Source: an uncultured Planctomycetales bacterium (lineage in GTDB: Bacteria; Omnitrophota; Gorgyraeia; Zapsychrales; Fredricksoniimonadaceae). From it: DNA of 64,000 nucleotides. The DNA is taken from positions 271,300-335,299 of the forward strand of contig CAZNDZ010000001.1 of the NCBI GenBank assembly GCA_964572155.1, written 5' to 3'. Under the pieces are notes generated by a model. It did not search any database, had not been told where the DNA came from, and saw only the letters and a list, made by a program, of their open reading frames with translations. Position 1 is the stretch's first letter. The number at the start of each line of letters is the position of its first letter. The position numbers were made by a program, and so were the translations under genes. Below are positions 1 through 64,000 of the stretch, piece by piece.

Positions 1-167
1 TAATGCTCGACAATCCAATTTTTAAAGAATTCGTCGGGTGCTTGGACGGTGATGCGGTTGTCTTTGTCTAAAACCGTTAAATTGCTAAACCACGTATCGT
101 AGGATGTATCCCCGATGGCTTCGCGAATGGGTTGTTGGGCTTTTTGCCAGATTTCAAGTAGGTTCAT
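1..167 (-). CDS. dnaA: Chromosomal replication initiator DnaA, N-terminal fragment. The gene runs off the left edge of the window.
   Basis: The reverse complement of 1-167 reads MNLLEIWQKAQQPIREAIGDTSYDTWFSNLTVLDKDNRITVQAPDEFFKNWIVEH. This is the typical DnaA N-terminus, and the gene is divergent from rpmH as in many bacteria. Confidence 0.75.
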   Translation of the reverse strand, partial: MNLLEIWQKAQQPIREAIGDTSYDTWFSNLTVLDKDNRITVQAPDEFFKNWIVEH

Positions 168-186
168 TTTATTAGTATTGCACAGG

Positions 187-206
187 TTATCCACAGGTGT
201 GGATGA
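187..206. promoter_or_regulatory. DnaA-box pair. TTATCCACA is a perfect box at 187-195. The inverted near-box TGTGGATGA lies at 198-206.
   Basis: Exact match to the TTATNCACA consensus in the dnaA-rpmH intergenic region. A weaker box TGATCCAAA sits near 222-230. Confidence 0.5.
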
Positions 207-369
207 GCTCGACGGATTTGATCCAAAAATTCCCCTTTAAGGAGGTCATTATAACAAACAAGCAACCCAATGCAACGTTTTTTTAAACAGATATTTTAGC
301 AGGCTCACAACTTACGTACTTTCAACTATTTTTATCTCAAGTCATAAAAATTTTAGTGCACATTATTGC

Positions 370-397
370 TTGACTTGGGAATGCTCTATGCTATAAT
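370..397 (+). promoter_or_regulatory. Sigma70-type promoter for the rpmH operon: TTGACT, 16-bp spacer, TATAAT.
   Basis: TTGACT is at 370-375 and TATAAT at 392-397, 8 bp upstream of the rpmH ATG. Confidence 0.5.
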
Positions 398-405
398 TTC
401 GCATT

Positions 406-543
406 ATGAAAAAACACTTAAAGACACCAACAAAAATTGTAGGTAAAAAGAAGCACGGTTTTTTAAAGCGTATGGAAACGGCTGATGGTCGCGAAGTTCT
501 CAAACGTCGTCGAGCAAAAGGTCGCAAAAGAATCGCCTTGTGA
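406..543 (+). CDS. rpmH: 50S ribosomal protein L34
   Basis: 45-aa [48 protein letters not shown] matches the L34 signature. It is below the 60-aa ORF-track cutoff. Confidence 0.9.
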
Positions 544-770
544 TAAAATCTTTTATCATCGCGTTTATTAAACTATATCAGCGCTTAAGCTTTTTGAAAC
601 ATCTGCTGCCTGCCTGCAAAGAGGCAGGTTGCCGCTTTTATCCCTCTTGTTCGCAATATGCGATCCAGGCGGTGGATAAGTATGGCGCAGCACGCGGTGT
701 TTTGATGGCGCTAAAGCGTATTTTCCGTTGCTCTCCCCTATCTGCAGGCGGATACGACCCGTTAAGGTAA
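540..770 (+). CDS. yidD: Membrane protein insertion efficiency factor YidD
   Basis: 76-aa ORF with the conserved YidD Cys motif ([12 protein letters not shown]) and GTG start. It overlaps the rpmH stop and sits upstream of yidC. Confidence 0.85.
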
Positions 771-776
771 AAAACT

Positions 777-2318
777 ATGGATAAGAATACAGCCCTAGCA
801 TTAGTTTTATCAGCATGCGTATTGTTTGGTTATGATGCTTTTTTCGGGGCACCAAAACGTGCCGAAATGCTAAAAAAGCAGCAAACTATTGCCACCAAAG
901 AAGTTACAACTAAAAGCATCGTCACTTCTCCAGAGGCGCCAAAAACTGTTACAACCCCACCTGCCTTTACATTCAAAGAAGAAAACAATGATATTAAAAC
1001 CACAAATACGGGTTTTTCATTAAGTAATGCGGGTGGATCGCTCCACAATATACGTGTTGGCGCTAAAGATTTATTGCCGTTGAACAAGGTTTTGACAGTT
1101 GCTGGTTATGAAAACGAGCAATTTGTGGTAAAGAGCCTAGATTCCAATAGAGCGGTATATTATTTCAAGAACGACAGAATGGAAATTAAAAAGACCGTTG
1201 AATTCAAAGATACGAACAACATTTTAGTCAGAATGGAAATTAATTCAAAGGAAGCGGCTAAAATTAACCTATTTGACATTGATTTTGTGAAACATGCCGC
1301 GGATGCTAAGGAAAATAGCTTATACGAATATTTCGTTTCCATGGATAATAAGGTTGTACGTAAGGGAAATGCCTTTAAATTTGAAGCCAAAGAGAATAAA
1401 ACCGTGGCAGGGCAGGTTCAATTTGCAGGTTTTAGAGATCATTTCAATATATTTGTCGTTCATCCTGAGTTCGGGACAAAAACATTTGAAATCAATAAGC
1501 TTACAGATAGTCAACTTAATGTAGCGGTAACTGCGGGAGGGGCACAAGCGTACGATTTTAGTATTTATGTGGGGCCCCAAGACACGCCACTAATGAAGAA
1601 ATATGGCAAAGGCTTCGAAAAGGCCGTTGCGTTTAGCCGTTTTTGGATTCTTAATACCATATCGTTTGCTATATACTACACAATCCCATTTTTACACAAG
1701 ATTTCTCATAGCTGGGGACTTAGTATTATTTTAATTAGTTTAATCATCTATGGTTTAAGCTATCCACTGACGGTAAAAAGCATGATGTCTATGCGTAAAA
1801 TGCAGCTTGTTCAACCAAAAATTAAAGCACTGCAAGATAGATATAAATCGGATCCAACCAAGCTCAATGCGGAAATTATGGATATTTACCGACGAGAAAA
1901 GATAAATCCTTTGGGAGGGTGTTTGCCGTTTTTATTACAGATGCCTTTATTTATTTCTCTGTACCAAGTGCTGTGGCGTTCACATTATTTTCAAGGACAA
2001 GGCTTTTTCTGGATTAAAGACCTGTCTTTGCCAGATCGTTTATTTATTTTACCTTTTTCGTTGCCATTTTTAGGTAATGAGTTTAATATATTGCCTATCT
2101 TGATGGGAGTAGTCATGTTCTTTCAGCAAAAGGTGACTGCAAAAAATTCAGTTGCAACTGATGAACAGCAAATTATGATGCAGAAAATGATGCTATACTT
2201 TTTTCCATTCTTTATTGGTGTTATTTTCTACAAGTTTGCAAGCGGACTATCGTTGTATTTTACCGTGTTCTACGCGCTCTCCGCATGGACACAAATACAA
2301 ATGAATAAAAAGAAATAG
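777..2318 (+). CDS. yidC: Membrane protein insertase YidC
   Basis: 513 aa with the conserved YidC core (…NPLGGCLPFLLQMPLFISLYQVL…) and a large periplasmic N-domain. Confidence 0.9.
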   Translation: MDKNTALALVLSACVLFGYDAFFGAPKRAEMLKKQQTIATKEVTTKSIVTSPEAPKTVTTPPAFTFKEENNDIKTTNTGFSLSNAGGSLHNIRVGAKDLLPLNKVLTVAGYENEQFVVKSLDSNRAVYYFKNDRMEIKKTVEFKDTNNILVRMEINSKEAAKINLFDIDFVKHAADAKENSLYEYFVSMDNKVVRKGNAFKFEAKENKTVAGQVQFAGFRDHFNIFVVHPEFGTKTFEINKLTDSQLNVAVTAGGAQAYDFSIYVGPQDTPLMKKYGKGFEKAVAFSRFWILNTISFAIYYTIPFLHKISHSWGLSIILISLIIYGLSYPLTVKSMMSMRKMQLVQPKIKALQDRYKSDPTKLNAEIMDIYRREKINPLGGCLPFLLQMPLFISLYQVLWRSHYFQGQGFFWIKDLSLPDRLFILPFSLPFLGNEFNILPILMGVVMFFQQKVTAKNSVATDEQQIMMQKMMLYFFPFFIGVIFYKFASGLSLYFTVFYALSAWTQIQMNKKK

Positions 2319-2319
2319 T

Positions 2320-2511
2320 ATGATTCTTGATACCCAAGCAAAAGAATTCGAAGGTGAATCTACCGAAGAAGCCATAGAGAACGCTGAGAAGGCCTTAGGC
2401 GTTTCACGTGAAACGCTAGATATTAAGATTGTCTGTGAAGAGCAGAAGGGCTTGTTTGGCATGGGTGGAGCAAAAAGAGCAAAGATTAAAGTAGCGATCA
2501 AGAAACCGTAG
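2320..2511 (+). CDS. Jag/KhpB N-terminal (Jag_N) domain protein. It is only 63 aa. The KH and R3H domains are absent.
   Basis: It occupies the position directly after yidC where jag normally sits. The sequence resembles Jag_N, and a stop codon follows at 2509-2511, 65 nt before parA. Confidence 0.55.
   Translation: MILDTQAKEFEGESTEEAIENAEKALGVSRETLDIKIVCEEQKGLFGMGGAKRAKIKVAIKKP
2400..2415. other. parS centromere-like site, copy 1: cGTTTCACGTGAAACg. It lies inside the jag-N coding sequence.
   Basis: 14 of 16 positions match the universal parS palindrome tGTTTCACGTGAAACa, including a perfect 14-bp core. Confidence 0.7.
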
Positions 2512-2540
2512 AGACGTGATTCATCGCGTCTAAGAACATC

Positions 2541-2556
2541 CGTTTCACGTGAAACC
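2541..2556. other. parS centromere-like site, copy 2: cGTTTCACGTGAAACc. It lies 21 bp upstream of the parA ATG.
   Basis: Same perfect 14-bp core. The flanking GCTAGATAT/CCTCGATAT is also conserved between the two copies. Confidence 0.7.
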
Positions 2557-2576
2557 CTCGATATAGCGAGAAAACA

Positions 2577-3347
2577 ATGTCCAAAGTGATTGCAGTTTGT
2601 AATCAAAAGGGCGGCACAGGCAAAACCACCACATCGGTTAATCTGCCTGCAGCCTTGGCCGAGCTTGGCGCTCGCGTGCTCTTGGTTGACATGGATCCTC
2701 AAGGCAATGCCACTTCAGGCGTTGGTATTAATAAAAACGACATTAAAAATTCCGTCTATGATGCTCTTGTACACAAGGCGCAAATGTCGGACATTATTTT
2801 AGAAACCAAGTTTAAAAACCTCTATATAGTACCCTGCAACATACACCTTACTGGCGCTGAAATTGAGCTGGTGGGGGCTTTATCGCGCGAAAACAGGCTA
2901 AAGAAAGCCATCGACAGCATCAAAGACAAATTCGACTATGTTTTTATTGATTCTCCGCCGTCATTAGGCCTGTTAACCCTTAATGCGCTGGTTGCCGCAG
3001 ATACCATTTTAATACCTATACAGTGCGAATTTTATGCGTTAGAAGGGGTCTCACAGCTCTTAAATACAATTGAGCTTATCAAGGAGGGTCTGAATCCAAA
3101 TTTGGCCATAGAAGGGGTTTTAATGACCATGGCGGACTTTAGAACCAATTTAACCAATGAAGTGATCAAAGAAATTAGCACGTATTTTAAAGAGAAGGTT
3201 TATAAGTCTATTATTCCCAGAAACATACGCTTGAGCGAAGCGCCAAGTTTTGGAAAACCCATTAATTATTATGATCCAAGTTCTGCAGGGGCAGTTAAAT
3301 ATAAAGAGTTGGCACAAGAGGTTATGGAGGCGCAGAATGGAAAATAG
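2577..3347 (+). CDS. parA: Chromosome partitioning ATPase ParA/Soj
   Basis: 256 aa with the deviant Walker A motif KGGTGKTT. Confidence 0.9.
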   Translation: MSKVIAVCNQKGGTGKTTTSVNLPAALAELGARVLLVDMDPQGNATSGVGINKNDIKNSVYDALVHKAQMSDIILETKFKNLYIVPCNIHLTGAEIELVGALSRENRLKKAIDSIKDKFDYVFIDSPPSLGLLTLNALVAADTILIPIQCEFYALEGVSQLLNTIELIKEGLNPNLAIEGVLMTMADFRTNLTNEVIKEISTYFKEKVYKSIIPRNIRLSEAPSFGKPINYYDPSSAGAVKYKELAQEVMEAQNGK

Positions 3348-4194
3348 AGCTTTGGGAAAAGGACTTTCAGCATTAATTTCAAAAAATAATTTCCAGTCTG
3401 GAAATTCTGAAGAAAAAAATGTAAGCAGCATTGATATAAAGCTAATTAAAAACAACAGCTTGCAGCCGCGGTTAGTTTATGACAAAGACAAATTGGATGA
3501 ATTAAAGGCTTCGATTAAAGAAAAAGGCGTCTTACAGCCCATTTTAGTCAGAGCTAGTGGTGACCAATATGAAGTTGTGGCAGGGGAACGCCGCTTACGT
3601 GCTTCCCGTGAGCTTGGATTAACCCAAGTGCCTGTTATTATCAAAAATGTGACCGATCGCGAAGCTTTGGTCATCGCCTTAGTTGAAAATATTCAGCGTG
3701 AAGAATTAAATGGCATTGAAGAGGCCAAAGCCTATAAGCGTTTGATTGAAGAGTTTGAATTTACTCAAGATACAGTGGCCCAATCATTGGGCAAAGATCG
3801 CAGCACCGTGAGCAATTTATTGCGTTTGCTTAAATTACCCAATGCCGTGCAAGATTATGTGTCGTCGGGAAAGCTATCGGTTGGGCATGCGCGTGCTTTA
3901 TTAACCATTGATAACAGCGACGAGCAAATCAAAATTTCCAAGGAAATTATCGCCAAAAGCTTGTCCGTTCGTCAGGTGGAGGCGGCAGTGCAAAAGCACA
4001 TGGCTTCTAAAACAGCCAAGCCAACCGCCAAGGTTAAGTCGAAGAATCGCGATATACAAATTTTAGAAGAAGAGTTAAGTCGTAGCTTAGGTACCAAGGT
4101 TATCGTTGAAGATAAGAACAACAAAGGCAAGGTTGTGATTGAGTATTATTCCTTAGAAGATTTTGATAGGATCCTGGAGGTCATACGTCGATGA
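3337..4194 (+). CDS. parB: Chromosome partitioning protein ParB/Spo0J
   Basis: ParB N-domain and HTH (GERRLRAS…). The start is chosen at the internal ATG 3337 (MENRALGKGLSALI). The track ORF starting at 3250 is over-extended into parA. Confidence 0.9.
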   Translation: MENRALGKGLSALISKNNFQSGNSEEKNVSSIDIKLIKNNSLQPRLVYDKDKLDELKASIKEKGVLQPILVRASGDQYEVVAGERRLRASRELGLTQVPVIIKNVTDREALVIALVENIQREELNGIEEAKAYKRLIEEFEFTQDTVAQSLGKDRSTVSNLLRLLKLPNAVQDYVSSGKLSVGHARALLTIDNSDEQIKISKEIIAKSLSVRQVEAAVQKHMASKTAKPTAKVKSKNRDIQILEEELSRSLGTKVIVEDKNNKGKVVIEYYSLEDFDRILEVIRR

Positions 4195-4640
4195 AAGAAT
4201 CGGCATTAATTTTAATCAAGCCCGACGGCATGCGTAAAAAGATCGTTGGTGAAATCATCAATCAGTTTTTATCGAGTGATCTTAAGCTCATTGGTTTAAA
4301 GACAGTGCAAGTTTCAAAGCCTTTGGCCGAAGCGCATTATGGTCATTTAAAGAAAGAATTTTTCTTTAAGCAAATTGTTTCATACTTGTGCGGTAATCTC
4401 CACGACGGAGAACCTGTCATAGCCATGGTGTTTTATGGTGAAGGCGCGATTGCCAAATGCCGCGCGATTGCAGGGGCAACCAACCCTGAAGATGCGTTGC
4501 CGACATCTATTCGTGGTAAGTACGGGCGGGTCACAACCAAGGGCGTTTATGAAAATTTAGTACATGTATCCTCGAGCAGCGACGAGTCAAAGCGCGAGAT
4601 CAAATTGTGGTTTGATAAAAAAGAATTACTTAAAGTGTGA
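4191..4640 (+). CDS. ndk: Nucleoside diphosphate kinase
   Basis: 149 aa with the NDK fold motifs (ALILIKPDG…, NLVHVSSS active-site His region). Confidence 0.85.
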   Translation: MKESALILIKPDGMRKKIVGEIINQFLSSDLKLIGLKTVQVSKPLAEAHYGHLKKEFFFKQIVSYLCGNLHDGEPVIAMVFYGEGAIAKCRAIAGATNPEDALPTSIRGKYGRVTTKGVYENLVHVSSSSDESKREIKLWFDKKELLKV

Positions 4641-4650
4641 GAGGATTAAC

Positions 4651-5472
4651 ATGATTTCAGGGATGACAGGATTTGGGGCTGCGGATTTTAGCGTTGCGAA
4701 GATCAAGGGAACGGTTGAGATTAAGACCGTTAATCACCGTTATTTGGATCCTGCGTACTATTTGCCGTCGGGATTTTCTTCTTATGAAGAGCGCATTTCT
4801 AAGCTCGTGGCCAAAAATTTAAAACGTGGACGCGTGACGATATCAGTTAAAATCACCGAAAAGCCAAGCGTTAATATTGTGCTTAATCAAGATGCGGTTA
4901 AACGTTACATTGATTTTGGTAAAAGCTTATCCAAACAATTTCGTATGAACAATGATTTAAGCACAGCGGATATCATGCGCTTACCCGGCGTGGTTGAAGC
5001 CAAAGAAGTTTTTGTCGAAGCCAATACCTTGTGGCCTGTTGTGGCAAAAGCCATTGATAAAGCCTTGGTTTCAGTTGTTGCCATGCGTCGACGCGAAGGA
5101 TCATCGCTTAAAATGGACATTGGCGGGCAATTAGGGCGCATGCAAAAATGCATCAATCAAATAAAGACACGCGCGCAAGGTTTGCTCAAACAAAAGAAGG
5201 GCACTTCCACCCCAGAAGAATTTGCCATATATCAAAAAAGCAATGATATTAACGAAGAATTATCGCGATTAAGTCATCACATCGACGAAGCGAAAGCGCT
5301 CTTATCGTTAAGTCAGGAAGCCGGAAAGAAGCTAGATTTTATCGCTCAAGAAATGCAACGCGAAACCAATACCATAGGTTCTAAAGTACAAGACAAAGAA
5401 ATCTCCGCGAACGTCATCGCGTTAAAAAGCAAAGTCGAAAAGATCCGTGAACAAGCCAACAACGTTGAATAA
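4651..5472 (+). CDS. yicC: YicC-family stress-induced protein
   Basis: N-terminus MISGMTGFGAADF…VNHRYLD matches YicC. The start is set at ATG 4651, because the track start 4564 overlaps ndk. Confidence 0.8.
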   Translation: MISGMTGFGAADFSVAKIKGTVEIKTVNHRYLDPAYYLPSGFSSYEERISKLVAKNLKRGRVTISVKITEKPSVNIVLNQDAVKRYIDFGKSLSKQFRMNNDLSTADIMRLPGVVEAKEVFVEANTLWPVVAKAIDKALVSVVAMRRREGSSLKMDIGGQLGRMQKCINQIKTRAQGLLKQKKGTSTPEEFAIYQKSNDINEELSRLSHHIDEAKALLSLSQEAGKKLDFIAQEMQRETNTIGSKVQDKEISANVIALKSKVEKIREQANNVE

Positions 5473-6043
5473 GCCGATAGGCAAAGTGTTTATCCTTTCA
5501 GGTCCGTCGGGATCAGGGAAGACCACGCTTCATAAGGCGCTTTTAAATGACCCTAAACTTAAAGGCAAGCTTGTAAAGTCTGTTTCTGCCACCACCCGTG
5601 AAAAACGCGAGGGTGAACGCGCGGGCAGAGATTACTTGTATTTAACCCGCAAGACCTTTGAAAGCCGCATCAAGAAAAATTATTTCCTCGAATGGGAAAA
5701 AGTCTTTGATAATTATTACGGCACGCCAAAACAACAGGTTTTGAAATTATTACACAAGGGCAAGCACGTGCTTTTATGCATTGATGTTAAAGGAGCTGCC
5801 CATGTTCGCAGGGAATTTCCCGAGAGCTACAGTGTTTTTATCAAAACACCGACGATGAAAATATTACAAGAACGTTTGCGGCAACGCGCCTCCGAAACAC
5901 ACGAGAGTTTAAGCCTTCGGCTTAAAGTTGCGCGCAAAGAGCTCAAAGAGGCCAAGCACTATGATCGTATTATCGTCAATGGTCGCTTGGATAAGGCCTG
6001 CCGTGACCTTAGCCGCATCGTCAGGGACGTCATCGCACAATAA
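5447..6043 (+). CDS. gmk: Guanylate kinase
   Basis: P-loop GPSGSGKTTL and the guanylate kinase fold. This is the conserved yicC-gmk-rpoZ synteny. The exact start is uncertain, with a 26-nt overlap onto yicC. Confidence 0.85.
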   Translation: MNKPTTLNKPIGKVFILSGPSGSGKTTLHKALLNDPKLKGKLVKSVSATTREKREGERAGRDYLYLTRKTFESRIKKNYFLEWEKVFDNYYGTPKQQVLKLLHKGKHVLLCIDVKGAAHVRREFPESYSVFIKTPTMKILQERLRQRASETHESLSLRLKVARKELKEAKHYDRIIVNGRLDKACRDLSRIVRDVIAQ

Positions 6044-6072
6044 TTGACATTTATAAGCTGTTGTGTTATAAA
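6044..6072 (+). promoter_or_regulatory. Sigma70-type promoter: TTGACA, 17-bp spacer, TATAAA. It lies upstream of rpoZ.
   Basis: TTGACA is at 6044-6049 and TATAAA at 6067-6072. An AAGGAGG Shine-Dalgarno follows at 6113-6119. Confidence 0.5.
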
Positions 6073-6127
6073 GTTCGTTTCACATTAGCATAGATTCCCA
6101 CAGGAATCACTTAAGGAGGCAGTACTT

Positions 6128-6382
6128 ATGGCATACCAGCCACTCGAACATTTGTTACCAAAAGCAGCAGGCAGCGTCTATAAATTGGTGCGCATGGCAT
6201 CCAATCGTTCCCTTGAAATTAGTAACACTGGAACACGTTTAGTTCAAATGCCAATGAATACTAAATTGACCACCGTTGCATTAAATGAAATTCGTAATGC
6301 CAAGGTCGTTGAAAAAAGCTGTTCCAAAGAATTTGAACCAAAACCAGCTGGCAGACTTAAGAAAAATGACGAAAACGCCTAA
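6128..6382 (+). CDS. rpoZ: DNA-directed RNA polymerase subunit omega
   Basis: 84 aa in the position after gmk. The central region (VRMASNRSLEI…TTVALNEIRNAKV) resembles the conserved omega core. Confidence 0.65.
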   Translation: MAYQPLEHLLPKAAGSVYKLVRMASNRSLEISNTGTRLVQMPMNTKLTTVALNEIRNAKVVEKSCSKEFEPKPAGRLKKNDENA

Positions 6383-6899
6383 AAAAATTGTTTTAGGTGT
6401 ATGTGGCAGCATCGCGGCGTATAAAGCTGGCGATATCATTCGACGATTACAAGATGCGGGCGTCGAGGTTAAAGTGGTGATGACACAAGAAGCACAGCAA
6501 TTTATCACGCCATTAACATTGTCCGCGTTATCTGGCAGCAAAGCATTGACCGGCATGTTTGACGAAGATTCTTGGTCCATGGCGCATTTGCAATTGGTCA
6601 AAGGCACCGACGGATTATTAATTGCACCGGCAACGGCGCATGTGATTGGAAAATTAGCTCACGGTTTGGCCGACGATCTTTTAAGCACGTTGGCATTGGC
6701 ATATAAGAAAAGCATTTGGATTGCACCAGCCATGAACGATGACATGTATGCAAATACAATCGTTCAAGCAAATTGTGCAACATTAAAGCGTCATGGATTT
6801 AAGTTTATTGAACCCATCAACGGAAAATTAGCCTGCGGCGTCACTGGCATTGGCCATTTAGCAGATGTTGATGCGATTGTTAAAGCAGTCTTGAAATAA
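6366..6899 (+). CDS. coaC: Phosphopantothenoylcysteine decarboxylase (CoaC flavoprotein). It is standalone, with no CoaB half.
   Basis: MTKTPKKIVLGVCGSIAAYKA… matches the flavoprotein/CoaC family. The start is at ATG 6366, overlapping the rpoZ end by 17 nt. It is only ~177 aa, so the CoaB ligase domain is absent. Confidence 0.8.
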   Translation: MTKTPKKIVLGVCGSIAAYKAGDIIRRLQDAGVEVKVVMTQEAQQFITPLTLSALSGSKALTGMFDEDSWSMAHLQLVKGTDGLLIAPATAHVIGKLAHGLADDLLSTLALAYKKSIWIAPAMNDDMYANTIVQANCATLKRHGFKFIEPINGKLACGVTGIGHLADVDAIVKAVLK

Positions 6900-6905
6900 G
6901 TTTTC

Positions 6906-6989
6906 GGGCGGGTGGTGGAATTGGTATACACGCAGGACTTAAAATCCTGTGATCGCAAGGTCATGAGGGTTCAATTCCCTCCCCGCCCA
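6906..6989 (+). tRNA. tRNA-Leu (anticodon TAA), type II with a long variable arm
   Basis: Acceptor stem GGGCGGG/CCCGCCC and discriminator A. The anticodon loop is CU-UAA-AA. The T-arm is GAGGGTTCAATTCCCTC. CCA is not encoded. Confidence 0.85.
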
Positions 6990-7002
6990 TTTGCATAAAA
7001 AA

Positions 7003-7096
7003 GGGAATTGAAGTGAGCCCGTTTATAAACACGACGAATAGGAGTGTTTATGGGCGAGGGGATGACCGAGCGAAGCGAGGCACCAATTCCCTCCCC
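7003..7096 (+). repeat. tRNA-adjacent structured repeat element, copy A. It begins 14 bp after tRNA-Leu.
   Basis: 51 nt are identical to copy B (7011-7061). It is bounded by the inverted repeat GGGAATTG…CAATTCCC. It ends with CAATTCCCTCCCC, a copy of the tRNA-Leu 3' end. Confidence 0.6.
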
Positions 7097-7131
7097 ACGG
7101 CAAAGCAGCGACGTAAAAATATAAAAATTAC

Positions 7132-7206
7132 GGCGAGGTAGCCAAGTGGTAAGGCAGTGGTCTGCAAAACCGCTATTCACCGGTTCGATTCCGGTCCTCG
7201 CCTCCA
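7132..7206 (+). tRNA. tRNA-Cys (anticodon GCA)
   Basis: Acceptor stem GGCGAGG/CCTCGCC. The anticodon loop is CU-GCA-AA. The T-arm is ACCGGTTCGATTCCGGT. CCA is encoded. Confidence 0.85.
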
Positions 7207-7266
7207 GTCTTCGTCAAATTGCTTTCGCGTTTGACTACGACTGGCTTCGCCAGAAAAATTTTGGAA

Positions 7267-7344
7267 GGACTCTTAGCTCAGTTTGGTTAGAGCGCATCCT
7301 TGACATGGATGAGGTCACAGGTTCGATCCCTGTAGAGTCCACCA
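7267..7344 (+). tRNA. tRNA-Val (anticodon GAC)
   Basis: Acceptor stem GGACTCT/AGAGTCC. The anticodon loop is TT-GAC-AT. The T-arm is ACAGGTTCGATCCCTGT. CCA is encoded. Confidence 0.85.
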
Positions 7345-7373
7345 TATATAAGAATAAAAATTAAAAGTACCAA

Positions 7374-7476
7374 GGGATCGAAGTGAGCCCGTTTATAAAC
7401 ACGACGAATAGGAGTGTTTATGGGCGAGGGGCTGACTCCGACGAAGTCGGAGCACCGATCCCTGTAGAGTCCACCA
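7374..7476 (+). repeat. tRNA-adjacent structured repeat element, copy B. It begins 30 bp after tRNA-Val.
   Basis: It carries the 51-nt core identical to copy A (7381-7431). It is bounded by the inverted repeat GGGATCG…CGATCCC. It ends with GATCCCTGTAGAGTCCACCA, a 20-nt duplicate of the tRNA-Val 3' end. Confidence 0.6.
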
Positions 7477-7490
7477 TTTTACACAAAACC

Positions 7491-9221
7491 ATGGATTATT
7501 CCCGCGACATAGATAAGTTACGACACACGGCGTCTCACGTCATGGCTCAAGCTGTTAAAGAAATTTGGCCAGATGTGAAGGTGACGATTGGGCCTGCCAT
7601 TGAAAACGGGTTTTATTATGATTTCGATAAAAAAGAGCCTTTTACCGACGATGATTTGCGTAAGATCGAAAAGGGCATGTATCGCATCATTAATAAGAAC
7701 TTGCCCATGACGCAAAGCACGATCCGTCGCGAAGACGCCATTAAGAAATTTTCTGCCCAGAATGAAAATTATAAGGTTGAATTAATCGAAGGTCTTCCAG
7801 ATGCTGAAGTGTCATTGTTTCATACGGGCGATGAATTTGTCGACTTATGCAAAGGGCCACACGTTGCCTCAACGGGTTTGATCAAGGGTGTTAAGTTATT
7901 GTCCGTCGCTGGTGCATATTGGCGCGGCGATGAGAAGCGCCCCATGTTGCAACGCATTTACGGCACAGCATTCTTTACCCAAAAAGAACTCGATGAATAT
8001 TTAAAGATGCTCGAGGAAGCAGCCAAGCGTGATCACCGCAAGATTGCCACCCAACTCGATTTATTTCACATTTACCAAGAAACCGCCGGCGCTGGTTTAA
8101 TCTTTTATCACCCCAATGGTGCGATGTTGCGTAAGATCATTGAAGATTATGTTTGCGAACAACACTTGGCGCGAGGCTACCAACTGGTGCATACGCCAAA
8201 CATTTTAAAAGGCAAGTTGTGGGACATTTCTGGTCACTCGGGTCACTATAAAGAAAATATGTATTACTTTAAAGTTGACGACGAGGATTATGTGGTTAAG
8301 CCCATGAATTGCCCTGGACATATTTTAATTTATAAGTCCCATATTCGCTCGTATCGTGATTTACCTATTCGCTATTTTGAATTAGGCACTGTGTATCGCC
8401 AAGAAAAGGCAGGCGTTTTACATGGGTTGTTGCGCGTGCGTGGGTTTACCCAAGATGATGCGCATTTATTTATGCGTGCTGATCAGATCAAAAAAGAAGT
8501 CATGGATGTCATCGACTTTGTTTTTAAAATGATGACGGACTTTGGTTTTAGTGATTTGCACATCGAGCTCTCGACGCAACCCAAAGATTCTATGGGCAGT
8601 CAAGAAAATTGGGACCGCGCAACAGCAGCACTCAAAGACGCACTCGAAACACGCAATTTAAAATATAGCGTGGATGAAGGCGGCGGTGCTTTTTATGGAC
8701 CTAAGATCGATATTAAATTAAAAGACGCCATTGGGCGTTTGTGGCAATGCGGAACGATTCAGTGCGATTTGAATTTACCAGAACGTTTCGAATTGGAATA
8801 TACCGACGAGACAGGTGGTAAACAACGACCAATTATGTTGCACCGTGCGCTGTTGGGCAGCATGGAACGCTTCATGGGCACCTTGATCGAACATTACGCG
8901 GGCAATTTCCCATTGTGGCTTGCGCCTAATCAAATTGCGATTATTCCAATTAAGCCAGAGCACGAAGCTTTTGCTGAAAATTTGAAAAAACAATTACAAG
9001 ATGTCAAATTGCGCGTCATTTTAGATAGCCGCAATGAATCATTATCAAAACGCATCCGCGAAGCATCGGTCAAAAAAGTTCCGTATCAATTGGTGATAGG
9101 GGATAAAGAAGTTGCTACATCCCAAATATCGGTGCGATTGCAAAATGGCCAAGATTTAGGGGTCATGAGCGCTCAAGCCCTGATTGAGCGGTTACAAAAT
9201 CAGATTGTTGACAAAAAATAG
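7491..9221 (+). CDS. thrS: Threonyl-tRNA synthetase. It lacks the N-terminal TGS domain.
   Basis: Begins MDYSRDIDKLRHTASHVMAQAVKEIWPDVKV…, which corresponds to the second (editing) domain of ThrRS. Class II motifs and the anticodon-binding domain are present. The track ORF starting at 7383 runs through repeat B and is an artefact. Confidence 0.9.
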   Translation: MDYSRDIDKLRHTASHVMAQAVKEIWPDVKVTIGPAIENGFYYDFDKKEPFTDDDLRKIEKGMYRIINKNLPMTQSTIRREDAIKKFSAQNENYKVELIEGLPDAEVSLFHTGDEFVDLCKGPHVASTGLIKGVKLLSVAGAYWRGDEKRPMLQRIYGTAFFTQKELDEYLKMLEEAAKRDHRKIATQLDLFHIYQETAGAGLIFYHPNGAMLRKIIEDYVCEQHLARGYQLVHTPNILKGKLWDISGHSGHYKENMYYFKVDDEDYVVKPMNCPGHILIYKSHIRSYRDLPIRYFELGTVYRQEKAGVLHGLLRVRGFTQDDAHLFMRADQIKKEVMDVIDFVFKMMTDFGFSDLHIELSTQPKDSMGSQENWDRATAALKDALETRNLKYSVDEGGGAFYGPKIDIKLKDAIGRLWQCGTIQCDLNLPERFELEYTDETGGKQRPIMLHRALLGSMERFMGTLIEHYAGNFPLWLAPNQIAIIPIKPEHEAFAENLKKQLQDVKLRVILDSRNESLSKRIREASVKKVPYQLVIGDKEVATSQISVRLQNGQDLGVMSAQALIERLQNQIVDKK

Positions 9222-9284
9222 AAATTGAGGATAATAGGTAACCCTTGGGTAAGGGCTTATATTAATTTAGGAGGCGTTAACACA

Positions 9285-9797
9285 TTGAAGAATATTCGCA
9301 TTAATAATCAAATCCGTAACAAAGAAGTTCGTGTGATCGGACCAAACTCAGAACAATTAGGTGTCGTAGCGATCGCAAGGGCTTTAGAGCTGGCAAATGA
9401 ATATGAACTAGATCTCGTGGAAGTTGCACCAACAGCCGTACCGCCAGTGTGTCGGATCATTGATTTTAGCAAGTATAAATATGATCAAGAGAAAAAAGAG
9501 CGTAAGGTTAAGCGCAATCAGCACATTACGCAGTTAAAGCAAATTCGTTTAAAGCCGCATATTAGCGACCATGATTTAGAAACAAAAATGAAGCAAGCCA
9601 TTGCATTTTTGGCCAAGAAGGACAAGGTTAAGATCAACTTAATGTTTCAAGGTAGGGAAATGAGCTTTAGGGACCAATGGCGCGCGGTCTTAGATAAGGT
9701 GGTCACGTTGACCGCTGAACACGCGACCATTGAAAAAGAACCCTTAGCTGAAGGTAGAGTGGTGTCGATGGTTTTGGCGCCAAAATCAGAAAAATAA
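9285..9797 (+). CDS. infC: Translation initiation factor IF-3
   Basis: IF3 N- and C-domains (…EVRVIGPNSEQLGVV…PPVCRIIDFSKYKY…). A non-ATG start is likely: TTG at 9285, 10 nt after GGAGG at 9270-9274. IF3 classically uses an unusual start. The ATG at 9225 is probably too far upstream. Confidence 0.8.
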   Translation: MKNIRINNQIRNKEVRVIGPNSEQLGVVAIARALELANEYELDLVEVAPTAVPPVCRIIDFSKYKYDQEKKERKVKRNQHITQLKQIRLKPHISDHDLETKMKQAIAFLAKKDKVKINLMFQGREMSFRDQWRAVLDKVVTLTAEHATIEKEPLAEGRVVSMVLAPKSEK

Positions 9798-9809
9798 AGG
9801 TGGGGCAAG

Positions 9810-10028
9810 ATGGCTATCGGAAAAAAAGGTAAACAAAAAACAAATAAAGGTGCTGCCAAGCGTCTTCAAGTAACCAAGTCTGGTTTATTGAAGAAGCGCA
9901 CGGCCGGTCGTCAGCACATTTTAAGCAAAAAGTCGCGCAAGAAAAAGCGTCACGCTCGCAAGGATGGCTATTTGTCAGCAACCGATGCAAAGCGTATAAG
10001 GAGGTTGTTGCCATATGGTAAGAATTAA
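9810..10028 (+). CDS. rpmI: 50S ribosomal protein L35
   Basis: Basic 72-aa protein at the infC-rpmI-rplT position. Confidence 0.85.
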   Translation: MAIGKKGKQKTNKGAAKRLQVTKSGLLKKRTAGRQHILSKKSRKKKRHARKDGYLSATDAKRIRRLLPYGKN

Positions 10029-10446
10029 AACGAATGTTTATTCACACAAACGCAAGAAACGCGTTTTAGCTGAAGCCAAAGGTCAATTTGGTAATCGCAG
10101 CAAACGCTATAAAGAAGCAATCAAGTCTTTAACAGCGAGCAAACAATATGCGTATTTTGATCGCAAAAAGAATGCCGGCCATTTCCGTTCATTATGGATC
10201 GTGCGTTTAAATGCAGCCTGTCGTGAAGCTGGCATTTCATACAGCCGTTTCATTAACGGGTTAAAGAATGCAAACGTTTTACTCGATCGTAAAATGTTAT
10301 CTGAAATCGCGATCGCATCTCCCGATATTTTTAATCAAATCGTTGAGATTTCAAAAGCGGCAAAGCCAACAGCAAAAGCTGAAGCTAAACCTGCTGCAAA
10401 AAAAGTCGTTAAGACAGAAGCAAAAGCAAAAAAAGCTAAAGCGTAA
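10015..10446 (+). CDS. rplT: 50S ribosomal protein L20, with a Lys/Ala-rich C-terminal tail
   Basis: L20 core (…RVKRGVNARKRHKKVLKLAKGY-like…). It has a C-terminal AKPAAKKVVKTEAKAKKAKA extension. Confidence 0.9.
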   Translation: MVRIKTNVYSHKRKKRVLAEAKGQFGNRSKRYKEAIKSLTASKQYAYFDRKKNAGHFRSLWIVRLNAACREAGISYSRFINGLKNANVLLDRKMLSEIAIASPDIFNQIVEISKAAKPTAKAEAKPAAKKVVKTEAKAKKAKA

Positions 10447-10465
10447 TTCTGTTTAGTGTATAATA

Positions 10466-10508
10466 AGGGACAGTTTTCTATTTCAATAGGAACTGTCCCT
10501 TTAATTTT
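10466..10508 (+). terminator. Rho-independent terminator after rplT
   Basis: A perfect 10-bp stem AGGGACAGTT/AACTGTCCCT with a 15-nt loop, followed by TTAATTTT. Confidence 0.6.
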
Positions 10509-10513
10509 CAAAA

Positions 10514-11545
10514 TTGGAAATATCGATGTCGTGGAATTTTACGCAACTACAAGATAATGCTCGCCGAGAAGGTGAAGCGGTCAATAGCCCTCAAGCCCTT
10601 GAAGATTTTCGTTTAAAATATTTAGGAAAAAAAGGCATTGTGGCGGATATTTATGCGTCGCTCTCAGCAGCTGCAATTGCTGATAAAGGTGCGATAGGCA
10701 AAGGCGCCAATGATTTGCGCAATGTGGTTAATGCCATCTTGGAAGCGAAAAAGAATACGCTTGGTAGTCAATCGACGGGAGATGGTAAGATCGTTGATGT
10801 GAGCATGCCAGGTGTTGCTGCAACCTTGGGACATCGTCACATTTTGACGCAAACCATGGAAGAGATTTGCGATGTGTTTGAAAAACTAGGTTTTGTTTTA
10901 GAAGACGGCCCAGAAGTTGAGACGGAGCATCATAATTTCACAGGGCTTAATATTCCCATCGATCATCCTTCGCGCGATGCGTTTGATACGTTTTATTTGC
11001 AAGCGGATGACGCATCAGCTAAGGGAAGAAAGTTGTTGTTGCGAAGCCATACGTCTCCAGGTCAAGTGCGGGTGATGAAAGCACATAAGCCGCCGCTCGC
11101 GGTCATTATCCCTGGACGCGTGTATCGTCCCGACGCGGTTGACGCTAGCCACTCATTTATGTTTCATCAGATTGAAGGATTGTTGGTTGATCAAAATGTA
11201 AAGTTTTCCGATCTTAAGGGGTTGTTGACAGAATTTTGTCGACGATTCTTTGGGCCTAATGTCACCATGCGTTTTCGTCCTCATTATTTCCCATTTACTG
11301 AACCATCGGCGGAAGTTGATATTGCGGCAGATATTTTTAAAGGCACGGCCCGTCGGCCATGGCTTGAGATTTTAGGTTGCGGCATGGTTAATCCTAAAGT
11401 GTTTGAGGCGGCAGGATACCCTTCAGGAAAATATACAGGGCTCGCATTTGGTATGGGCGTTGAACGCATGGCCATGCTTAAATATGGCATCAAAGATATT
11501 CGTGTATTTTATGAAAATGATGTGCGATTTTTAAAGCAATTCTAA
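10514..11545 (+). CDS. pheS: Phenylalanyl-tRNA synthetase alpha subunit
   Basis: Class II core with FRPHYFPFTEPS and GLAFGMGVERMAML motifs. Confidence 0.9.
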   Translation: MEISMSWNFTQLQDNARREGEAVNSPQALEDFRLKYLGKKGIVADIYASLSAAAIADKGAIGKGANDLRNVVNAILEAKKNTLGSQSTGDGKIVDVSMPGVAATLGHRHILTQTMEEICDVFEKLGFVLEDGPEVETEHHNFTGLNIPIDHPSRDAFDTFYLQADDASAKGRKLLLRSHTSPGQVRVMKAHKPPLAVIIPGRVYRPDAVDASHSFMFHQIEGLLVDQNVKFSDLKGLLTEFCRRFFGPNVTMRFRPHYFPFTEPSAEVDIAADIFKGTARRPWLEILGCGMVNPKVFEAAGYPSGKYTGLAFGMGVERMAMLKYGIKDIRVFYENDVRFLKQF

Positions 11546-11548
11546 ATT

Positions 11549-13516
11549 ATGAAATTATCCTTAAATTGGCTTAAAGATTATGTAGATCCCAAGATCAGTG
11601 TCGATGATCTAGTGCATCGCTTGACCATGGCTGGGCTAGAAGTTGAAAGCGTGCACAGCGTCGGGAAAGACACGGTGTTAGATCTTGAAATCACACCCAA
11701 CCGCCCGGATTGTTTAAACACCATCGGTCTTGCGCGGGAGATTTCGGCGATTTGTGCAAAGAATTTGAAATTGCCGACGGTAAAATCATATAAGAGCGGC
11801 AAGACCACAGCCTTGTCTGTTGCGATTGAAGATAAGAAAGATTGTACCCGTTATATAGGTACACGCATTGAGAATGTTAATGTGATGGATGCGCCGGCGT
11901 GGATGACGGAACGCTTACAGGCTTTGGGGATTCGTTCGATTGGTAATGCGGTTGATGTGACAAATTTTGTGCTCATGGAAATGGGACAACCGTTACATGT
12001 GTTTGATGCCGATAAAATTGTAGGCAATAAAATTTTAGTGCGCCGCGCAAGAGCGGGCGAAAAGATTGTTACGTTAGATGGCGTTGAACGTAAGCTTGAT
12101 CCGTCGATTTTGGTGATCGCGGATGCGCAAAAACCCATTGCCATTGCAGGGATCATGGGTGGCATGGACACTCAAGTCACGGCGCAAACACGTAACATCG
12201 TGCTTGAAAGCGCGCAGTTTGAGATGGGCATTGTCCGTCGTGGATCTAGATTGCTTGGCCTTAAGAGTGATGCATCGTATCGATTCGAACGCGGCGTTGA
12301 TTTAAAAGGTGTTTTAGATGGCGCTAATCGGGCAACAGCCTTGCTTGTTGAATTAACACGAGGGAAATTTACAGCGCGTGTTGATCAAGGGCAGCAACAT
12401 AAAGACCAAGGGCATGTCATCGGAGTTAGTGTTTTAGATATTGAAAATTTGCTTGGAACGCGCGTATCAGCGACGCAAGTGAAGAATGCGTTGACGCGTT
12501 TGGGACTTAAAGTAGTGGTGGATAAGAAAAAAGGTTTTAAGATTACAACGCCCAGCTTCCGCAATGATTTAAAACAACCGGTTGATATCATCGAAGAAGT
12601 TGCGCGCATCATCGGGTATGATCATTTAAATGTTTCCTTCCCACATATTCAAGTAGCTAACATAGCGCCAGATACAAGGCCACGTAAAATCAAAAAGATC
12701 GTTGCTGATGCGTTGGTAGCGCAAGGCTTTAGTGAAACAATCACCTTTTCACTCATCAATCAAAAAGATTTAGAGAAAAGCGGACAAAGCGATTTGACCA
12801 CGATGCCATTATTAAACGCCCTAAGTGCGGAACATAATATTTTAAGACCCTCACTATTACCGTCGCTGCTAAAGGTAGCGGCCATGAATTTTAATCATGG
12901 TCAGAAAAATTTAAAGCTTTTTGAAATTGGAAAACGATATTTTGTCGATGGCGAGAAAAGCACGTTGGCCATCTTAGCTACAGGGCGACGCGGGCACGAT
13001 TGGCGCAACAATAGCAAAGACGTGGTTGATTTCTTTGATGTGAAAGGCGTGATGGATCAAGTGTATTCAAAACTTGGGGTCCCTGAAATGTTTGACGCTA
13101 AAAACATCGTTAAAATTTCGAAGACTGTTTTGCAACAATGGGATATTAAGGCAGGCGATGTATATTTTGTCGAGATCGATTTACATCCAATTTTTGCTAA
13201 AGAAAAACCTGTGGTTAAGTTTGAAGCATTGATGGGATTTCCTGCCATCCATCGGGACATTAGCGTCGCGGTAAAACGTGATGTGGCTTATGGCGCCATG
13301 GAGCAGACCGCATATAAATTAGGTGCAGATATTCTTAAGCGCGTTGATTTGATCGAAGAATATGTCGGCGATAAGATTGAAAAGGGTCAACGCGGTTTAG
13401 TTTTTTCGTTGGTCTACCAACATAAAGAGCGCACATTGCGTGAAGAAGAAGTTCAACAGGTTCATCAACGCATCGTCGAGGCTTTTGCCCGAGATTTTGC
13501 CGCCGTTCAACGTTAA
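11549..13516 (+). CDS. pheT: Phenylalanyl-tRNA synthetase beta subunit (655 aa, a short form)
   Basis: N-terminal MKLSLNWLKDYVDP…, B3/4 and B5 regions, and the C-terminal FDX-ACB region. It is shorter than the ~800-aa proteobacterial form, so the tRNA-binding OB insert is probably absent. Confidence 0.9.
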   Translation: MKLSLNWLKDYVDPKISVDDLVHRLTMAGLEVESVHSVGKDTVLDLEITPNRPDCLNTIGLAREISAICAKNLKLPTVKSYKSGKTTALSVAIEDKKDCTRYIGTRIENVNVMDAPAWMTERLQALGIRSIGNAVDVTNFVLMEMGQPLHVFDADKIVGNKILVRRARAGEKIVTLDGVERKLDPSILVIADAQKPIAIAGIMGGMDTQVTAQTRNIVLESAQFEMGIVRRGSRLLGLKSDASYRFERGVDLKGVLDGANRATALLVELTRGKFTARVDQGQQHKDQGHVIGVSVLDIENLLGTRVSATQVKNALTRLGLKVVVDKKKGFKITTPSFRNDLKQPVDIIEEVARIIGYDHLNVSFPHIQVANIAPDTRPRKIKKIVADALVAQGFSETITFSLINQKDLEKSGQSDLTTMPLLNALSAEHNILRPSLLPSLLKVAAMNFNHGQKNLKLFEIGKRYFVDGEKSTLAILATGRRGHDWRNNSKDVVDFFDVKGVMDQVYSKLGVPEMFDAKNIVKISKTVLQQWDIKAGDVYFVEIDLHPIFAKEKPVVKFEALMGFPAIHRDISVAVKRDVAYGAMEQTAYKLGADILKRVDLIEEYVGDKIEKGQRGLVFSLVYQHKERTLREEEVQQVHQRIVEAFARDFAAVQR

Positions 13517-13534
13517 TCATATCGAGGAACACAC

Positions 13535-14119
13535 ATGAGAACAGTTGTCATTTTTGTATCCATGATGATGATTGCGAATCTTGCTGTAGCCGAAACGCTC
13601 AAAGAGCGGTTAAAGCGTGCGCGTGAAGAAGAAGCGAGCGTAAGCGTAAAGAAAACACAACCTATTGTTGAGAAAACAGGCGTTCCCCAAGAAGGCACAG
13701 AATCAAGAACTCCACAAGATCAGCCGCAAAGTCTAGAGAATTGTCCTAGCGACCCCCAAGTTGAAGGGGATGTTTCATATTACCGCGAATGTTATTGCCA
13801 AGCACAAACGTATCCTCAGATTGATACTGCGCTTAAGCCGTACGGACTGACTTACATTGCTCAAGGCATCAAAGAATTTGGCGATGGCCCAATACATAAT
13901 GATCCCAAAGAGCGCGCACAATATCGATATACTTGTGGCGTTTCATTGATGTGGGATTCAGAAAATGTCATTAAGTTTTCAAAGGTGGACGAGTGCTATG
14001 CCTTTGTAGATAAGGTTCTAGCTATTGTAAAAACAAAAAAGACACCATATCTTGCCACTTCTTTATATTATGGTTGTGGTCAACGCGTTGCATCAATACA
14101 AAATCCATCGACACCATAA
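13535..14119 (+). CDS. Hypothetical secreted Cys-containing protein
   Basis: A signal-peptide-like N-terminus (MRTVVIFVSMMMIANLAVA). There are 8 Cys residues. It contains no recognisable domain. Confidence 0.45.
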   Translation: MRTVVIFVSMMMIANLAVAETLKERLKRAREEEASVSVKKTQPIVEKTGVPQEGTESRTPQDQPQSLENCPSDPQVEGDVSYYRECYCQAQTYPQIDTALKPYGLTYIAQGIKEFGDGPIHNDPKERAQYRYTCGVSLMWDSENVIKFSKVDECYAFVDKVLAIVKTKKTPYLATSLYYGCGQRVASIQNPSTP

Positions 14120-14127
14120 TTTTGTGG

Positions 14128-14296
14128 TATAATCATTTATCCCTGCTAAGCACGTTAGGATTTGCGCTGTATTGAACCACAAAACTAACTCTAGGGAATA
14201 GGTTCTTGTAGACGCGCCTTGGCGGTCTCACACTTGTTCCCACCTGTGAAAACAGGTTCTCTTACACCAAGTTCGACGGCGGTGCGGGGTTTTTTA
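14128..14296 (+). ncRNA. Candidate small RNA or structured 5' leader. An extended -10 promoter, a ~150-nt GC-richer transcript with a GNRA-capped hairpin, and a T-tract immediately before rarA.
   Basis: TGgTATAAT is at 14125-14133. The hairpin CCTGT-GAAA-ACAGG is at 14242-14255. GGGGTTTTTT is at 14286-14295. There is no ORF and the RNA class is not identified. Confidence 0.25.
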
Positions 14297-14312
14297 TCGA
14301 AGTCTCACCTCT

Positions 14313-15623
14313 ATGAATCCAACACATCTATTTTCAAGCGATGAAATCCCCAAAGATGCGCCATTAAGTGCGCGCATGCGGCCACGGCATTTGGGGGAAT
14401 ATATTGGCCAGACGCATATGTTGGGTGAAGGAAAACTTTTGACGCGAGCGATTGCGGCAGATCGTTTAAGCTCTCTTATTTTGTATGGTCCTCCGGGCGT
14501 TGGTAAAACGACACTCGCTTTGTGTATTGCCAAAGAAACAAAATCCCATTTCGAAAAGATTAACGCGGTGGCCTCGAACGTTGAGGAAATGCGTAAGATT
14601 TTAGCTGGCGCACAACACCGACGAGCAACATCGGGTCGCAAGACATTGTTGTTTATTGACGAGATACATCGTTTCAATAAAGCCCAACAAGATGTTTTGA
14701 TGCCTGACATTGAAGAAGGCAGCATCATCTTAATTGGTGCCACAGTTTTTAATCCCTTTTTTGCGTTGGTAAGTCCCCTGATTTCACGGTCCCTCGTGTT
14801 TGAATTAAAACCACTATCTTGCGACGAGCTTTTGATCATGCTCAAGCGCGCCATTGAGGATAAAGAACGTGGCGTAGGTTTTTTAAATATTAAAGCAGAG
14901 GAAGATGCGCTGTTATTTTTAGCGCAGGCATGTGATGGTGATGGCAGGCGCGTGCTCAATGCGCTTGAGGTTGCTGTCATGACAACGCTCGCGGATAAGC
15001 ATAATGTTGTTTACATTAATTTGAATGTTGCTCAAGAGAGCATTCAAAAGAAGGCTGCGGTTTATGATGCGGATGGCGATGCGCATTATGATACGATTTC
15101 TGCGTTTATTAAATCCATGCGCGGTTCAGATCCAGATGCGGCGCTTTATTGGATGGCCAAAATGATTTATGCAGGTGAAGACCATCGTTTTATCGCGCGA
15201 CGCATTGTGATTTGCGCATCCGAAGATGTGGGCAATGCGGATCCAAACGCCTTGGTATTAGCCAATGCAGCGCTGCAAGCTGCAGAATTTGTGGGCATGC
15301 CTGAGGCGCGCATCATTTTAGCGCAAGCTGCCGTTTATGTGGCCTGTGCTCCTAAATCCAATGCGGTCTATTTAGGCATTGATGCGGCGATTGCGGATGT
15401 TAAAAACAAGCGGCTCGAGCAAGTGCCTGATCATTTAAAAGACGGCAGCTATCCTGGGGCCGCCAAACTCGGCAAGGCCCAAGGTTATAAATATGCCCAT
15501 GATTACCCAAATCATTATGTACAACAGGTTTACATGCCTCATCAAACAACCTACTATGCGCCAACCGATCTAGGTTATGAAGCGAAGATAAAAGAACGCA
15601 TGGACAAGTTACGTAAAAAATGA
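14313..15623 (+). CDS. rarA: Replication-associated recombination protein A (RarA/MgsA AAA+ ATPase)
   Basis: Walker A motif GPPGVGKTTLA, followed by the AAA+ and MgsA C-terminal region. Confidence 0.9.
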   Translation: MNPTHLFSSDEIPKDAPLSARMRPRHLGEYIGQTHMLGEGKLLTRAIAADRLSSLILYGPPGVGKTTLALCIAKETKSHFEKINAVASNVEEMRKILAGAQHRRATSGRKTLLFIDEIHRFNKAQQDVLMPDIEEGSIILIGATVFNPFFALVSPLISRSLVFELKPLSCDELLIMLKRAIEDKERGVGFLNIKAEEDALLFLAQACDGDGRRVLNALEVAVMTTLADKHNVVYINLNVAQESIQKKAAVYDADGDAHYDTISAFIKSMRGSDPDAALYWMAKMIYAGEDHRFIARRIVICASEDVGNADPNALVLANAALQAAEFVGMPEARIILAQAAVYVACAPKSNAVYLGIDAAIADVKNKRLEQVPDHLKDGSYPGAAKLGKAQGYKYAHDYPNHYVQQVYMPHQTTYYAPTDLGYEAKIKERMDKLRKK

Positions 15624-15641
15624 TAGGATATCGCCGTTGTT

Positions 15642-16190
15642 ATGAATGATAAAAGCGCGTTACGTAAACATTTTTTGCAGCTTTTAAAGCATCAAGGAAG
15701 CCAAGCGCGCCATTTGAAGTCCGCACAAATTGCAACGCAAGTATTATCCTTGCCAGCGTTTGTGAAGGCCAAAACAGTGCTGTTTTACGCTTCTTTACCA
15801 GGTGAAGTAGAGACTTTTGCAATGATGCAACAGGCGAGGCAATTGACAAAAAAAATAGCACTTCCTAGTGTAGATGAAAATCAAAAGACGATGCGTCCAA
15901 TATTAACCGATTCATTAGATAGCTTACAATCAGGCCCCTACGGCATCAAAGAACCAAATCCCAATGGATTGGCTTTAGATGTTGATTCGATAGATGTGGT
16001 CATTGTCCCAGGTTTGGCGTTTGATAGAAATAACAATCGCTTAGGCCGAGGCCAAGGGTATTACGACCGTTTCTTGTCTGGATTAAGCGATCATACGACA
16101 ACCATCGGTCTTGCCTTTGATTTTCAACGTGTCGATTCCCTGCCCGTCGAGCAACATGATGTTGCTCTTTCTTGCGTCATTTCTGCATAA
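15642..16190 (+). CDS. 5-formyltetrahydrofolate cyclo-ligase
   Basis: 182 aa with the characteristic GRGQGYYDR motif. Confidence 0.8.
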   Translation: MNDKSALRKHFLQLLKHQGSQARHLKSAQIATQVLSLPAFVKAKTVLFYASLPGEVETFAMMQQARQLTKKIALPSVDENQKTMRPILTDSLDSLQSGPYGIKEPNPNGLALDVDSIDVVIVPGLAFDRNNNRLGRGQGYYDRFLSGLSDHTTTIGLAFDFQRVDSLPVEQHDVALSCVISA

Positions 16191-16242
16191 CGTCTTTGTG
16201 TGAAGACAATTCGTTTTTCTTGAGTATTGAAAGGGGTTTACC

Positions 16243-17808
16243 ATGATTAGTGCGAGTGTATTATTTCTTGCGTTGTTTATCGGGATCGCCGGTATCGTCG
16301 GAGGGTTCTTTTTAAATCGCATCTTAGTTGGCCGTCGTTCTGCCGAAGCTCAAAAAGAAGCAGGGGATGTTCGGGAATTAGCCCGACGCGAAGCTGACAC
16401 CATCCGCAAAGAAGCGGAATTGGCTGCCAAAGACGCGATGATTAAAATGCGTCAAGAATTTGAAAATCAAACTAAAGACCGTCGCGAAGAATTAAATGCG
16501 TCGGAAAAGCGCATCTTGTCGCGTGAAGAGAACTTGGATAAACGCGTTGATCTATTAGAGAAGAAGGAAAAAGATTTAGCTGCCCGCTTAGAATCATTAC
16601 GTGATGGTGAGAATAAAGTTAAAGAAAAAACCGAAGAATTAGAGAAGGCCTTGGCGGAAGAAAAAGCCCGCTTACAAGCAGTAGCGAATTTATCACAAGA
16701 TGAAGCGCGCAAGATTTTGTTAGCCCGCGTCGATGAAGACATTTTAACGGAAAAAGCATTGCGTATCCGTCATATGAATGAAGAGATTAAGGAAAGCGCC
16801 GATAAGAAAGCACGTGAAGTGATCAGCACAGCAATTCAACGATGCGCATCAGATCATACGGCTGAGACAACCATATCAGTTGTGGCTTTACCGTCGGATG
16901 AAATGAAAGGCCGCATCATTGGCCGTGAAGGGCGCAATATCCGTGCGTTAGAACAAGCCACGGGTGTTGATATCATCATCGATGACACACCAGAAGCAGT
17001 TACCATTTCAGGGTTTGACATGGTGCGTCGTGAAACAGCGCGCATTGCGCTTGAACAATTGATTGTCGACGGACGTATTCACCCAGGCCGCATCGAAGAA
17101 GTTGTTGAAAAAGCGAAGCTTGAAATCGAAAAGAAGATCAAAGAAGAAGGTGAACGCGCGGTCATGGAACTTGGTATCCATGGCATGCACCCTGAACTCA
17201 TTAAGCTCGTCGGTCGTTTGCGTTACCGTACCTCATTTGGTCAAAATGGCCTCAATCACTCGATTGAAGTAGCTAAGCTGATGGGCATCATGGCGCATCA
17301 ATTGGAAGCGGATGTGAAAGCTGCCAAACGCGCAGGGTTATTGCATGACATTGGTAAGGTTGTTTCTTCCGACGTGGAAGAAGGCACACACGCCATTGTA
17401 GGCGCTCGTTTAGCACGCAAGTATGGTGAAACAGAAGAAGTTGCCTATGCGGTTGAAAGTCATCATGGTGAAGTTGAAATGAATACGCTGTTTGGTATTT
17501 TAGTGTCGGCTGCGGATGCGATTAGCGCTGCCCGTCCAGGAGCTCGTGCCGAATCCATGGAAACATATATCAAGCGTTTAGAGAATTTAGAGAAGATTTC
17601 TAATTCATTTAAAGGGGTTGAAAAGAGTTATGCGCTCCAAGCTGGTCGCGAGATCCGCATTGTGGTCACCCCAGATAAGGTTAATGACGACGAGGCCGTT
17701 GTTATGGCCCGTGACATCCGTAAAAAGATCGAAGAGGAAATGGAATATCCCGGACATATCAAGGTCATGGTGGTTCGCGAAACACGCGCCATTGAATATG
17801 CAAAGTAA
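16243..17808 (+). CDS. rny: Ribonuclease Y
   Basis: N-terminal TM helix and a coiled-coil, followed by a KH domain ([15 protein letters not shown]) and an HD domain (HDIGK…). Confidence 0.9.
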
Positions 17809-18626
17809 TGAGCAAAGACGTAATTAAAATATTATGCATCGGCGATATTGTTGGTCGTCCAGGCAGGGAAGTTTTAGCGAAAGCATTGCCACGTTTAGCC
17901 GCAGAACATCAATTTGATTTGGTGATTGCCAATGGCGAGAATTCCGCCGGTGGCAGTGGCATTATGCCCAAACAGGCCAAAGAAATTTATGCTGCCGGTG
18001 TTGATGTGATCACCTTAGGTGACCATGTTTGGGATAAGCCCGAGATCAATGTGTATTTAAATGAAACGCCCAACATCATTCGTCCGGCGAATTTTCCAGA
18101 GGCCTGCCTGCCGGACAGGCAGGGCGCCCCTGGGGTTGGTTATGTGATTGCTCAAACAAAAAGCGGCGTTAAAGTGGGCGTTATTAATCTTTTGGGCCGT
18201 ACTTTTATGCGATATAATGTGGAATGCCCATTTCGCATGTTAGATAAAATAGTGGCAACAATTCGTAAAGAAACACCGGTCATTGTTTTAGATATGCATG
18301 CAGAGACAACGTCTGAGAAAGTTGCCATTGGGCATTACAGCGACGGGCGTGTGAGTTGTGTTTTTGGTACGCACACACATGTGCAAACAGCAGATGACAA
18401 GATTTTACCCAAAGGCACGGCGTATATCACTGATCTTGGGATGAGCGGGCCGGTTGATTCCGTTATTGGACAAAATAAAGAAAAGATCATCACGCGTTTT
18501 CTAACCAGTCTTCCACAAAAGTTTGAAGTGGCAGATGATCAAGGTTTGCTTCAAGGTATCATTGTTAGCATCGATCCATTAACTGGACTCGCACAAGCAA
18601 TCGAGCGTGTGCAAGCAAAGGAGTAA
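17808..18626 (+). CDS. ymdB: YmdB-family metallophosphoesterase (2',3'-cyclic-nucleotide phosphodiesterase-like)
   Basis: ILCIGDIVGRPGR…GENSAGG… matches the TIGR00282-type signature. It shows the conserved rny-ymdB linkage. Confidence 0.85.
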   Translation: MSKDVIKILCIGDIVGRPGREVLAKALPRLAAEHQFDLVIANGENSAGGSGIMPKQAKEIYAAGVDVITLGDHVWDKPEINVYLNETPNIIRPANFPEACLPDRQGAPGVGYVIAQTKSGVKVGVINLLGRTFMRYNVECPFRMLDKIVATIRKETPVIVLDMHAETTSEKVAIGHYSDGRVSCVFGTHTHVQTADDKILPKGTAYITDLGMSGPVDSVIGQNKEKIITRFLTSLPQKFEVADDQGLLQGIIVSIDPLTGLAQAIERVQAKE

Positions 18627-18629
18627 CCG

Positions 18630-19022
18630 ATGGAAAATACGAACATCAATCGTCGTAGTTCCCCCCGCGTGGTTTACCCATGTTTGGTGAAATTTTTCTC
18701 CGAGGCGCAGGGTCAAGAGGTTTACTTAACGCATACAGAAAATATTAGCAGCGGCGGATGTTATTTGGTTGTGCCGCGCCAAGCTAAAAAAGGCAGCAAG
18801 GTCTCAATCGAGCTTGATTTACTAGATAATGAAGCGCACATGAATATCGATGGGGCTGTGGCATGGATTGAGCAACGCTCCATGTTAAAGTCGCATAAAA
18901 CATTTTATTATGATATCGGCGTTATTTTTGATGACATGAAAGAAAAAGATAAGAAACGTTTGGAAGATACGCTGGGACATTTAATTAAGAAAGGGTATAA
19001 GCCGACACGGCTTGTGCATTAA
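18630..19022 (+). CDS. PilZ-domain protein (putative c-di-GMP receptor)
   Basis: RRSSPR (RxxxR) and NISSGG (D/NxSxGG) motifs at PilZ spacing. Confidence 0.7.
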   Translation: MENTNINRRSSPRVVYPCLVKFFSEAQGQEVYLTHTENISSGGCYLVVPRQAKKGSKVSIELDLLDNEAHMNIDGAVAWIEQRSMLKSHKTFYYDIGVIFDDMKEKDKKRLEDTLGHLIKKGYKPTRLVH

Positions 19023-19026
19023 AGAC

Positions 19027-20313
19027 ATGTCAAAAGTTCGTTTTGCTCCATCCCCGACGGGATATTTACATATTGGTGGCGCACGTACGGCATTGTTTAA
19101 CTGGATGTATGCCAAGGCTTTGGGCGGCAAGTTCATCTTGCGCATCGAAGATACCGATAAAGTGCGCTCAAAACAAGAATATCTCGACGAAATTTTAGAC
19201 AGCATGAAGTGGTTAGGGCTGACGTGGGATGAATACTATAAGCAAAGCGATCGGTTTGATTTGTATGCTCAGTATGCTCAAAAATTATTAGATGAAGGCA
19301 AAGCATATAAAGAAACCCGCGAAGAAGGCGGCGGGGAAGCGATTGTCCTTAAGATGCCAGAAAAGATCGTTAAGATTTATGATTTAATCCGCGATGAAAT
19401 TATTGTCGATACCAAAGAGCTCAAAGATCAAGTATTGATTAAAAGCGATGGTTCGCCAACTTACAGTTTCGCTTGTGTGATCGATGATGCGTTAATGGAA
19501 GTCACCTGCGTTATCCGCGGCGAAGATCATATTTCAAATACACCAAAGCAAGTGATCATCTATGAAGCGCTAGGTTTTAAGGTGCCAAAGTTTGCTCATT
19601 TGCCCCTTATCTTAGATGATGAACGTGCTCGGCTTTCAAAACGCGCCGGCGCTGTTGCTGTTACAGATTACAGAGCCCAAGGGTTTTTACCTGAAGCTGT
19701 TGTCAATTATTTGATGCTGTTGGGTTGGTCGCCTGGTAACAATCAAGAAAAGGTTGTGTTGGCCAATGCGATTAAGAATTTCTCCATTAAGAAAATCAAT
19801 AAAGCTGGTGCCGCATTCTCGATGGATAAATTAAAGTGGCTCAACGGACAATATATTAAAGAAATGGAAACGCCAAAGTTAACTGCTGCGATCAAGCCGT
19901 TCATTGAACAACGATATGGTGCCGCTGCTACCAATCGTGCGGATTTGGAGGCGATTGTTGCTCTCTATAAAGGCCGCATGGATACTTTGGTTGATTTCTT
20001 GGATTGGACAGAATTTTTATTTAAAACAGATTATACCGTCGACCAACAAGTCAAAGACGAACTTGCCGCGAAGAATGTTAAAAAAGAATTTTTGATGTTG
20101 GCAGATGCTTTAGAAAAATTGTCAACGTATGACATTAAAACAACCGAAGAAGTCTTCCGTCAGGTTGTTGCGGCACTTGGGATTAAAGCCGGAGATTTGG
20201 TGCATCCAGTGCGCGGGGCATTAACGGGCAAAGCGGTTGGGCCGGGATTGTTTGAGACCATGGTGATCTTAGGTCAGGCTAATACTGTCCTGCGTTTGCG
20301 TGCTACGTTTTAA
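19027..20313 (+). CDS. gltX: Glutamyl-tRNA synthetase
   Basis: HIGG motif (YLHIGGARTA) and KMSKS-like RLSKRAG. The start is set at ATG 19027 (MSKVRFAPSPTGY). Confidence 0.85.
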   Translation: MSKVRFAPSPTGYLHIGGARTALFNWMYAKALGGKFILRIEDTDKVRSKQEYLDEILDSMKWLGLTWDEYYKQSDRFDLYAQYAQKLLDEGKAYKETREEGGGEAIVLKMPEKIVKIYDLIRDEIIVDTKELKDQVLIKSDGSPTYSFACVIDDALMEVTCVIRGEDHISNTPKQVIIYEALGFKVPKFAHLPLILDDERARLSKRAGAVAVTDYRAQGFLPEAVVNYLMLLGWSPGNNQEKVVLANAIKNFSIKKINKAGAAFSMDKLKWLNGQYIKEMETPKLTAAIKPFIEQRYGAAATNRADLEAIVALYKGRMDTLVDFLDWTEFLFKTDYTVDQQVKDELAAKNVKKEFLMLADALEKLSTYDIKTTEEVFRQVVAALGIKAGDLVHPVRGALTGKAVGPGLFETMVILGQANTVLRLRATF

Positions 20314-20517
20314 ATCCTCATCCGCAGCTAAATAATCTCGATAGCGTTTGTAATGCGCCAGCTCTGCGCGCAATTGTGCGATCTCTTTATTCTTTTGCTC
20401 GATGATTAAATCCGCTTCCTTGCGCCAAATGCGGTCGCGCTCAGGATCATTGACGATGATGCGCACCGCGCCAATGACCCCGAGCAAAATCGCATATATA
20501 AAACAAATCAACAGCAT
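20269..20517 (-). CDS. Small single-pass membrane protein with a coiled-coil tail (LapA/DUF1049-like?)
   Basis: 82 aa with an N-terminal TM helix and a charged helical C-terminus. It is convergent with gltX and overlaps its 3' end by 45 nt. There is no alternative coding in this gap. Confidence 0.4.
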   Translation of the reverse strand: MLLICFIYAILLGVIGAVRIIVNDPERDRIWRKEADLIIEQKNKEIAQLRAELAHYKRYRDYLAADEDLKRSTQTQDSISLT

Positions 20518-20529
20518 GCTATTAAATCC

Positions 20530-21438
20530 TTAGAATGTATATGCTGTTTTAACGGCACTAAAGAACTTATTGACTTGATTGCCGATGGCAGGATCTTTCA
20601 AGTCTTTCATTGGGAAGTTATACCCAAATGTTGGTGTGACCGTGATGTTTTGAGCCAAGTATAATTTTAAACCAAGGCTTGGTGTCACGTGCCAACCTTT
20701 CCCGGATAACCATTGGCCATCCACATAACCACCTGTTGTGGCAAATTCGAGGCTTGAGCCATATTTGTCTTTGAGCGGCAAGCTGTAGCTTAATGCCAAA
20801 GAGTAATAGTCACCGTGACCAACGCTGTTTAAGTCTTTACCATCTTCATAATCATGTGCGTAGGTAAAGACAGGATTTAAGTAGGTTAGAACACCCAAGG
20901 TGGCATAAATTTCTTTGGAAGATGTCAATGTTCCTGGGAAACTGTACCATGTGTGTCCGACGCCTGCGGTGATCAAGTTCATGAAGGTGTGATTTAAAGC
21001 GACAAAATAATCACTTTCATCAGAATTTAAGGTGTCGCCATTGACGACGTCCCAGCTCCCCCAGTAGCCAACGGTCAAATCATTAAACATCATCATAAAT
21101 CCTGGCTGAACAACCCCATCACGATCAAGAACTTGACCTCTCCAGATATAATTAGAGAAATAGTCTAAGGTTGCCGTGCCAGATACCTTGATATCCATTT
21201 TCTTGAAAACATCTGTAAGAAGGTAGGCAGGTTCTTCAGCTCCTTCTTGAGTAGCCATAGGCGCATGAGTAGCCATAGCCCCACTGGACTCAGATTGATA
21301 CTGCAATTGTGCGGCATTGATTTCGTTTTGAAGTTCAATGTCTTTGAGTGTTGCATCAGCAAAAACAGCTGTGGTGGCTAAAAAGAAGCCAACAGTTGTG
21401 ATAGCCAAGGCCTTGTTAAAACGGTTTACGTGGTGCAT
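20530..21438 (-). CDS. Outer-membrane beta-barrel protein
   Basis: Signal peptide, alternating amphipathic strands, a YIWRGQ motif and a C-terminal aromatic residue (…KTAYTF), typical of OMPs. Confidence 0.7.
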   Translation of the reverse strand: MHHVNRFNKALAITTVGFFLATTAVFADATLKDIELQNEINAAQLQYQSESSGAMATHAPMATQEGAEEPAYLLTDVFKKMDIKVSGTATLDYFSNYIWRGQVLDRDGVVQPGFMMMFNDLTVGYWGSWDVVNGDTLNSDESDYFVALNHTFMNLITAGVGHTWYSFPGTLTSSKEIYATLGVLTYLNPVFTYAHDYEDGKDLNSVGHGDYYSLALSYSLPLKDKYGSSLEFATTGGYVDGQWLSGKGWHVTPSLGLKLYLAQNITVTPTFGYNFPMKDLKDPAIGNQVNKFFSAVKTAYTF

Positions 21439-21540
21439 GACGATTCCTTTCTAAAAATGTTAAAAAATAAAAAACCCCGCCGTTTTCTTATCGAAACAAC
21501 AGGGTTTCAGTCCAGTGGCAAACGATGCCTAAAAGCAGCT

Positions 21541-21566
21541 CAATACAAACATCAACGTTTGTATTG
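21541..21566 (-). terminator. Perfect 10-bp hairpin CAATACAAAC/GTTTGTATTG. It is a possible terminator for the minus-strand ldhA-like gene.
   Basis: On the minus strand it is followed by AGCUGCUUUU, which is only a weak U-tract. Confidence 0.3.
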
Positions 21567-21608
21567 AAACCGAGTATAGTATTTCATGATCAAAATGTCA
21601 AATAAAAC

Positions 21609-22619
21609 TTACGGAGCACTGACGATGTTGGCGCTATCAAGACCGCCTTGACGAAAATTGTGAATATTTAATAGCGTCGTGTTGGCAATATTAATAAGCG
21701 CATTTTGTGTAAAAAAAGCCTGATGTCCAGTGATCAATACATTTGGAAATGTGAGCAATCGGGCAAAAATGTCGTCGTATAATAGTTGACCGGACAAGTC
21801 TTCAAAAAACATCCCATCTTCTTCTTCATAAACATCCAGACCTAAATAACCAATCTTTTTAGATTTTAATCCTTCGATCAAACATGCGGATTGAATCAAG
21901 CCGCCGCGGCTGGTGTTGATGATCATCACATCATTCTTCATTAATTTAAGACTTGCTTCATTGATGGTGTGCTTTGTTTCAGGCAATAAGGGTAAATGCA
22001 ATGAGATGATGTCACTTTTGGCGAACAATTCTTCCTTGGAAACATAGGTGCAGCCTAATGCTTGTACGGCAGGATTGATGCGCGCATCAAATGCTAAAAC
22101 ATTACAGCCAAATCCTTTCATGATGCCTGCAAAGATTTGCCCAATCTTACCGGTGCCCATGATGCCCACGGTTTTGCCGTTTAATTCAAATCCTAATAAG
22201 CCATCGAGGGCAAAGTTTCCATCGTGAACGCGGGTATTGGCACGGCAGATACGTCGATTTAACGCTAAAATCAAAGCGACAGCATGTTCAGCAACGCCAT
22301 GAGGTGAATATGCAGGGACGCGCGCAACCGTGATATTGTGTTTTGCAGCTGTGGGTAAGTCAATATTATTGTAACCCGCACAACGCAACGCAATGAGTTT
22401 AACGCCTAAGGTTGAAAGTGATTCTAAAGTTTTTTGATCAAGATGATCGTTGACAAAAACGCACACCGCTTCAAAACCCATGGCTAATGTCGCAGTAGCG
22501 GTATTAAGCGGAGGGTCAAAGAACATGAGGGAATGGCCGTATGTTTTATTGGCCTCTTGAAAAAAGACCTTATCGTAGGGTTTGCTGCTAAAAATGGCGA
22601 CATTCATGTGTGGTTCCAA
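21609..22619 (-). CDS. D-isomer-specific 2-hydroxyacid dehydrogenase (D-lactate dehydrogenase-like)
   Basis: 336 aa with the NAD-binding GxGxxG region (GIMGTGKIGQ) and catalytic-domain motifs of the D-2-HDH family. Confidence 0.85.
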   Translation of the reverse strand: MEPHMNVAIFSSKPYDKVFFQEANKTYGHSLMFFDPPLNTATATLAMGFEAVCVFVNDHLDQKTLESLSTLGVKLIALRCAGYNNIDLPTAAKHNITVARVPAYSPHGVAEHAVALILALNRRICRANTRVHDGNFALDGLLGFELNGKTVGIMGTGKIGQIFAGIMKGFGCNVLAFDARINPAVQALGCTYVSKEELFAKSDIISLHLPLLPETKHTINEASLKLMKNDVMIINTSRGGLIQSACLIEGLKSKKIGYLGLDVYEEEDGMFFEDLSGQLLYDDIFARLLTFPNVLITGHQAFFTQNALINIANTTLLNIHNFRQGGLDSANIVSAP

Positions 22620-22627
22620 TCGGATGA

Positions 22628-23977
22628 TTAAATTAAGAGAATCTTATCTTTGCCTTGCGCTTTGGCGCGATATAGGGCTTTATCAGCTTTGACCAAGAGG
22701 TCGTGGCGTGACATGGGGTGAATCCATTCAGCACCACCAATGCTAAGCGTAACCTTACGTTTTAGCACCAGCGCGTCTGCGGCTTCTTTGATTTTGTTAG
22801 CAACGATCAATGCCCCAGGCATTGCAGTTTGTGGCAAGATGATGGCGAATTCATCTCCGCCGTAACGGCAGAACACGTCGGAGTTACGCAACTTTTTAGC
22901 GATGGCTTGCGACAATGTTGTTAACAAAGCATCACCCTCTGGATGCCCATACTCATCATTATATGTTTTAAAACCATCCACGTCGAATAGTATTAAACTC
23001 AAGTTTCCCGGGTAGCGTTTTAAACGCATGGTTTCATAATCTAACACCGCCGACATATGGCGATAATTAAAGATGTTTGTCAGCGGGTCAATATTAGCTA
23101 GGTTTTTTAATTCATCGTTATTGAGTGCTACGCCAGATTGTAAGGCCATGTTATAGAGCAAAGATAAGTCGTCTTCGCTAAATGTGCCTGATGACTTTTT
23201 TCCGCAAATGGCCAAAACACCAAGGGCTGTTTCATTGACCAAGAGCGGGGCGCAGATCATTGGAAAAAGAAAATTCTTTAAGTTGTCTCGCTGTGCGTCG
23301 GTTATTTCTTGTGGGGAGGATATTAAAATAGACTTTTTATGTTTAATTACGGAAGTAAAAATCGAATTTTCCGATGAGAACTTAAGGGCAGATAAGCCTA
23401 ACACATCGTCGCCTACAATGGTTTTGATTTGAAGTTGGTGGGTTTCCTTGTCTAATATTAAAAGCATGCCAACCTTGCCATCTAAAGCTTCGCTGGCAGT
23501 TTCAACGATCAGGTGCATGAAACCATTGATATTTTGATTAGACGATAAACCAACGCTGATTTTTGTTAGGACGGAATGCAGTGTTTTTTTTGCAAATTCA
23601 AGATTACGGCGGTCTTCTTCTAAGCGTGTTGTTACGGCTTGGAAGGTTTGATTTAATTGCACCGTTTCATTAGACTCAAGTTTACGTGCAGATTCATTGA
23701 TGTGCATGAGGGAGGAGGCAAGCGCCCGCTGGCCTTCTTGGGCTGTTTTTATAAAACCTAAAATGGTTTTACGCATGGCCCAGTAACCACAGACTATGCC
23801 AAGGATGACCATCAATAATATATTTGTGATGTCGTCTGTTGATAGACGGATTTCATTATATTCGTGTAGTTGATAATACAAATAGAATAAAACGACCAAC
23901 GGGATAATGGATACTAGTAAAAAGAAAATGATGAATTTTCGAAGGATTGAGGTATCATTGAGCGATTGCATGCGCAT
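22628..23977 (-). CDS. Membrane-anchored GAF-like sensor diguanylate cyclase (GGDEF)
   Basis: Two N-terminal TM helices, a central sensor region and a C-terminal GGDEF domain containing RYGGDEF. Confidence 0.85.
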   Translation of the reverse strand: MRMQSLNDTSILRKFIIFFLLVSIIPLVVLFYLYYQLHEYNEIRLSTDDITNILLMVILGIVCGYWAMRKTILGFIKTAQEGQRALASSLMHINESARKLESNETVQLNQTFQAVTTRLEEDRRNLEFAKKTLHSVLTKISVGLSSNQNINGFMHLIVETASEALDGKVGMLLILDKETHQLQIKTIVGDDVLGLSALKFSSENSIFTSVIKHKKSILISSPQEITDAQRDNLKNFLFPMICAPLLVNETALGVLAICGKKSSGTFSEDDLSLLYNMALQSGVALNNDELKNLANIDPLTNIFNYRHMSAVLDYETMRLKRYPGNLSLILFDVDGFKTYNDEYGHPEGDALLTTLSQAIAKKLRNSDVFCRYGGDEFAIILPQTAMPGALIVANKIKEAADALVLKRKVTLSIGGAEWIHPMSRHDLLVKADKALYRAKAQGKDKILLI

Positions 23978-24073
23978 GGGTTTATTTTAATTATAAAATT
24001 TGTAAAACAAAAATATATTTTTGATATATTGTGGCTTAAGTGACGCGTCATTATTCAACATAAAGGAGGCAGT

Positions 24074-24331
24074 ATGTTAAAAGCAGGACAAGTGTTGGTT
24101 TTAGGGGTTGTGTTATTAGTATCAGTGGGTTGCGCAGAAAATAAAACCCGCGTGGCTGAAGGTGCTGGTGTTGGGGGCGTTTTAGGTGCGACGTTAGGCG
24201 GCATCATTGGATATCAAAGCGGAAATGCTGTTGAAGGGGCTTTAATTGGTGGTGCCGTAGGTGCGGGTAGTGGGGCTGTGGTTGGTGCTCAAATCGAAAA
24301 GCCACAAGCTGAGGAAGCTAAAGCGCAGTAA
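24074..24331 (+). CDS. Glycine-zipper (YMGG-like) lipoprotein
   Basis: Lipobox-like …VSVGC, followed by GxxxG-rich repeats (GAGVGGVLGATLGGIIG…). It is preceded by AAGGAGG. Confidence 0.6.
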   Translation: MLKAGQVLVLGVVLLVSVGCAENKTRVAEGAGVGGVLGATLGGIIGYQSGNAVEGALIGGAVGAGSGAVVGAQIEKPQAEEAKAQ

Positions 24332-26331
24332 TGCTTCTTTTCGTATTGGCAGCACTTGGCATATGGATAGCAGCATTTTTTCCATTTTTAAGCGGCCAAA
24401 AGCCAATCATCGACGATGCTTTTCCATATTATGAGCATGTGAAGTATTATCTGGAAAGCATGTCTGCTGGCATCTACCCCCTGTGGGATCCCGTTAGAGA
24501 TTTTGGGGTAGATAATGAGTTTTATTTGCGTCGGATTGGCGAGTTTAATCCAGCGTATCTATTGATTCTTGTATTACAAAAATGCGGTGTCGGCTTTTTA
24601 GTCGCACACCGCATTTTTGTTGCCGCGTATTTTATTTTGGGCGTGGCAGGATTTTATGCCTTAGCTAAACAACTTTTTAAGAATCGTCTAACGCATTTAT
24701 GTGTGGTGTTTTGCGTTATATTTTCTTCGCTTGGAACCCTCGCTTTTGAGTCGTATTTATTATTGGTTGTTGTTCCTCTGATATGGTTTCTATTTTTTGT
24801 GGCGGCATTTGTTCAGAAACCTAGTCGATCGACGATGTTGGGTGGTAGCTTTTGCTTAATGATCATTTGCATCACCTATATTCCCTATTATTTTCTAACG
24901 GTAATCTTTTCAGGCGTTATCGTTGCCGCCATTGTTTTTAATAAAAGCGTATTATCTGCGATTTCAAAAAGCATGGCATTTTTAAAAGCACAGAAGATGT
25001 TCGCAGGGTTGTGCATTGTTTTGGTATGCGTGGGGTTGATCCCAGGCCTTATGTGGTACCAACAATCATCTAAAAGTGAAATGTCGGTTGTTTATCGTCA
25101 TTCCGGTGCGTCGCATTCCAATGCAGCGGCATTACATATCAATGTTGTCAATGAAGGCGGCATCATTGCCCCGAAACTCGTTGACACCCTGTTCTTTGAT
25201 TTGAATAAGATTAAGCTTGGCGAATTTTATATGCCCTTATTTGCGTTCTTGTTGATCCTAAGCGCATGTTTTGTGCCTTTAACCAGACGGATGGCGTTCT
25301 TTTTCGTTTGGGGCATGTTGATTTATGTTATTGGTCTCGCAGACGCAAGTCCTGTGCATCGTTTTTTGTATGAACATGTTTTCTTTTTTAAATATTTCCG
25401 TAATTTACAATTCTTCTTATGGTTGGGAGTTTTGCCTATCTTGATTCTTGCCATTGGTGAAATGTTCGATGCGTTGATGAACACGCCTTTTACTTCACGA
25501 CGATCTAAAGCAGGCTATATCGTTTATGTAATTGCGACACATATTCTGATCGCAGTGTTGTTCAAAACACAAACAATCAATGATGTGATTAGCATGACGT
25601 ATGGCACAATATTTTTAAGCATGATTTTCTTTATTTCCTTGGCATTTAAAAACAATGTTCAAGTACAGCGCGTTCTGCCAATCTTATTGCTTGCCGCCAT
25701 ATCCATACAATCGTACCAAGTTTTTGGGCATATGAAAAATAACACGCCGTCAGTATATGCCCAGAGTTTATATGATGCCCCGTACATGCGCTTTACATTG
25801 CCCAAGACCGATAACTTAGACGACCTTTTGTCTGATCAAAGCCCAGAGCGATATTTAAATCAACCATTCTATTCAACAAAAGCTTTTCAAGATTTGCATC
25901 AAAATGTTAATCGTTCGACGTTAAGTTTGTATATCAAGCCGCGATTATTGCTGTATGACAGTATGCCGGATGTAGATTTTACGAATTTTGACGGGTCTAA
26001 CCTCACCATCGTTACACAAGATTCACCGCACGTGCAAGTAAAAGTGTTTGAACCAAATCGGGTGGTTTTTGCCACGCAATTAGATCATCCAAAATATTTG
26101 GTTTACAATAGTGTTTATCATTCACGCTGGCGTGCTTTTTGTGACGGGAAACAACTAGATATATTCCAAGCAAATCATGCATTCACAGGAATCTTAGTTC
26201 CTGCAGGCCGTCACACCATCGAATTGTTATATCAAGCACCGTGGCGGACATGGTTGGCTTTTGCTTTGGAATTAATTTTTGCTTTAACCTTTCTTGGGGT
26301 TGTGGTGTTGTTATGCAAACAAAAGATATAA
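24331..26331 (+). CDS. Large polytopic membrane protein, a putative GT-C/YfhO-like glycosyltransferase
   Basis: 666 aa with at least 12 predicted TM helices, a C-terminal soluble domain and a final TM helix. The family is uncertain. Confidence 0.55.
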   Translation: MLLFVLAALGIWIAAFFPFLSGQKPIIDDAFPYYEHVKYYLESMSAGIYPLWDPVRDFGVDNEFYLRRIGEFNPAYLLILVLQKCGVGFLVAHRIFVAAYFILGVAGFYALAKQLFKNRLTHLCVVFCVIFSSLGTLAFESYLLLVVVPLIWFLFFVAAFVQKPSRSTMLGGSFCLMIICITYIPYYFLTVIFSGVIVAAIVFNKSVLSAISKSMAFLKAQKMFAGLCIVLVCVGLIPGLMWYQQSSKSEMSVVYRHSGASHSNAAALHINVVNEGGIIAPKLVDTLFFDLNKIKLGEFYMPLFAFLLILSACFVPLTRRMAFFFVWGMLIYVIGLADASPVHRFLYEHVFFFKYFRNLQFFLWLGVLPILILAIGEMFDALMNTPFTSRRSKAGYIVYVIATHILIAVLFKTQTINDVISMTYGTIFLSMIFFISLAFKNNVQVQRVLPILLLAAISIQSYQVFGHMKNNTPSVYAQSLYDAPYMRFTLPKTDNLDDLLSDQSPERYLNQPFYSTKAFQDLHQNVNRSTLSLYIKPRLLLYDSMPDVDFTNFDGSNLTIVTQDSPHVQVKVFEPNRVVFATQLDHPKYLVYNSVYHSRWRAFCDGKQLDIFQANHAFTGILVPAGRHTIELLYQAPWRTWLAFALELIFALTFLGVVVLLCKQKI

Positions 26332-26957
26332 AACAACGCGCAATATTTCTTTTCACGCGAGCATGGGTGCTTTGCGTTGTGGCGCTGTTGATATTTTATT
26401 TTGGAACGGATTTGTATTTGATGAAGGTTAAGGCCATTAACCATGTTGTACCGCAGTCTATGGTTACGCAAGCTAACTTCATGACCAAGCCACGTTTTAA
26501 TGACACAACGTCATTAGAGCAGGCGACTAAGTATTACAAAACCATTGTTAAGATGGTGCCAAACTCTTGGTCTGATTGGGCATTCTTGGGTTATGCGTTC
26601 TTCTTCCAAGGTGATTTAGAGCGAGCCAAGTTTTGTTTTCATAGGGCTGCTTTTAACGAGAAAGATTTCTTCTGGTTCTCATATAATTTAGGGGTTGTGT
26701 ATTTACATCAAGGTCAATATGAGTTAGCAGAGAAAACATTTACGCGGGCATTAAGCGTATCGTTTCCTAAAACGTTGTCGCTGATGCATGCGTATAAGTC
26801 TTACAACATGCTGCTACCAGAAGTTTTGAATAAGGGCTATGATGTGGAACAGGGGCTATTGAGTGCAGTCCAAAATGCGCGGGCGTTGCTTGTAACAAGT
26901 CATTTCAAAACCCCCATCGACAAGAACGACCCAAAATATTTCCCGCGTATGTTCTAG
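26313..26957 (+). CDS. TPR-repeat membrane-anchored protein
   Basis: N-terminal TM helix followed by TPR-like repeats (…AFLGYAFFFQGDLERAKFCFHRAA…YNLGVVYLHQGQYELAEKTF…). The start is at the internal ATG 26313. The track ORF starting at 26241 overlaps the upstream gene. Confidence 0.55.
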   Translation: MQTKDIKQRAIFLFTRAWVLCVVALLIFYFGTDLYLMKVKAINHVVPQSMVTQANFMTKPRFNDTTSLEQATKYYKTIVKMVPNSWSDWAFLGYAFFFQGDLERAKFCFHRAAFNEKDFFWFSYNLGVVYLHQGQYELAEKTFTRALSVSFPKTLSLMHAYKSYNMLLPEVLNKGYDVEQGLLSAVQNARALLVTSHFKTPIDKNDPKYFPRMF

Positions 26958-26977
26958 TCTGCCCGCCGGTAGGTAAG

Positions 26978-27625
26978 TTATTTTTTGCGGTGTTTCATGA
27001 ATTCTAAAACCGCAGGGATAAGCGATATGGCCACGATCGCTAAAACCACTAACGAGAAATGTTCCGACACAAAAGGCAAGTTTCCAAAAAAGAATCCCGC
27101 AAAAACTCCAGCCAATACCCAGAAAATGCCACCAGCGACATTAAATAAAGTAAATGTCGTATAAGGCATCTTTCCGACGCCAGCCATGAATGGGGCAAAG
27201 GTACGAACGATGGGAATAAAGCGGGCAATGATAATGGTCTTTGTTCCATACTTTTCAAAGTATTCGCGTGTGCGATCCAAATATTCCTTCTTGATAAAGG
27301 GCAATTTCTTATTTTCTAGAACACTGGATGCTAAGCGGCGCCCAATTTGATAATTTAGTGCATCTCCAGCGATAGCAGCGACGATCAAAATAGGGATTAA
27401 GAATTTTAGTTCTAAAGAGCCTTGGGCAGCTAAAGCGCCTAGAACAAATAATAATGAATCTCCAGGTAAGAAGGGTGTGATAACCAAGCCGGTTTCACAA
27501 AAAACGACAGCAAAGACAATGGCATAAATCCACTGGCCGTATTGAGCAACCATCTGGGCCATGTGACTGTCAAGGTGTAAGAAAAGATCAACAAACGATT
27601 TAATGATTTCCATATTACTCCTCAA
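26978..27625 (-). CDS. DedA-family membrane protein
   Basis: 215 aa with the DedA/TVP38 core (…GLVITPFLPGDSLLFVLGALAA…). Confidence 0.8.
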   Translation of the reverse strand: MRSNMEIIKSFVDLFLHLDSHMAQMVAQYGQWIYAIVFAVVFCETGLVITPFLPGDSLLFVLGALAAQGSLELKFLIPILIVAAIAGDALNYQIGRRLASSVLENKKLPFIKKEYLDRTREYFEKYGTKTIIIARFIPIVRTFAPFMAGVGKMPYTTFTLFNVAGGIFWVLAGVFAGFFFGNLPFVSEHFSLVVLAIVAISLIPAVLEFMKHRKK

Positions 27626-27668
27626 TTTTTTAAAGTATAATTAGGAATATAACCAAAGGAGATGCTTT

Positions 27669-28163
27669 ATGCCATTAAAAATTTTTGTTTTTTGTACGGT
27701 TGCCTTGTGTTTAAGCGCACTTCCTTTAAAGGCTCAAGAAACTGCAGAAGCCGAAAAAGAAAATGCGCCGATAATAAATGAAGTGCTACCATCAGAGCCA
27801 GAAACTGTTGTTGTAGATGTCAAAGCGGAGCCTGCCGTAGAAAATGAAGAACCGGCACCTGTGCCAGAAGTTAAAGAAGTTCCTAAGGAAGAGCCTGCAG
27901 TGGGTGTCCCGCATATTTCCGGCGCTGATCCATCTATTGAAGAAAAAGAAAAGGTCAAAGAGGACCGTCGCGCCAGACGTGAAGCATGGATTAAGGCTCA
28001 CCCTGAGCAATTAAAAGTCATGCAAGAAAATCGTCTCAAGCGTCAACAATGGATGAAAGATCATCCTCAAGAAGCATTGCGCATGAAAGAAGAGATGCGC
28101 GTCAAACAATTAGAGCGTAAGCTTAAGATGCAGGCTGAGGCTGCTGCGAAATCAGCAAATTAA
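27669..28163 (+). CDS. Hypothetical secreted protein. The N-half is Pro/Glu/Val-rich and the C-half is a basic helix.
   Basis: Signal peptide MPLKIFVFCTVALCLSALPLKA. It is a low-complexity protein with no recognisable domain. Confidence 0.45.
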   Translation: MPLKIFVFCTVALCLSALPLKAQETAEAEKENAPIINEVLPSEPETVVVDVKAEPAVENEEPAPVPEVKEVPKEEPAVGVPHISGADPSIEEKEKVKEDRRARREAWIKAHPEQLKVMQENRLKRQQWMKDHPQEALRMKEEMRVKQLERKLKMQAEAAAKSAN

Positions 28164-29772
28164 TTTGTTGTAATGCTTCTTGTGCGTTTTGATCCTCTGG
28201 GTCAAAGCGCACAAGGACTTCAATATACTGCCGGGCCGTCTCATACCGTTTCAACCGCCAATACAAATCCGCCAGCGATCGATAGGAAAAAATAAATTTA
28301 GAATCAAGTTCGATCGCGCGTTTAAAATTGTTTTCTGCTAAATCCAATTGCCCAATGTCTCGATAGGTTCCTGCGATATTGTGATACGCCACAGGGTTTC
28401 TAGGGTCCATCTCAATGGCGCGTTTATACCAAATGAGTGCTTTATCTTGAATCCCTTTATCGGCATATTCCATGCCAAGATTATTGATCACCCGATAACT
28501 GGGTGCGTATTGAACAAGTTGTTCATAAAAACCAATGGCCGTGTGCCAATCCACATTACGACGGATATTGACAAAACAAAATAACCCTAAGATGACGGCG
28601 AGAACGCATGTCCCAATTTTATGCATGTTTTGTTTTTCAATATATGGCAAGATAACGCCAACAGCGACGATCACGATGCCAATCATGGGCATATACAGGA
28701 AGTGTTCGTAAACAACGGCATTGATGGGTACCAAGATGTTTGACGCTGGGGCAATGGCCATGAAGAACCAACAGCAACCAAAAGCAATGAGTGGGCGCGT
28801 GCGCCAGAATTTGAAAATACAAAATAACATCATCATAATGTAAATCCCACCAATGATCACATCTGGTTCAAATAAAGACTGCGCATATGGCATTTGGCGC
28901 TCAACGCGCAATTGATACGGCATAAAAATAAAACCAGCATATAGAAAGCAAGCTTTAAAGAAGGTGAGCAAGCGCAAGAAAATGCTATCGGTAAAGGCAT
29001 TGTGTTCATTGTAGAAGTTAAAAGAATTATTAAAGTTAAGCACTGTGCCGCGCATGATCACATAAATGATGGCCAAGGTGATAAAAGGCCAGAGTGTGGC
29101 TAGTGATTTGCCAATGCGTTTAAAGAGCGACCGATCTTGTTGCAAGACAAGCACATCCATCACAGGCAGCAAGCCGCAAAGCACAAAACCAGTTTCCTTG
29201 CTCATGATGGCGAGTGGGAAAAATATAAGGGAGAAGTAGAAATTTCGGCTAAGGAAAGCTGGTTTGCCGGACTGGCGAAAACGGGTAAAAAGCAAAAGCC
29301 CAGATAAGACAAAGAAGGTGGCCAGTGAGTCGCCTAAGCTGTTGACATAGACAATGGCTTCGTTGTGGACTGGGTGGGCTACAAATATAACCCCGACAAC
29401 AAAAGCTAAAACTTTATTGGCAAATAAACGGTTGATAAGAAAGAATAATAAAATACCGTCGATGCTATGAAAGAAAATGTTTAAGGCGTGCCACCCCGGC
29501 ACCCATGTGCCCCACGCATGATGTGCTAATGAAAACACGGTAAGTAAAACAGGGCGCCAATAATTGCTTAGTAAATATCCACCAGCAACCAAGTTCTCAC
29601 TAAAGAAGTTAGGAAAATATTTCCAATCTTTAATGTAGCGGTTCTTTAAAATGAAATCATCGTCGTCCCAAAACATTTCGTTTTGAAAGCAGTTGTGATA
29701 GGCGATGAGCCCCACTAACAAGATAATTGAGACGAGAAAATATTTATGTTGTAAGATTTTTTTCCAAGGCAT
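28123..29772 (-). CDS. Membrane glycosyltransferase-like protein (PMT/GT-C-like N-domain) with C-terminal TPR repeats
   Basis: N-terminal polytopic region with a DD-containing first loop (…FWDDDDFILKN…), typical of TPR-containing PMT_2-like bacterial proteins. The C-terminus is TPR-rich (…YKRAIEMDPRNPVAYHNIAGTY…). Confidence 0.75.
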   Translation of the reverse strand: MPWKKILQHKYFLVSIILLVGLIAYHNCFQNEMFWDDDDFILKNRYIKDWKYFPNFFSENLVAGGYLLSNYWRPVLLTVFSLAHHAWGTWVPGWHALNIFFHSIDGILLFFLINRLFANKVLAFVVGVIFVAHPVHNEAIVYVNSLGDSLATFFVLSGLLLFTRFRQSGKPAFLSRNFYFSLIFFPLAIMSKETGFVLCGLLPVMDVLVLQQDRSLFKRIGKSLATLWPFITLAIIYVIMRGTVLNFNNSFNFYNEHNAFTDSIFLRLLTFFKACFLYAGFIFMPYQLRVERQMPYAQSLFEPDVIIGGIYIMMMLFCIFKFWRTRPLIAFGCCWFFMAIAPASNILVPINAVVYEHFLYMPMIGIVIVAVGVILPYIEKQNMHKIGTCVLAVILGLFCFVNIRRNVDWHTAIGFYEQLVQYAPSYRVINNLGMEYADKGIQDKALIWYKRAIEMDPRNPVAYHNIAGTYRDIGQLDLAENNFKRAIELDSKFIFSYRSLADLYWRLKRYETARQYIEVLVRFDPEDQNAQEALQQINLLISQQPQPAS

Positions 29773-29861
29773 TAATTTTTCTTTCGTTGCGAAAACATTC
29801 TAATACAAAAATAAATTATTTATATCGCAAATATCTTAAATCATGATAATATTCAACCTAC

Positions 29862-30995
29862 ATGAAAATTCACGAATACCAAGGCCGAAATTTATTTTTA
29901 CAATATGAAATCCCTGTTGCGTCGGGCGACGTGTCCGCGACGGTTGAGGGCGCTAAAGCCATTGCCGCAAAAACAGGATATCCCGTCGTTATTAAGGCGC
30001 AAGTTTTAGTTGGTGGCCGCGGTAAGGCTGGCGGCGTTAAAGCTGTAGCCAATGAAACCGAACTCGTCAGTGAATTTACCCGCATTAAAAATTTAAATAT
30101 CAAAGGTTATGCCGTTGAAACCATTTTAGTGGCCAAGGCCATTGATATTAAAAAAGAATATTATGTCGCTGTCACAATCGATAATATTAAGGGCGATGTG
30201 GTCATCATCGCTTCTGCCGATGGTGGCGTTGAGATTGAAGAAACCGCCAAGACCAATCCTGAAAAGATCATTAAATTTTATATGAATGGCAGCCGCACGC
30301 TTGATGAAGCGCGCTGGATCCCTGTTGTGCAACGCCTATTTTTAGATACCCGTTTGCAAAAAAGCGCCACGGCTATCGTCGAGAAATTGTTGAAATTATT
30401 CTTTGAAAAAGATTGTGCGTTGGCTGAAATCAATCCATTTGTCATCAACGGCGAAGGTAATTTGATGGCTGCAGATGCAAAGGTGATCATTGACGACAAT
30501 GCGTTGTATCGTCAAGTCGAAGTAGCCAAGCTCATGGATTTGAAATATGAAGATGCCGATGAATTGGAAGCCAAAGAAAAGGGTTTAAGCTTTGTGAAGT
30601 TGGAAGGCAATGTGGGTTGTATAGTTAATGGCGCAGGTTTGGCCATGGGCACCATGGATGCGGTTAATTTGCTTGGCGGTAAACCAGCTAACTTCCTAGA
30701 TGTCGGTGGCAGCTCAAATCCTGAAAAAGTTTTAAACGCGCTTAAAATCATCTTACGCAACAAAGACATCAAGGTTATCCTCATTAATATTTTTGGCGGC
30801 ATCACCCGTTGTGATGATATTGCAACCGGTATTTTGACCGCTTTAAAACAAATCGATATTAAAGTGCCATTGGTTATTCGTTTGACGGGAACCAATGAAA
30901 AAGAAGCGAAAGATATGTTAACCGCCGCAGGTTTGACGACATTTACATCCATGCGTCAGGCTGTTACCCAAGCGGTTGCATACGCAAATAAATAA
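29862..30995 (+). CDS. sucC: Succinyl-CoA synthetase beta subunit
   Basis: ATP-grasp N-domain ([12 protein letters not shown]…) followed by a CoA-ligase domain. Confidence 0.9.
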
Positions 30996-30996
30996 T

Positions 30997-31863
30997 ATGG
31001 CAATCCTGATTAACGAAAATACAAAAGTCATTGTTCAAGGCATCACCGGCCGCGATGGTTCTTTCCATGCAAAGCAAATGAAAGAATATGGCACTAAGGT
31101 CGTTGGCGGGGTTACGCCAGGCAAAGGCGGCCAAAACGTCGACGGTATTCCTGTTTTTAATGGCGTTAAAGAAGCTAAAGATGCAACAGGGGCGAATGCG
31201 GCAGTTATTTATGTGCCAGCGAAATTTGCTAAAGATGCAATGCTCGAAGACATTGCTAACGGCATTGAATTGATCATTTGTATCACCGAAGGTGTTCCAG
31301 TTTTGGACATGGTGGAAGTTAAAAAAGCATTAAATAACAGCAAGTGCCGTTTGATTGGGCCAAATTGCCCAGGGCTTATATCCCCAGGGAAATCGAAGAT
31401 TGGTATTATGCCAGGTCACATCCATAAGGCTGGTAATATTGGCGTTGTGTCACGTTCGGGAACATTGACCTATGAAGTTGTTTATAATTTAACAGCCAAT
31501 AACATGGGGCAAAGCTCTTGTGTTGGTTTAGGCGGCGATCCGATCATTGGTACGCGCTTTGTTGATATTTTAAAAATGTTCCAAGATGATCCTGACACTG
31601 CAGGCATTGTCATGGTCGGTGAAATTGGCGGCGGTGACGAGCAAACAGCCGCAGAATTCATCAAGAGCTATGTGAAAAAACCCGTTGTGTCATTCATTGC
31701 AGGCCGCACTGCACCAACAGGCAAACGCATGGGGCATGCTGGCGCGATCATTTCCTCCGGTGATTCCACTGCAGAAGCTAAAATGCAAATGTTGCGCGAT
31801 GCGGGCGTAACGGTCATTGATTTTCCAGACGAAATTCCTCAGGCTTTAGCCAAGCGTTTGTGA
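30997..31863 (+). CDS. sucD: Succinyl-CoA synthetase alpha subunit
   Basis: [24 protein letters not shown]…, and the catalytic His region [10 protein letters not shown]. Confidence 0.9.
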
Positions 31864-31879
31864 TACAATTCTTCTTGTC

Positions 31880-32989
31880 ATGAAGAAAATCAAAAAACCC
31901 ATTAAGAATATTTTCATTTCTGCGATTCACCAAAACGCTGGTAAGACCACCATTTCATTGGGCCTATTTAAAAACTTCCAAGAACGTAAATTAAAGACCA
32001 CCTTCATGAAACCCGTCGGGCAAGAGACGGTGACCTATGAAGAAAAGGCCATTGATAAAGATACGTATTTGATGGGTGAAGTCTATCACTGCAAAAAGCA
32101 CATCAAGGACATGAGTCCTGTTACCGTCGGTAAAGGGTATACAGAAAAGTATATCTTAAATCCACAAAAAGATGAGTTACAGGCGCGTATTTTAAAATCT
32201 TTTCAAACCTTGTCCAAAGGCAAAGATGCGATCATTGTTGAGGGTACGGGTCATGCAGGGGTTGGCGCGGTCATTGATTGTTCCAATGCTGATGTGGCGG
32301 CTTTGCTTGATTCTAAGGTCATCATCATCTCCCAAGGGGGGATTGGTCGCGCCATCGACGAGATTATGCTTAATAAGGCCTTATTTGATTTGCGGCATGC
32401 GGATGTGTTGGGCGTTATCATAAATAAAGTGCATGCGGATAAATTGGATAAAATTAAAAGCATTGTTGGTAAAGGGCTTGAACGTAAAGGCATTCGATTG
32501 CTTGGTGTTATCCCCGAGATGGAAATGTTAAGCGCGCCTACTGTTGCTCAAATCAAAGAACGTTTGGATTTAAAAGTTTTTTCTGGCGCTGAAAACATGA
32601 ATACGCGCGTTTCCGACGCTATTGTTGCAGCCATGGAGCCTTATAATATGATTGGCCACTTGCACGAAGGCGCCTTGGTTATCACTTCGGGTGATCGGGT
32701 TGATAATATTTTAGTTGCCGTGTCTTCTTATTTGTTGCAACAAGGACGTAGCGTTAAGGTGGCGGGATTGATTTTAACCGGAGGCTTGACCCCGGATGCT
32801 AAAATCGCGGGTTTGCTTAAAGATAGCCGCATCCCTGTGCTATATTCTCAAAGCGAAACCTATACGATTGCTGCCGCGATCGAAAACATGACCCCCAAGA
32901 TTCAAAAAACCGACAAAGACAAGATTCGCGAAGCCCACCGCTTGGTCAAAAATTACGTGGATGTCGATTTAATCCTACAGAATTTATAG
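31880..32989 (+). CDS. Standalone phosphotransacetylase-N-terminal-like protein (P-loop AAA_26 plus DRTGG domains). It has no PTA catalytic domain.
   Basis: P-loop-like HQNAGKTT near the N-terminus and …ITSGDRVDNILVAV… (DRTGG-type) near the C-terminus. At 369 aa it equals only the N-terminal regulatory half of class II Pta. Confidence 0.7.
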   Translation: MKKIKKPIKNIFISAIHQNAGKTTISLGLFKNFQERKLKTTFMKPVGQETVTYEEKAIDKDTYLMGEVYHCKKHIKDMSPVTVGKGYTEKYILNPQKDELQARILKSFQTLSKGKDAIIVEGTGHAGVGAVIDCSNADVAALLDSKVIIISQGGIGRAIDEIMLNKALFDLRHADVLGVIINKVHADKLDKIKSIVGKGLERKGIRLLGVIPEMEMLSAPTVAQIKERLDLKVFSGAENMNTRVSDAIVAAMEPYNMIGHLHEGALVITSGDRVDNILVAVSSYLLQQGRSVKVAGLILTGGLTPDAKIAGLLKDSRIPVLYSQSETYTIAAAIENMTPKIQKTDKDKIREAHRLVKNYVDVDLILQNL

Positions 32990-33005
32990 TAATTACAACA
33001 CTATA

Positions 33006-33042
33006 ATCGCATAGCGACATGCGATTTCTTGTAGTTATTTTT
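33006..33042 (+). terminator. Hairpin ATCGCAT-AGCGAC-ATGCGAT followed by TTCTTGTAGTTATTTTT. It is a possible terminator after the DRTGG gene.
   Basis: A 7-bp perfect stem with a 6-nt loop. The downstream region is T-rich but interrupted. Confidence 0.35.
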
Positions 33043-33213
33043 GATATTAATCAATAATTTTAATGAAATTGTCGTAAACCATTGCAGTATATAGAATTAA
33101 AAGTCTACAAAATTAACCCCTCGTCTTGATTTTTATCTTATCCGTGGTATATTTAATAGGTAACGTTTTCTAGTGAAGGTCCAACTATCCAATCTTGCAG
33201 AATTGAGTAAATA

Positions 33214-36200
33214 ATGGTTTCCAAAAGAAGCATCCTAAGCGCAGCAATTTTAATTTCATTCCTATTTACAACCATTATCCCTGCCAACCGCGTTTTTGCA
33301 CTTGAAAGCACCCTTTTAACATTACCAAAACCTGGGACCATGGTTGCTGTCAGTCAACCGCTGGTGCCTGTTATGCTTAAAGGCTTACAGATTAATCCCA
33401 AAAATCCGTTGATCGTTGATTTCTTAGTTTCAAAAGGCGATGAGGTTTTAGGCCAAGCGCAATATTACAAAGAAATTGAAACCTTAGCCCGATATTTCCT
33501 CGCCAGCATGGCCATTCCAGAAGATCAATTATGGGTTAACTTATCCCCATTTGAAAAAGACAAGATCATAACCGACCCTTTAAGTCAAACCGAGATGGGC
33601 CAAAATATGTTGGCGCAAGATTATTTGCTTAAGCAATTAACAGCGTCGATGATTTACCCTGAAAAATCATTGGGGAAAGAATTTTGGAGCCGTATTTATG
33701 AACAAGCCAAGAATAAAACAGGTAATGCGAATATTCCTGTTAATACCTTTAATAAGGTGTGGATCTTAGCCGACACAGCCAATGCCGTTGAAAAAGGCAA
33801 CACCGTCATGATCACCGATGCGCATTTGAAAGTCATGTTGGAAGAAGATTATTTAGCCGCTAAGAAGCATGATGTTGTCTCAAACAATGAAAATTCTAGA
33901 ATCATCAGAGAGCTCATCATTCCGGAACTAGAAAAAGAAGTAAATACAGGCAAAAATTTCGCCCCATTGCGCCAAATCTTCAATGCTTTTGTGTTGTCTG
34001 TTTGGTATAAGCAAAACCTAAAACAATCCATCCTCAATCAAGTTTACGCCGATAAAACCAAACTGGGCGGCATCGAAGCCAAAGACAGACAAGCCAAACA
34101 AAAGATCTATGAGCGTTATATCCAAGCTTATAAGAAGGGCGTATTCAATTACATTAGAGAAGACAAAACACAGGGTGTCTCACAGCCACGCAAATATTTC
34201 TCAGGCGGAGAAGTCATCTCAGCGCAACATGTGAAATTTACCCGTGATGCAGCGATGTTTGCCGAGGCATTAACAAAGCCGTTGGATAGGGCGCGAGTTG
34301 AATTTGATGCAGCCATGAGAAGCGATGATCGCGGCAATTTCTTGTCTGTGATCGATAATGCAAACACGGATAATTTGCCCGAAGCAGCGGTTGCTATTCT
34401 TGAACAGCGCGCCAAAGACATTACAACAAGCGTCATAACAAAAAATGTGATTGAAGAAACACAGTCATTAGGGATACCCGTTAACATTAGGGTTAAGGAA
34501 ATAGCAGACCAAGATAATGTTTATAATGCCGAAAACATCATACAAAATGGCTATATCATTGAATATTCAAATGACATTAATCGTGAAAAAGGTGAAGGCG
34601 ATGCGGTTATTTATGTAACCAGTAGCTTTAGAAAGAAAATCGCTGATAACAATGGGTTGTTTTATTTTTATGTAAGAAAGATTCTAAAGATATATGAAAC
34701 GTCGGGCAATGCTGGCAGACAAAAAGAAGTGGATTTTATAAAAGCAAAAATAGAAGATGAAAAGCAAAGATTGAATGGGAGGGCAAAGATTGAAAAATCT
34801 TTGGCTTTAAGGATTCCTCCTGAAAGTTTCCCATGGGTATTGTTAGAGCGCGAAGCCAATGCATTATTAATCAATCCAACGTTATCGAAAGAACAGCGGA
34901 GCCCAGAGTATTTCAAAGAACGCGTAAAACACATTTTCCCAAATAGAAAGTTTAAGAAGATTGTTGTTCCGGGAACAGTGGCGTTTGAAGCATCGCAAGA
35001 AGCGTATCGATTGATGAAGAACAATGCTAATTTAAAGCTTATCAATGCCATGGATGGTGTGGCAAATTATGCAGATACAATCCCATCCACGGTCAAAGGG
35101 ATGATGGATCGTTTGAAAGAAGGCAAGCCTATTACCTTTGCATTTGGTGCTTCGAAATATAATCCGTCCTCTATCGCACACATTTCTGTCACCTTAGACG
35201 GAACATTCGCTCAAACAGGTGCATCCAGTTACATTGTCAATGTAACGCTCGAAGATGTCCGCAAGCCCTCGGTAAAAAAGTCAGCAAAGTCTCGTCTTAA
35301 ATTAGCCAAGGCGGATATCGAAGGTATTTTTAAGAATTTATTTACCATCTTAGATGTGAGTGAGCCAATCAATGGGTATGATCTAGGAAAATATAATGGG
35401 GAAGAAGTCTTCTTTCTAATTATCAAAATGTTAATACCTTATGGTTTGCAGGGTCCGCAATATTATGTCGCTGGTGAAGACCATTACTTTATTTTTGCAC
35501 CGTTGGGCAATGATCCTCAAAGCAAGTTCATTCAGTGGGATTTGATGGAAAATGAAAATGTACGGCAGCATTATACGTTTTATGCCAGCGAGTTTAATGG
35601 GGATGATTGGAAAACGTATCAAGAATTAGTTCGTCGTCAGGTGGTGTTGAGTAAAAATTTAGGACCAAGCACGGAAGCTAGATCCTTCTATTCAGATGAG
35701 GATAGTGCGCTCGATCGTAACGTTAAAGAAGGTATTATTAATGGCATCATTCAGGCTAAGACAAAAGAAAGATTGCTAGATGTTATGAATGCCGCGTCGA
35801 CGTTGCCCCGTTTTGATACAGCGGGTAAGGCGGTGGCAATTAACTTAGAGCATGACATACAAAAGAGTAGCGTTAAGGCGGTTTTGGTTCTTCCTCATCG
35901 ACAAGGTGCGCGGGGGCACGATAGTTTAAGAGATCAATTGGTTGAGGAGAAGAAACTAATCGTTATGCCCATGGAAGGGATCAAGCATGCTGTTTCAGCA
36001 ACAACTAATAGAAAATTCTTAGAACAAATTTTAACAGGCGTCTTTGATTATAATTATGGTTACGGGTTGACTATGGAAACCATGGAAAATATGAACAAAG
36101 ATCCCGAAATATTTCGCATCCTTGTACGACAAAGCGGCGTTAAGTTGCCCTTAGCATTACCATTGTTAATGCCAGAGCCGAGCGAACTAAAGGATTCAGT

Positions 36201-36720
36201 TAAACAAAAAGATTTTGAATTAAAAAGAGAGTTGCTAAAGTTAGGCGCACATCATGAAGAGGGCACAACACCTGCAGGCGATGAGTCGTACATTAAAGTG
36301 TTTGATGCGATGGGCAAGGAAGCCGTTTTTGTTGAATATTACATTGTAAATGGTCTAGATGAGCATGAGGGCGGGAGATTAAAAGATAAGAATACTGTAG
36401 AATACACGAAGATCACCGTCAATAAAGAAAGCCCAAATGGCCAAAAGATTTTAAAGCTCATTGAGGATTATGTGAAGCATTTAAATGATGCTGCGATGGT
36501 TTCTAAAGATATTGTGAATACGACACGCAATGAAAATAATGTGGGCGGTATCGAGCTTAATCGGAAAGATTTGAATTTGAATGTTACAAAAGAAGGGCAG
36601 GGGTTGCAGTTTGAGATGGATCCTGTTTTGTTGGAAGAGTTGAAGTCAGATAATTTTGGTGGGTTTAGACCGACGGTGTTGAGCATCACACCATTGAGGG
36701 CAAGCCCTGCATTGAATTAA
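33214..36720 (+). CDS. Giant secreted protein A (1168 aa). It has a signal peptide, a conserved N-domain (shared with B), a variable core and a conserved ~50-aa C-terminal module.
   Basis: A long uninterrupted ORF with signal peptide MVSKRSILSAAILISFLFTTIIPANRVFA. Residues ~30-340 are ~60% identical to protein B. The last ~50 aa align with B's C-terminus. Confidence 0.8.
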   Translation: MVSKRSILSAAILISFLFTTIIPANRVFALESTLLTLPKPGTMVAVSQPLVPVMLKGLQINPKNPLIVDFLVSKGDEVLGQAQYYKEIETLARYFLASMAIPEDQLWVNLSPFEKDKIITDPLSQTEMGQNMLAQDYLLKQLTASMIYPEKSLGKEFWSRIYEQAKNKTGNANIPVNTFNKVWILADTANAVEKGNTVMITDAHLKVMLEEDYLAAKKHDVVSNNENSRIIRELIIPELEKEVNTGKNFAPLRQIFNAFVLSVWYKQNLKQSILNQVYADKTKLGGIEAKDRQAKQKIYERYIQAYKKGVFNYIREDKTQGVSQPRKYFSGGEVISAQHVKFTRDAAMFAEALTKPLDRARVEFDAAMRSDDRGNFLSVIDNANTDNLPEAAVAILEQRAKDITTSVITKNVIEETQSLGIPVNIRVKEIADQDNVYNAENIIQNGYIIEYSNDINREKGEGDAVIYVTSSFRKKIADNNGLFYFYVRKILKIYETSGNAGRQKEVDFIKAKIEDEKQRLNGRAKIEKSLALRIPPESFPWVLLEREANALLINPTLSKEQRSPEYFKERVKHIFPNRKFKKIVVPGTVAFEASQEAYRLMKNNANLKLINAMDGVANYADTIPSTVKGMMDRLKEGKPITFAFGASKYNPSSIAHISVTLDGTFAQTGASSYIVNVTLEDVRKPSVKKSAKSRLKLAKADIEGIFKNLFTILDVSEPINGYDLGKYNGEEVFFLIIKMLIPYGLQGPQYYVAGEDHYFIFAPLGNDPQSKFIQWDLMENENVRQHYTFYASEFNGDDWKTYQELVRRQVVLSKNLGPSTEARSFYSDEDSALDRNVKEGIINGIIQAKTKERLLDVMNAASTLPRFDTAGKAVAINLEHDIQKSSVKAVLVLPHRQGARGHDSLRDQLVEEKKLIVMPMEGIKHAVSATTNRKFLEQILTGVFDYNYGYGLTMETMENMNKDPEIFRILVRQSGVKLPLALPLLMPEPSELKDSVKQKDFELKRELLKLGAHHEEGTTPAGDESYIKVFDAMGKEAVFVEYYIVNGLDEHEGGRLKDKNTVEYTKITVNKESPNGQKILKLIEDYVKHLNDAAMVSKDIVNTTRNENNVGGIELNRKDLNLNVTKEGQGLQFEMDPVLLEELKSDNFGGFRPTVLSITPLRASPALN

Positions 36721-36791
36721 GAGGGCAACAACATTGATGTTGTTGCGTATCGATTAACATGGATGTTAAACGTAATTCCAAGGAGTTTTAC

Positions 36792-39700
36792 ATGAACGGA
36801 TGTCGCAAATACATTTCTTTAACGGTGTTGGTCGCTTTCTTTTGCTCGACGTTGACGCCCATTAAAAATGCCAATGCTGCGCCTTTGGTTGCGGGTTTAC
36901 CCACGCCTGGGGCCATGGTCAATTTAAGCGCAACATATACGCCGCTATTGATCAAAGGCTTGCGTGTTCATCCAGAAAATCCATTGGTGTTTGATTTTAT
37001 CGTCGACACAGGCAACTCGCCCATTAAGAGCGACTCTAAAGAATTGCGTGCGCAGTCCGAAAAGCTCATCAAATATTTTTTAGCGACATTAACCATCCCC
37101 GAGAAAGATTTGTGGGTCAACCTTTCTCCTTATGAAAAAGATCGCATCATCGAAGAACCATTAGGCCAAACCGAACTAGGCCGCGACATGTTGGCGCAAG
37201 ATTACTTGCTCAAACAATTAACTGCCTCCTTGGTTTATCCTGAAAAAGAATTAGGTAAGAAATTTTGGGACAAAGTTTATGCTCAAGCCCGCGAACGTTT
37301 TGGTGTTACCAATATTCCGGTCAACACGTTTAACAAAGTTTGGATTTTGCCTGATCAAGCCGACATTTTTGTCCGCAACAACACAGCCTTTGTTGTTAAT
37401 GGTCATTTGAAAGTTATGCTTGAGGAAGATTATTTGGCATCAAAGAAAAACAGCGTCGCTAGCAGCAGTGAGAATTCTCAAATTATTCGGGAGATTATTT
37501 TGCCTGAGATTGAAAAAGAAGTTAATCAAGGTCAAAATTTTGCCCCATTGCGTCAAATCTTTAATTCCATGATTTTAGCGACGTGGTACAAAAAAAGCCT
37601 CAAAGAAGCGCTGCTCAACCAAGTGTATGCAAATAAAGCCAAGATCAATGGCGTCGATGCAGATGATAAAGCGATTAAAGCCAAGATTTACGAACAATAT
37701 TTACAAGCCTATAAGAAGGGTGTTTTTAATTATATCAAAGAGACAAACACATCAAATGGTCAAGTTACCCCCAAGAAGTATTTCTCCGGCGGGGAAGTCT
37801 TTACTAATATCCCTGTAAGTGAAATTTCAAATCCTTCACCCGCAATGATTGCACCAGCAGGCAGTTTATTTTCTGTGAATGCAGCGATGAGTAGCAGCGC
37901 TACTGTTTATAGAGCGGCAAGATTAAATGGTCTTGAGAAAGCTCAAAAAGCTAAAGAAGATGAAATAAATACCACGGTTAATCGTTATTTTGAAGCTTTG
38001 CAATATGCAGAACCACTTCAACAAAGACAGGTAGCTGAATATCAGGGTTTGGCTAGATTTATTTTGGAGGACTTAGATGAGCATGTTGATTCAGCGACGA
38101 GAAAGAAGCTCATTGCAAGCGTCATGACAAACATTGTGGGTTGGGCAAAGCAAGATCTAGATGGGAAATTGGATCCAAATGCAAAAGCTGTTTTTTCTTT
38201 AACAGCGTTTCCAATCATTCATTGGGGACACATCGAGTTGATCTTAAGAACGCTCAATCAAAAACATTTGTCTGGCCTTTCACTAGATCTTAGTGCTCAA
38301 AGTGCGAATAATCCATTAATTGGGGCTTCGTATGAGGACAGGATGTATTTGTTAAAAATCATGTTGCAAAGGTTTAATGGAAGTTTCTCGAGAGACAAAT
38401 TGACAGCGATTAATGAAGATCAGCGTCCAGAAGAAACCGGCGAACGCAGGCTTTTGGAGAGCATCAAAACAGCCAATAAAGGACAAACGCTTTATTATCC
38501 TGTTGGAAAAGGCTATGAGAGTACTATAGAACAATTTGCTGCATGGGCGCGAAATTCAGAGAATGCTAAGATTCTCGAAGAAAGGGATTTAAAACTCGTT
38601 GTTCTCGTCAATAGATTAAGCGAAGCTCAAAAAGTTTCTGCTAAACAAATAGCAAACAGGGTTAGTGTGGAAGTTTTAGATGGTGTTGATTTAGGCATTA
38701 ATAACACCGCCATCAGAGCGGGGCTCGCAAGCACTCCTAATAAGCCAGCAATTAACGGCATATGGTTTATTCCAAAGTCATTGGTTTTGCATCTTGCACG
38801 CATATCTCCAAGCACTTTAGGAAATATCATGGGGATTCCCGACATTCTTAAAGACATTGATCAAAAAGGCATGAGTTCAAGCATTGCTGTCTTAAAAGAC
38901 TTTATTGATAATGTTTATTCTGCACAAGGAAATTACCTGATCACAGAAGAGATTGTAGAGTTGTTCATGCCCAATCTAGCAGATGATAAAAAACAGGTTT
39001 TGGCGGATAAAATGCAATCTCTGTTGGATAAAGCGATGACTCAAATTAATCCAAGAGAAGTTGCTGCCGGCATCAGGTTTTGGGAAGGGTTGGATAAGAC
39101 AACAGTTATTAAGGGTGATTATTGGGCTTTACAAGAAAAGGATGTGTCGGATTTAGACAGCATTTCAGCATCTGAAGGTAAAGAATTGGAAAGCATTGGC
39201 GCCAATACCTTGAGAAATGGCCAAATTGCGGTGATGGGGCTTTGGGCAGGCGCAAGCTCTAGAATGAATACACATGAAGCGCCAGCTGAGATTAAGAAGA
39301 TAGTTAAGGGAAAAGAATTAGGGTCAAAAGCAGTTGTTCCAATTGGACAATATAATGGCGATGTTATTACGTATGCCGATATTGCCGCGTTTAATTTAAA
39401 GCGATTATTTGATCAGATCGATGCAGCTGCTAAAAAGGCAGGCATTGTGTCTAATGTTACTAATAATGTCGTTGGTTTTATGACCAATGATGCGTATCAA
39501 TCAGAACATGATGCAATGTTTATAGCGCATCAAAATTATGGCATGAAGAATCCCATACATTCATTCAGACAGCGCTTAGGTCCTATTTTTCAAGCACGTC
39601 CAATTGATGTTGAGAAATATTTTGGAGAAGAAAATAAACAAACATTTAAAAATGAAGAAGAGCGAAGTGCTTGGAGACAGAAAAAAGAAAGAGCTTTGAA

Positions 39701-42140
39701 AATTGCAGGAGAGTCAAGTTTACGCATTGATTCTAGGGGAGACGAGAGCGCTGTTATTGTCCCTGAAGATAGACAGCCGTTAGGGCATGGAGAATTTCTA
39801 ATGCAGCTTATTGAGTCTGGGGAAATCATAAGACTTATTGATCAAGGGATTAGATTTGTCTCTATTAGAAATGTAGATAACTATGCAGCAAAGTATGACA
39901 GTATGTGGCTTCGGACGATAGGGTATGCCGTTAAGAACAATCTCGACTTTTTGATAGAGAATTCATTGCGTGTTCCAGGACAAAAAGGTGGGGTCGGTGT
40001 CGGTACACCTAACGGACATGTTATCGGAGAAGATCCAATTCTGAATGCGGATATTGATAAAACAACAGATCGGCCCAAAGTTCCATCTACTTCAGGAAAA
40101 TGGATGAATAATGCCGTTGGTATTGCAAGCATACCTTACATTTTGCAATTTTTTAAGCAAGAGGGACAAAGTGATGCTGAATTAATTGATGAGTTAAGAA
40201 ATGCAAACGCAGAACAGCGTGCTGCGATTGCCGATCGAGGCAGAAAACTACTTCCAAAAATTTACGACGTTAAACCTGGAAAGTCTTCCGACGAGAAGTA
40301 TAAGGGCGGCTTAACAAGTAAGGGTGAAACAAATCTTTGGACATCTACAATTGTTTCGGGAAAAGACAAGAAGATTGCAGTTGTTGGTGTCAGAGGCATT
40401 GGGCATTTTGATTTAAATGCTTTTAAAGCAGCAACAGCTGAACAAAAAATTGAGATGTTAAGAAGAGTTCGTTTTATGGCAACGAAACAGTGGGATGTTC
40501 CAGAATCATCAAGGGTTAAATTAAAGAAAGAATTAGAAACATTGTTGGGCAGAGAAATGACAGAAGAAGAAGCGGGCTTAAGATTGGAAAGTTACGAAGG
40601 AAATAAGCCTCTCGCAGACCCAATGATAAAATATATTATGGAAGCCCCCTTAGTTGACGAAAATATTTTCCAAGGCATGAAAGATGATCCTGCAATGTCA
40701 GGCCAAGTTGGGCGAGGTGAGGATCAATTGCAGCAGAAGTTATTCACTACAGAACAAATGGGTGCTGGTGAAGCGGCTTTAGTAGCAACCTTGAATCAAA
40801 AGCCATTGACAATTGAGGAGCAGAGATCCTATTTGGAAAAGGCAAGAAATGCGTTCTTTAGTGAAGTTCAAGCAGTGCCTGAAATTATGAGTGGTATGCA
40901 AGATGCGTTTAAGCGATTTCATATTACTAGCATCACATTTGAAAGTGCTAGACAAGATCAACTCCCAAGAAATTTAGAGGCGTTGAAGAATCAACTAAAT
41001 GTTATTAAGAACACAGCTGTGCAATTGATGCAGAAGGCAGCGCAAGATAAGATCAATACGCTTCTTCCTATTTTGGTACAAACGGATAAGTTTGGAAGAA
41101 AGAAAATTGAGAATCTTCAAGTGTTACAAATAGAACTTAACGCATTAAAGAATTCTAACGTCAGTGCAGATCAACAATTTGATGCGTTAAAAATCATTTT
41201 TAATAAACTCAAAGCATTAGATCAGGCGATGACCGTTGCAGAGCTTAATCGTATTAATGTTTTGTATCCCAGCGACGAGAGCGTTAGGATGCTTGATAAG
41301 ATTAAAGAATCAGATATTGTGTCTTTGGGATTAGTAAATTCAGATGAGGATATAGAAGCCCCAGAAAAAGCGCGTGGATTTTTAAATGGCGAGTTTTCAG
41401 AGCAAGATCTTCAAAATATAACAACTGTTCAAAGAGGAACAGAAATATTCCAGTTTCTTGAAAAAGTAGGATTCTTAGTGCGTGTAAATGGCCATGCGAT
41501 TTCAAGCCATAGGAGTCAACTTGAATTAAGAAGTTTCATAGAAATGAACTTTCCAGAGAACTTAAATGTTGTTGATTTCTTCAATCAATTAAGAAGGCCT
41601 TCGGTAAGATACTATCCTAGAATGCCGGAATTATTGGTTGTTAAGAATGCGACTTTTGATGTTATCGCTGGAACTCGGGTTATTCCTGATACAGCATCAA
41701 AGGGCCAGAAAGATTATCCTTTGGGGTATACAAGTGCAGTAAAGGCAATTTACTTTTCCGAAAGATTCCTTGAGCGCATGAAGGATCAGGGCGTAAAGTT
41801 AGACGACCTGCTTGTTTTTGTGAATGCTGGAGAAACTCCCAAAGAGCGAGCGGAAATGTATGCCAAGTATCAAGCTTACAAGAGAATGTTGGCAAATAGA
41901 GACGATCAAGCCCAGTTAGCAAATCCAGGCGGTATTGATCTTAATACGAAGGGTATGAGATCCTCTGTTACGGGGGATAAGATTGATATTCAATTTGATC
42001 CGGCGATGGTTGAGCAGTTTAAACGTGGGGATTTTACGGGTGTTCGACCGGTGATCTTAAATGTGACGCCGCTCACAAGCGTGTTGCCATTATTAGGACT
42101 CGCGCCCCGTCGTGAAGACGATGTTGCATTGGGCGTTTAA
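36792..42140 (+). CDS. Giant secreted protein B (about 1782 aa). It has a signal peptide, the shared N-domain, a UDP-glucose-pyrophosphorylase-like nucleotidyltransferase domain, a helical region and the shared C-terminal module.
   Basis: The start is chosen at ATG 36792, 6 nt after AAGGAG. The track ORF starting at 36759 has no Shine-Dalgarno. Signal peptide is MNGCRKYISLTVLVAFFCSTLTPIKNANA. The nucleotidyltransferase motifs are …QPLGHGEFLMQLIESGEIIRLIDQGIRFVSIRNVDNY… and …QKGGVGVGTPNG…. Confidence 0.8.
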   Translation: MNGCRKYISLTVLVAFFCSTLTPIKNANAAPLVAGLPTPGAMVNLSATYTPLLIKGLRVHPENPLVFDFIVDTGNSPIKSDSKELRAQSEKLIKYFLATLTIPEKDLWVNLSPYEKDRIIEEPLGQTELGRDMLAQDYLLKQLTASLVYPEKELGKKFWDKVYAQARERFGVTNIPVNTFNKVWILPDQADIFVRNNTAFVVNGHLKVMLEEDYLASKKNSVASSSENSQIIREIILPEIEKEVNQGQNFAPLRQIFNSMILATWYKKSLKEALLNQVYANKAKINGVDADDKAIKAKIYEQYLQAYKKGVFNYIKETNTSNGQVTPKKYFSGGEVFTNIPVSEISNPSPAMIAPAGSLFSVNAAMSSSATVYRAARLNGLEKAQKAKEDEINTTVNRYFEALQYAEPLQQRQVAEYQGLARFILEDLDEHVDSATRKKLIASVMTNIVGWAKQDLDGKLDPNAKAVFSLTAFPIIHWGHIELILRTLNQKHLSGLSLDLSAQSANNPLIGASYEDRMYLLKIMLQRFNGSFSRDKLTAINEDQRPEETGERRLLESIKTANKGQTLYYPVGKGYESTIEQFAAWARNSENAKILEERDLKLVVLVNRLSEAQKVSAKQIANRVSVEVLDGVDLGINNTAIRAGLASTPNKPAINGIWFIPKSLVLHLARISPSTLGNIMGIPDILKDIDQKGMSSSIAVLKDFIDNVYSAQGNYLITEEIVELFMPNLADDKKQVLADKMQSLLDKAMTQINPREVAAGIRFWEGLDKTTVIKGDYWALQEKDVSDLDSISASEGKELESIGANTLRNGQIAVMGLWAGASSRMNTHEAPAEIKKIVKGKELGSKAVVPIGQYNGDVITYADIAAFNLKRLFDQIDAAAKKAGIVSNVTNNVVGFMTNDAYQSEHDAMFIAHQNYGMKNPIHSFRQRLGPIFQARPIDVEKYFGEENKQTFKNEEERSAWRQKKERALKIAGESSLRIDSRGDESAVIVPEDRQPLGHGEFLMQLIESGEIIRLIDQGIRFVSIRNVDNYAAKYDSMWLRTIGYAVKNNLDFLIENSLRVPGQKGGVGVGTPNGHVIGEDPILNADIDKTTDRPKVPSTSGKWMNNAVGIASIPYILQFFKQEGQSDAELIDELRNANAEQRAAIADRGRKLLPKIYDVKPGKSSDEKYKGGLTSKGETNLWTSTIVSGKDKKIAVVGVRGIGHFDLNAFKAATAEQKIEMLRRVRFMATKQWDVPESSRVKLKKELETLLGREMTEEEAGLRLESYEGNKPLADPMIKYIMEAPLVDENIFQGMKDDPAMSGQVGRGEDQLQQKLFTTEQMGAGEAALVATLNQKPLTIEEQRSYLEKARNAFFSEVQAVPEIMSGMQDAFKRFHITSITFESARQDQLPRNLEALKNQLNVIKNTAVQLMQKAAQDKINTLLPILVQTDKFGRKKIENLQVLQIELNALKNSNVSADQQFDALKIIFNKLKALDQAMTVAELNRINVLYPSDESVRMLDKIKESDIVSLGLVNSDEDIEAPEKARGFLNGEFSEQDLQNITTVQRGTEIFQFLEKVGFLVRVNGHAISSHRSQLELRSFIEMNFPENLNVVDFFNQLRRPSVRYYPRMPELLVVKNATFDVIAGTRVIPDTASKGQKDYPLGYTSAVKAIYFSERFLERMKDQGVKLDDLLVFVNAGETPKERAEMYAKYQAYKRMLANRDDQAQLANPGGIDLNTKGMRSSVTGDKIDIQFDPAMVEQFKRGDFTGVRPVILNVTPLTSVLPLLGLAPRREDDVALGV

Positions 42141-42181
42141 TTGTATTGAAATGTGCAAGAACACTGGTATATTAAGTCCTT

Positions 42182-43417
42182 ATGAGCGAACAGGCGAAGA
42201 ATAAGAAATTAAATGTTTCATCTGCAGAAGAGTTGAAGATCCTGCGCACCATTGTGGACATTGCGTCCTCCGAGCTCGATCTTGTATTAACCCTTCAGTT
42301 GATTGTTAAAATTGTTACTGAAATTACCGCCGCTGATTCGGTTTTCATTTATCTCTTTGATGATAAGAAAGAAAACTTGGTGCTCATGGCATCCAAGACT
42401 AGCCATAAAAAAGAATTAGGGCAGTTGGAATTAAAGGTGGGCGAAGGTATTACCGGGTGGGTAGCTAAAGAGAACATGCCCGTTGCCATCAAGAGCCATG
42501 CCTATAAAGATCCTCGCTTTAAAGGGTTTGATGTGTTGCCAGAAGATCGCTACGAAGCCTTCCTTTCGGTGCCTATAGTATATAAGGGAAAAGCCATCGG
42601 GGTTGTTAACGTTCAACATAAACGCGAACAAGATTATTCCCAAACAACGGTTAACCTGCTTGAGATGATTGCCAAGCAAGTTGGCGGCGTCATTGATCAT
42701 GCGCGTCTTTTTGAAGAAACCAAGCAAAAAGCGCTGCAGTTTGATTCTTTGGTCAAGGTTAGCCAAAGCATCACCTCCGAACACTATTTAGACGAAATTT
42801 TAAATCTGATTGTGGTTGTGACCGCCGAGATGCTTAACTCTAAGATTTGCTCGATCATGTTGTTAGATGAAAAGGGCACAGAGTTATCGATTAAAGCAAC
42901 ACAATCATTAAGTGTGGACTATAAAAAGAAGCCAAATATTAGCGTAGAAAATTCTCTAACTGGTTCTGTTATAAAGACTAAAGAACCAGCTGTGGTTTAT
43001 GATGTGCAAAAAGAAGACAGGTATGCATATCGAGATCTAGCCTCCAAAGAAGGGTTAACCTCGATGGTGGCCGTTCCCATGATCCTCAAAGATAAAGCCA
43101 TTGGCGTTATCAATGTTTATACCAAGAAACACCATCGCTTCTCAAAAGAAGAGATCAATGTGTTGCAAATGGTTGCCAACCAAGCAGCGGTGGCGGTTGA
43201 AAATACCAAATTGATGGAAGAAGCCCTTAAAGCCAAGGAAGCCTTGGAAACACGCAAGTTAATCGAGCGCGCCAAGGGCATTATCATGAAAATGAACGGC
43301 CTCTCAGAAGACGCGGCCTATAAATTGATTCATAAAAAGAGCATGGATACCTGCCGATCAATGAAAGAAATCGCTGAGTCGATTATCTTAATGTCGGATT
43401 TGCAAAAGGGCATCTAG
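42182..43417 (+). CDS. GAF-GAF-ANTAR RNA-binding antitermination regulator
   Basis: Two GAF domains (…GEGITGWVAKENMPV…; …LTGSVIKTKEPAVVYDV…) and a C-terminal ANTAR helix bundle (…ALETRKLIERAKGIIMKMNGLSEDAAYKLIHKKSMD…). Confidence 0.8.
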   Translation: MSEQAKNKKLNVSSAEELKILRTIVDIASSELDLVLTLQLIVKIVTEITAADSVFIYLFDDKKENLVLMASKTSHKKELGQLELKVGEGITGWVAKENMPVAIKSHAYKDPRFKGFDVLPEDRYEAFLSVPIVYKGKAIGVVNVQHKREQDYSQTTVNLLEMIAKQVGGVIDHARLFEETKQKALQFDSLVKVSQSITSEHYLDEILNLIVVVTAEMLNSKICSIMLLDEKGTELSIKATQSLSVDYKKKPNISVENSLTGSVIKTKEPAVVYDVQKEDRYAYRDLASKEGLTSMVAVPMILKDKAIGVINVYTKKHHRFSKEEINVLQMVANQAAVAVENTKLMEEALKAKEALETRKLIERAKGIIMKMNGLSEDAAYKLIHKKSMDTCRSMKEIAESIILMSDLQKGI

Positions 43418-43437
43418 GGCTACCTTAAAAAATTTTA

Positions 43438-43465
43438 TTGACAAAATCGTTTTGTAGTATATACT
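43438..43465 (+). promoter_or_regulatory. Sigma70-type promoter for the amtB-1 leader: TTGACA, 16-bp spacer, TATACT.
   Basis: TTGACA is at 43438-43443 and TATACT at 43460-43465. Confidence 0.45.
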
Positions 43466-43598
43466 TACAACCGTAGTAAAAAATGAACGTTCGAAGCAAC
43501 GATGTTTCGGGCGATATTAAGGGCAACGTTTACGTCCTCTGACTGGCAAGATATATAAAGCCGCGGGGGATTTTTTGTTTTATACATATAGAAAACAT

Positions 43599-43662
43599 CA
43601 GTGACTGATGTGAAGGGCACAGAGGCTCAATCGTATTATTGAATACAGGTTGGGCTTTTTTT
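43599..43662 (+). promoter_or_regulatory. Leader RNA element: the CAGTGACT motif, a hexaloop hairpin GGGC-ACAGAG-GCTC, and an overlapping intrinsic terminator. This is a putative ANTAR target.
   Basis: The hexaloop hairpin is at 43615-43628. Its 3' arm GCTC is the start of the terminator 5' arm GCUCAAUC (43625-43632). That arm pairs with GGUUGGGC (43648-43655, 6 Watson-Crick pairs and 2 G-U). An inner GTATT/AATAC extension is present. The stem is followed by TTTTTTT at 43656-43662. Confidence 0.5.
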
Positions 43663-43686
43663 ATTGTCAAAATCAAGGAGGTACTT

Positions 43687-43809
43687 ATGGTATCTAAACA
43701 AGCAACTTTGGAACGATTCTTACATGCAATGGGTTTTTGTGTGGCTTTCGCGGTGATCGCGGTGGCGGCTGGCATGTTTTGGGCAGTTGAACATCATATT
43801 TTAGTGTAA
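43687..43809 (+). CDS. Small hydrophobic ORF (40 aa, one TM helix) immediately upstream of amtB-1
   Basis: ATG sits 5 nt after AAGGAGG (43675-43681). The product is MVSKQATLERFLHAMGFCVAFAVIAVAAGMFWAVEHHILV. It is below the 60-aa ORF-track cutoff. Confidence 0.4.
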   Translation: MVSKQATLERFLHAMGFCVAFAVIAVAAGMFWAVEHHILV

Positions 43810-43859
43810 ACAGATAACAAACGTATAAACAATAATAACAAAAACAAAGGAGTCAAGAA

Positions 43860-45095
43860 ATGGACGCAAATCCAATTAATGCCGGAGACACATCATGGGT
43901 TCTGGTCTCAACAGCGCTCGTTATGTTGATGACCCCGGGCTTAGCCTTCTTCTACGGCGGCATGGTCAGACGTAAGAACATTTTAGGTGTTTTAATGCAA
44001 TGTATGATCTGTTTGGCGCTGGTTAGCGTCTTGTGGGTTGTATATGGTTACAGCTTAGCGTTTGGTAAAGGTAATGCGTTTATCGGCGGTTTGGATTGGG
44101 CTATGCTTAAGGATGTTGGTCAAACAGCCAACGCTGATTATGCAGCAACAATTCCTCACCAAGTGTTTATGATCTTCCAAGGCATGTTCGCGGTGATCAC
44201 GCCTGCGCTTATCATTGGTTCTTTCGCAGAGCGCATGAAGTTTTCCGCATTCGTTGTTTTCACCGTTTTATGGTTAACGCTTGTATATTCTCCTATCTGT
44301 CACATGGTTTGGGCTGTTGGTGGTTTAGTCCGCGGTTGGGGTGCACTTGACTTCGCCGGTGGTACTGTTGTTCACATCAACGCAGGTATCGCAGGTTTAA
44401 TCTCTGCCATCTACTTAGGTAAACGTATCGGTACTGAAAAACCTGGTATGCACAATGTGCCTTTCGTTGTTTTGGGTGCAGCATTGCTCTGGTTTGGTTG
44501 GTTTGGTTTCAACGCTGGTTCTGCATTAGCAGCTAACGGTTTAGCTGGTTCTGCATTTGTCGTTACAAACACAGCCGCAGCTGCAGCAGCATTAGCATGG
44601 GCTGTTATGGAATGGATCTTTGCAGGTAAACCAACCATGATCGGTACAGTTTCTGGTGCCGTCGCTGGTTTAGTTGCGATCACTCCTGCAGCAGGTTTCG
44701 TTGATGTGGGCGGAGCGCTTATCATCGGTTTAGTTGTTTCTGTCATCTGCTACATGATGGTTGCTTTTGTGAAGACAAAGTTAGGGTACGATGATACATT
44801 AGATGCATTCGGTGTTCACTGTATCGGCGGTATTTGGGGCGCTTTAGCCACTGGTTTATTTGCTCAAAAGGCTATAAACTCTGCCGGTGCTGATGGTTTG
44901 TTCTATGGTAATCCTGCTCAATTCATCATTCAGATCAAAGCGGTATTGTTTACGGTTGCGTACACAGCCGTTGTCACATGGGTGATCTGTTTCGTGGTTG
45001 ACAAAGTCATGGGCTTGCGTGCTAATGCTGAAGACGAAGTCATGGGCTTGGATTTGAGCCAACATCATGAACGTGCATACACAATTTTAGACTAA
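43860..45095 (+). CDS. amtB: Ammonium transporter (Amt family), copy 1
   Basis: 411 aa with an 11-TM Amt fold and the conserved twin-His region. Confidence 0.9.
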   Translation: MDANPINAGDTSWVLVSTALVMLMTPGLAFFYGGMVRRKNILGVLMQCMICLALVSVLWVVYGYSLAFGKGNAFIGGLDWAMLKDVGQTANADYAATIPHQVFMIFQGMFAVITPALIIGSFAERMKFSAFVVFTVLWLTLVYSPICHMVWAVGGLVRGWGALDFAGGTVVHINAGIAGLISAIYLGKRIGTEKPGMHNVPFVVLGAALLWFGWFGFNAGSALAANGLAGSAFVVTNTAAAAAALAWAVMEWIFAGKPTMIGTVSGAVAGLVAITPAAGFVDVGGALIIGLVVSVICYMMVAFVKTKLGYDDTLDAFGVHCIGGIWGALATGLFAQKAINSAGADGLFYGNPAQFIIQIKAVLFTVAYTAVVTWVICFVVDKVMGLRANAEDEVMGLDLSQHHERAYTILD

Positions 45096-45123
45096 TCTAA
45101 CTTTTTTCACGAAAGGAAAGGCA

Positions 45124-45465
45124 ATGAAATTAATTATCGCAATCATCCAGCCTCATCGCCTCGACGATGTAAAGCGCGAGTTATATGCGGCGGATGTTAA
45201 TTTGATCACCGTATCAGAAGTGTTAGGCCACGGCCGTCAAGTTGGTGTTGACGAATTTTACCGCGGTGTTAAAGAAACAGGTAACTTGTTGCGTAAGATC
45301 CAAATTGAGATCGCGGTCAACGAAGATTTCGTTGAACCATCCATCAAGGCGATCATCAAGGGTGCACGCACAGGTAAAATCGGCGATGGTAAGATCTTCG
45401 TCTTAGATTTACCACGCACCATCCGTATTCGTACGGGCGAAGAAGGCACCAAGGCCATCGGCTAA
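45124..45465 (+). CDS. glnK: Nitrogen regulatory protein P-II (GlnK-like)
   Basis: 113 aa with the P-II fold and T-loop …GHGRQVGVDEFYRGVKE…. Position 51 is Glu rather than Tyr. Confidence 0.9.
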   Translation: MKLIIAIIQPHRLDDVKRELYAADVNLITVSEVLGHGRQVGVDEFYRGVKETGNLLRKIQIEIAVNEDFVEPSIKAIIKGARTGKIGDGKIFVLDLPRTIRIRTGEEGTKAIG

Positions 45466-45474
45466 GTTTGCCGC

Positions 45475-45503
45475 TTGACTGAAAATAAATAACACGATAT
45501 CAT
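45475..45503 (+). promoter_or_regulatory. Sigma70-type promoter for the amtB-2 leader: TTGACT, 17-bp spacer, TATCAT.
   Basis: TTGACT is at 45475-45480 and TATCAT at 45498-45503. Confidence 0.45.
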
Positions 45504-45546
45504 GGCTCGTCTTTATGGGCGATGATGTCTGTAGGGCATAAGCTTT

Positions 45547-45596
45547 GAGGCTTGAGGATTCTGTTAAACATAGAATTCTCAGGCCTCTTTGTTTTT
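45547..45596 (+). terminator. Intrinsic terminator/attenuator within the amtB-2 leader
   Basis: A 16-bp stem GAGGCTTGAGGATTCT/AGAATTCTCAGGCCTC with 2 mismatches or wobbles and a 9-nt loop. It is followed by TTTGTTTTT and lies 80 nt upstream of the amtB-2 ATG. Confidence 0.6.
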
Positions 45597-45675
45597 GTGG
45601 CATTGGTGCCAGCGGTTCCGATGAGGGAAAAGGCGATAATCAAAGGATATATGATGATGCAGGGGAGTTTATATA

Positions 45676-46914
45676 ATGGAAGGCATTTCACAAATCAGCG
45701 CCGGAGATACGGCGTGGGTGCTGGTGTGCGCCGCGTTGGTCTTATTGATGACGCCAGCATTGGGTTTCTTCTATGGAGGGATGGTCCGTCGTAAAAATGT
45801 TTTAGGTATTTTGATGCAATGCATGAGTTGTTTGGCCTTGATTAGTATTTTGTGGGGCATTTATGGCTACAGTTTGGCGTTTGCACCTGGAAATTTGATT
45901 TTTGGTGGGCTTGATTGGTTTATGCTCAAAGGTGTTGGTGTAACACCCAATAGCGACTATGCGCCAACCATACCGCATGCTGCGTTTATGATTTTTCAAT
46001 GCATGTTTGCGGTCATCACCCCCGCAGTCATTGTGGGGTCATACGCAGAACGTGTGAAGTTTTCTGCATTTTTATTGTTCACCGTTTTATGGCTAACCTT
46101 TGTTTATTGCCCTGTCGCGCATATGGCCTGGGGCATGGGCGGACTATTTCGCAACATGGGCATCCTTGATTTTGCCGGCGGCACCGTTGTTGAAATCAAC
46201 TGCGGGATTGCAGGTTTAGTCACCGCATTATTTTTAGGTAAGCGCATCGGCATTAGTCATCCAACATTGCACAATATACCTTTTGTCGTCTTAGGGGCAG
46301 GTTTATTATGGTTTGGGTGGCTTGGCTTTAACGCGGGCTCTGCTCTCTCGGCTAACGGCGTTGCGGTCAATGCCTTTGTCACGACCAATATGGCTGCAGC
46401 CGCAGCCGCCACCAGCTGGGCGATTGTGGAATGGTGTTTGACAGGTAAACCAACCATCTTTGGTGCCGTCACAGGTGCGGTGGCAGGTTTGGTTGCCATC
46501 ACCCCAGCTGCGGGCTTTGTTGATTTTACAGGGGCCTTAATCATTGGCTTTGTTGTGAGCGTCATCAGCTACTTTTTCGTTGGCGCTATCAAGCATAAAT
46601 TCCAATATGATGATTCGCTCGATGCGTTTGGTGTTCATGCAGTGGGTGGTGCATGGGGCATGTTGGCCACAGGCTTATTAGCCACAACAACCGTCAATGC
46701 CGCAGGTGCAAATGGTTTACTAAACGGTAACCCAAAGCAATTTAGCATACAACTCATGTGTGTGATCATGACCATGGTTTATTGTGCGGCGGTTACCTTG
46801 GTGATCTGTTTTGTCGTCGACAAAATGATTGGCATGCGGGTTAATCGTGAGGATGAGGTCATGGGTTTAGACTTAACCCAGCATCATGAAAGAGCTTACA
46901 CCATCTTAGATTAA
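45676..46914 (+). CDS. amtB: Ammonium transporter (Amt family), copy 2
   Basis: 412 aa, about 60% identical to copy 1. Confidence 0.9.
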   Translation: MEGISQISAGDTAWVLVCAALVLLMTPALGFFYGGMVRRKNVLGILMQCMSCLALISILWGIYGYSLAFAPGNLIFGGLDWFMLKGVGVTPNSDYAPTIPHAAFMIFQCMFAVITPAVIVGSYAERVKFSAFLLFTVLWLTFVYCPVAHMAWGMGGLFRNMGILDFAGGTVVEINCGIAGLVTALFLGKRIGISHPTLHNIPFVVLGAGLLWFGWLGFNAGSALSANGVAVNAFVTTNMAAAAAATSWAIVEWCLTGKPTIFGAVTGAVAGLVAITPAAGFVDFTGALIIGFVVSVISYFFVGAIKHKFQYDDSLDAFGVHAVGGAWGMLATGLLATTTVNAAGANGLLNGNPKQFSIQLMCVIMTMVYCAAVTLVICFVVDKMIGMRVNREDEVMGLDLTQHHERAYTILD

Positions 46915-46940
46915 TCGCCTGTTTTAGGTATTAAAAAAAC

Positions 46941-46969
46941 TTGACTTTATGGTCGATTTTCAGTAAAAT
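46941..46969 (+). promoter_or_regulatory. Sigma70-type promoter for the glnN leader: TTGACT, 17-bp spacer, TAAAAT.
   Basis: TTGACT is at 46941-46946 and TAAAAT at 46964-46969. Confidence 0.45.
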
Positions 46970-46970
46970 T

Positions 46971-47046
46971 CAGTACTTAATTTGAGGGCACAGACGTCCT
47001 CCTTGAACCACAATGTTAGTGTGCGCCAAGGAGGACTTTTTATTTT
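46971..47046 (+). promoter_or_regulatory. Leader RNA element: the CAGTACT motif, a hexaloop hairpin GAGGGC-ACAGAC-GTCCTC, and an overlapping intrinsic terminator. This is a putative ANTAR target.
   Basis: The hexaloop hairpin is at 46984-47001. Its 3' arm GTCCTC is the start of the terminator 5' arm GTCCTCCTTG (46996-47005). That arm pairs perfectly with CAAGGAGGAC (47027-47036). The stem is followed by TTTTTATTTT at 47037-47046. The terminator 3' arm contains an AAGGAGG Shine-Dalgarno. Confidence 0.5.
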
Positions 47047-47079
47047 ATGGAATCTAACAACAACCAGGGGGGTCTATGA
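47047..47079 (+). CDS. 10-codon upstream ORF MESNNNQGGL. Its stop overlaps the glnN start codon (ATGA).
   Basis: ATG at 47047 directly follows the terminator T-tract. The stop TGA is at 47077-47079 and overlaps glnN ATG 47076-47078. The only strong Shine-Dalgarno in the area (47028-47034) serves this uORF. Confidence 0.35.
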   Translation: MESNNNQGGL

Positions 47080-49196
47080 GTCAAGCAAGAGAAGAAGTTA
47101 TTCAAGCCTGCAACGATGAAGATTGTGGTTGCGACGCAAATTTCAGCGCAAATTTACCTTCATATTTCGGTCAAAACGTGTTCTCGCTCAAGGTGATGCG
47201 CGAATTCCTTTCACCAAAAGCTTATGCATCCATTGAAAAGACAATTAAAGAAGGCGGCAAGGTAGATCCAGCGATTGCTGATGAAGTTGCCGAAGGCATG
47301 AAGAAATGGGCTATTTCTAAGGGTGCAACCCACTTTACACATTGGTTCCAACCTTTAACAGGTACCACCGCTGAAAAGCATGATTCATTTATCACATGGG
47401 ATGATAAAGGTGGGATTATCTTAAGTTTTGGCGGCAAAGAATTAATCCAAGGTGAACCAGATGCATCTTCTTTCCCATCCGGTGGTTTGCGTGCAACATT
47501 CGAAGCACGTGGTTATACAGGTTGGGATCCAACATCTCCAGCGTTCATCAAAGAAGGTCCAGAAGGCGCCACATTATGTATCCCAACATTCTATATTGGT
47601 TACCATGGTGAAGCGTTAGATAAGAAAACACCATTGCTGCGTTCCATGAATGCCTTATCTAAACAAATTTGCCGCTTGGCTAACTTGTTTAGCATCGACA
47701 CCAAGGGTAAACGTGCATACTGCACCTTAGGGCCAGAACAAGAATATTTTTTGATCGATAAAATTCACTTCGAAGCACGTATGGACTTGGTTCAAACCGG
47801 CCGTACCTTATTCGGTGTAAAACCAGCAAAGCATCAACAACAAGAAGATCATTATTTTGGCGCCATCAAGCCACGCGTCATGGCCTTCATGGAAGATTTA
47901 GACCGCACCTTGTGGGGTTTAGGTATTCCGTCGAAAACACGTCACAATGAAGTCGCCCCTGCGCAATACGAAATGGCTCCAATTTACGAAGATTTAAACA
48001 CGGGCGTTGATCATAACATGATCGCCATGGAAGTCATGCGTCAATTAGCCGATAAGCATGGTTTAGTTTGTTTGCTCCATGAAAAACCATTCGCCGGTGT
48101 TAACGGTTCTGGTAAACATAACAACTGGTCTGTCGTAGGTCCAGATGGCAAGAACTGGTTATATCCTGGTAAAACACCACACGAAAATGCGAAATTCTTA
48201 ACCACCTTATGCGCGATCATCAAAGCTGTCGATACATACGCTGACCTTTTACGCGTCACGGTTGCAACCGCTGGTAACGATCACCGCTTAGGTGCCAACG
48301 AAGCGCCTCCTGCGATTGTTTCAATCTTCTTAGGCGATCAATTATTTGACATCGTCGAGCAAATTGAAAAAGGCGGAGCAAAGACCTCCAAGCAAGGTGG
48401 CGAAATCAACGTGGGCGTAGATGCATTGCCAACATTAAGCAAAGACACCACAGATCGTAACCGCACATCGCCATTTGCGTTTACCGGCGCTAAGTTCGAA
48501 TTCCGCGCTGTTGGTTCAAATCAAAACCCTTCAGCTGCTAACATGGTTTTAAACACCATCGTCGCTGAAGCGATCTCACAAATCTGTGATCAATTAGAAG
48601 CTGATAAGAAAGCCGGCAAGGATTTCAATAAATCCTTACAAGCTGTCTTGCAAGACATCATCAAGAAACATAAACGCGTCCTCTTTAACGGCGACGGCTA
48701 CACCAAAGAATGGCATGCCGAAGCGAAGAAACGTGGTTTACCAAACATGAAAACAACACCAGAAGCCTTGGAAGTTTTAAAGGCTAAGAAGAACATCGAT
48801 GTTTTAGTCAAACATGGTGTTTTATCTGCTGTTGAAGTGGCCTCACGTTATGAAATCAACAAACATGCATACGATACTGTCATCAGCTTAGAAGGCAGCT
48901 GTGCAGCGACGATCGCTCGTACACAATTGATTCCTGCAGCTTTGGAATTCCAAGCCCAATTAAGCGTGGTTAAATCAGCGACACAAAAGAAATTGCAAAA
49001 ACAAGTTTCTGATTTGATCGATGATGCTTTAACGACAGTTGCCGCTTTGGAAGCAGCTGTGGCAAAGCATGATTCTGCTAAAACATCAGCAAACATGTTG
49101 AAATTACGTGAAGCCATCGATGGTTTGGAAGCATTAGTTCCAGCATCCATCTGGCCATTGCCAAGTTATGCTGAAATGTTGTTAATGAACGCATAA
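47076..49196 (+). CDS. glnN: Glutamine synthetase type III (GlnN)
   Basis: 706 aa, the length and architecture of type III GS. The catalytic region is …NGSGKHNNWSV…. Confidence 0.85.
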   Translation: MSQAREEVIQACNDEDCGCDANFSANLPSYFGQNVFSLKVMREFLSPKAYASIEKTIKEGGKVDPAIADEVAEGMKKWAISKGATHFTHWFQPLTGTTAEKHDSFITWDDKGGIILSFGGKELIQGEPDASSFPSGGLRATFEARGYTGWDPTSPAFIKEGPEGATLCIPTFYIGYHGEALDKKTPLLRSMNALSKQICRLANLFSIDTKGKRAYCTLGPEQEYFLIDKIHFEARMDLVQTGRTLFGVKPAKHQQQEDHYFGAIKPRVMAFMEDLDRTLWGLGIPSKTRHNEVAPAQYEMAPIYEDLNTGVDHNMIAMEVMRQLADKHGLVCLLHEKPFAGVNGSGKHNNWSVVGPDGKNWLYPGKTPHENAKFLTTLCAIIKAVDTYADLLRVTVATAGNDHRLGANEAPPAIVSIFLGDQLFDIVEQIEKGGAKTSKQGGEINVGVDALPTLSKDTTDRNRTSPFAFTGAKFEFRAVGSNQNPSAANMVLNTIVAEAISQICDQLEADKKAGKDFNKSLQAVLQDIIKKHKRVLFNGDGYTKEWHAEAKKRGLPNMKTTPEALEVLKAKKNIDVLVKHGVLSAVEVASRYEINKHAYDTVISLEGSCAATIARTQLIPAALEFQAQLSVVKSATQKKLQKQVSDLIDDALTTVAALEAAVAKHDSAKTSANMLKLREAIDGLEALVPASIWPLPSYAEMLLMNA

Positions 49197-49219
49197 TTTG
49201 TAGATCAAGTAAGATTGAA

Positions 49220-49253
49220 AAGGGCGGATATTTTTTATCCGCCCTTTTTGTTT
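49220..49253 (+). terminator. Rho-independent terminator after glnN
   Basis: Stem AAGGGCGGAT/ATCCGCCCTT (about 10 bp) with a T-rich loop, followed by TTTTTGTTT. Confidence 0.7.
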
Positions 49254-49272
49254 ATCTAGTATAATATCCGAC

Positions 49273-49998
49273 ATGATTCTGATTATTAAGCACATTGACA
49301 TCGAGGGGCCTGGAACCCTAGGCGACTTTTTGAATGCTCGGAAAATTCCATTCAAAATTATTGAATTAGGAGCAGGTGAAGCTTTGCCATTATCATTAGA
49401 AGGTATAGATGCGGTTGTCGTCTTAGGCGGTCCGATGAATGTGGATGAAGAAGATCAATACCAATTTTTAAAGCCCGAGAATGTTTTTATTAAGCAAGTC
49501 TTAGCGCTAGAAATACCATTTTTAGGTATTTGTTTGGGATCGCAATTATTAGCTAAGGCAGCAGGAGCCAAGGTCGTTAAGTCACCGGTTAAAGAAATTG
49601 GCTGGTATAACGTCGAGCTTACACCAGAAGGTAAACAAGATCCATTTCTTAAAGGTTTTAAAGCGGATGAAAAGATTTACCATTGGCATGGCGACATGTT
49701 TCAAATTCCTGCAAACGGCCAATTGCTTGCAACAGCACAAGGTTGCCCTCATCAGGCGTTACGCGTCGGGAAAAATGCCTATGGTGTGCAATTTCACGTT
49801 GAAGTGACAGACAAAAGCATCAAAGAATGGTGTGATGAGTATATAGAAAACGACCTGCCCGGACGTCGCGATCATGCCAAGGCCATGATCGATGATTATT
49901 ATCGGTATGAGCGTGCGTTTTTAGCGCAGGCCAATACCATTTATCAAAACTTTATTGAGATTGTGGAACATGCTAAACGTAGCGCTTGCACAAATTAA
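49273..49998 (+). CDS. Class I glutamine amidotransferase-like protein (standalone GATase1)
   Basis: 241 aa with the catalytic Cys in GICLGSQLL and the His/Glu region …GVQFHVEV…. Confidence 0.75.
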   Translation: MILIIKHIDIEGPGTLGDFLNARKIPFKIIELGAGEALPLSLEGIDAVVVLGGPMNVDEEDQYQFLKPENVFIKQVLALEIPFLGICLGSQLLAKAAGAKVVKSPVKEIGWYNVELTPEGKQDPFLKGFKADEKIYHWHGDMFQIPANGQLLATAQGCPHQALRVGKNAYGVQFHVEVTDKSIKEWCDEYIENDLPGRRDHAKAMIDDYYRYERAFLAQANTIYQNFIEIVEHAKRSACTN

Positions 49999-51574
49999 TC
50001 CTATCGTCGGAGATTTGACCGGCAATAGCATGAAGATCAAAACGGCCATCACTGATGCGCGCTTGTTGCATGCGGATGTGGTTGTCTTTTGTGAGCTTGT
50101 TCTAACAGGTTATCCACCGGAAGATTTATTGCTCAAAGAGCACTTCATTGCCAATAACATAAAGGCATTGCAAGCCATTGCCAAAGAGGTAAAAGGTATC
50201 ACGGCGATTGTGGGTTTTGTCGATCGCGACAGCCAAGGCCGCATTTACAATGCCGCCGCGGTGATATCCAGCGGCAAGATCATTCATGTGTATCACAAAC
50301 AGGAATTGCCTAACTATGGTGTCTTTGATGAGAAGCGCTATTTTAGCGTCGGAAAAAGCAACGGCATGGTTGTTATCAAGGGCGTGAAGGTGGGAGTTAA
50401 TATTTGTGAAGACATCTGGATTGATGACGCGATTTATCAGAACCAAGTTAAAGCAGGCGCAAAGCTTTTGATCAATCTTTCGTCTTCTCCCTATGAGGTT
50501 GGTAAGTTAAAGATTCGTGAATCATTGCTGTCACGCCGCGCGAAGAGCTTGAAGTGTCCCATAGTCTATGTGAATTGTGTCGGCGGGCAAGATGAGTTGG
50601 TGTTTGACGGAGCTAGCATGGTTTACGATAAAACCGGCAAACTAATCGCACGGGCTAAACAATTTGAAGAAGAGTTAATCTGCATTGATTTAAAAGAATC
50701 TAAAACACACATCGCCCCTATTTTACCTGAAATATCAGAGATTTATCACGCCTTGGTTGTCGGCACCCGTGACTATGTGCAGAAAAATGGATTTAAGAAA
50801 GCGGCTTTGGGTTTAAGCGGGGGGATTGATTCGGCGCTTGTGGTTGCGATTGCCGTTGATGCGTTGGGCCAAGACAATGTCACCGCCATCTCCATGCCAT
50901 CGCCGTATAATTTAAAAGCCACACGTGATGATGCGCGCATCATTGCAAAGAATTTGAATATCACGTTTCATGAGATCTCGATTAAGAAAATTTTAGAAAG
51001 CTACCTATCGTCCCTAAAGCCATACTTTAAAAGCACGCAGCCTAATATCGCCGAAGAAAACGTTCAAGCACGTATTCGCGGGGATATGCTCATGGCGTTT
51101 TCCAATAAATATGGGTGGTTGATTTTAACGACGGGCAACAAGAGTGAGATGGCTGCAGGGTATTGCACGTTATACGGCGACATGTCCGGTGGATTCTCGC
51201 CACTTAAAGATATTTTTAAAACCAAGGTTTATGAACTATGCCGTTGGCGGAATAAACAAGGCTTAAAACCCATCATCCCAGAAAGTGTGATTAAACGCGC
51301 ACCGACGGCAGAATTGCGACCCAATCAAACCGATGAAGCAAGCTTAGGCGCATATGCCGACTTAGATCAAGTGTTGGGTAAATACATCGAGCAGCATCAA
51401 CCTCTAAATAAAATTGTTACAACAAAAATTAAGTTGCCATACATTCAAAAAACAGCAAGGTTGGTTGATATCAACGAATATAAACGCCGACAAGCGCCCC
51501 CAGGGGTTAAGATCACCGCGCGCGCTTTTGGCAAAGATTGGCGTTTGCCGATCACCAATAAATATCGTGAATAA
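49970..51574 (+). CDS. nadE: Glutamine-dependent NAD+ synthetase (CN-hydrolase plus NAD synthase domains)
   Basis: N-terminal nitrilase-like domain (MLNVALAQINPIVGD…) followed by an NAD synthetase domain with SGGIDS. The start is at ATG 49970. Confidence 0.85.
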   Translation: MLNVALAQINPIVGDLTGNSMKIKTAITDARLLHADVVVFCELVLTGYPPEDLLLKEHFIANNIKALQAIAKEVKGITAIVGFVDRDSQGRIYNAAAVISSGKIIHVYHKQELPNYGVFDEKRYFSVGKSNGMVVIKGVKVGVNICEDIWIDDAIYQNQVKAGAKLLINLSSSPYEVGKLKIRESLLSRRAKSLKCPIVYVNCVGGQDELVFDGASMVYDKTGKLIARAKQFEEELICIDLKESKTHIAPILPEISEIYHALVVGTRDYVQKNGFKKAALGLSGGIDSALVVAIAVDALGQDNVTAISMPSPYNLKATRDDARIIAKNLNITFHEISIKKILESYLSSLKPYFKSTQPNIAEENVQARIRGDMLMAFSNKYGWLILTTGNKSEMAAGYCTLYGDMSGGFSPLKDIFKTKVYELCRWRNKQGLKPIIPESVIKRAPTAELRPNQTDEASLGAYADLDQVLGKYIEQHQPLNKIVTTKIKLPYIQKTARLVDINEYKRRQAPPGVKITARAFGKDWRLPITNKYRE

Positions 51575-53906
51575 AATACTATCGATCATCATCCCTGCGT
51601 ATAACGAAGAAAAGACCATTGAGCGCATTGTTCAAAAAGTGTTAACAGCGCCGATCCCCGAGTCACTAATCAAAGAAATCATCATTGTCAATGATGGGTC
51701 AACGGACAATACGTTATTGATCCTAAAGCAGTGCGCCAATCATCCGTCCATCAAAGTCTTTAGCAAATCCAATGGTGGCAAAGCCTCAGCATTAAAACAT
51801 GGGCTTAAAGAAGCGCGTGGAGACATCATCCTCATTCAAGATGCAGATTTAGAATATGACCCCATGCATTATCCACATTTGGTCGCGCCAATTTTAAATG
51901 GGACATCTCATGTGGTTTATGGTTCCCGTTTCTTAGGAAAGATCGACGACATGCATTGGGTTAATCGTGCGGCCAATAAGGTTTCTAATTGGACAATGCT
52001 TGTCATGTGGGGGACTAAGATAACGGACATCAACACTTGTTACAAGGTGTTCACCAAAGAAGCTTTGGTAGGCATTGACATAAAGTCTCAGAACTTTGCT
52101 TTTGAGACAGAGATCACCACAAAGTTTTTAAAGAAGGGTTTAAAAGTCCTCGAGGTTCCAATTGCATATCAAGCGCGTTCCCGACAAGAAGGAAAAAAAA
52201 TTAAGTGGTCAACCGCCCTTGAAATGTACTGGCCGATCATTTCACATCGTTTTATAAACAGCATCATGGTGACATTGTTGGCATGCCTGCTGTGTTCTAA
52301 TGATGCTCATGCATTTCGTTTTGAAAAAGATCAAATCAAAGGGTTTATCGATACCACTATTTCATCAGGTGTTGGTTTGCGCCTCGAAAAGCCACGAGCC
52401 TATTTAATTGGCCGTGCGAATGGCGGTAGCGCGTATACAGTTGATAGCGACGATGGCGATCGTCATTATAAGAAGAATAAATTGTTTTCAGTGACCAGTA
52501 AAATCACCAATGATATTGGTGTGAACTATCAAAATTTCGGCGCTTTTATCCGCACCAACTTTTTCTTCGACCCCATCAACCGTTATAAAAAATCTCTAAC
52601 CCCATATGAACGCCTCGAAGCGGGCCAAGGTTTTGATTTGTTGGACGCTTATGTGGAAGGAAAATTCACGCCAGCCAATAAAGCACTAGATGTGCGTCTT
52701 GGTAATCAGGTGCTTAATTGGGGAGAAAGTTTTTTTATTCCAGGGGGACTCAATGCCATTAATGCGGTTGATCTTTCGAAATTGCGTTTACCTGGCGCTG
52801 AAGTGCGTGAGGCTTTATTGCCAAGCCCGATGATTTCTGATTCCTATCAGCTGACCGATAATTTTAGCATTTCAAATTTTTATATCTTCAAATTCGATCG
52901 CACCAAGCTCGACGTGTGTGGAACATATTTCGCAACTGATGATGTTTTCTGTGAAGGTGGCAGTGGTGACTCCTATGGTGGATTTGGCTCATTACCCGAG
53001 GGGACTGCGGGACAAATAATACATCGCCTGCCGGATCAACGCCCCTCTAATCAGGGGCAGTTTGGGACAGCGTTTCGTTATTTATCGCCGGAACTTAATG
53101 ATACTGAGTTTGGGTTTTATTTCATGAACTACCACAATCATGTGCCTGTTGTTTCTGCAGTTGCCGGCGCTCCAGGTGATTTACCGGCTTTGGTTGCGCA
53201 ATATATTGAGAATTTGCAAGTATACGGGGTAAGTGCTAGCACAGATTTAAATGGCGTAGCCTTACAGGGAGAGTATACATATCGACCACGTTATCCTATG
53301 CAAATTGATGGCGGTGAATTTGTCGCTGCGGCGCAATATTTCCCGTCGGCACAAGTTGCTGCTGCTAGAGCTCCGGGTGATATTATCCGTGGTTGGAGAG
53401 AGATGCCTGTTAATCAGCTTCAGGCCAGTGTCACTAAGGCATTTGGTCGAGACAATCCTTTTAGCGCACAAGAATGGTTAGTTGCAGGAGAGGCAGCCGG
53501 TATTTATGTAGGACATTTTCCAGATAAAAAAGATCTACGTTTTGAAGCTCCCAATACAGATTTATCAGCGTATAATGGTGTTGGGTCCCCTAAATTGCAA
53601 ACAACAGGTTGGGCCGATCGTTTTTCCTGGGGTTATGTTTTGGCAACATCGTTAACCTATGAGCAAGTGATTAAGAATGTCAATCTAGTGCCGCGCTTGG
53701 CATTTTCGCACGACGTGATGGGAACAACACCGTCACCGTTGAACCAATTTGTCGAAGATAGCAAGGGCATGACGATGGGTTTAAATGTATTATATTTACA
53801 TGTGTGGTCCGTGGATATGAGTTACACCAATTATTTCGGTGCCGCGGCACGCAATGCCTTACAAGATAGAGATTTTGCAAGTTTAACGGTTAAACATTGG
53901 TTTTAA
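51567..53906 (+). CDS. In-frame fusion ORF: GT2-family (DPM1-like) glycosyltransferase N-terminal part joined to a DUF1302-like outer-membrane protein. The stop codon may have been lost, or this may be an assembly artefact.
   Basis: GT2 motifs ILSIIIPAYNEE…IVNDGSTD…IQDADLEYDP are present from a GTG start at 51567. There is no stop codon. At 52266 an internal Met starts a signal-peptide-like MVTLLACLLCSNDAHA. A ~545-aa DUF1302-like domain follows, ending in …TVKHWF with a C-terminal aromatic residue. Confidence 0.55.
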   Translation: MNKILSIIIPAYNEEKTIERIVQKVLTAPIPESLIKEIIIVNDGSTDNTLLILKQCANHPSIKVFSKSNGGKASALKHGLKEARGDIILIQDADLEYDPMHYPHLVAPILNGTSHVVYGSRFLGKIDDMHWVNRAANKVSNWTMLVMWGTKITDINTCYKVFTKEALVGIDIKSQNFAFETEITTKFLKKGLKVLEVPIAYQARSRQEGKKIKWSTALEMYWPIISHRFINSIMVTLLACLLCSNDAHAFRFEKDQIKGFIDTTISSGVGLRLEKPRAYLIGRANGGSAYTVDSDDGDRHYKKNKLFSVTSKITNDIGVNYQNFGAFIRTNFFFDPINRYKKSLTPYERLEAGQGFDLLDAYVEGKFTPANKALDVRLGNQVLNWGESFFIPGGLNAINAVDLSKLRLPGAEVREALLPSPMISDSYQLTDNFSISNFYIFKFDRTKLDVCGTYFATDDVFCEGGSGDSYGGFGSLPEGTAGQIIHRLPDQRPSNQGQFGTAFRYLSPELNDTEFGFYFMNYHNHVPVVSAVAGAPGDLPALVAQYIENLQVYGVSASTDLNGVALQGEYTYRPRYPMQIDGGEFVAAAQYFPSAQVAAARAPGDIIRGWREMPVNQLQASVTKAFGRDNPFSAQEWLVAGEAAGIYVGHFPDKKDLRFEAPNTDLSAYNGVGSPKLQTTGWADRFSWGYVLATSLTYEQVIKNVNLVPRLAFSHDVMGTTPSPLNQFVEDSKGMTMGLNVLYLHVWSVDMSYTNYFGAAARNALQDRDFASLTVKHWF

Positions 53907-53919
53907 GAGAGGACGTTGC

Positions 53920-54915
53920 ATGGAAACGGTATTGTTAATTGGTGGACGATCGTTTATCGGTGGGCATGTTTGTCGCACATTGATTAAACGCGGCTACAAT
54001 GTTTTGTTGCATTCAACGGGGACATCAAAATTTGATAATTTAGTCGACGTGATGCCGCATCAACAGATCACGCCGGTGTCGTGTTCATATGAGAATAAAG
54101 AACAAATGCGCTCGATTATGCAAAAAGCACAGTGCGTTGTGTTTCTGGCGCCACCGCCGGGGAAACAAACCGTGGGTCAAGAAAAAACCAAAGAGCGCGA
54201 TTTTGATAATACCCGTAATGTTTTAGATGTCATAGCTGCGTGCCAAATCAAGAAATCTGTTTTCATTTCAACATGCAGCACGATTGGTAAAGTTGAAGAG
54301 GGTAGTGCGGATGAAACTAGTGTCCCCAAAGATACGCAAGGATGGGCAGGGTTAGCTTTTAAATTCAAGTTAGAGAAGTTGATCATGGAATATTTTCATA
54401 AAGGGCTGCCTATTGTCATTGTAAACCCGACGATGTTTATCGGTGAATATGATACAAAGCCATCTTCCGGCGAGTTCTTTCGGTTTATTGATAAGGCGCC
54501 ATTTATTTTCTTGCCCAAAGCAAAGATGAACATAGTCAATTTGGAAGATGCCGGATTAGGCGTTGTCTTAGCGTTAGAGAAAGGCCGCCCAGGTGAACGT
54601 TACTTATTGGGAGGTTTAAATATTTTGCATGAAGAATTGATTACGCGCATTAAACAGTGCGGCGGGCAAAAAACACCGTGGCTTGTGATGCCGTATCCCT
54701 TGTGTGTTTTAGCTTCATATGCGTCAGAATTATTAAATGTGATCTTAAAGCAAGATAAACCAGCCATCCCATTAATTGGGATTGAGTTAACCGTGCACGG
54801 TAATCAGCATTACTCATGTGAGAAAGCAAAAAAAGAATTGGGATATGTTCCGGGGGAAACATGGTCTGCCGTTGACCGTGCGTACAAATGGTATAAAGAT
54901 CATGGGATGCTATAG
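53920..54915 (+). CDS. NAD-dependent epimerase/dehydratase (SDR family)
   Basis: N-terminal Rossmann motif LLIGGRSFIGGHV. 331 aa. Confidence 0.8.
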   Translation: METVLLIGGRSFIGGHVCRTLIKRGYNVLLHSTGTSKFDNLVDVMPHQQITPVSCSYENKEQMRSIMQKAQCVVFLAPPPGKQTVGQEKTKERDFDNTRNVLDVIAACQIKKSVFISTCSTIGKVEEGSADETSVPKDTQGWAGLAFKFKLEKLIMEYFHKGLPIVIVNPTMFIGEYDTKPSSGEFFRFIDKAPFIFLPKAKMNIVNLEDAGLGVVLALEKGRPGERYLLGGLNILHEELITRIKQCGGQKTPWLVMPYPLCVLASYASELLNVILKQDKPAIPLIGIELTVHGNQHYSCEKAKKELGYVPGETWSAVDRAYKWYKDHGML

Positions 54916-54940
54916 TTTAAAAATCATGGAGGGATTTATC

Positions 54941-56269
54941 GTGAAAAAGCATGCGATTGCAACAATTCTAACGTCAATATTCATGGCCATGCCGCTTTAT
55001 GCTGCCGACACATGGAATGATGCCTTAACACCCATGGGTGCAGAGATAGCCGCTAATGCTGATGGAACAATTCCCGCGTGGACGGGTGGCATTACAACGC
55101 TCCCTGCGAATTATGTGCAAGGCGGTTTTCGCCCAGATCCATTTAGCGAAGACAAACCATTGTTTACAATCACACATGATAACTGGAAAACATATCATGA
55201 TAAATTAAGCATTGGTCATCAGACTATGTTTGAAAAGTACCCAGATTTTCAAATGCCCGTTTACCCAACGCGACGCAGTGCGTCATATCCGCAATTTGTT
55301 TATGATGCCGTAAAGCAAAATGCTATGGAAGCAAAGTTAGATCGCAATGGGGATGCGGTTAAAGGCGGCAGCATTGCTTGTCCATTTCCCATGCCAAAAG
55401 ATGGAGTAGAAGCTATATGGAATCATTTGTTACGTTATCGTGGACCATCGATTGATCGTGTTGTCAATCACACTGCAGTTTTATCTGCTGATCATTTAGT
55501 AGGCACGATTGAGCATGAAAAGATTTTATTCCCATTAGCTCAACAAGGCACAACCTTTGATGCGCCGGAAAATATCATTGCGTACTTTAAACAGCATTTG
55601 TTAGAGCCCACGCGAGAGGCAGGAACATTGATCTTGGTTTTTGAAACGCTTGATAAAGCCAAGGAATTGCGCAAGTCATGGATATATAATCCCGGTCAGC
55701 GACGGGTCAGTCGGGCGCCATTTATTAATTATGATTCAATTCCTCCAACGAATGAAGGGCTATCAACCTTCGATCAATACGACATGTTTAACGGCGCTAT
55801 TGACCGTTACACATGGACACTCGAGGGAAAACAAGAAATGTATGTGCCGTATAATGCCTATCAATTTGCTAGTCAGAAGTTTGATGCAAAGAAGTTTCTA
55901 GGCGTGCATTTTCCAAAGACAGAATTAACCCGTTATGAATTGCATCGCGTTTGGAAAGTTACCGCAACCCTTAAGCCAGGCAAAAAGCATTTGTATCCCA
56001 AGCGAGTATATTATTTTGATGAGGATAGTTGGCAAATCTTAGTCGGCGAACAATATGATGCAAGAGGCGACTTATGGCGTTTTTCAGAGGGGCATGCGGT
56101 TAATTTTTATGATGTTCCTTTGGTGATGACAAGTCTTGAAACGCACTATGATTTGAAATCAGGTCAATATTTGGCAGGTGTTTTGCAAGTGGAGCCAGCC
56201 AGTTTTTCAAAGCCGTTAACGCGTGCTGACTTTACGCCAGAAACCCTTCGCCGCGAGGGGAATCGTTAG
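54941..56269 (+). CDS. DUF1329-family (LolA-like) periplasmic protein
   Basis: GTG start 6 nt after GGAGGG. Signal peptide is followed by the DUF1329 N-terminal signature …TPMGAEIAANADGTIPAWTGGIT…. It is the usual partner of DUF1302. Confidence 0.7.
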   Translation: MKKHAIATILTSIFMAMPLYAADTWNDALTPMGAEIAANADGTIPAWTGGITTLPANYVQGGFRPDPFSEDKPLFTITHDNWKTYHDKLSIGHQTMFEKYPDFQMPVYPTRRSASYPQFVYDAVKQNAMEAKLDRNGDAVKGGSIACPFPMPKDGVEAIWNHLLRYRGPSIDRVVNHTAVLSADHLVGTIEHEKILFPLAQQGTTFDAPENIIAYFKQHLLEPTREAGTLILVFETLDKAKELRKSWIYNPGQRRVSRAPFINYDSIPPTNEGLSTFDQYDMFNGAIDRYTWTLEGKQEMYVPYNAYQFASQKFDAKKFLGVHFPKTELTRYELHRVWKVTATLKPGKKHLYPKRVYYFDEDSWQILVGEQYDARGDLWRFSEGHAVNFYDVPLVMTSLETHYDLKSGQYLAGVLQVEPASFSKPLTRADFTPETLRREGNR

Positions 56270-56281
56270 GAAAGTTATTTC

Positions 56282-57238
56282 ATGAGGCCCGTTTCCTTTT
56301 ATGTCGCCTGCCTAGGGTGTGCCATGTTTGTGGTAGCGGCATGCCTTTTTTGGAAGCCCATCCCTGTCTCGCATCATCCCTCCGCTGTTGTTGATCAAAC
56401 AAAGCGTGGCGTCTTCTTCGCCATTACAAAAACATCTACATCGCTCATCGCTGTTGGTGAACATGGCCGCATTTTCTTCTCAACCAATCAAGGTCAAACA
56501 TGGCGAAGCGTTTCAACCAATGTTGATCAAACATTGACGGGCATTTTCATGCTCAATGATCTGGTAGGTTGGGTGGTTGGGTATGACGGGATTATTTTAA
56601 AAACCAACGATGGTGGCGTTACATGGAGCGTGCTTCGAAAACCGACTTTAGATGAACCGCCGTTTTTTGCTGTTTGGTTTCAAGATGAAGCAATTGGCGT
56701 GGTTGTCGGAGCTGATAGTAGGACATATCGTACTAACGATGGCGGGCTTAGTTGGGATCAAATTAATATAGATGCCCAAGCACATCTTTACGCCATCACA
56801 CACAGTGCTGACAATGCACTTTGGATTATTGGAGAAAATAGCACGCTATATCAAAGTGTGAATGCTGGCATGACGTGGGCTCGCATCTCAACACCTTTCC
56901 CAAGTTCGTTCTTTGGATTAATTTCATTACCTGATAATACTGTGATGACCTATGGGTTGCGGGGACGCGTTGCGTTGTGGAATAATTCAAAACTTATTCA
57001 AACGAAACAAGTAATTGATGAGAGTTTATTTGCGGGGGTTGTGTTAAAAGACCAGCGTGTGGCGCTCGTCGGAAAACGTGGGCATATATTTATTGGTGAT
57101 GTCACGAGCTTAGATTTTAAAAGTAAGGAAATAATGCCCAATCATGACATTAGCGGTATTGTTGAAGTGGATGATGCGTTCATCTTAACGGGAGATTTTG
57201 GCATTGCCCAGGTAGCAAAGAAAGATGTGGGCTTATGA
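56282..57238 (+). CDS. BNR/Ycf48-like beta-propeller repeat protein
   Basis: Repeated …TxDGGxTW… motifs (TNDGGVTW, TNDGGLSW, VNAGMTW). Confidence 0.7.
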   Translation: MRPVSFYVACLGCAMFVVAACLFWKPIPVSHHPSAVVDQTKRGVFFAITKTSTSLIAVGEHGRIFFSTNQGQTWRSVSTNVDQTLTGIFMLNDLVGWVVGYDGIILKTNDGGVTWSVLRKPTLDEPPFFAVWFQDEAIGVVVGADSRTYRTNDGGLSWDQINIDAQAHLYAITHSADNALWIIGENSTLYQSVNAGMTWARISTPFPSSFFGLISLPDNTVMTYGLRGRVALWNNSKLIQTKQVIDESLFAGVVLKDQRVALVGKRGHIFIGDVTSLDFKSKEIMPNHDISGIVEVDDAFILTGDFGIAQVAKKDVGL

Positions 57239-59232
57239 CCTTTAGAAAAATCTTATCAATCGGTATATGCCTCGCTGCGATCGGGTTTTTGTTTCTAAAA
57301 CCTCTACAGCTAGACACGCGTTTGACAACGCTGTTGCCAAATGGCTATGCTAATGATTTTACCAGCAACGATAATGATAGCCGTTCCAATCGCATTTACG
57401 TGGTGTTGGCAGCAACAGCAGGAGAAATTTATAACGCCTCATTCTTAACCGCATTGCGGGATCTGACCGAGAATATATTCTTTTTACCAGGCGTAGATCG
57501 CAGTGGCGTTACATCGATCACCGCTCATGATATGAATTTCCGAGATATTATCGAGGATGGTTTTGATGGTGGCACCATTATCCCGGAGGAATATGCTTAT
57601 GACGACAAAGGGCTTGATGTGATCAAGCAACATGTGCAAAAGTCACACTTGGTCGGTCAAATTGTGGCCTACGATCATAAAAGCACTATGATCGTGGTGC
57701 CGTATTTCAAGGGTGTTGACGGAAATAAACTAACCCAAGATATTATCAAATTATTTCCTCAATCCAATGGCATTAACTTTAGTGTTATCGGCCAATCCCC
57801 ATTTGTGGTGGCGATGCAACAAGAATTCAACACGTCGCTAAAAATGTTGATGTTTGGCTGGCTGCTTGTGACAGTGTTGGCATATGTGTTTTTACGACGG
57901 AGCGTATGGTCCATGGCGCTTGCCCCTGTGTTAAGTGTCGTCTTGCAGTTGGCGCTGTATCGCTTATGTGCACCGACACTACATCCGTTTGTTTTTCCGG
58001 TGATTTGGGTCGTGGTCATGCTTGCGTGTTTAAACACGATATGGGGTGGATCATTGTTGACGTGCGCGGTGTTATTGTTGGCAACTAGCGTTTATGCGTT
58101 TGGAAGCCCACAGGCAATGCAAATGGCGATGCTATGTTTAACAGGCGCCGTCGGGCTTTTTGTGACACAGCAACTTTTTATAGACAAGACGTCTACTGGC
58201 ATGGACCGCGTACGTTTTGATTTAAACGTTCTGTCACTTGTGATGATATTTCTTATAGCAATGGTCGCAGCCGCACCTTTGGGCATTGGTAGCAATGAAG
58301 CCGCCCCTAAATTCTTAAAAGCCAATACAGCGTATAAACAATCGCAACAATTTGTATCAAAACATTATGCCTTTACATCCGATATGATGACCATCTCAAC
58401 GTTTGCCGCAGGTGAAGGATGCACAGATGTGGCTACGGTTAATGTTTTAGAAGAATTAAATTGGTGTTTAACAGATCATGCAGGTGTAAGGTCCGTCTGG
58501 AGTTTGTCCGAAGGCGTTAAGCGCATCAATATGTTCTTGCATGAAGATTATATAAAATGGCGCACCATCCCCCAAGAGCGTGCCACGTTGATTTCAGCGA
58601 CCAGTAATTTAGATCCAGCGTCAGGCTTGCTGGATGAATCCGGGCGCATTCTGCCTGTGCTGTTGTTTATGGAAGATCACGATCCTAATCAAATCACCAA
58701 GGTCTATGATGCGATTCGTCGGTTTAATTTTTCATCGAACCTACTAACACATCAAAATCCATCAGGCATGGCTGCGTTTGAAGCAGTAGAACTTAAAGCT
58801 GTGGTTAAGGCGTATAGAAATATTTGCGTGATCTTTTTGTTTGGACTTTTGCTGTTGACTCGCTGCTTTTTTCCTTGGAAAGAAACCATGGGCTTATGTT
58901 TTTTGATGGTGGTTGTTATTGCTGCAACAGCTGGATTTATAGCCCGCCTTGGTTTAGGCCTCGACGTAGATGTATTATTTGCGATTGTTTTAGGTGCCTG
59001 TGTTAGCACGTTGCTCTTGGGTTTAAGTGCAAGATCGCCTGCTGTGCGCAGTAAAACATTTTTGATGTTTTTAAGTGGGATCATTATGGCCGCAGGTGGT
59101 TTGGTTAGCGGGGTTAGTTTTATTTATACGACGGGACTTGTGATGGCGTGGATGATTTTTGTAACGGGCGTCTTGGCGTGGTTGTGTCTTAAGGGATCAT
59201 CAGATCTTCTGGATTCATCCGCAACGATTTAA
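57235..59232 (+). CDS. RND/MMPL-superfamily exporter-like membrane protein
   Basis: 665 aa with two blocks of TM helices separated by soluble loops. It is the usual fourth member of the DUF1302/DUF1329/BNR clusters. Confidence 0.65.
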   Translation: MTFRKILSIGICLAAIGFLFLKPLQLDTRLTTLLPNGYANDFTSNDNDSRSNRIYVVLAATAGEIYNASFLTALRDLTENIFFLPGVDRSGVTSITAHDMNFRDIIEDGFDGGTIIPEEYAYDDKGLDVIKQHVQKSHLVGQIVAYDHKSTMIVVPYFKGVDGNKLTQDIIKLFPQSNGINFSVIGQSPFVVAMQQEFNTSLKMLMFGWLLVTVLAYVFLRRSVWSMALAPVLSVVLQLALYRLCAPTLHPFVFPVIWVVVMLACLNTIWGGSLLTCAVLLLATSVYAFGSPQAMQMAMLCLTGAVGLFVTQQLFIDKTSTGMDRVRFDLNVLSLVMIFLIAMVAAAPLGIGSNEAAPKFLKANTAYKQSQQFVSKHYAFTSDMMTISTFAAGEGCTDVATVNVLEELNWCLTDHAGVRSVWSLSEGVKRINMFLHEDYIKWRTIPQERATLISATSNLDPASGLLDESGRILPVLLFMEDHDPNQITKVYDAIRRFNFSSNLLTHQNPSGMAAFEAVELKAVVKAYRNICVIFLFGLLLLTRCFFPWKETMGLCFLMVVVIAATAGFIARLGLGLDVDVLFAIVLGACVSTLLLGLSARSPAVRSKTFLMFLSGIIMAAGGLVSGVSFIYTTGLVMAWMIFVTGVLAWLCLKGSSDLLDSSATI

Positions 59233-60268
59233 TTGCACACTCATCGGCATAACCCACCCGCAATAAGGTTAGGATAAATTCTGGTTTCATGCCAATGGCA
59301 TCATGAATGTTTTTTTCATGCAAGGCGATATCACTCTGTTGCGCTGGTTCAAAAAATGTGCGGGTGATTTTTACAATGTCTACGCTGGAAGCAACCAAAT
59401 GACTGCTTAACCCTTCTTTTTGTAAGAAGTTTGTAATTTTCTGAATGTCCATCCAGTCTTTGACTAAAACATCAGAGGCATTATTGGTTTCTTTAAAGGC
59501 GATCAACAACCCCGTGCCATTTAATAATTTCAGATGAGATTGTTTAGCAATAGCTTTGGCGATAAAGTTGCCGCGCATCAAACGTCTAAAGATTGGATTT
59601 CTATTGGCACGTAAGAATTGCGCAGAGATCGTTGGGATTTCCAACGTCCTTAAATCAAGCCCGCGCCGTAATTTTTCTGCATCTTCTGGGGTAAAACACA
59701 CATTATCAATGATCTCTCCAAAAAGCTCGGAATTATCAATGCGCATGCTTTCAAGCGATGCTAAGTTATCAATCACCACCTGATTTTGCGTAATATCCAA
59801 AGCTTCACGGGTGGGCCCTTGAAAGATGTCACGTATTTTGGCTCTGATGTGCTCTGGAACAGCTTTTGTGTGGTGTAATTTACGATTGGTGTATCGAGCC
59901 AACACATGGGTGATGTCATGCGCTGCTGTATTTCCGGTTGGGGTAAAGGTAACTTCACACAATGCTTTACCAAGCAAGCCGTCTTTATCGTTTAAACGAT
60001 AGCTCATGGCATAATGCCAATGTGCAGCACCTTCAGATAGATTCTCTAATAGGGGGCCAAGCGAATAAAAAGGCAGATTCTCAAAGTTTTCTAAGAAACC
60101 ACCTTTGGCATCTTTAGCAAAAATAAGCAAACCACTATCTTTTAATTGAAAACCCCAAGGTTGTCCATTATAAGGTGAAGCGGCTTTGATCCCAACACGC
60201 AGGATATCTCGTAAAATGTGAGCTTCCATATTCAGCAATAGTGTAACCTTTCTGGCGTAATTTTCCAT
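59189..60268 (-). CDS. Hypothetical protein, possibly of the double nitroreductase-fold (Acg-like) family
   Basis: 359-aa ORF convergent with the RND gene. The family assignment is tentative. Confidence 0.45.
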   Translation of the reverse strand: MENYARKVTLLLNMEAHILRDILRVGIKAASPYNGQPWGFQLKDSGLLIFAKDAKGGFLENFENLPFYSLGPLLENLSEGAAHWHYAMSYRLNDKDGLLGKALCEVTFTPTGNTAAHDITHVLARYTNRKLHHTKAVPEHIRAKIRDIFQGPTREALDITQNQVVIDNLASLESMRIDNSELFGEIIDNVCFTPEDAEKLRRGLDLRTLEIPTISAQFLRANRNPIFRRLMRGNFIAKAIAKQSHLKLLNGTGLLIAFKETNNASDVLVKDWMDIQKITNFLQKEGLSSHLVASSVDIVKITRTFFEPAQQSDIALHEKNIHDAIGMKPEFILTLLRVGYADECAIKSLRMNPEDLMIP

Positions 60269-60369
60269 TGCTTTTTATTTAAAATCTGTTTAAAATAGCC
60301 ATTTCTTGTAAGCGTGTAAGATGTTGAAAATAATGTAATTTTGTCCCTAATTGAGAAAAAGGAAAACTA

Positions 60370-63300
60370 ATGCAGCATCCGAATCACCCACATAAACAAG
60401 GATTTTTCGATCCAAATAATGAAGTTGATGCCTGTGGCGTTGGTTTCATTGTAAATATTAAAGGTAAAAAGTCTCATGACATTGTGCGTCAAGGGATTCA
60501 GATCCTAGAAAATTTAGCACATCGCGGTGCATGCGGTTGTGATCCTGAAACTGGCGACGGGGCAGGCATTTTAATTCAAATGCCCGATGTATTCTTGCGT
60601 AAAGAAATGCAAAAGCAAGATATCACCTTGCCACCTGAAGGCGACTATGCCTGCGGGTTGGTTTTCTTACCGCCTTCCTTAGAAGATCGCAATATGATCG
60701 AACAGTGGACGGAGCATATCATCCATGAAGAAGGCCAAAAGTTAATCGGCTGGCGTACGGTGCCACATGATTCAACTAAAATCGGCCGTGTCGCGCGTTC
60801 TGTAGAGCCTGAATTTAAACAATTATTTATCGCACGCGGTAAAAATACACCACAAGCAGATTTTGACCGTAAGCTTTATGTCATCCGCAAGCGTCTTTGG
60901 TATAAGGTCTATACCTCAACTTTATCTCAAAAGAACTATTACTATTTCTGTTCCCTCAACAGCCGTACCTTGGTTTATAAAGGCCAGTTGATGTCTGAAC
61001 AAGTTGATCGTTTCTTTTTGGATTTAGCTGATGAGAGCATGACCTCCGCGATCGCGCTCATTCACTCACGCTATTCGACCAATACTTTCCCAAGCTGGGC
61101 TTTGGCACATCCGTATCGTTATATTGCGCACAATGGAGAAATCAACACCTTGCGTGGCAACATCAATTGGATGCATGCCCGTGAAAAACAATTTATTTCA
61201 GCAGCGTTTGGCGATGATCTAAAGAAGGTCTTGCCCATTGTTGTGCCACATGGTTCTGATACGGCAACCTTTGACAATGTGTTGGAAATGCTTGTTTTAG
61301 CTGGCCGTTCTTTGCCGCATGCCATGATGATGATGATCCCTGAGGCATGGAGTGCTAATCAAGAAATGGATCCACAAAAACGCGCCTTTTATGAATATCA
61401 TTCTTGTTTTATGGAACCATGGGATGGTCCAGCGGCGATCGCATTCTCCGACGGGCGTTACATGGGGGCCTTGCTTGACCGCAACGGCTTGCGTCCTTCG
61501 CGTTATATTGTGACCAACGATGATTTAGTTGTTATGGCCTCTGAAGCAGGTGTTTTACCCATTGGCCCAGAACGCATCATTAAAAAGGGTCGTTTGCAAC
61601 CCGGGAAAATGTTTTTAGTCGACACCCAAGAAGGTCGCATCATCGACGATAAAGAACTAAAAGCAGATTATGCGTCCCGTCATCCTTATGGCCAATGGCT
61701 TAAAGAAAATTTGGTTGATTTACGCAGTTTACCAAAGCCAAAGAAGGTTGAAGGCTTGAATGAAAAAACACTGTTAGCACGTCAACGTGCGTTTGGTTAT
61801 ACCTTAGAAGACACTAAGATCGTTTTGATGCCGATGGCTTTAGGTGAAGAAGCAACCGGTTCTATGGGTGCGGATGTGCCGTTGGCTGTTTTGTCTGATA
61901 AACCAAAATTATTGTACGACTATTTTAAGCAATTGTTCGCTCAGGTGACCAACCCACCCATCGACGCTATCCGTGAAGAAATCATCATGGCGGAAGATAT
62001 GATGTTGGGTCCCGAAGGCAATTTGTTGGAAGAAACACCACAACATGCGCATCGTTTGTGGATACAGCGTCCAATTATAACCAATGAAGAATTGGAACAA
62101 GTTGCTCATATCAATGCCGGTACCTTAAAGAGCGTGACCATCGAGGCTGTTTATAAAAAAGACGACGGCCCCAAAGGTTTGGCTAAGGCTTTGGACGTAA
62201 TTTTTAATAAAGCAGAAGCAGCGATCAATGAAGGCAACAGCATCATTATCTTAAGCGACAGGACATTGGGCACAAAGATGTTACCAATTCCAATGTTGTT
62301 GGCGTGTGCTGGCTTGCACCATCATTTGATCAGCAAGGGCATGCGTAGCAAAGCAAGCATCGTCGCTGAAACAGGCGAAGCCCGTGAAATGCATCATTTT
62401 GCTGTTCTCATCGGCTATGGGGTCAACGCCATTAATCCATATTTGGCTTTTGAAACCATTGAAGATTTAATCATCCAAGAACGTTTCGAACAACCCATTA
62501 CCTTCAAAGATGCTCAAAAGAATTTCTTAAAAGCAACTCATAAAGGTTTGTATAAAGTCATCTCTAAAATGGGGATATCGACGATACAGTCCTATTGCGG
62601 CGCTCAAATTTTTGAATGCGTTGGTTTGGCAGACAGCGTTGTGGATAAATATTTCACCGCAACCCCGTCGCGCATTGGTGGCATTGATTTAGAAACCATC
62701 GCACAAGAAGCCATCAAGCGTCATGACAAAGGTTATGGCGATTTGGCTGCATTGGATCACATGTTAGAAGAAGGCGGCGAATATGCATGGCGTAAAGAAG
62801 GGGAATTTCACCAATTAAACCCGACGACCATTGCCTTGTTGCAACATTCTGTCCGTTCAGGAAGCTATCCAATATTTAAGCAATACAGCAAGGCTGTGAA
62901 TAATTTAGATAAGCAAGCGGCGAATTTGCGCGGGCTTTTGAAATTTAAAGCAGGGCATCCTATACCAATCACCGACGTGGAACCTGCTAGCGAAATTGTA
63001 AAACGTTTTGCAACTGGGGCCATGAGTTATGGATCTATTTCCAAGGAAGCGCATGAGACCTTGGCCATTGCCATGAATCGTTTGGGTGGTTATTCCAATA
63101 CTGGTGAGGGTGGCGAAGATCCAGAGCGTTTTAAAAAGGAAGCCAATGGCGACTGGAAACGTAGCCGCATCAAGCAAGTGGCGCAAGGCCGTTTTGGGGT
63201 GACCATTGACTACTTGGTCAATGCCGATCAAATCCAAATCAAGATGGCACAAGGTGCGAAACCAGGTGAAGGCGGTCAATTGCCAGGCCATAAGGTATCT

Positions 63301-64000
63301 AGTGAAATTGCTAAAACACGTAATACGACGCCCGGTGTTGGTTTGATTTCACCGCCGCCGCATCACGATATTTATTCGATTGAAGATTTGTCACAATTGA
63401 TCCATGATTTGAAAAATGCCAACCCACAAGCCGCGATTTCCGTGAAGCTTGTGTCGGAAATTGGTGTTGGCACCGTCGCTGCAGGTGTGTCTAAGGGTAA
63501 AGCAGATCATGTGCTCATTTCTGGTTTTGAAGGTGGTACAGGTGCCTCCCCACAAACATCGATCAAACATGCGGGCTTGCCGATGGAATTAGGTATTGCC
63601 GAAACGCAACAAGTTTTGGTCATGAATGATTTGCGTGGTCGTATCCGTGTGCAAACCGATGGTCAATTAAAGTGTGGCCGTGACGTCGCCATTGCTGCGA
63701 TGTTGGGTGCTGATGAATTTGGTTTTGCCACAACCGCCCTTGTGACCATGGGTTGTATTTTGTTACGCAAATGCCATCTAAACACATGTTCCGTCGGTGT
63801 TGCTACCCAAGATCCTGAATTGCGTAAGAAGTTTGAAGGCAAGCCAGAACATGTGGTGAATTATTTTATGTACATTGCCGAAGAGGTGCGCGAGATCATG
63901 TCAGAATTAGGCTTTAGAAAATTCGAAGACATGGTTGGTCGTGTGGACATGTTGGAAGTCAAAGATGCCATCGAGCATTGGAAAGCCCGTGGCATTGATT
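60370..64000 (+). CDS. gltB: Glutamate synthase large subunit, N-terminal ~1210 aa. The gene runs off the right edge of the window.
   Basis: Starts [37 protein letters not shown]…, the class II GATase N-terminus with the catalytic Cys after Met-processing. FMN-domain sequences follow. Confidence 0.9.

Follow-up and report, generated by a model that had tools for sequence, protein, structure and literature searches.

A GAF-GAF-ANTAR protein as likely antiterminator of ammonium uptake and assimilation genes in Omnitrophota

Sequence comparison points to a protein composed of two GAF domains and a C-terminal ANTAR domain as a likely one-component, signal-sensing antiterminator that would govern ammonium uptake and assimilation in its host. 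In the window, the whole stretch of 64 kb of DNA that was analysed, its gene is located at the head of a group of nitrogen genes, directly upstream and on the same strand as amtB-glnK-amtB-glnN, an arrangement which had been described in a first-pass annotation of this DNA and which is confirmed by the listing of open reading frames and by Pfam and NCBIfam matches (Table 1). Since these neighbouring genes bear matching hairpins ahead of transcriptional stop signals, the regulator very likely switches nitrogen assimilation on by overcoming these signals.

Domain organization and candidate ligands

The order GAF-GAF-ANTAR and the lack of a receiver domain, both proposed in the first-pass annotation, agree with a Pfam scan, which detects GAF (PF01590, E 1.2e-42, in two stretches, with GAF_2 and GAF_3 also matching) followed by ANTAR (PF03861, E 4.2e-21, with 74.9 bits where the cut-off lies at 27.3), and no REC domain at E <= 0.01. 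For a receiver with a phospho-acceptor aspartate, no Response_reg match was found at this threshold, and the N-terminal 340 residues are made up of the two GAF domains. Among PDB sequences, the ANTAR region matches the ANTAR regions of Rv1626 (1s8n), EutV (6wsh) and NasR (4akk). Homologues of 72-95% identity carry Candidatus Omnitrophota names. The host itself is an uncultivated Omnitrophota bacterium.

An AlphaFold2 model of the protein (mean pLDDT 75.9) displays two α/β GAF folds (residues 14-146 and 202-314) with a long connecting helix (154-196), and a C-terminus consisting of a long helix and two short helices (322-372, 376-390 and 394-410, with pLDDT of about 80-86). This helical layout fits an ANTAR domain, where a long coiled-coil helix leads into a small C-terminal bundle. 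Together, Pfam and the model describe a tandem-GAF protein, with two GAF folds linked by a long helix, and the best whole-chain Foldseek matches are the tandem-GAF proteins PDE5A, PDE2A and CyaB2 (E 1e-17 to 1e-16). The tandem-GAF helices probably hold the regulator together as a constitutive dimer; the inter-domain geometry of the model is unreliable (pTM 0.48) and too uncertain to bear on either dimerization or autoinhibition.

By its sequence, GAF1 is a GAF domain of the PtsP/EI-Ntr type. It matches the NCBIfam PtsP profile PRK11061 (positions 2-163, E 2e-41) and the PtsP GAF in PDB 3ci6 (E 2e-23 over 164 residues, the alignments to 3ci6 and 3trc spanning 160-164 residues), and Foldseek superimposes it on PtsP GAF structures with TM scores of 0.83-0.86 and an rmsd of 2.5 Å at 33-34% identity. 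Homologues are labelled by JGI as 'signal transduction protein with GAF and PtsI domain'. GAF2 shows a partial NCBIfam match to the N-terminal GAF of NifA (residues 186-364, E 5.6e-31). The PtsP/EI-Ntr GAF subfamily binds glutamine and 2-oxoglutarate (PMC4848567), with binding of glutamine described for the GAF of EI-Ntr and of 2-oxoglutarate for that of NifA (PMC4848567, PMC8219145). The membership of GAF1 in this subfamily makes both metabolites plausible ligands by analogy, while at only about 30-34% identity ligand specificity is not safely transferable from PtsP and NifA GAFs. With less certainty, the likeness of GAF1 to the PtsP/EI-Ntr GAF and the analogy with the NifA GAF suggest that activity might be set by GAF-bound nitrogen-status metabolites, the most likely scheme being glutamine as 'off' and/or 2-oxoglutarate as 'on' signal. 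A cyclic nucleotide as ligand, also considered in the first-pass annotation, finds no specific support in domain or fold comparisons; the fold likeness to PDE GAFs is generic (12-20% identity in Foldseek), and the NKFDE-spaced motif is not apparent in either GAF upon inspection by eye.

Leader RNAs of the downstream units

With a -10 box that ends 8 nt upstream of the ATG and no Shine-Dalgarno sequence, the regulator gene, as read from the sequence, probably gives rise to a leaderless mRNA. Many related loci likewise have a -10-like box whose end lies 6-11 nt ahead of the ATG, and no more than 4 of 32 contain an SD-like motif. Each of the three units that follow, amtB1-glnK, amtB2 and glnN, is preceded by a separate promoter of the sigma70 type and of constitutive appearance, and promoters as well as terminators are contained in all three intergenic regions downstream of the regulator.

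Table 1. Positions of the regulator gene, its domains, the downstream units with their leaders and the remote porin-like unit, counted from the first nucleotide of the window.
Feature	Position	Strand	Basis
Regulator promoter-like site TTGAAA-16 nt-TGgTATATT	42146-42173	+	sequence
GAF-GAF-ANTAR regulator gene, ATG start, 411 aa	42182-43417	+	ORF listing of the window
GAF1, residues ~12-175, PtsP/EI-Ntr type	42215-42706	+	NCBIfam, PDB, Foldseek
GAF2, residues ~203-339	42788-43198	+	best Pfam GAF stretch 203-339; NCBIfam
ANTAR RNA-binding domain, residues 351-402, long helix (322-372) ahead	43232-43387	+	Pfam, PDB matches, model
amtB1 promoter-like site TTGACA-16 nt-TATACT, 11/12 matches	43438-43465	+	sequence
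Module A hairpin P1 CGTTCGAAGC-AACGAT-GTTTCGGGCG	43488-43513	+	covariance model R1 seed, 51.9 bits; P1 covariation
Module A hairpin P2 AGGGC-AACGTTTAC-GTCCT, 3' arm shared with terminator 1	43520-43538	+	covariance model R1, sequence
Terminator 1, GTCCTCTG...CGGGGGAT + U-run	43534-43581	+	RNA folds
Module B ACATC-AGTGACT-GATGT, then GGGC-ACAGAG-GCTC	43595-43628	+	sequence; fold
Terminator 2, GCTCAATCGTATT...AATACAGGTTGGGC + 7 U, 5' arm overlaps module B hairpin	43625-43662	+	fold z-score -4.6
Small ORF, 40 aa, one predicted membrane helix, RBS AAGGAGG	43687-43809	+	sequence
amtB1-glnK operon (amtB 43860-45095, glnK 45124-45465)	43860-45465	+	Pfam, NCBIfam
amtB2 promoter-like site TTGACT-17 nt-TATCAT	45475-45503	+	sequence
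amtB2 leader P1 CTTTATGGGC-GATGAT-GTCTGTAGGG, then degenerate P2 AAGC-TTTGAG-GCTT overlapping the terminator	45511-45553	+	R1
amtB2 leader terminator, 18-bp stem + U-run	45547-45597	+	fold z-score -6.6
Tandem hexaloop pair 3' of terminator, TGGC-ATTGGT-GCCA, 4 nt, TTCC-GATGAG-GGAA	45598-45629	+	strict scan
amtB2	45676-46914	+	Pfam, NCBIfam
glnN promoter-like site TTGACT-17 nt-TAAAAT	46941-46969	+	sequence
glnN leader hairpin GAGGGC-ACAGAC-GTCCTC	46984-47001	+	R1 E 0.004, R2 E 0.0003
glnN leader terminator GTCCTCCTTG...CAAGGAGGAC + U-run	46996-47046	+	fold
Possible second hexaloop at glnN terminator apex, CAC-AATGTTA-GTG	47009-47021	+	fold
glnN, glutamine synthetase type III	47076-49196	+	Pfam GSIII_N, Gln-synt_C, Gln-synt_C-ter
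Candidate remote target unit	20530-21601	-	R1 13 bits, E 0.03; fold z-score -5.5
Remote unit promoter TTGACA, 17 nt, TATACT	21601-21596, 21578-21573	-	sequence
Remote unit hairpin TCAATACAAAC-GTTGAT-GTTTGTATTGA	21567-21540	-	R1
Remote unit second hairpin GGC-ATCGTTT-GCC	21529-21517	-	sequence
Remote unit terminator	~21508-21461	-	fold
Porin-like gene	21438-20530	-	similarity to Gcw_chp-type proteins

In all three downstream units, the 3' arm of a leader hairpin doubles as the 5' arm of an intrinsic terminator of much greater strength. The coupling of the regulator to antitermination in these leaders, as anticipated in the first-pass annotation, is supported by hexaloop hairpins that overlap the terminators and that are conserved and covary across Omnitrophota. 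As judged from sequence, the hairpin core GGC-[A/G]xxGAx-G(T)C, with arms GGC/GGGC and GTC/GTCC, is the A1/G4 signature of the dual-hexaloop rule for ANTAR targets, which include nitrogen genes (PMC3369931), and the small A1/G4 hexaloop hairpins found here are, like such targets, mutually exclusive with an intrinsic terminator. A rigid regular expression for this core was abandoned after retrieving 2 sites in the window, not above shuffles; as loop lengths vary, with some leader loops comprising 7-9 nt or a G at position 1, it was replaced by covariance models (R1 and R2). R1 ranks the three leaders of the window as its top matches on both strands of the 64 kb, and R2 places the same three within its top four. 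Taken alone, the amtB2 (R1 16.3 bits, E 0.003) and glnN matches are marginal (E about 0.003-0.08) and their credibility derives from position and conservation. An antisense match within the regulator gene (43093-43148, minus strand, E 0.006-0.07) was dismissed as chance, with no counterpart among the matches in relatives.

For comparison we used a set of 80 loci from Omnitrophota species (1.1 Mb), in which the regulator is 68-93% identical. Nitrogen genes are found downstream of it in 48 of the 59 loci with enough sequence and are absent there in the other 11, including the 92%-identical L002, so that this adjacency is not obligatory. All 62 covariance-model matches in the 1.1 Mb (43 of them non-seed) share the strand of the regulator gene and are located downstream of it, in front of amtB, glnN, glnA, a Gcw_chp porin-like gene, DUF2934 and a small membrane peptide or small ORFs, with the first leader starting 29-150 nt past the regulator stop codon in many loci. 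In the covariation analysis, 95% of cells are paired, and 7 of 9 pairs of the P1 stem show compensatory changes; the observed score was reached by none of 500 shuffles, and slid controls were 30-55% paired. Position A1 of the loop is kept in 16 of 20 cases in P1 and in 20 of 20 in P2, and G4 in 20 of 20 in both. P2-type hairpins occur 87 times on the plus strand, 53 with a matching terminator, and 6 times on the minus strand, none with a terminator. A strict, motif-agnostic scan for tandem hexaloops retrieved 46 pairs downstream and 11 upstream on the plus strand and 4 on the minus strand. The word CTTGACA is enriched upstream of amtB and glnN of relatives.

The leaders differ in their organization. 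In that of amtB1, the loop of module A P2 has 9 nt and not 6, and relatives share the arrangement of terminator 1 (GTCCTC...GGGGATTTTTT), followed on its 3' side by a second element, GGGC-ATTGAA-GTCC. In the window, the hairpin of module B (43615-43628) was picked up by the strict hexaloop scan. The C-terminal motif FWA.(K/E).H.V* of the small ORF recurs in six relatives on the plus strand between leader and amtB, and not on the minus strand. The amtB2 leader aligns with the amtB2 leaders of L007 and L033; its P2 loop TTTGAG lacks A1, and the P2 position of L007 reads GAGC-ACAGAA-GCTC. The tandem pair behind its terminator is the only strict tandem on both strands of the 64 kb (0.17 expected) and is kept in L007. 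It is located about 46 nt upstream of the amtB2 start codon without a terminator of its own and is unstable by itself; folding for a second terminator or for sequestration of the ribosome-binding site revealed no convincing structure in the window (z +0.6).

The hairpin of the glnN leader begins 14 nt after the -10 box and thus leaves no space for an upstream P1; a candidate offered by the model was rejected, as it runs into the -10 box and the distance from the promoter is too short in 27 modules. The same single-hairpin layout is found in these 27 modules across species. Many leaders carry a lone promoter-proximal hexaloop with the second one often at the terminator apex. Relatives show an excess of such apical hexaloops (17 of 55, with 1.4 expected), although about one in two of the single-hairpin modules, and not every one, has a hexaloop within its glnN-type terminator, and we thus regard them as a tendency only.

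About 21.5 kb away and on the opposite strand, a promoter, hairpins and a terminator precede a porin-like gene, whose product shares 38% identity (E 2e-49) with a Gcw_chp-type protein encoded in L078 between an ANTAR-type leader and amtB, and 32% identity with its counterpart in L076. This fourth candidate target suggests a trans-acting regulon. The local regulatory role ascribed to the protein in the initial annotation is supported by the antitermination-type leaders in all three adjoining units, but with this remote candidate the role is probably not solely local.

Proposed mechanism and alternative explanations

In the mechanism we propose, the terminator would fold by default and transcription would halt within the leader. 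Upon activation of the regulator, its ANTAR domains would bind the hexaloops and stabilize the small hairpin, which would leave the base of the terminator unpaired and allow RNA polymerase to proceed into amtB, glnK and glnN, with the distant porin-like gene probably under the same control. Two layouts appear to serve this process: a classical one in the amtB leaders, where P1 and P2 would both act upstream of the terminator, and another in the glnN, glnA and DUF2934 leaders, where a single promoter-proximal hairpin may often find its partner hexaloop in the terminator apex. More tentative is a wider proposal, for which we hold limited confidence, where the protein would be the master nitrogen regulator of Omnitrophota, reading glutamine and 2-oxoglutarate directly without kinase or NtrC-type activator, and controlling a dispersed regulon by an undescribed topology, in which a lone hexaloop hairpin near the promoter would compete with the base of the terminator and the apex of the terminator would supply the second hexaloop.

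In several diazotrophs, PII control is exerted through the N-terminal GAF of NifA, and the partial match of GAF2 to this domain, together with the presence of glnK in the first regulated operon of the window and of most relatives, lends some weight to an alternative in which the regulator acts as antiterminator but receives its signal from a protein partner, either the PII protein GlnK or another sensor, instead of binding a metabolite itself. Such control would resemble that exerted by PII on some NifA GAF domains, or the AmiC-AmiR and NasS-NasT pairs. ANTAR proteins governed by partner proteins are documented (PMC7496416). We consider this unlikely, though with a chance that should not be neglected: GAF1 matches the PtsP GAF end to end, for which direct binding of glutamine is documented, tandem GAFs are classical sensors of small molecules, and, glnK aside, no conserved partner gene resides beside the regulator in the loci compared. 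The tandem pair behind the amtB2 terminator, about 46 nt ahead of the start codon, and the non-canonical ANTAR sites described at ribosome-binding sites in mycobacteria (Walshe et al., PMC8934654) would fit a protein that binds the leaders but acts negatively or at a different level, by blocking translation or affecting mRNA stability, a mode of action suggested for mycobacterial ANTAR targets overlapping such sites. This appears improbable in light of the 53 modules where the 3' arm of the hairpin forms the 5' arm of a terminator followed by a U-run, as expected for antitermination, and of the distance between hairpins and start codons in most leaders.

Read-through promoted by the GAF-GAF-ANTAR protein itself also has to be weighed against the service of these leaders to another ANTAR regulator encoded elsewhere, for example a receiver-ANTAR protein like GnfR, with different targets for the protein described here. 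In Geobacter, a receiver-ANTAR protein encoded apart from its targets does control glnK and amtB (PMC2995071), adjacent nitrogen genes are missing in part of the relatives, and our search for ANTAR proteins was limited to the window and flanks of 8 kb. Yet neither the window nor the 8 kb on either side in the 80 loci contain a further ANTAR coding sequence, and the close spacing of the first leader to the regulator gene, the synteny of the locus and the uniform placement of all matches downstream on the same strand render this explanation very improbable. Finally, nitrogen genes of other phyla can be preceded by glutamine-sensing riboswitches, and a mini-ORF of 10 codons rich in Asn and Gln (MESNNNQGGL, 47047-47079) overlaps the start of glnN in the window, as might be expected if the leaders were protein-independent attenuators with a coincidental likeness to hexaloops. 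We find this hardly credible: the mini-ORF was discarded as a leader peptide since it is missing from all relatives, an Rfam scan at gathering thresholds identified tRNAs and 6S RNA only and assigned no known riboswitch or leader family to the leaders, the hairpins are too small for a ligand pocket, and their A1/G4 loops and covarying stems fit the ANTAR rule precisely.

Relation to known ANTAR and GAF systems

Antitermination by ANTAR proteins is an established mechanism, as is its connection with nitrogen genes. GAF-ANTAR belongs to the commonest ANTAR architectures, and no characterized protein of this kind was described in the literature searched; as of 2020, the one-component ANTAR proteins studied were only NasR and PAL (PMC7496416). 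The locus offers such a protein a concrete candidate regulon of at least three to four leader RNAs with a covariation-supported motif and a strong physiological ligand hypothesis, and it suggests that ammonium assimilation in an uncultivated phylum may be controlled by attenuation behind constitutive promoters. Regulator and leaders are accessible by heterologous protein and synthetic RNAs without culturing. A single hexaloop was defined as the minimal ANTAR site (Walshe et al., 2022, PMC8934654). Dozens of natural single-hexaloop leaders are on offer here for this revised binding model and, if the terminator-apex topology is true, these would represent naturally occurring sites, with one hexaloop or embedded in the terminator, which that study described as still to be found.

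The closest analogues are GnfR from Geobacter, NasR and EutV. GnfK/GnfR of Geobacter sulfurreducens similarly comprises an ANTAR antiterminator of nitrogen genes including glnK and amtB, and GnfR binds CAGGCAANGGCGCC, a GGC-AANGGC-GCC hexaloop hairpin upstream of and overlapping the leader terminators, which is very near to the core described here (PMC2995071). In contrast to our regulator with its two GAFs, GnfR contains a receiver domain phosphorylated by a histidine kinase and is placed under a sigma54/GnfLM cascade devoted mainly to nitrogen fixation, whereas the targets here are ammonium uptake and glutamine synthetase genes with promoters of sigma70-type appearance. NasR of Klebsiella oxytoca is also a one-component protein of nitrogen assimilation with a sensor fused to ANTAR via a long helix, which recognizes an A1/G4 hexaloop hairpin before a leader terminator (PMC7496416, PMC3369931), but it employs a NIT domain for nitrate and nitrite in place of tandem GAFs and acts on one leader (nasF), whereas here at least three to four units are each attenuated on their own, some of them by attenuators in tandem. 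EutV of Enterococcus faecalis provides the reference mechanism, where a dimeric ANTAR protein binds the P1 and P2 hexaloops and P2 excludes the terminator (PMC3369931, PMC8934654). Its regulon equally contains several terminators, and the amtB leaders of the window share its P1-linker-P2-terminator layout; EutV is however controlled by phosphorylation and serves ethanolamine genes, while many of the leaders described here lack an upstream P1 and carry a second hexaloop at the terminator apex. On the sensory side, GAF1 aligns over its full length with the GAF of PtsP (EI-Ntr) and GAF2 partially with the N-terminal GAF of NifA, with outputs that differ between the three proteins: a PEP-dependent phosphotransferase in PtsP, a sigma54 activator in NifA and an RNA-binding ANTAR domain in the regulator described here.

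The regulator and its gene neighbourhood

The regulator comprises 411 residues encoded from an ATG start at 42182-43417 (+), exactly as placed in the first-pass annotation, which had also proposed two GAF domains, a C-terminal ANTAR domain and the lack of a receiver domain. The HMM scan suggested there, carried out against Pfam, recovered both domain types: GAF (PF01590, E 1.2e-42) is matched in two separate stretches, with GAF_2 and GAF_3 likewise matching, and ANTAR (PF03861) at residues 351-402 with 74.9 bits compared to a curated cut-off of 27.3, and no receiver domain is reported. In a model predicted by AlphaFold2 from 15 homologs as input (mean pLDDT 75.9), α/β GAF folds (~14-146 and ~202-314) are separated by a long helix (154-196), and the C-terminus consists of a long helix (322-372) followed by two short ones. 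In Foldseek, the best whole-chain hits were PDE5A, PDE2A and CyaB2, a cyanobacterial cyclase, each through its tandem-GAF module.

The 120 best homologs share 72-95% identity, lengths of 396-438 residues and an identical Pfam domain set. Those with a named source belong to Candidatus Omnitrophota (Omnitrophica) and are described only as 'GAF domain-containing protein', 'GAF and ANTAR domain-containing protein' or 'signal transduction protein with GAF and PtsI domain'. Scanning one genome per GTDB species identified 150 sequences coding for relatives; the 80 best of them (68-93% identity, almost all designated Omnitrophota MAGs) were taken with their flanks as related loci. A second ANTAR coding sequence was detectable neither in the window nor in the flanks of these 80 loci. 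Short ANTAR-like coding fragments of ~25 residues, 68-75% identical to the ANTAR region of the regulator, lie 3' of the complete regulator gene in two loci (L046, 9935-10009; L051, 10955-11026) and may be remnants of a duplication.

As had been claimed, amtB, glnK, amtB and glnN all follow the regulator on the + strand. In tblastn searches with proteins of the window, the related loci display a recurrent one-strand order of regulator, amtB-glnK once or twice, glnN, amidotransferase and nadE, and amtB, glnK or glnN is found downstream on the same strand in 48 of the 59 loci whose downstream sequence spans 4 kb or more. The 11 exceptions include locus L002, whose regulator is 92% identical and is flanked by genes for large secreted proteins. 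The adjacency of regulator and nitrogen genes is thus frequent, not obligatory. The pairing of amidotransferase and NAD synthetase with glnN is kept in most related loci; no ANTAR-type leader was detected before these two genes in the 49216-51574 region.

A −10-like box ends 6-11 nt 5' of the regulator ATG in many species (window 42146-42184; 32 related loci). Since this box is so close to the start codon and a Shine-Dalgarno-like motif precedes the gene in only 4 of the 32 loci, the mRNA may be leaderless. Directly 5' lies a gene for a very large secreted protein of 1793 residues with a weak UDP-glucose pyrophosphorylase-like stretch (36759-42140, +), and similar proteins sharing its N-terminal 'FDFIVD' region are encoded on both sides of the regulator in L002 (2980-7947 and 9406-10728).

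Leaders of the nitrogen genes

The intergenic regions preceding amtB1, amtB2 (the first and second amtB) and glnN each contain one of the best σ70-like promoter matches of the region and, 5' of the coding sequence, an intrinsic terminator. Immediately 5' of the terminator, each leader carries a small hairpin of the hexaloop type, whose 3' arm is also the 5' arm of the terminator; in the amtB1 leader, two such modules (A and B) are arranged in tandem. P1 and P2 denote the first and second hairpin of a leader. Some loops deviate by not being six nucleotides long or by lacking A at position 1.

Coordinates of leader elements and genes in the window
Feature	Position	Strand	Remark
amtB1 promoter-like site, TTGACA/TATACT	43438-43465	+	
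amtB1 module A P1, CGTTCGAAGC-AACGAT-GTTTCGGGCG	43488-43513	+	
amtB1 module A P2, AGGGC-AACGTTTAC-GTCCT	43520-43538	+	
amtB1 module A terminator	43534-43581	+	
amtB1 module B first hairpin	43595-43611	+	
amtB1 module B second hairpin, GGGC-ACAGAG-GCTC	43615-43628	+	
amtB1 module B terminator	43625-43662	+	
amtB1	43860-45095	+	downstream of regulator
glnK	45124-45465	+	downstream of regulator
amtB2 promoter-like site	45475-45503	+	
amtB2 leader P1, loop GATGAT	45511-45536	+	
amtB2 leader degenerate P2, AAGC-TTTGAG-GCTT	45540-45553	+	
amtB2 leader terminator, 18-bp	45547-45597	+	
amtB2	45676-46914	+	downstream of regulator
glnN promoter-like site	46941-46969	+	
glnN leader single hairpin, GAGGGC-ACAGAC-GTCCTC	46984-47001	+	overlaps glnN leader terminator
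glnN leader terminator, GTCCTCCTTG...CAAGGAGGAC	46996-47046	+	
glnN, type III glutamine synthetase	47076-49196	+	downstream of regulator
strong terminator 3' of glnN	49216-49250	+	
class-I glutamine amidotransferase and glutamine-dependent NAD synthetase	within 49216-51574	+	after glnN terminator
porin-like outer-membrane protein, 302 aa	21438-20530	−	whole unit 20530-21601

The sole strict canonical tandem hexaloop pair of the window (45598-45629, +; TGGC-ATTGGT-GCCA, 4 nt, TTCC-GATGAG-GGAA) is located 3' of the amtB2 leader terminator, ~46 nt before the start codon, with no terminator of its own. It is kept in locus L007 (11340-11369) and could possibly provide a second checkpoint or one at the level of translation. 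A 40-residue ORF (43687-43809, +) lies 3' of the leader terminators and 5' of amtB1. It has a good RBS, and its product contains a single hydrophobic helix and the C-terminal motif FWA.(K/E).H.V-stop, which at least six relatives carry at the equivalent position, with no instance on the other strand. This ORF is probably genuine, encoding a small membrane protein that is transcribed together with amtB. The Asn/Gln-rich mini-ORF MESNNNQGGL (10 codons, 47047-47079, +), overlapping the start codon of glnN with its stop (ATGA), is absent from all related glnN leaders and is therefore probably fortuitous. Elsewhere in the window, at 14137-14294 and 6906-7341 (both +), an Rfam scan detected a 6S RNA (49.1 bits, gathering score 46.4) and three tRNA genes.

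Conservation and specificity of the leader motif

Aligned on the word GTCCTC, the related leaders share a P1 with a variable stem closed by GC-[AxxGAx]-GT, a linker, a P2 of the form (A/G)GGGC-[AxxGAx plus 0-3 nt]-GTCC(TC) and, as 3'-most element, a terminator ending in ...(A/G)GAGGATTTTTT. In A2, an alignment of 20 sequences, the proposed pairing is satisfied in 95% of cells, and the covariation score exceeded that of all 500 column shuffles; when the 3' partners were shifted by 1-3 columns, pairing fell to 30-55%. P1 shows both-sided changes at seven of nine pairs with 98% of cells paired, and P2 is nearly invariant, its sole varying pair changing from G-U to A-U. The loops contain A at position 1 (P1 16/20, P2 20/20), G at position 4 (20/20 in both) and A at position 5 (19/20 in both). 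As judged from sequence, this pattern corresponds to the established ANTAR recognition rule of A1/G4 hexaloops with a second hairpin that cannot form together with the terminator (PMC3369931).

Run unfiltered over the whole window, R1, a covariance model derived from A2, ranked the amtB1 seed highest (51.9 bits), followed by the amtB2 (E 0.003) and glnN leaders (E 0.004), the latter two scores being marginal if taken alone. Across the 80 loci (1.1 Mb, both strands), R1 found 62 matches at E <= 0.05, 43 of them non-seed, and all 62 are on the strand of the regulator and downstream of it, many starting 29-150 nt 3' of its stop codon. The genes behind these matches encode AmtB and GlnN, a type I glutamine synthetase (L011, L015, L027), Gcw_chp porin-like proteins (L076, L078), a small DUF2934 protein and a small membrane peptide. 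P2-type hairpins number 87 on the + strand, 53 with a matching terminator, versus six on the − strand, none with a terminator. A motif-agnostic scan for two G-C-closed hairpins with exact [A/G]NNG[A/G]N hexaloops at most 16 nt apart gave 46 hits downstream and 11 upstream on the + strand and four on the − strand, with ~0.5 Mb on each side. A second model from all 62 matches (R2) finds the same window sites again. Both models also match a P1-like hairpin antisense within the regulator (GAGAAGC-GATGGT-GTTTCTT, 43093-43148, −; E 0.006-0.07), which is likely a chance match, as the 80 related loci hold no equivalent.

In 27 modules, including the glnN leader of the window and leaders before glnA and DUF2934 genes, a σ70-type promoter ends 11-16 nt before an (A/G)AGGGC-AxxGAx-GTCCTC hairpin, thus leaving no room for an upstream P1 in the transcript. 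In such single-hairpin modules, the terminator apex is often a further G-C-closed [A/G]NNGNN hexaloop, which is found in 17 of 55 terminators versus 1.4 expected from shuffled interiors (9/17 in promoter-proximal modules versus 8/38 in others). We infer that in the read-through state, the 5' hairpin and the apex would constitute the hexaloop pair, with the terminator base unpaired. An ANTAR dimer touches one hexaloop at a time and its minimal site is a single hexaloop, with natural single-hexaloop sites still to be explored (Walshe et al., PMC8934654). In several relatives, the regulator and the amtB leader are separated by a gene for a 71-residue DUF2934 protein that is itself preceded by a single-hairpin leader (L013, 9363-9578; L014, 2606-2821; L017, 6005-6220), a position where the window has no such gene.

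The fourth-best R1 match in the window (21511-21568, −; E 0.03), weak by itself, is located inside a 5' leader whose σ70-type promoter (TTGACA, 17 nt, TATACT) has the same hexamers as that of amtB1, followed by an 11-bp hairpin (loop GTTGAT), GGC-ATCGTTT-GCC and a strong terminator (fold z-score −5.5). The encoded porin-like protein has a signal peptide, a C-terminal YTF and no Pfam match. With the Gcw_chp-type protein of L078, whose gene lies between an ANTAR-type leader and amtB, it shares 38% identity (E 2e-49), and with that of L076, which likewise precedes amtB, 32%. This suggests the unit as a candidate remote member of a regulon acting in trans.

Predicted mechanism and relation to known ANTAR systems

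We consider it quite likely that the regulator acts as antiterminator for the amtB1, amtB2 and glnN leaders. Since the three promoters appear constitutive and of σ70 type, and the regulator gene carries no such leader, the terminators would be the main point of control. In the default state, the hairpins of 4-6 bp would lose out to the strong terminators and transcription would stop. Upon nitrogen limitation, probably sensed by the GAF domains as low glutamine and/or high 2-oxoglutarate, the regulator would bind the hexaloops and stabilize the hairpin sequestering GTCCTC, permitting read-through by RNA polymerase. Separate attenuators for amtB1-glnK, amtB2 and glnN, with two in series before amtB1, could provide graded, gene-specific thresholds.

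With respect to the ligand, GAF1 (residues ~12-175) shows full-length similarity to the N-terminal GAF domain of PtsP/EI-Ntr (NCBIfam PRK11061, positions 2-163, E 2e-41; PDB 3ci6, E 2e-23; 3trc, E 4e-18), with TM scores of 0.83-0.86, an rmsd of 2.5 Å and 33-34% identity to PtsP GAF structures in Foldseek. Glutamine binding by this domain was reported in Sinorhizobium, Caulobacter and E. coli, and in E. coli EI-Ntr the effect of 2-oxoglutarate is opposite to that of glutamine (PMC4848567 and references therein). GAF2 partially matches the N-terminal GAF domain of NifA (NCBIfam), which in Azotobacter binds 2-oxoglutarate (PMC8219145). Inspection by eye found the NKFDE spacing typical of cyclic-nucleotide GAFs in neither domain. 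At their low identity these likenesses offer leads, and the assignment of glutamine or 2-oxoglutarate as specific ligand is tentative.

The system belongs to the ANTAR antiterminator family, the defining features of which are found in silico, and the regulator falls outside the receiver-ANTAR class. In function, the regulator comes closest to Geobacter GnfR, a receiver-ANTAR protein binding to CAGGCAANGGCGCC (GGC-AANGGC-GCC) before the nifH, glnK and amtB terminators (PMC2995071); the closest one-component analogue is NasR, and EutV serves as mechanistic reference. Ramesh et al. predicted ANTAR sites in several phyla 5' of genes for PII, ammonium transporters and glutamine synthetase, and noted the absence of any characterized GAF- or PAS-ANTAR protein (PMC3369931). 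In Goodson et al. (2020), PAL and NasR are the sole one-component ANTAR proteins named as studied (PMC7496416), and in a 2025 review GAF-ANTAR appears only as a common architecture. A literature search on ANTAR regulation in Omnitrophota found nothing. Relative to known ANTAR systems, the novelty lies in the uncharacterized sensor architecture, the clearly delimited predicted nitrogen regulon and the frequent single-hairpin or terminator-apex topology predicted for its leaders.

What the first reader, a model, noticed from the sequence alone, without database searches (positions are those of the whole stretch)
43418..47079. Nitrogen-gene leaders with a shared bipartite motif and a hexaloop hairpin overlapping an intrinsic terminator, the ANTAR-target architecture
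The leaders of amtB-1 and glnN each start from a sigma70-type promoter. Each contains CAGTGACT or CAGTACT, then an 8-9-nt gap, then (A)GGGCACAGA(G/C).

In both, the GGGC…ACAGAG/ACAGAC…GCTC/GTCCTC segment can form a short hairpin with a 6-nt loop that has A at position 1 and G at position 4. The 3' arm of that hairpin is the first 4-6 nt of the 5' arm of a strong intrinsic terminator. The terminator spans 43625-43662 before amtB-1 and 46996-47046 before glnN.

That is exactly the arrangement used by ANTAR antiterminators, where a hexaloop hairpin competes with the terminator. A GAF-GAF-ANTAR protein is encoded immediately upstream at 42182-43417. The amtB-2 leader (45475-45596) also has a promoter followed by a terminator, but carries only a degenerate AGGGCA.

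This predicts a previously undescribed ANTAR-controlled ammonium-assimilation regulon made up of amtB, glnK, amtB and glnN.
Basis: partly seen in the sequence, partly recalled or inferred. Interest (0 to 1): 0.7.

Follow-up and report, generated by a model that had tools for sequence, protein, structure and literature searches.

The report
ANTAR antiterminator hairpins before nitrogen genes
The leaders of the ammonium-transporter and glutamine-synthetase genes carry a small conserved RNA hairpin that overlaps a transcription terminator. It is very probably the binding site of the RNA-binding (ANTAR) regulator encoded next door, a known type of switch seen here with an unstudied sensor protein in little-known bacterial phyla.

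Summary
The core observation is real. The window comes from a Candidatus Omnitrophota bacterium. It encodes a GAF-GAF-ANTAR protein followed by amtB-1, glnK, amtB-2 and glnN.

The leaders carry a hairpin of consensus GGRC-ANNGNN-GYCC(UC), with a hexaloop that has A at position 1 and G at position 4. Its 3' arm forms the base of an intrinsic terminator.

In 80 related loci, a covariance model of this hairpin gives 69 hits, all on the sense strand. Of 68 placed hits, 66 lie downstream of the ANTAR gene's stop codon. They sit in front of amtB, glnN and, in Nitrospirota, nadE.

- The "CAGT(G)ACT" half of the proposed bipartite motif is not conserved (0 of 68 related sites).
- Leader 1 holds two tandem attenuators, not one.
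- The amtB-2 leader keeps both hairpins, but both loops have lost the A at position 1.

The regulon type is not new. Geobacter GnfR binds CAGGCAANGGCGCC at terminators of glnK and amtB leaders (2010). ANTAR targets before P-II, amtB and glutamine-synthase genes were predicted in 2012.

What is new:
- The regulator architecture: GAF-1 resembles the PtsP GAF domain and GAF-2 resembles the NifA GAF domain.
- The phyla involved.
- glnN and nadE as targets.
- Frequent sites with a single hairpin.

Verdict: a new member of a known kind.

The parts
42182..43417 (+). Gene for the GAF-GAF-ANTAR protein (411 aa), the proposed antiterminator.
   Evidence: Pfam finds GAF twice (146 bits) and ANTAR at residues 351-402 (74.9 bits). 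The ANTAR part matches Rv1626, EutV and NasR structures. GAF-1 resembles PtsP/EI-Ntr GAF and GAF-2 resembles NifA GAF. Identity is above 70% across Omnitrophota and about 50% in Nitrospirota.
43438..43465 (+). Promoter-like site of the amtB-1 leader (TTGACA-16-TATACT).
   Evidence: 11 of 12 matches. This is a consensus match only.
43492..43509 (+). P1a, the upstream hexaloop hairpin CGAAGC-AACGAU-GUUUCG (loop 43498-43503, A1 and G4).
   Evidence: Equivalent hairpins (GC-AUNGAU-GU) occur in the amtB leaders of L001, L004, L005 and L014.
43520..43538 (+). P2a, hairpin AGGGC-AACGUUUAC-GUCCU. The loop is expanded to 9 nt but keeps A1 and G4. Its 3' arm is the base of terminator T1a.
   Evidence: Second-best covariance-model hit in the window (15.6 bits, E = 0.16, 3-nt loop insertion; not among the sequences the model was built from). 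Orthologous first-tier hairpins have 6-8-nt loops.
43534..43583 (+). T1a, the first intrinsic terminator of leader 1 (stem 43534-43571, then UUUUUUGUUUU).
   Evidence: -13.5 kcal/mol. Enforcing P2a removes the base of the stem.
43595..43611 (+). It may act as a P1 for the second tier, but this is ambiguous.
   Evidence: -7.2 kcal/mol. A hairpin of different sequence sits at the same place in L001. The CAGT.?ACT sequence itself is absent from 68 related sites.
43615..43628 (+). P2b, hexaloop hairpin GGGC-ACAGAG-GCUC (loop 43619-43624).
   Evidence: 14.2 bits, E = 0.36; this 30-nt window was one of the model's 50 seed sequences, so the match is by construction; -4.5 kcal/mol on its own.
43625..43662 (+). 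T1b, the second intrinsic terminator of leader 1.
   Evidence: -13.1 kcal/mol. With P2b enforced, the remaining helix no longer abuts the U tract.
43687..43809 (+). Conserved 40-aa membrane-like small ORF with a strong ribosome-binding site, lying between T1b and amtB-1.
   Evidence: Homologous small ORFs occur in L001, L002, L005, L007 and L051. No family hit.
43860..45465 (+). amtB-1 (43860-45095) and glnK (45124-45465), the genes controlled by leader 1.
45475..45503 (+). Promoter-like site of the amtB-2 leader.
   Evidence: 10 of 12 matches.
45513..45534 (+). P1c, hairpin UUAUGGGC-GAUGAU-GUCUGUAG. The loop has G rather than A at position 1.
   Evidence: It is positionally homologous to GGGGGC-AUUGAG-GUCUCC in L051.
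45540..45553 (+). P2c, hairpin AAGC-UUUGAG-GCUU that overlaps the terminator. The loop has U rather than A at position 1.
   Evidence: It is homologous to GAGC-AAGGAA-GCUC in L051. The covariance model does not detect it.
45547..45597 (+). T2, the terminator of the amtB-2 leader (18-bp stem).
   Evidence: -27.8 kcal/mol.
45676..46914 (+). amtB-2.
46941..46969 (+). Promoter-like site of the glnN leader.
   Evidence: 10 of 12 matches.
46984..47001 (+). P2d, hexaloop hairpin GAGGGC-ACAGAC-GUCCUC (loop 46990-46995). It is a single hairpin, because there is no room for a P1 between the predicted start site and the hairpin.
   Evidence: Best covariance-model hit in the window (28.5 bits, E = 1.4e-4; this 30-nt window was one of the model's 50 seed sequences, so the match is by construction). 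Folding energy -8.7 kcal/mol. glnN leaders in L005, L007, L009, L016, L017 and L019 have the same element.
46996..47047 (+). T3, the terminator of the glnN leader (stem 46996-47036, then a U tract).
   Evidence: -20.7 kcal/mol.
47076..49196 (+). glnN, type III glutamine synthetase.

Best explanation
Each leader is a protein-dependent transcription attenuator of the ANTAR type.

Mechanism:
- Transcription starts at a sigma-70-type promoter and by default stops at a strong intrinsic terminator.
- Just upstream, the RNA can form a weak 4-6-bp hairpin, GGRC-A..G..-GYCC, with a hexaloop that has A at position 1 and G at position 4.
- The 3' arm of that hairpin is the first 4-6 nt of the terminator's 5' arm, so the two structures exclude each other.
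- When the GAF-GAF-ANTAR protein encoded immediately upstream is in its active state, its ANTAR domain binds and stabilises the small hairpin, alone or together with an upstream P1 hairpin.
- The terminator then cannot form, and RNA polymerase reads into amtB-1-glnK or glnN.

Local features:
- Leader 1 has two such attenuators in series, which should make the off state tight and the response steep.
- The amtB-2 leader has the same architecture, but both loops have lost A1. It is probably poorly responsive or unresponsive.

Shown versus inferred:
- Shown: the anatomy, its conservation and its linkage to the ANTAR gene.
- Inferred: protein binding and read-through.
- Inferred from domain similarity only: the signal is low nitrogen status. 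GAF-1 resembles the glutamine-binding GAF of EI-Ntr, and GAF-2 resembles the NifA GAF, which binds 2-oxoglutarate in Azotobacter (my own knowledge).
For: 1. A scan that required only a 4-bp stem, an A..G.. loop and an overlapping terminator found 58 sense-strand and 6 antisense hits in 80 loci plus the window. The sense hits converge on GGRC-A(A)NG(R)N-GUCC(UC), which the scan did not ask for.
2. Covariance model R1 gives 69 hits at E<=1 in about 1 Mb, all on the strand of the ANTAR gene. For the 68 placed relative to the ANTAR stop, 2 lie upstream and 66 downstream, 37 of them within 1 kb, although both flanks are equally long.
3. The genes downstream of the hits are amtB, glnN, nadE, the ANTAR gene itself, porin-like genes next to amtB and a PAS histidine kinase. 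Synteny of ANTAR-amtB-glnK-glnN-GATase-nadE in Omnitrophota and ANTAR-nadE in Nitrospirota is shown.
4. With the third stem pair left free, the sense-strand excess is almost entirely A-U (36) and G-U (23), against 2 and 4 on the antisense strand. G-U tolerance points to RNA pairing rather than a DNA palindrome.
5. With the stem fixed, loop position 1 is A in 81 of 142 cases and position 4 is G in 101 of 142.
6. P2 alone folds at -4.5 to -8.7 kcal/mol, against -13 to -28 for the terminators. Enforcing P2 removes the terminator base.
7. In 62 of 70 sites a T run follows. In 22 of 70 a second hexaloop hairpin lies within 75 nt upstream, where about 6 are expected.
8. Precedent: A1 and G4 are required for EutV and NasR (PMC3369931). 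GnfR binds CAGGCAANGGCGCC at terminators of the nifH, glnK and amtB leaders (PMC2995071).
9. Sensor hint: GAF-1 matches PtsP GAF (PDB 3ci6, 2e-23; NF008283, 2e-41) and GAF-2 matches NifA GAF (TIGR01817, 5.6e-31). The EI-Ntr GAF binds glutamine (PMC4848567).
Against: - There is no experimental evidence for binding, read-through or the signal.
- The seed hairpins were selected for pairing, so the 92% pairing is circular. True compensatory changes are few because the stem is conserved in sequence (8 cells; 14 of 500 shuffles reach that).
- Many sites, including glnN here, have a single hairpin, whereas EutV needs two hairpins with a 5-12-nt linker.
- P2a has a 9-nt loop.
- The amtB-2 hairpins lack A1.
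- Only 44 of 78 loci show a hit within 7 kb.
- Only 64 kb of this genome was available, so other ANTAR proteins and genome-wide enrichment could not be checked.
- An unbiased metagenome pattern scan returned almost only chance coding matches.
Confidence: 0.72

Rival explanations
1. The elements are ANTAR-type or other protein-dependent attenuators, but the effector is not the neighbouring GAF-GAF-ANTAR protein. It could be a GnfR-like REC-ANTAR response regulator or another RNA-binding protein encoded elsewhere in the genome.
For: - The experimentally characterised regulator of the most similar site (CAGGCAANGGCGCC) is a REC-ANTAR protein.
- Only 64 kb of this genome could be inspected.
- 34 of 78 ANTAR loci show no hit nearby.
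Against: - The element lies directly downstream of the GAF-GAF-ANTAR gene in at least two phyla (Omnitrophota and Nitrospirota). Hits split 66 downstream against 2 upstream, with 37 within 1 kb.
- In L022 the element precedes the ANTAR gene itself.
- No REC-ANTAR gene lies in the window.
Confidence: 0.12
2. GGAC-N6-GTCC is a DNA operator, that is, an inverted repeat bound by a dimeric transcription factor. This would resemble the GGAA-N6-TTCC operators of NrpR (from my own knowledge). The terminators would be unrelated.
For: GGAC/GTCC is a perfect DNA palindrome with a fixed 6-bp spacer, located near promoters of nitrogen genes.
Against: - 23 of 59 A-U/G-U sites have GGGC...GTCC, which is a G-U pair in RNA but a mismatch in a DNA palindrome.
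- The spacer is asymmetric (A1, G4), and all 69 model hits are on the transcribed strand.
- Sites lie +10 to +150 downstream of promoters, often two or three per leader.
- The 3' arm always runs into a terminator stem.
Confidence: 0.04
3. The leader RNAs sense a small molecule directly, as a riboswitch for glutamine or another nitrogen metabolite would, without any protein.
For: Glutamine riboswitches are known upstream of nitrogen genes (my own knowledge). Leader 1 folds better than shuffled sequence (z = -4.2).
Against: - No Rfam family matches, even at E<=10.
- The conserved part is only an approximately 14-nt hairpin with a hexaloop, too small for a ligand pocket.
- The sequence between hairpin and terminator is not conserved.
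- The hairpin matches the defined ANTAR recognition features.
Confidence: 0.04
4. The terminators are constitutive partial attenuators, or ends of upstream transcripts, and the small hairpins are chance or relic sequences with no regulatory role.
For: - Intrinsic terminators are common in intergenic DNA.
- The amtB-2 hairpins are degenerate.
- The two weaker window hits have E-values of only 0.16 and 0.36.
Against: - The hairpin sequence is conserved across phyla while the terminator loops and flanks vary.
- The strand split is 69 to 0.
- The hits are positionally linked to the ANTAR gene and to nitrogen genes.
Confidence: 0.03

Closest known systems
Geobacter sulfurreducens GnfK/GnfR antitermination of nitrogen-fixation and ammonium-assimilation genes (Ueki and Lovley 2010, PMC2995071).
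   Same: - A conserved sequence, CAGGCAANGGCGCC (GGC-AANGGC-GCC, a hexaloop with A1 and G4), lies upstream of and overlapping intrinsic terminators in leaders that include glnK and amtB.
- An ANTAR protein binds it and prevents premature termination under nitrogen limitation.
- The Nitrospirota version found here, AGGAC-AANGGC-GUCC, is nearly the same sequence.
   Different: - GnfR is a REC-ANTAR response regulator activated by the kinase GnfK. The protein here has two GAF domains and no receiver domain.
- The promoters here look sigma-70-like rather than RpoN-dependent.
- The targets include glnN and nadE but no nif genes.
- The phyla are different.
The ANTAR dual-hairpin target RNA defined on EutV, NasR and AmiR (Ramesh et al. 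2012, PMC3369931; ANTAR-RNA structural study, title and abstract only seen here, PMC8934654).
   Same: - Short stems, hexaloops with A1 and G4, and a P2 3' arm that overlaps the terminator.
- Default termination.
- Predicted in 2012 upstream of P-II, ammonium transporters and glutamine/glutamate synthases, sometimes many per genome.
   Different: - About two thirds of the sites here have no recognisable P1 within 75 nt.
- The P2 stem is conserved in sequence (GGRC/GYCC) rather than only in structure.
- Some first-tier loops are expanded to 7-9 nt.
- The regulator is a GAF-GAF one-component protein. This class had no characterised example in 2012, and the 2025 review mentions GAF only when listing ANTAR domain architectures, in the passages I searched.
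NasR/NasT nitrate-responsive antitermination (Klebsiella, Paracoccus, Pseudomonas).
   Same: A one-component or partner-controlled ANTAR protein acts on a leader terminator of nitrogen-assimilation genes. The ANTAR domain here matches the NasR structure 4akk.
   Different: The sensor there is a NIT domain or the NasS partner, the signal is nitrate or nitrite, and the targets are nas/nir operons rather than amtB, glnK and glnN.

Membership tests
ANTAR target RNA (Ramesh et al. 2012 definition) | A short stem of at least 3 bp capped by a hexanucleotide loop. | tested here: met
   P1a 43492-43509, P2b 43615-43628 and P2d 46984-47001 meet it. P2a has a 9-nt loop, and its orthologues have 6-8 nt.
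ANTAR target RNA (Ramesh et al. 2012 definition) | A at loop position 1 and G at loop position 4. | tested here: met
   Met in P1a (AACGAU), P2a (AACG...), P2b (ACAGAG) and P2d (ACAGAC). Across loci with the stem fixed, A1 occurs in 81 of 142 and G4 in 101 of 142. Not met in the amtB-2 leader (GAUGAU, UUUGAG).
ANTAR target RNA (Ramesh et al. 2012 definition) | Two tandem hairpins (P1 and P2) separated by a short linker. | tested here: inconclusive
   Present in leader 1, tier 1 (P1a plus P2a, about 10-nt linker). Ambiguous in tier 2. Absent in the glnN leader. Across sites, 22 of 70 have a second hexaloop hairpin within 75 nt upstream, where about 6 are expected.
ANTAR target RNA (Ramesh et al. 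2012 definition) | The 3' arm of P2 overlaps the 5' arm of an intrinsic terminator. | tested here: met
   A T run follows in 62 of 70 sites.
ANTAR target RNA (Ramesh et al. 2012 definition) | An ANTAR-domain protein is encoded in the same genome. | tested here: met
   PF03861 at 74.9 bits in the gene immediately upstream. Conserved linkage is shown.
ANTAR target RNA (Ramesh et al. 2012 definition) | Specific binding by the ANTAR protein and protein-dependent read-through. | not testable with these tools
   Needs gel shifts, in vitro termination assays or reporters.
GnfR-type regulon (Geobacter) | A conserved CAGGCAANGGCGCC-like site overlapping terminators in nitrogen-gene leaders. | tested here: met
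   The consensus (A)GGRC-AANGRN-GYCC(UC) was compared with the published site. The comparison was by eye, not with Geobacter sequences.
GnfR-type regulon (Geobacter) | The regulator is a REC-ANTAR response regulator phosphorylated by a cognate kinase. | tested here: not met
   The protein has two GAF domains and no receiver domain.
Known structured RNA families (Rfam 15, including glutamine riboswitches) | A match to a curated covariance model. | tested here: not met
   No match in the leaders at gathering score or at E<=10 beyond two chance hits.

The most novel reading that the evidence does not exclude
The GAF-GAF-ANTAR protein may be a one-component sensor of cellular nitrogen status.
- GAF-1 is PtsP-like and could bind glutamine.
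- GAF-2 is NifA-like and could bind 2-oxoglutarate.
- The protein could serve as the main regulator of ammonium assimilation (amtB, glnK, glnN, nadE) across Omnitrophota, Nitrospirota (including nitrite-oxidising Nitrospira) and some Acidobacteriota.
- It would recognise a distinct RNA code: often a single hexaloop hairpin with a sequence-specific GGRC/GYCC stem, used in tandem attenuators.
- In Nitrospirota the same switch would also free a Shine-Dalgarno sequence hidden in the terminator.
Probability: 0.3. Interest if true: 0.65.

Novelty: new member of a known kind. Interest (0 to 1): 0.45.

Why it matters
- It would give the first functional assignment to the widespread but uncharacterised GAF-ANTAR architecture.
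- It offers a concrete, testable model of how Omnitrophota and Nitrospirota control ammonium uptake and assimilation. No description of this system turned up in my literature searches.
- Cultured Nitrospira might make it experimentally accessible, but I did not confirm that any cultured strain carries the gene or the element.
- The high sequence conservation of both the protein (above 70% within a phylum) and the RNA stem suggests a tight protein-RNA code. That code could be used to predict regulons in metagenome-assembled genomes.
- The general principle, ANTAR antitermination of nitrogen genes, is already established, so the advance is incremental rather than conceptual.

Tried and rejected
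1. Rfam at gathering score over the whole window, and at E<=10 over 43400-47100, found nothing relevant.
2. I rejected it as part of the motif.
3. The third exact GGGCACAGA, at 42874 inside the ANTAR coding sequence, has no pairing partner and encodes Gly-Thr-Glu of GAF-2. I treat it as chance.
4. I scanned metagenome contigs with AGGRCAANGANGTCCTC to obtain a regulon unbiased by the ANTAR gene. Of 120 loci, almost all were in-frame coding matches in high-GC DNA (for example ...GKDVL...), and only a handful were real leader elements.
5. Covariation statistics on the seed alignment are weak, and circular for percent paired. I therefore used tests that leave one pair or the loop free.
6. The dual hexaloop hairpins before the large ORF at 36792 are not conserved before the N-terminal paralogues in L004, L019 and L051. 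I left them as a side note.
7. Literature searches for ANTAR together with Nitrospira, Omnitrophota, GAF or ammonium transporter found no description of this system. Several searches were polluted by "Antarctica" or authors named Antar.

Full report
**What is in the window**

Pfam confirms the gene calls:
- 42182-43417 encodes a 411-aa protein with two GAF domains and a C-terminal ANTAR domain (74.9 bits, cut-off 27.3).
- 43860-45095 and 45676-46914 encode ammonium transporters.
- 45124-45465 encodes a P-II protein.
- 47076-49196 encodes a type III glutamine synthetase.
- A glutamine amidotransferase and a glutamine-dependent NAD synthetase (nadE) follow.

Sigma-70-like promoter matches precede each leader, at 43438-43465, 45475-45503 and 46941-46969. 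Relatives of the regulator place the window in Candidatus Omnitrophota.

**Anatomy of the leaders**

The glnN leader:
- It holds one hairpin, GAGGGC-ACAGAC-GUCCUC (46984-47001).
- The 3' arm of that hairpin is the start of the terminator stem 46996-47036, which is followed by a U tract.

It holds two attenuators in series:
- Tier 1 has an upstream hexaloop hairpin P1a (43492-43509, loop AACGAU).
- About 10 nt later comes P2a (AGGGC-AACGUUUAC-GUCCU, 43520-43538). P2a overlaps terminator T1a (43534-43571 plus UUUUUUGUUUU).
- Tier 2 has a 7-bp hairpin at 43595-43611, then P2b (GGGC-ACAGAG-GCUC, 43615-43628). P2b overlaps terminator T1b (43625-43662).
- A 40-codon ORF with a strong ribosome-binding site follows, and then amtB-1.

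The amtB-2 leader has the same plan:
- P1c lies at 45513-45534 and P2c at 45540-45553. P2c overlaps the 18-bp terminator at 45547-45587.
- The loops are GAUGAU and UUUGAG, so A1 is lost in both.
- The orthologous leader in L051 has AUUGAG and AAGGAA at the same places.

The small hairpins are weak on their own (-4.5 to -8.7 kcal/mol) and the terminators are strong (-13 to -28). Enforcing the small hairpin removes the base of the terminator. The default state is therefore termination.

**Is it more than chance?**

I fetched 80 loci encoding relatives of the regulator: Omnitrophota at 64-85% identity, and Nitrospirota, Acidobacteriota and Elusimicrobia at about 47-57%.

A deliberately generic scan asked for any 4-bp stem, an A..G.. 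loop, and a terminator that starts in the 3' arm.
- It gave 58 sense and 6 antisense hits.
- The sense hits converge on a consensus the scan did not demand: (A)GGRC-A(A)NG(R)N-GUCC(UC).

I built a covariance model from 50 of these hairpins (R1).
- In the window, its three best hits are exactly the three P2 elements (28.5, 15.6 and 14.2 bits), and the next hit scores 11.5. The two weaker ones have E-values of 0.16 and 0.36, so they are supported by context rather than by score alone. P2b and P2d were themselves among the 50 seed sequences, so only the P2a hit is independent of the model's construction.
- In the 80 loci it finds 69 hits at E<=1, all on the sense strand.
- Relative to the ANTAR stop codon, 2 hits lie upstream and 66 downstream, 37 of them within 1 kb, although both flanks are 7 kb.

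The downstream genes are amtB, glnN, nadE (the usual neighbour in Nitrospirota), the ANTAR gene itself in one locus, porin-like genes next to amtB, and a PAS histidine kinase.

**RNA structure or DNA site?**

The seeds were chosen for pairing, so the percent-paired figure is circular. Compensatory changes are few because the stem is conserved in sequence.

I therefore fixed the rest of the motif and left one pair free.
- At the third pair, the sense-strand excess is A-U (36) and G-U (23), against 2 and 4 on the antisense strand.
- GGGC...GUCC is a G-U pair in RNA but breaks the DNA palindrome.
- Together with the asymmetric loop and the 69:0 strand bias, this argues for an RNA hairpin and against an operator.

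**One hairpin or two?**

The published ANTAR target is a pair of hexaloop hairpins. Here 22 of 70 sites have a second A..G.. hexaloop hairpin within 75 nt upstream, against about 6 expected. Clear examples occur in Nitrospirota, such as GGGCAAC-AAUGAC-GUUGCC followed by AGGAC-AAUGGC-GUCCU. Many sites, including glnN in this window, have only P2. The Geobacter GnfR site was also described as a single conserved sequence.

CAGTGACT and CAGTACT do lie 8 nt upstream of GGGCACAGA in the two leaders. However, no related site has CAGT.?ACT within 30 nt upstream (0 of 68). In the glnN leader it coincides with the predicted start site. It is not part of the conserved element. The third exact GGGCACAGA, at 42874, is coding sequence without a pairing partner.

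**Mechanism and signal**

The anatomy meets the defining features of ANTAR antitermination (see the membership test). The strongest link to the neighbouring protein is positional conservation across at least two phyla, Omnitrophota and Nitrospirota.

On the signal, only domain similarity is available:
- GAF-1 (residues 18-180) is most similar to the N-terminal GAF of PtsP/EI-Ntr (PDB 3ci6, 2e-23; NF008283, 2e-41). That domain binds glutamine (PMC4848567).
- GAF-2 (residues 186-364) is most similar to the GAF of NifA (TIGR01817, 5.6e-31). That domain binds 2-oxoglutarate in Azotobacter, which I state from my own knowledge.

I infer that low glutamine and/or high 2-oxoglutarate activates RNA binding and read-through into the ammonium-scavenging genes. 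This step is hypothesis.

**Comparison with what is known**

- ANTAR control of nitrogen genes is established. GnfR binds CAGGCAANGGCGCC at terminators in the nifH, glnK and amtB leaders (PMC2995071).
- Ramesh et al. 2012 predicted ANTAR targets before P-II, ammonium-transporter, and glutamine and glutamate synthase genes. They noted that no GAF-ANTAR protein had been characterised (PMC3369931). In the passages I searched, the 2025 review mentions GAF only when listing ANTAR domain architectures.
- In the searchable library I found no description of this system in Omnitrophota or Nitrospirota.

This is therefore a new member of a known kind, with some variant features:
- a GAF-GAF sensor;
- frequent single-hairpin sites with a sequence-conserved stem;
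- tandem attenuators;
- glnN and nadE as targets.

**Limits**

- Nothing here shows binding or regulation.
- Only 64 kb of the genome was available.
- 34 of 78 loci show no hit within 7 kb.
- The attempt at an unbiased regulon through a metagenome pattern scan failed.

Noticed in passing
window 36725-36769: Two tandem hexaloop hairpins, GCAACAAC-AUUGAU-GUUGUUGC and UUAAC-AUGGAU-GUUAA, both with A1 and G4. They have no terminator and lie just 5' of AAGGAG and the ATG at 36792 of the very large ORF. The mechanical ORF start at 36759 lies inside the second loop. This could be a translational ANTAR-type site or chance. It is not seen before the paralogues in L004, L019 and L051.
   Followed up: partly
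window 43687-43809: A 40-aa hydrophobic small ORF with a strong ribosome-binding site lies between the second leader terminator and amtB-1. Similar small ORFs ending in ...GLFWAVE.H... precede amtB in L001, L002, L005, L007 and L051. There is no Pfam or NCBIfam match.
   Followed up: partly
window 45598-45613: A hairpin UGGC-AUUGGU-GCCA (hexaloop with A1 and G4) lies immediately after the U tract of the amtB-2 leader terminator. A similar GGC-AUAGGU-GCC sits at the same place in L051. No terminator follows it.
   Followed up: no
window 47047-47079: A 10-codon upstream ORF, MESNNNQGGL, contains three consecutive Asn codons and one Gln codon. It starts in the U tract of the glnN leader terminator and its stop overlaps the glnN start codon (ATGA). 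It is not present in the glnN leaders of L005 or L007, so it is probably chance.
   Followed up: partly
L042, L045-L047, L049, L056, L058-L062, L065, L070, L073, L079 (about 8260-8400 in each): In Nitrospirota the terminator's U tract runs straight into the nadE start codon. The only Shine-Dalgarno-like sequence (GAGGA) is the 3' arm of the terminator. The same hairpin switch may therefore control both termination and ribosome access.
   Followed up: no
L022 75-104: A consensus hairpin-plus-terminator element lies directly upstream of the GAF-GAF-ANTAR gene itself, suggesting autoregulation in that species. In the window the regulator instead has its own promoter-like site (42146-42173) and no attenuator.
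   Followed up: no
window 42874-42882: A third exact copy of GGGCACAGA lies inside the ANTAR gene, where it codes for Gly-Thr-Glu of GAF-2. No complementary 3' arm follows, so I judge it to be chance.
   Followed up: yes
window 14137-14294 and 6906-7341: A 6S RNA (49.1 bits) and three tRNA genes were found by Rfam. They are unrelated to the finding.
   Followed up: no
window 33214-42140: Two very large ORFs (1168 aa and about 1782 aa) lie upstream of the regulator and have almost no Pfam signal. N-terminal paralogues recur next to the ANTAR/amtB loci in L004, L019 and L051.
   Followed up: no
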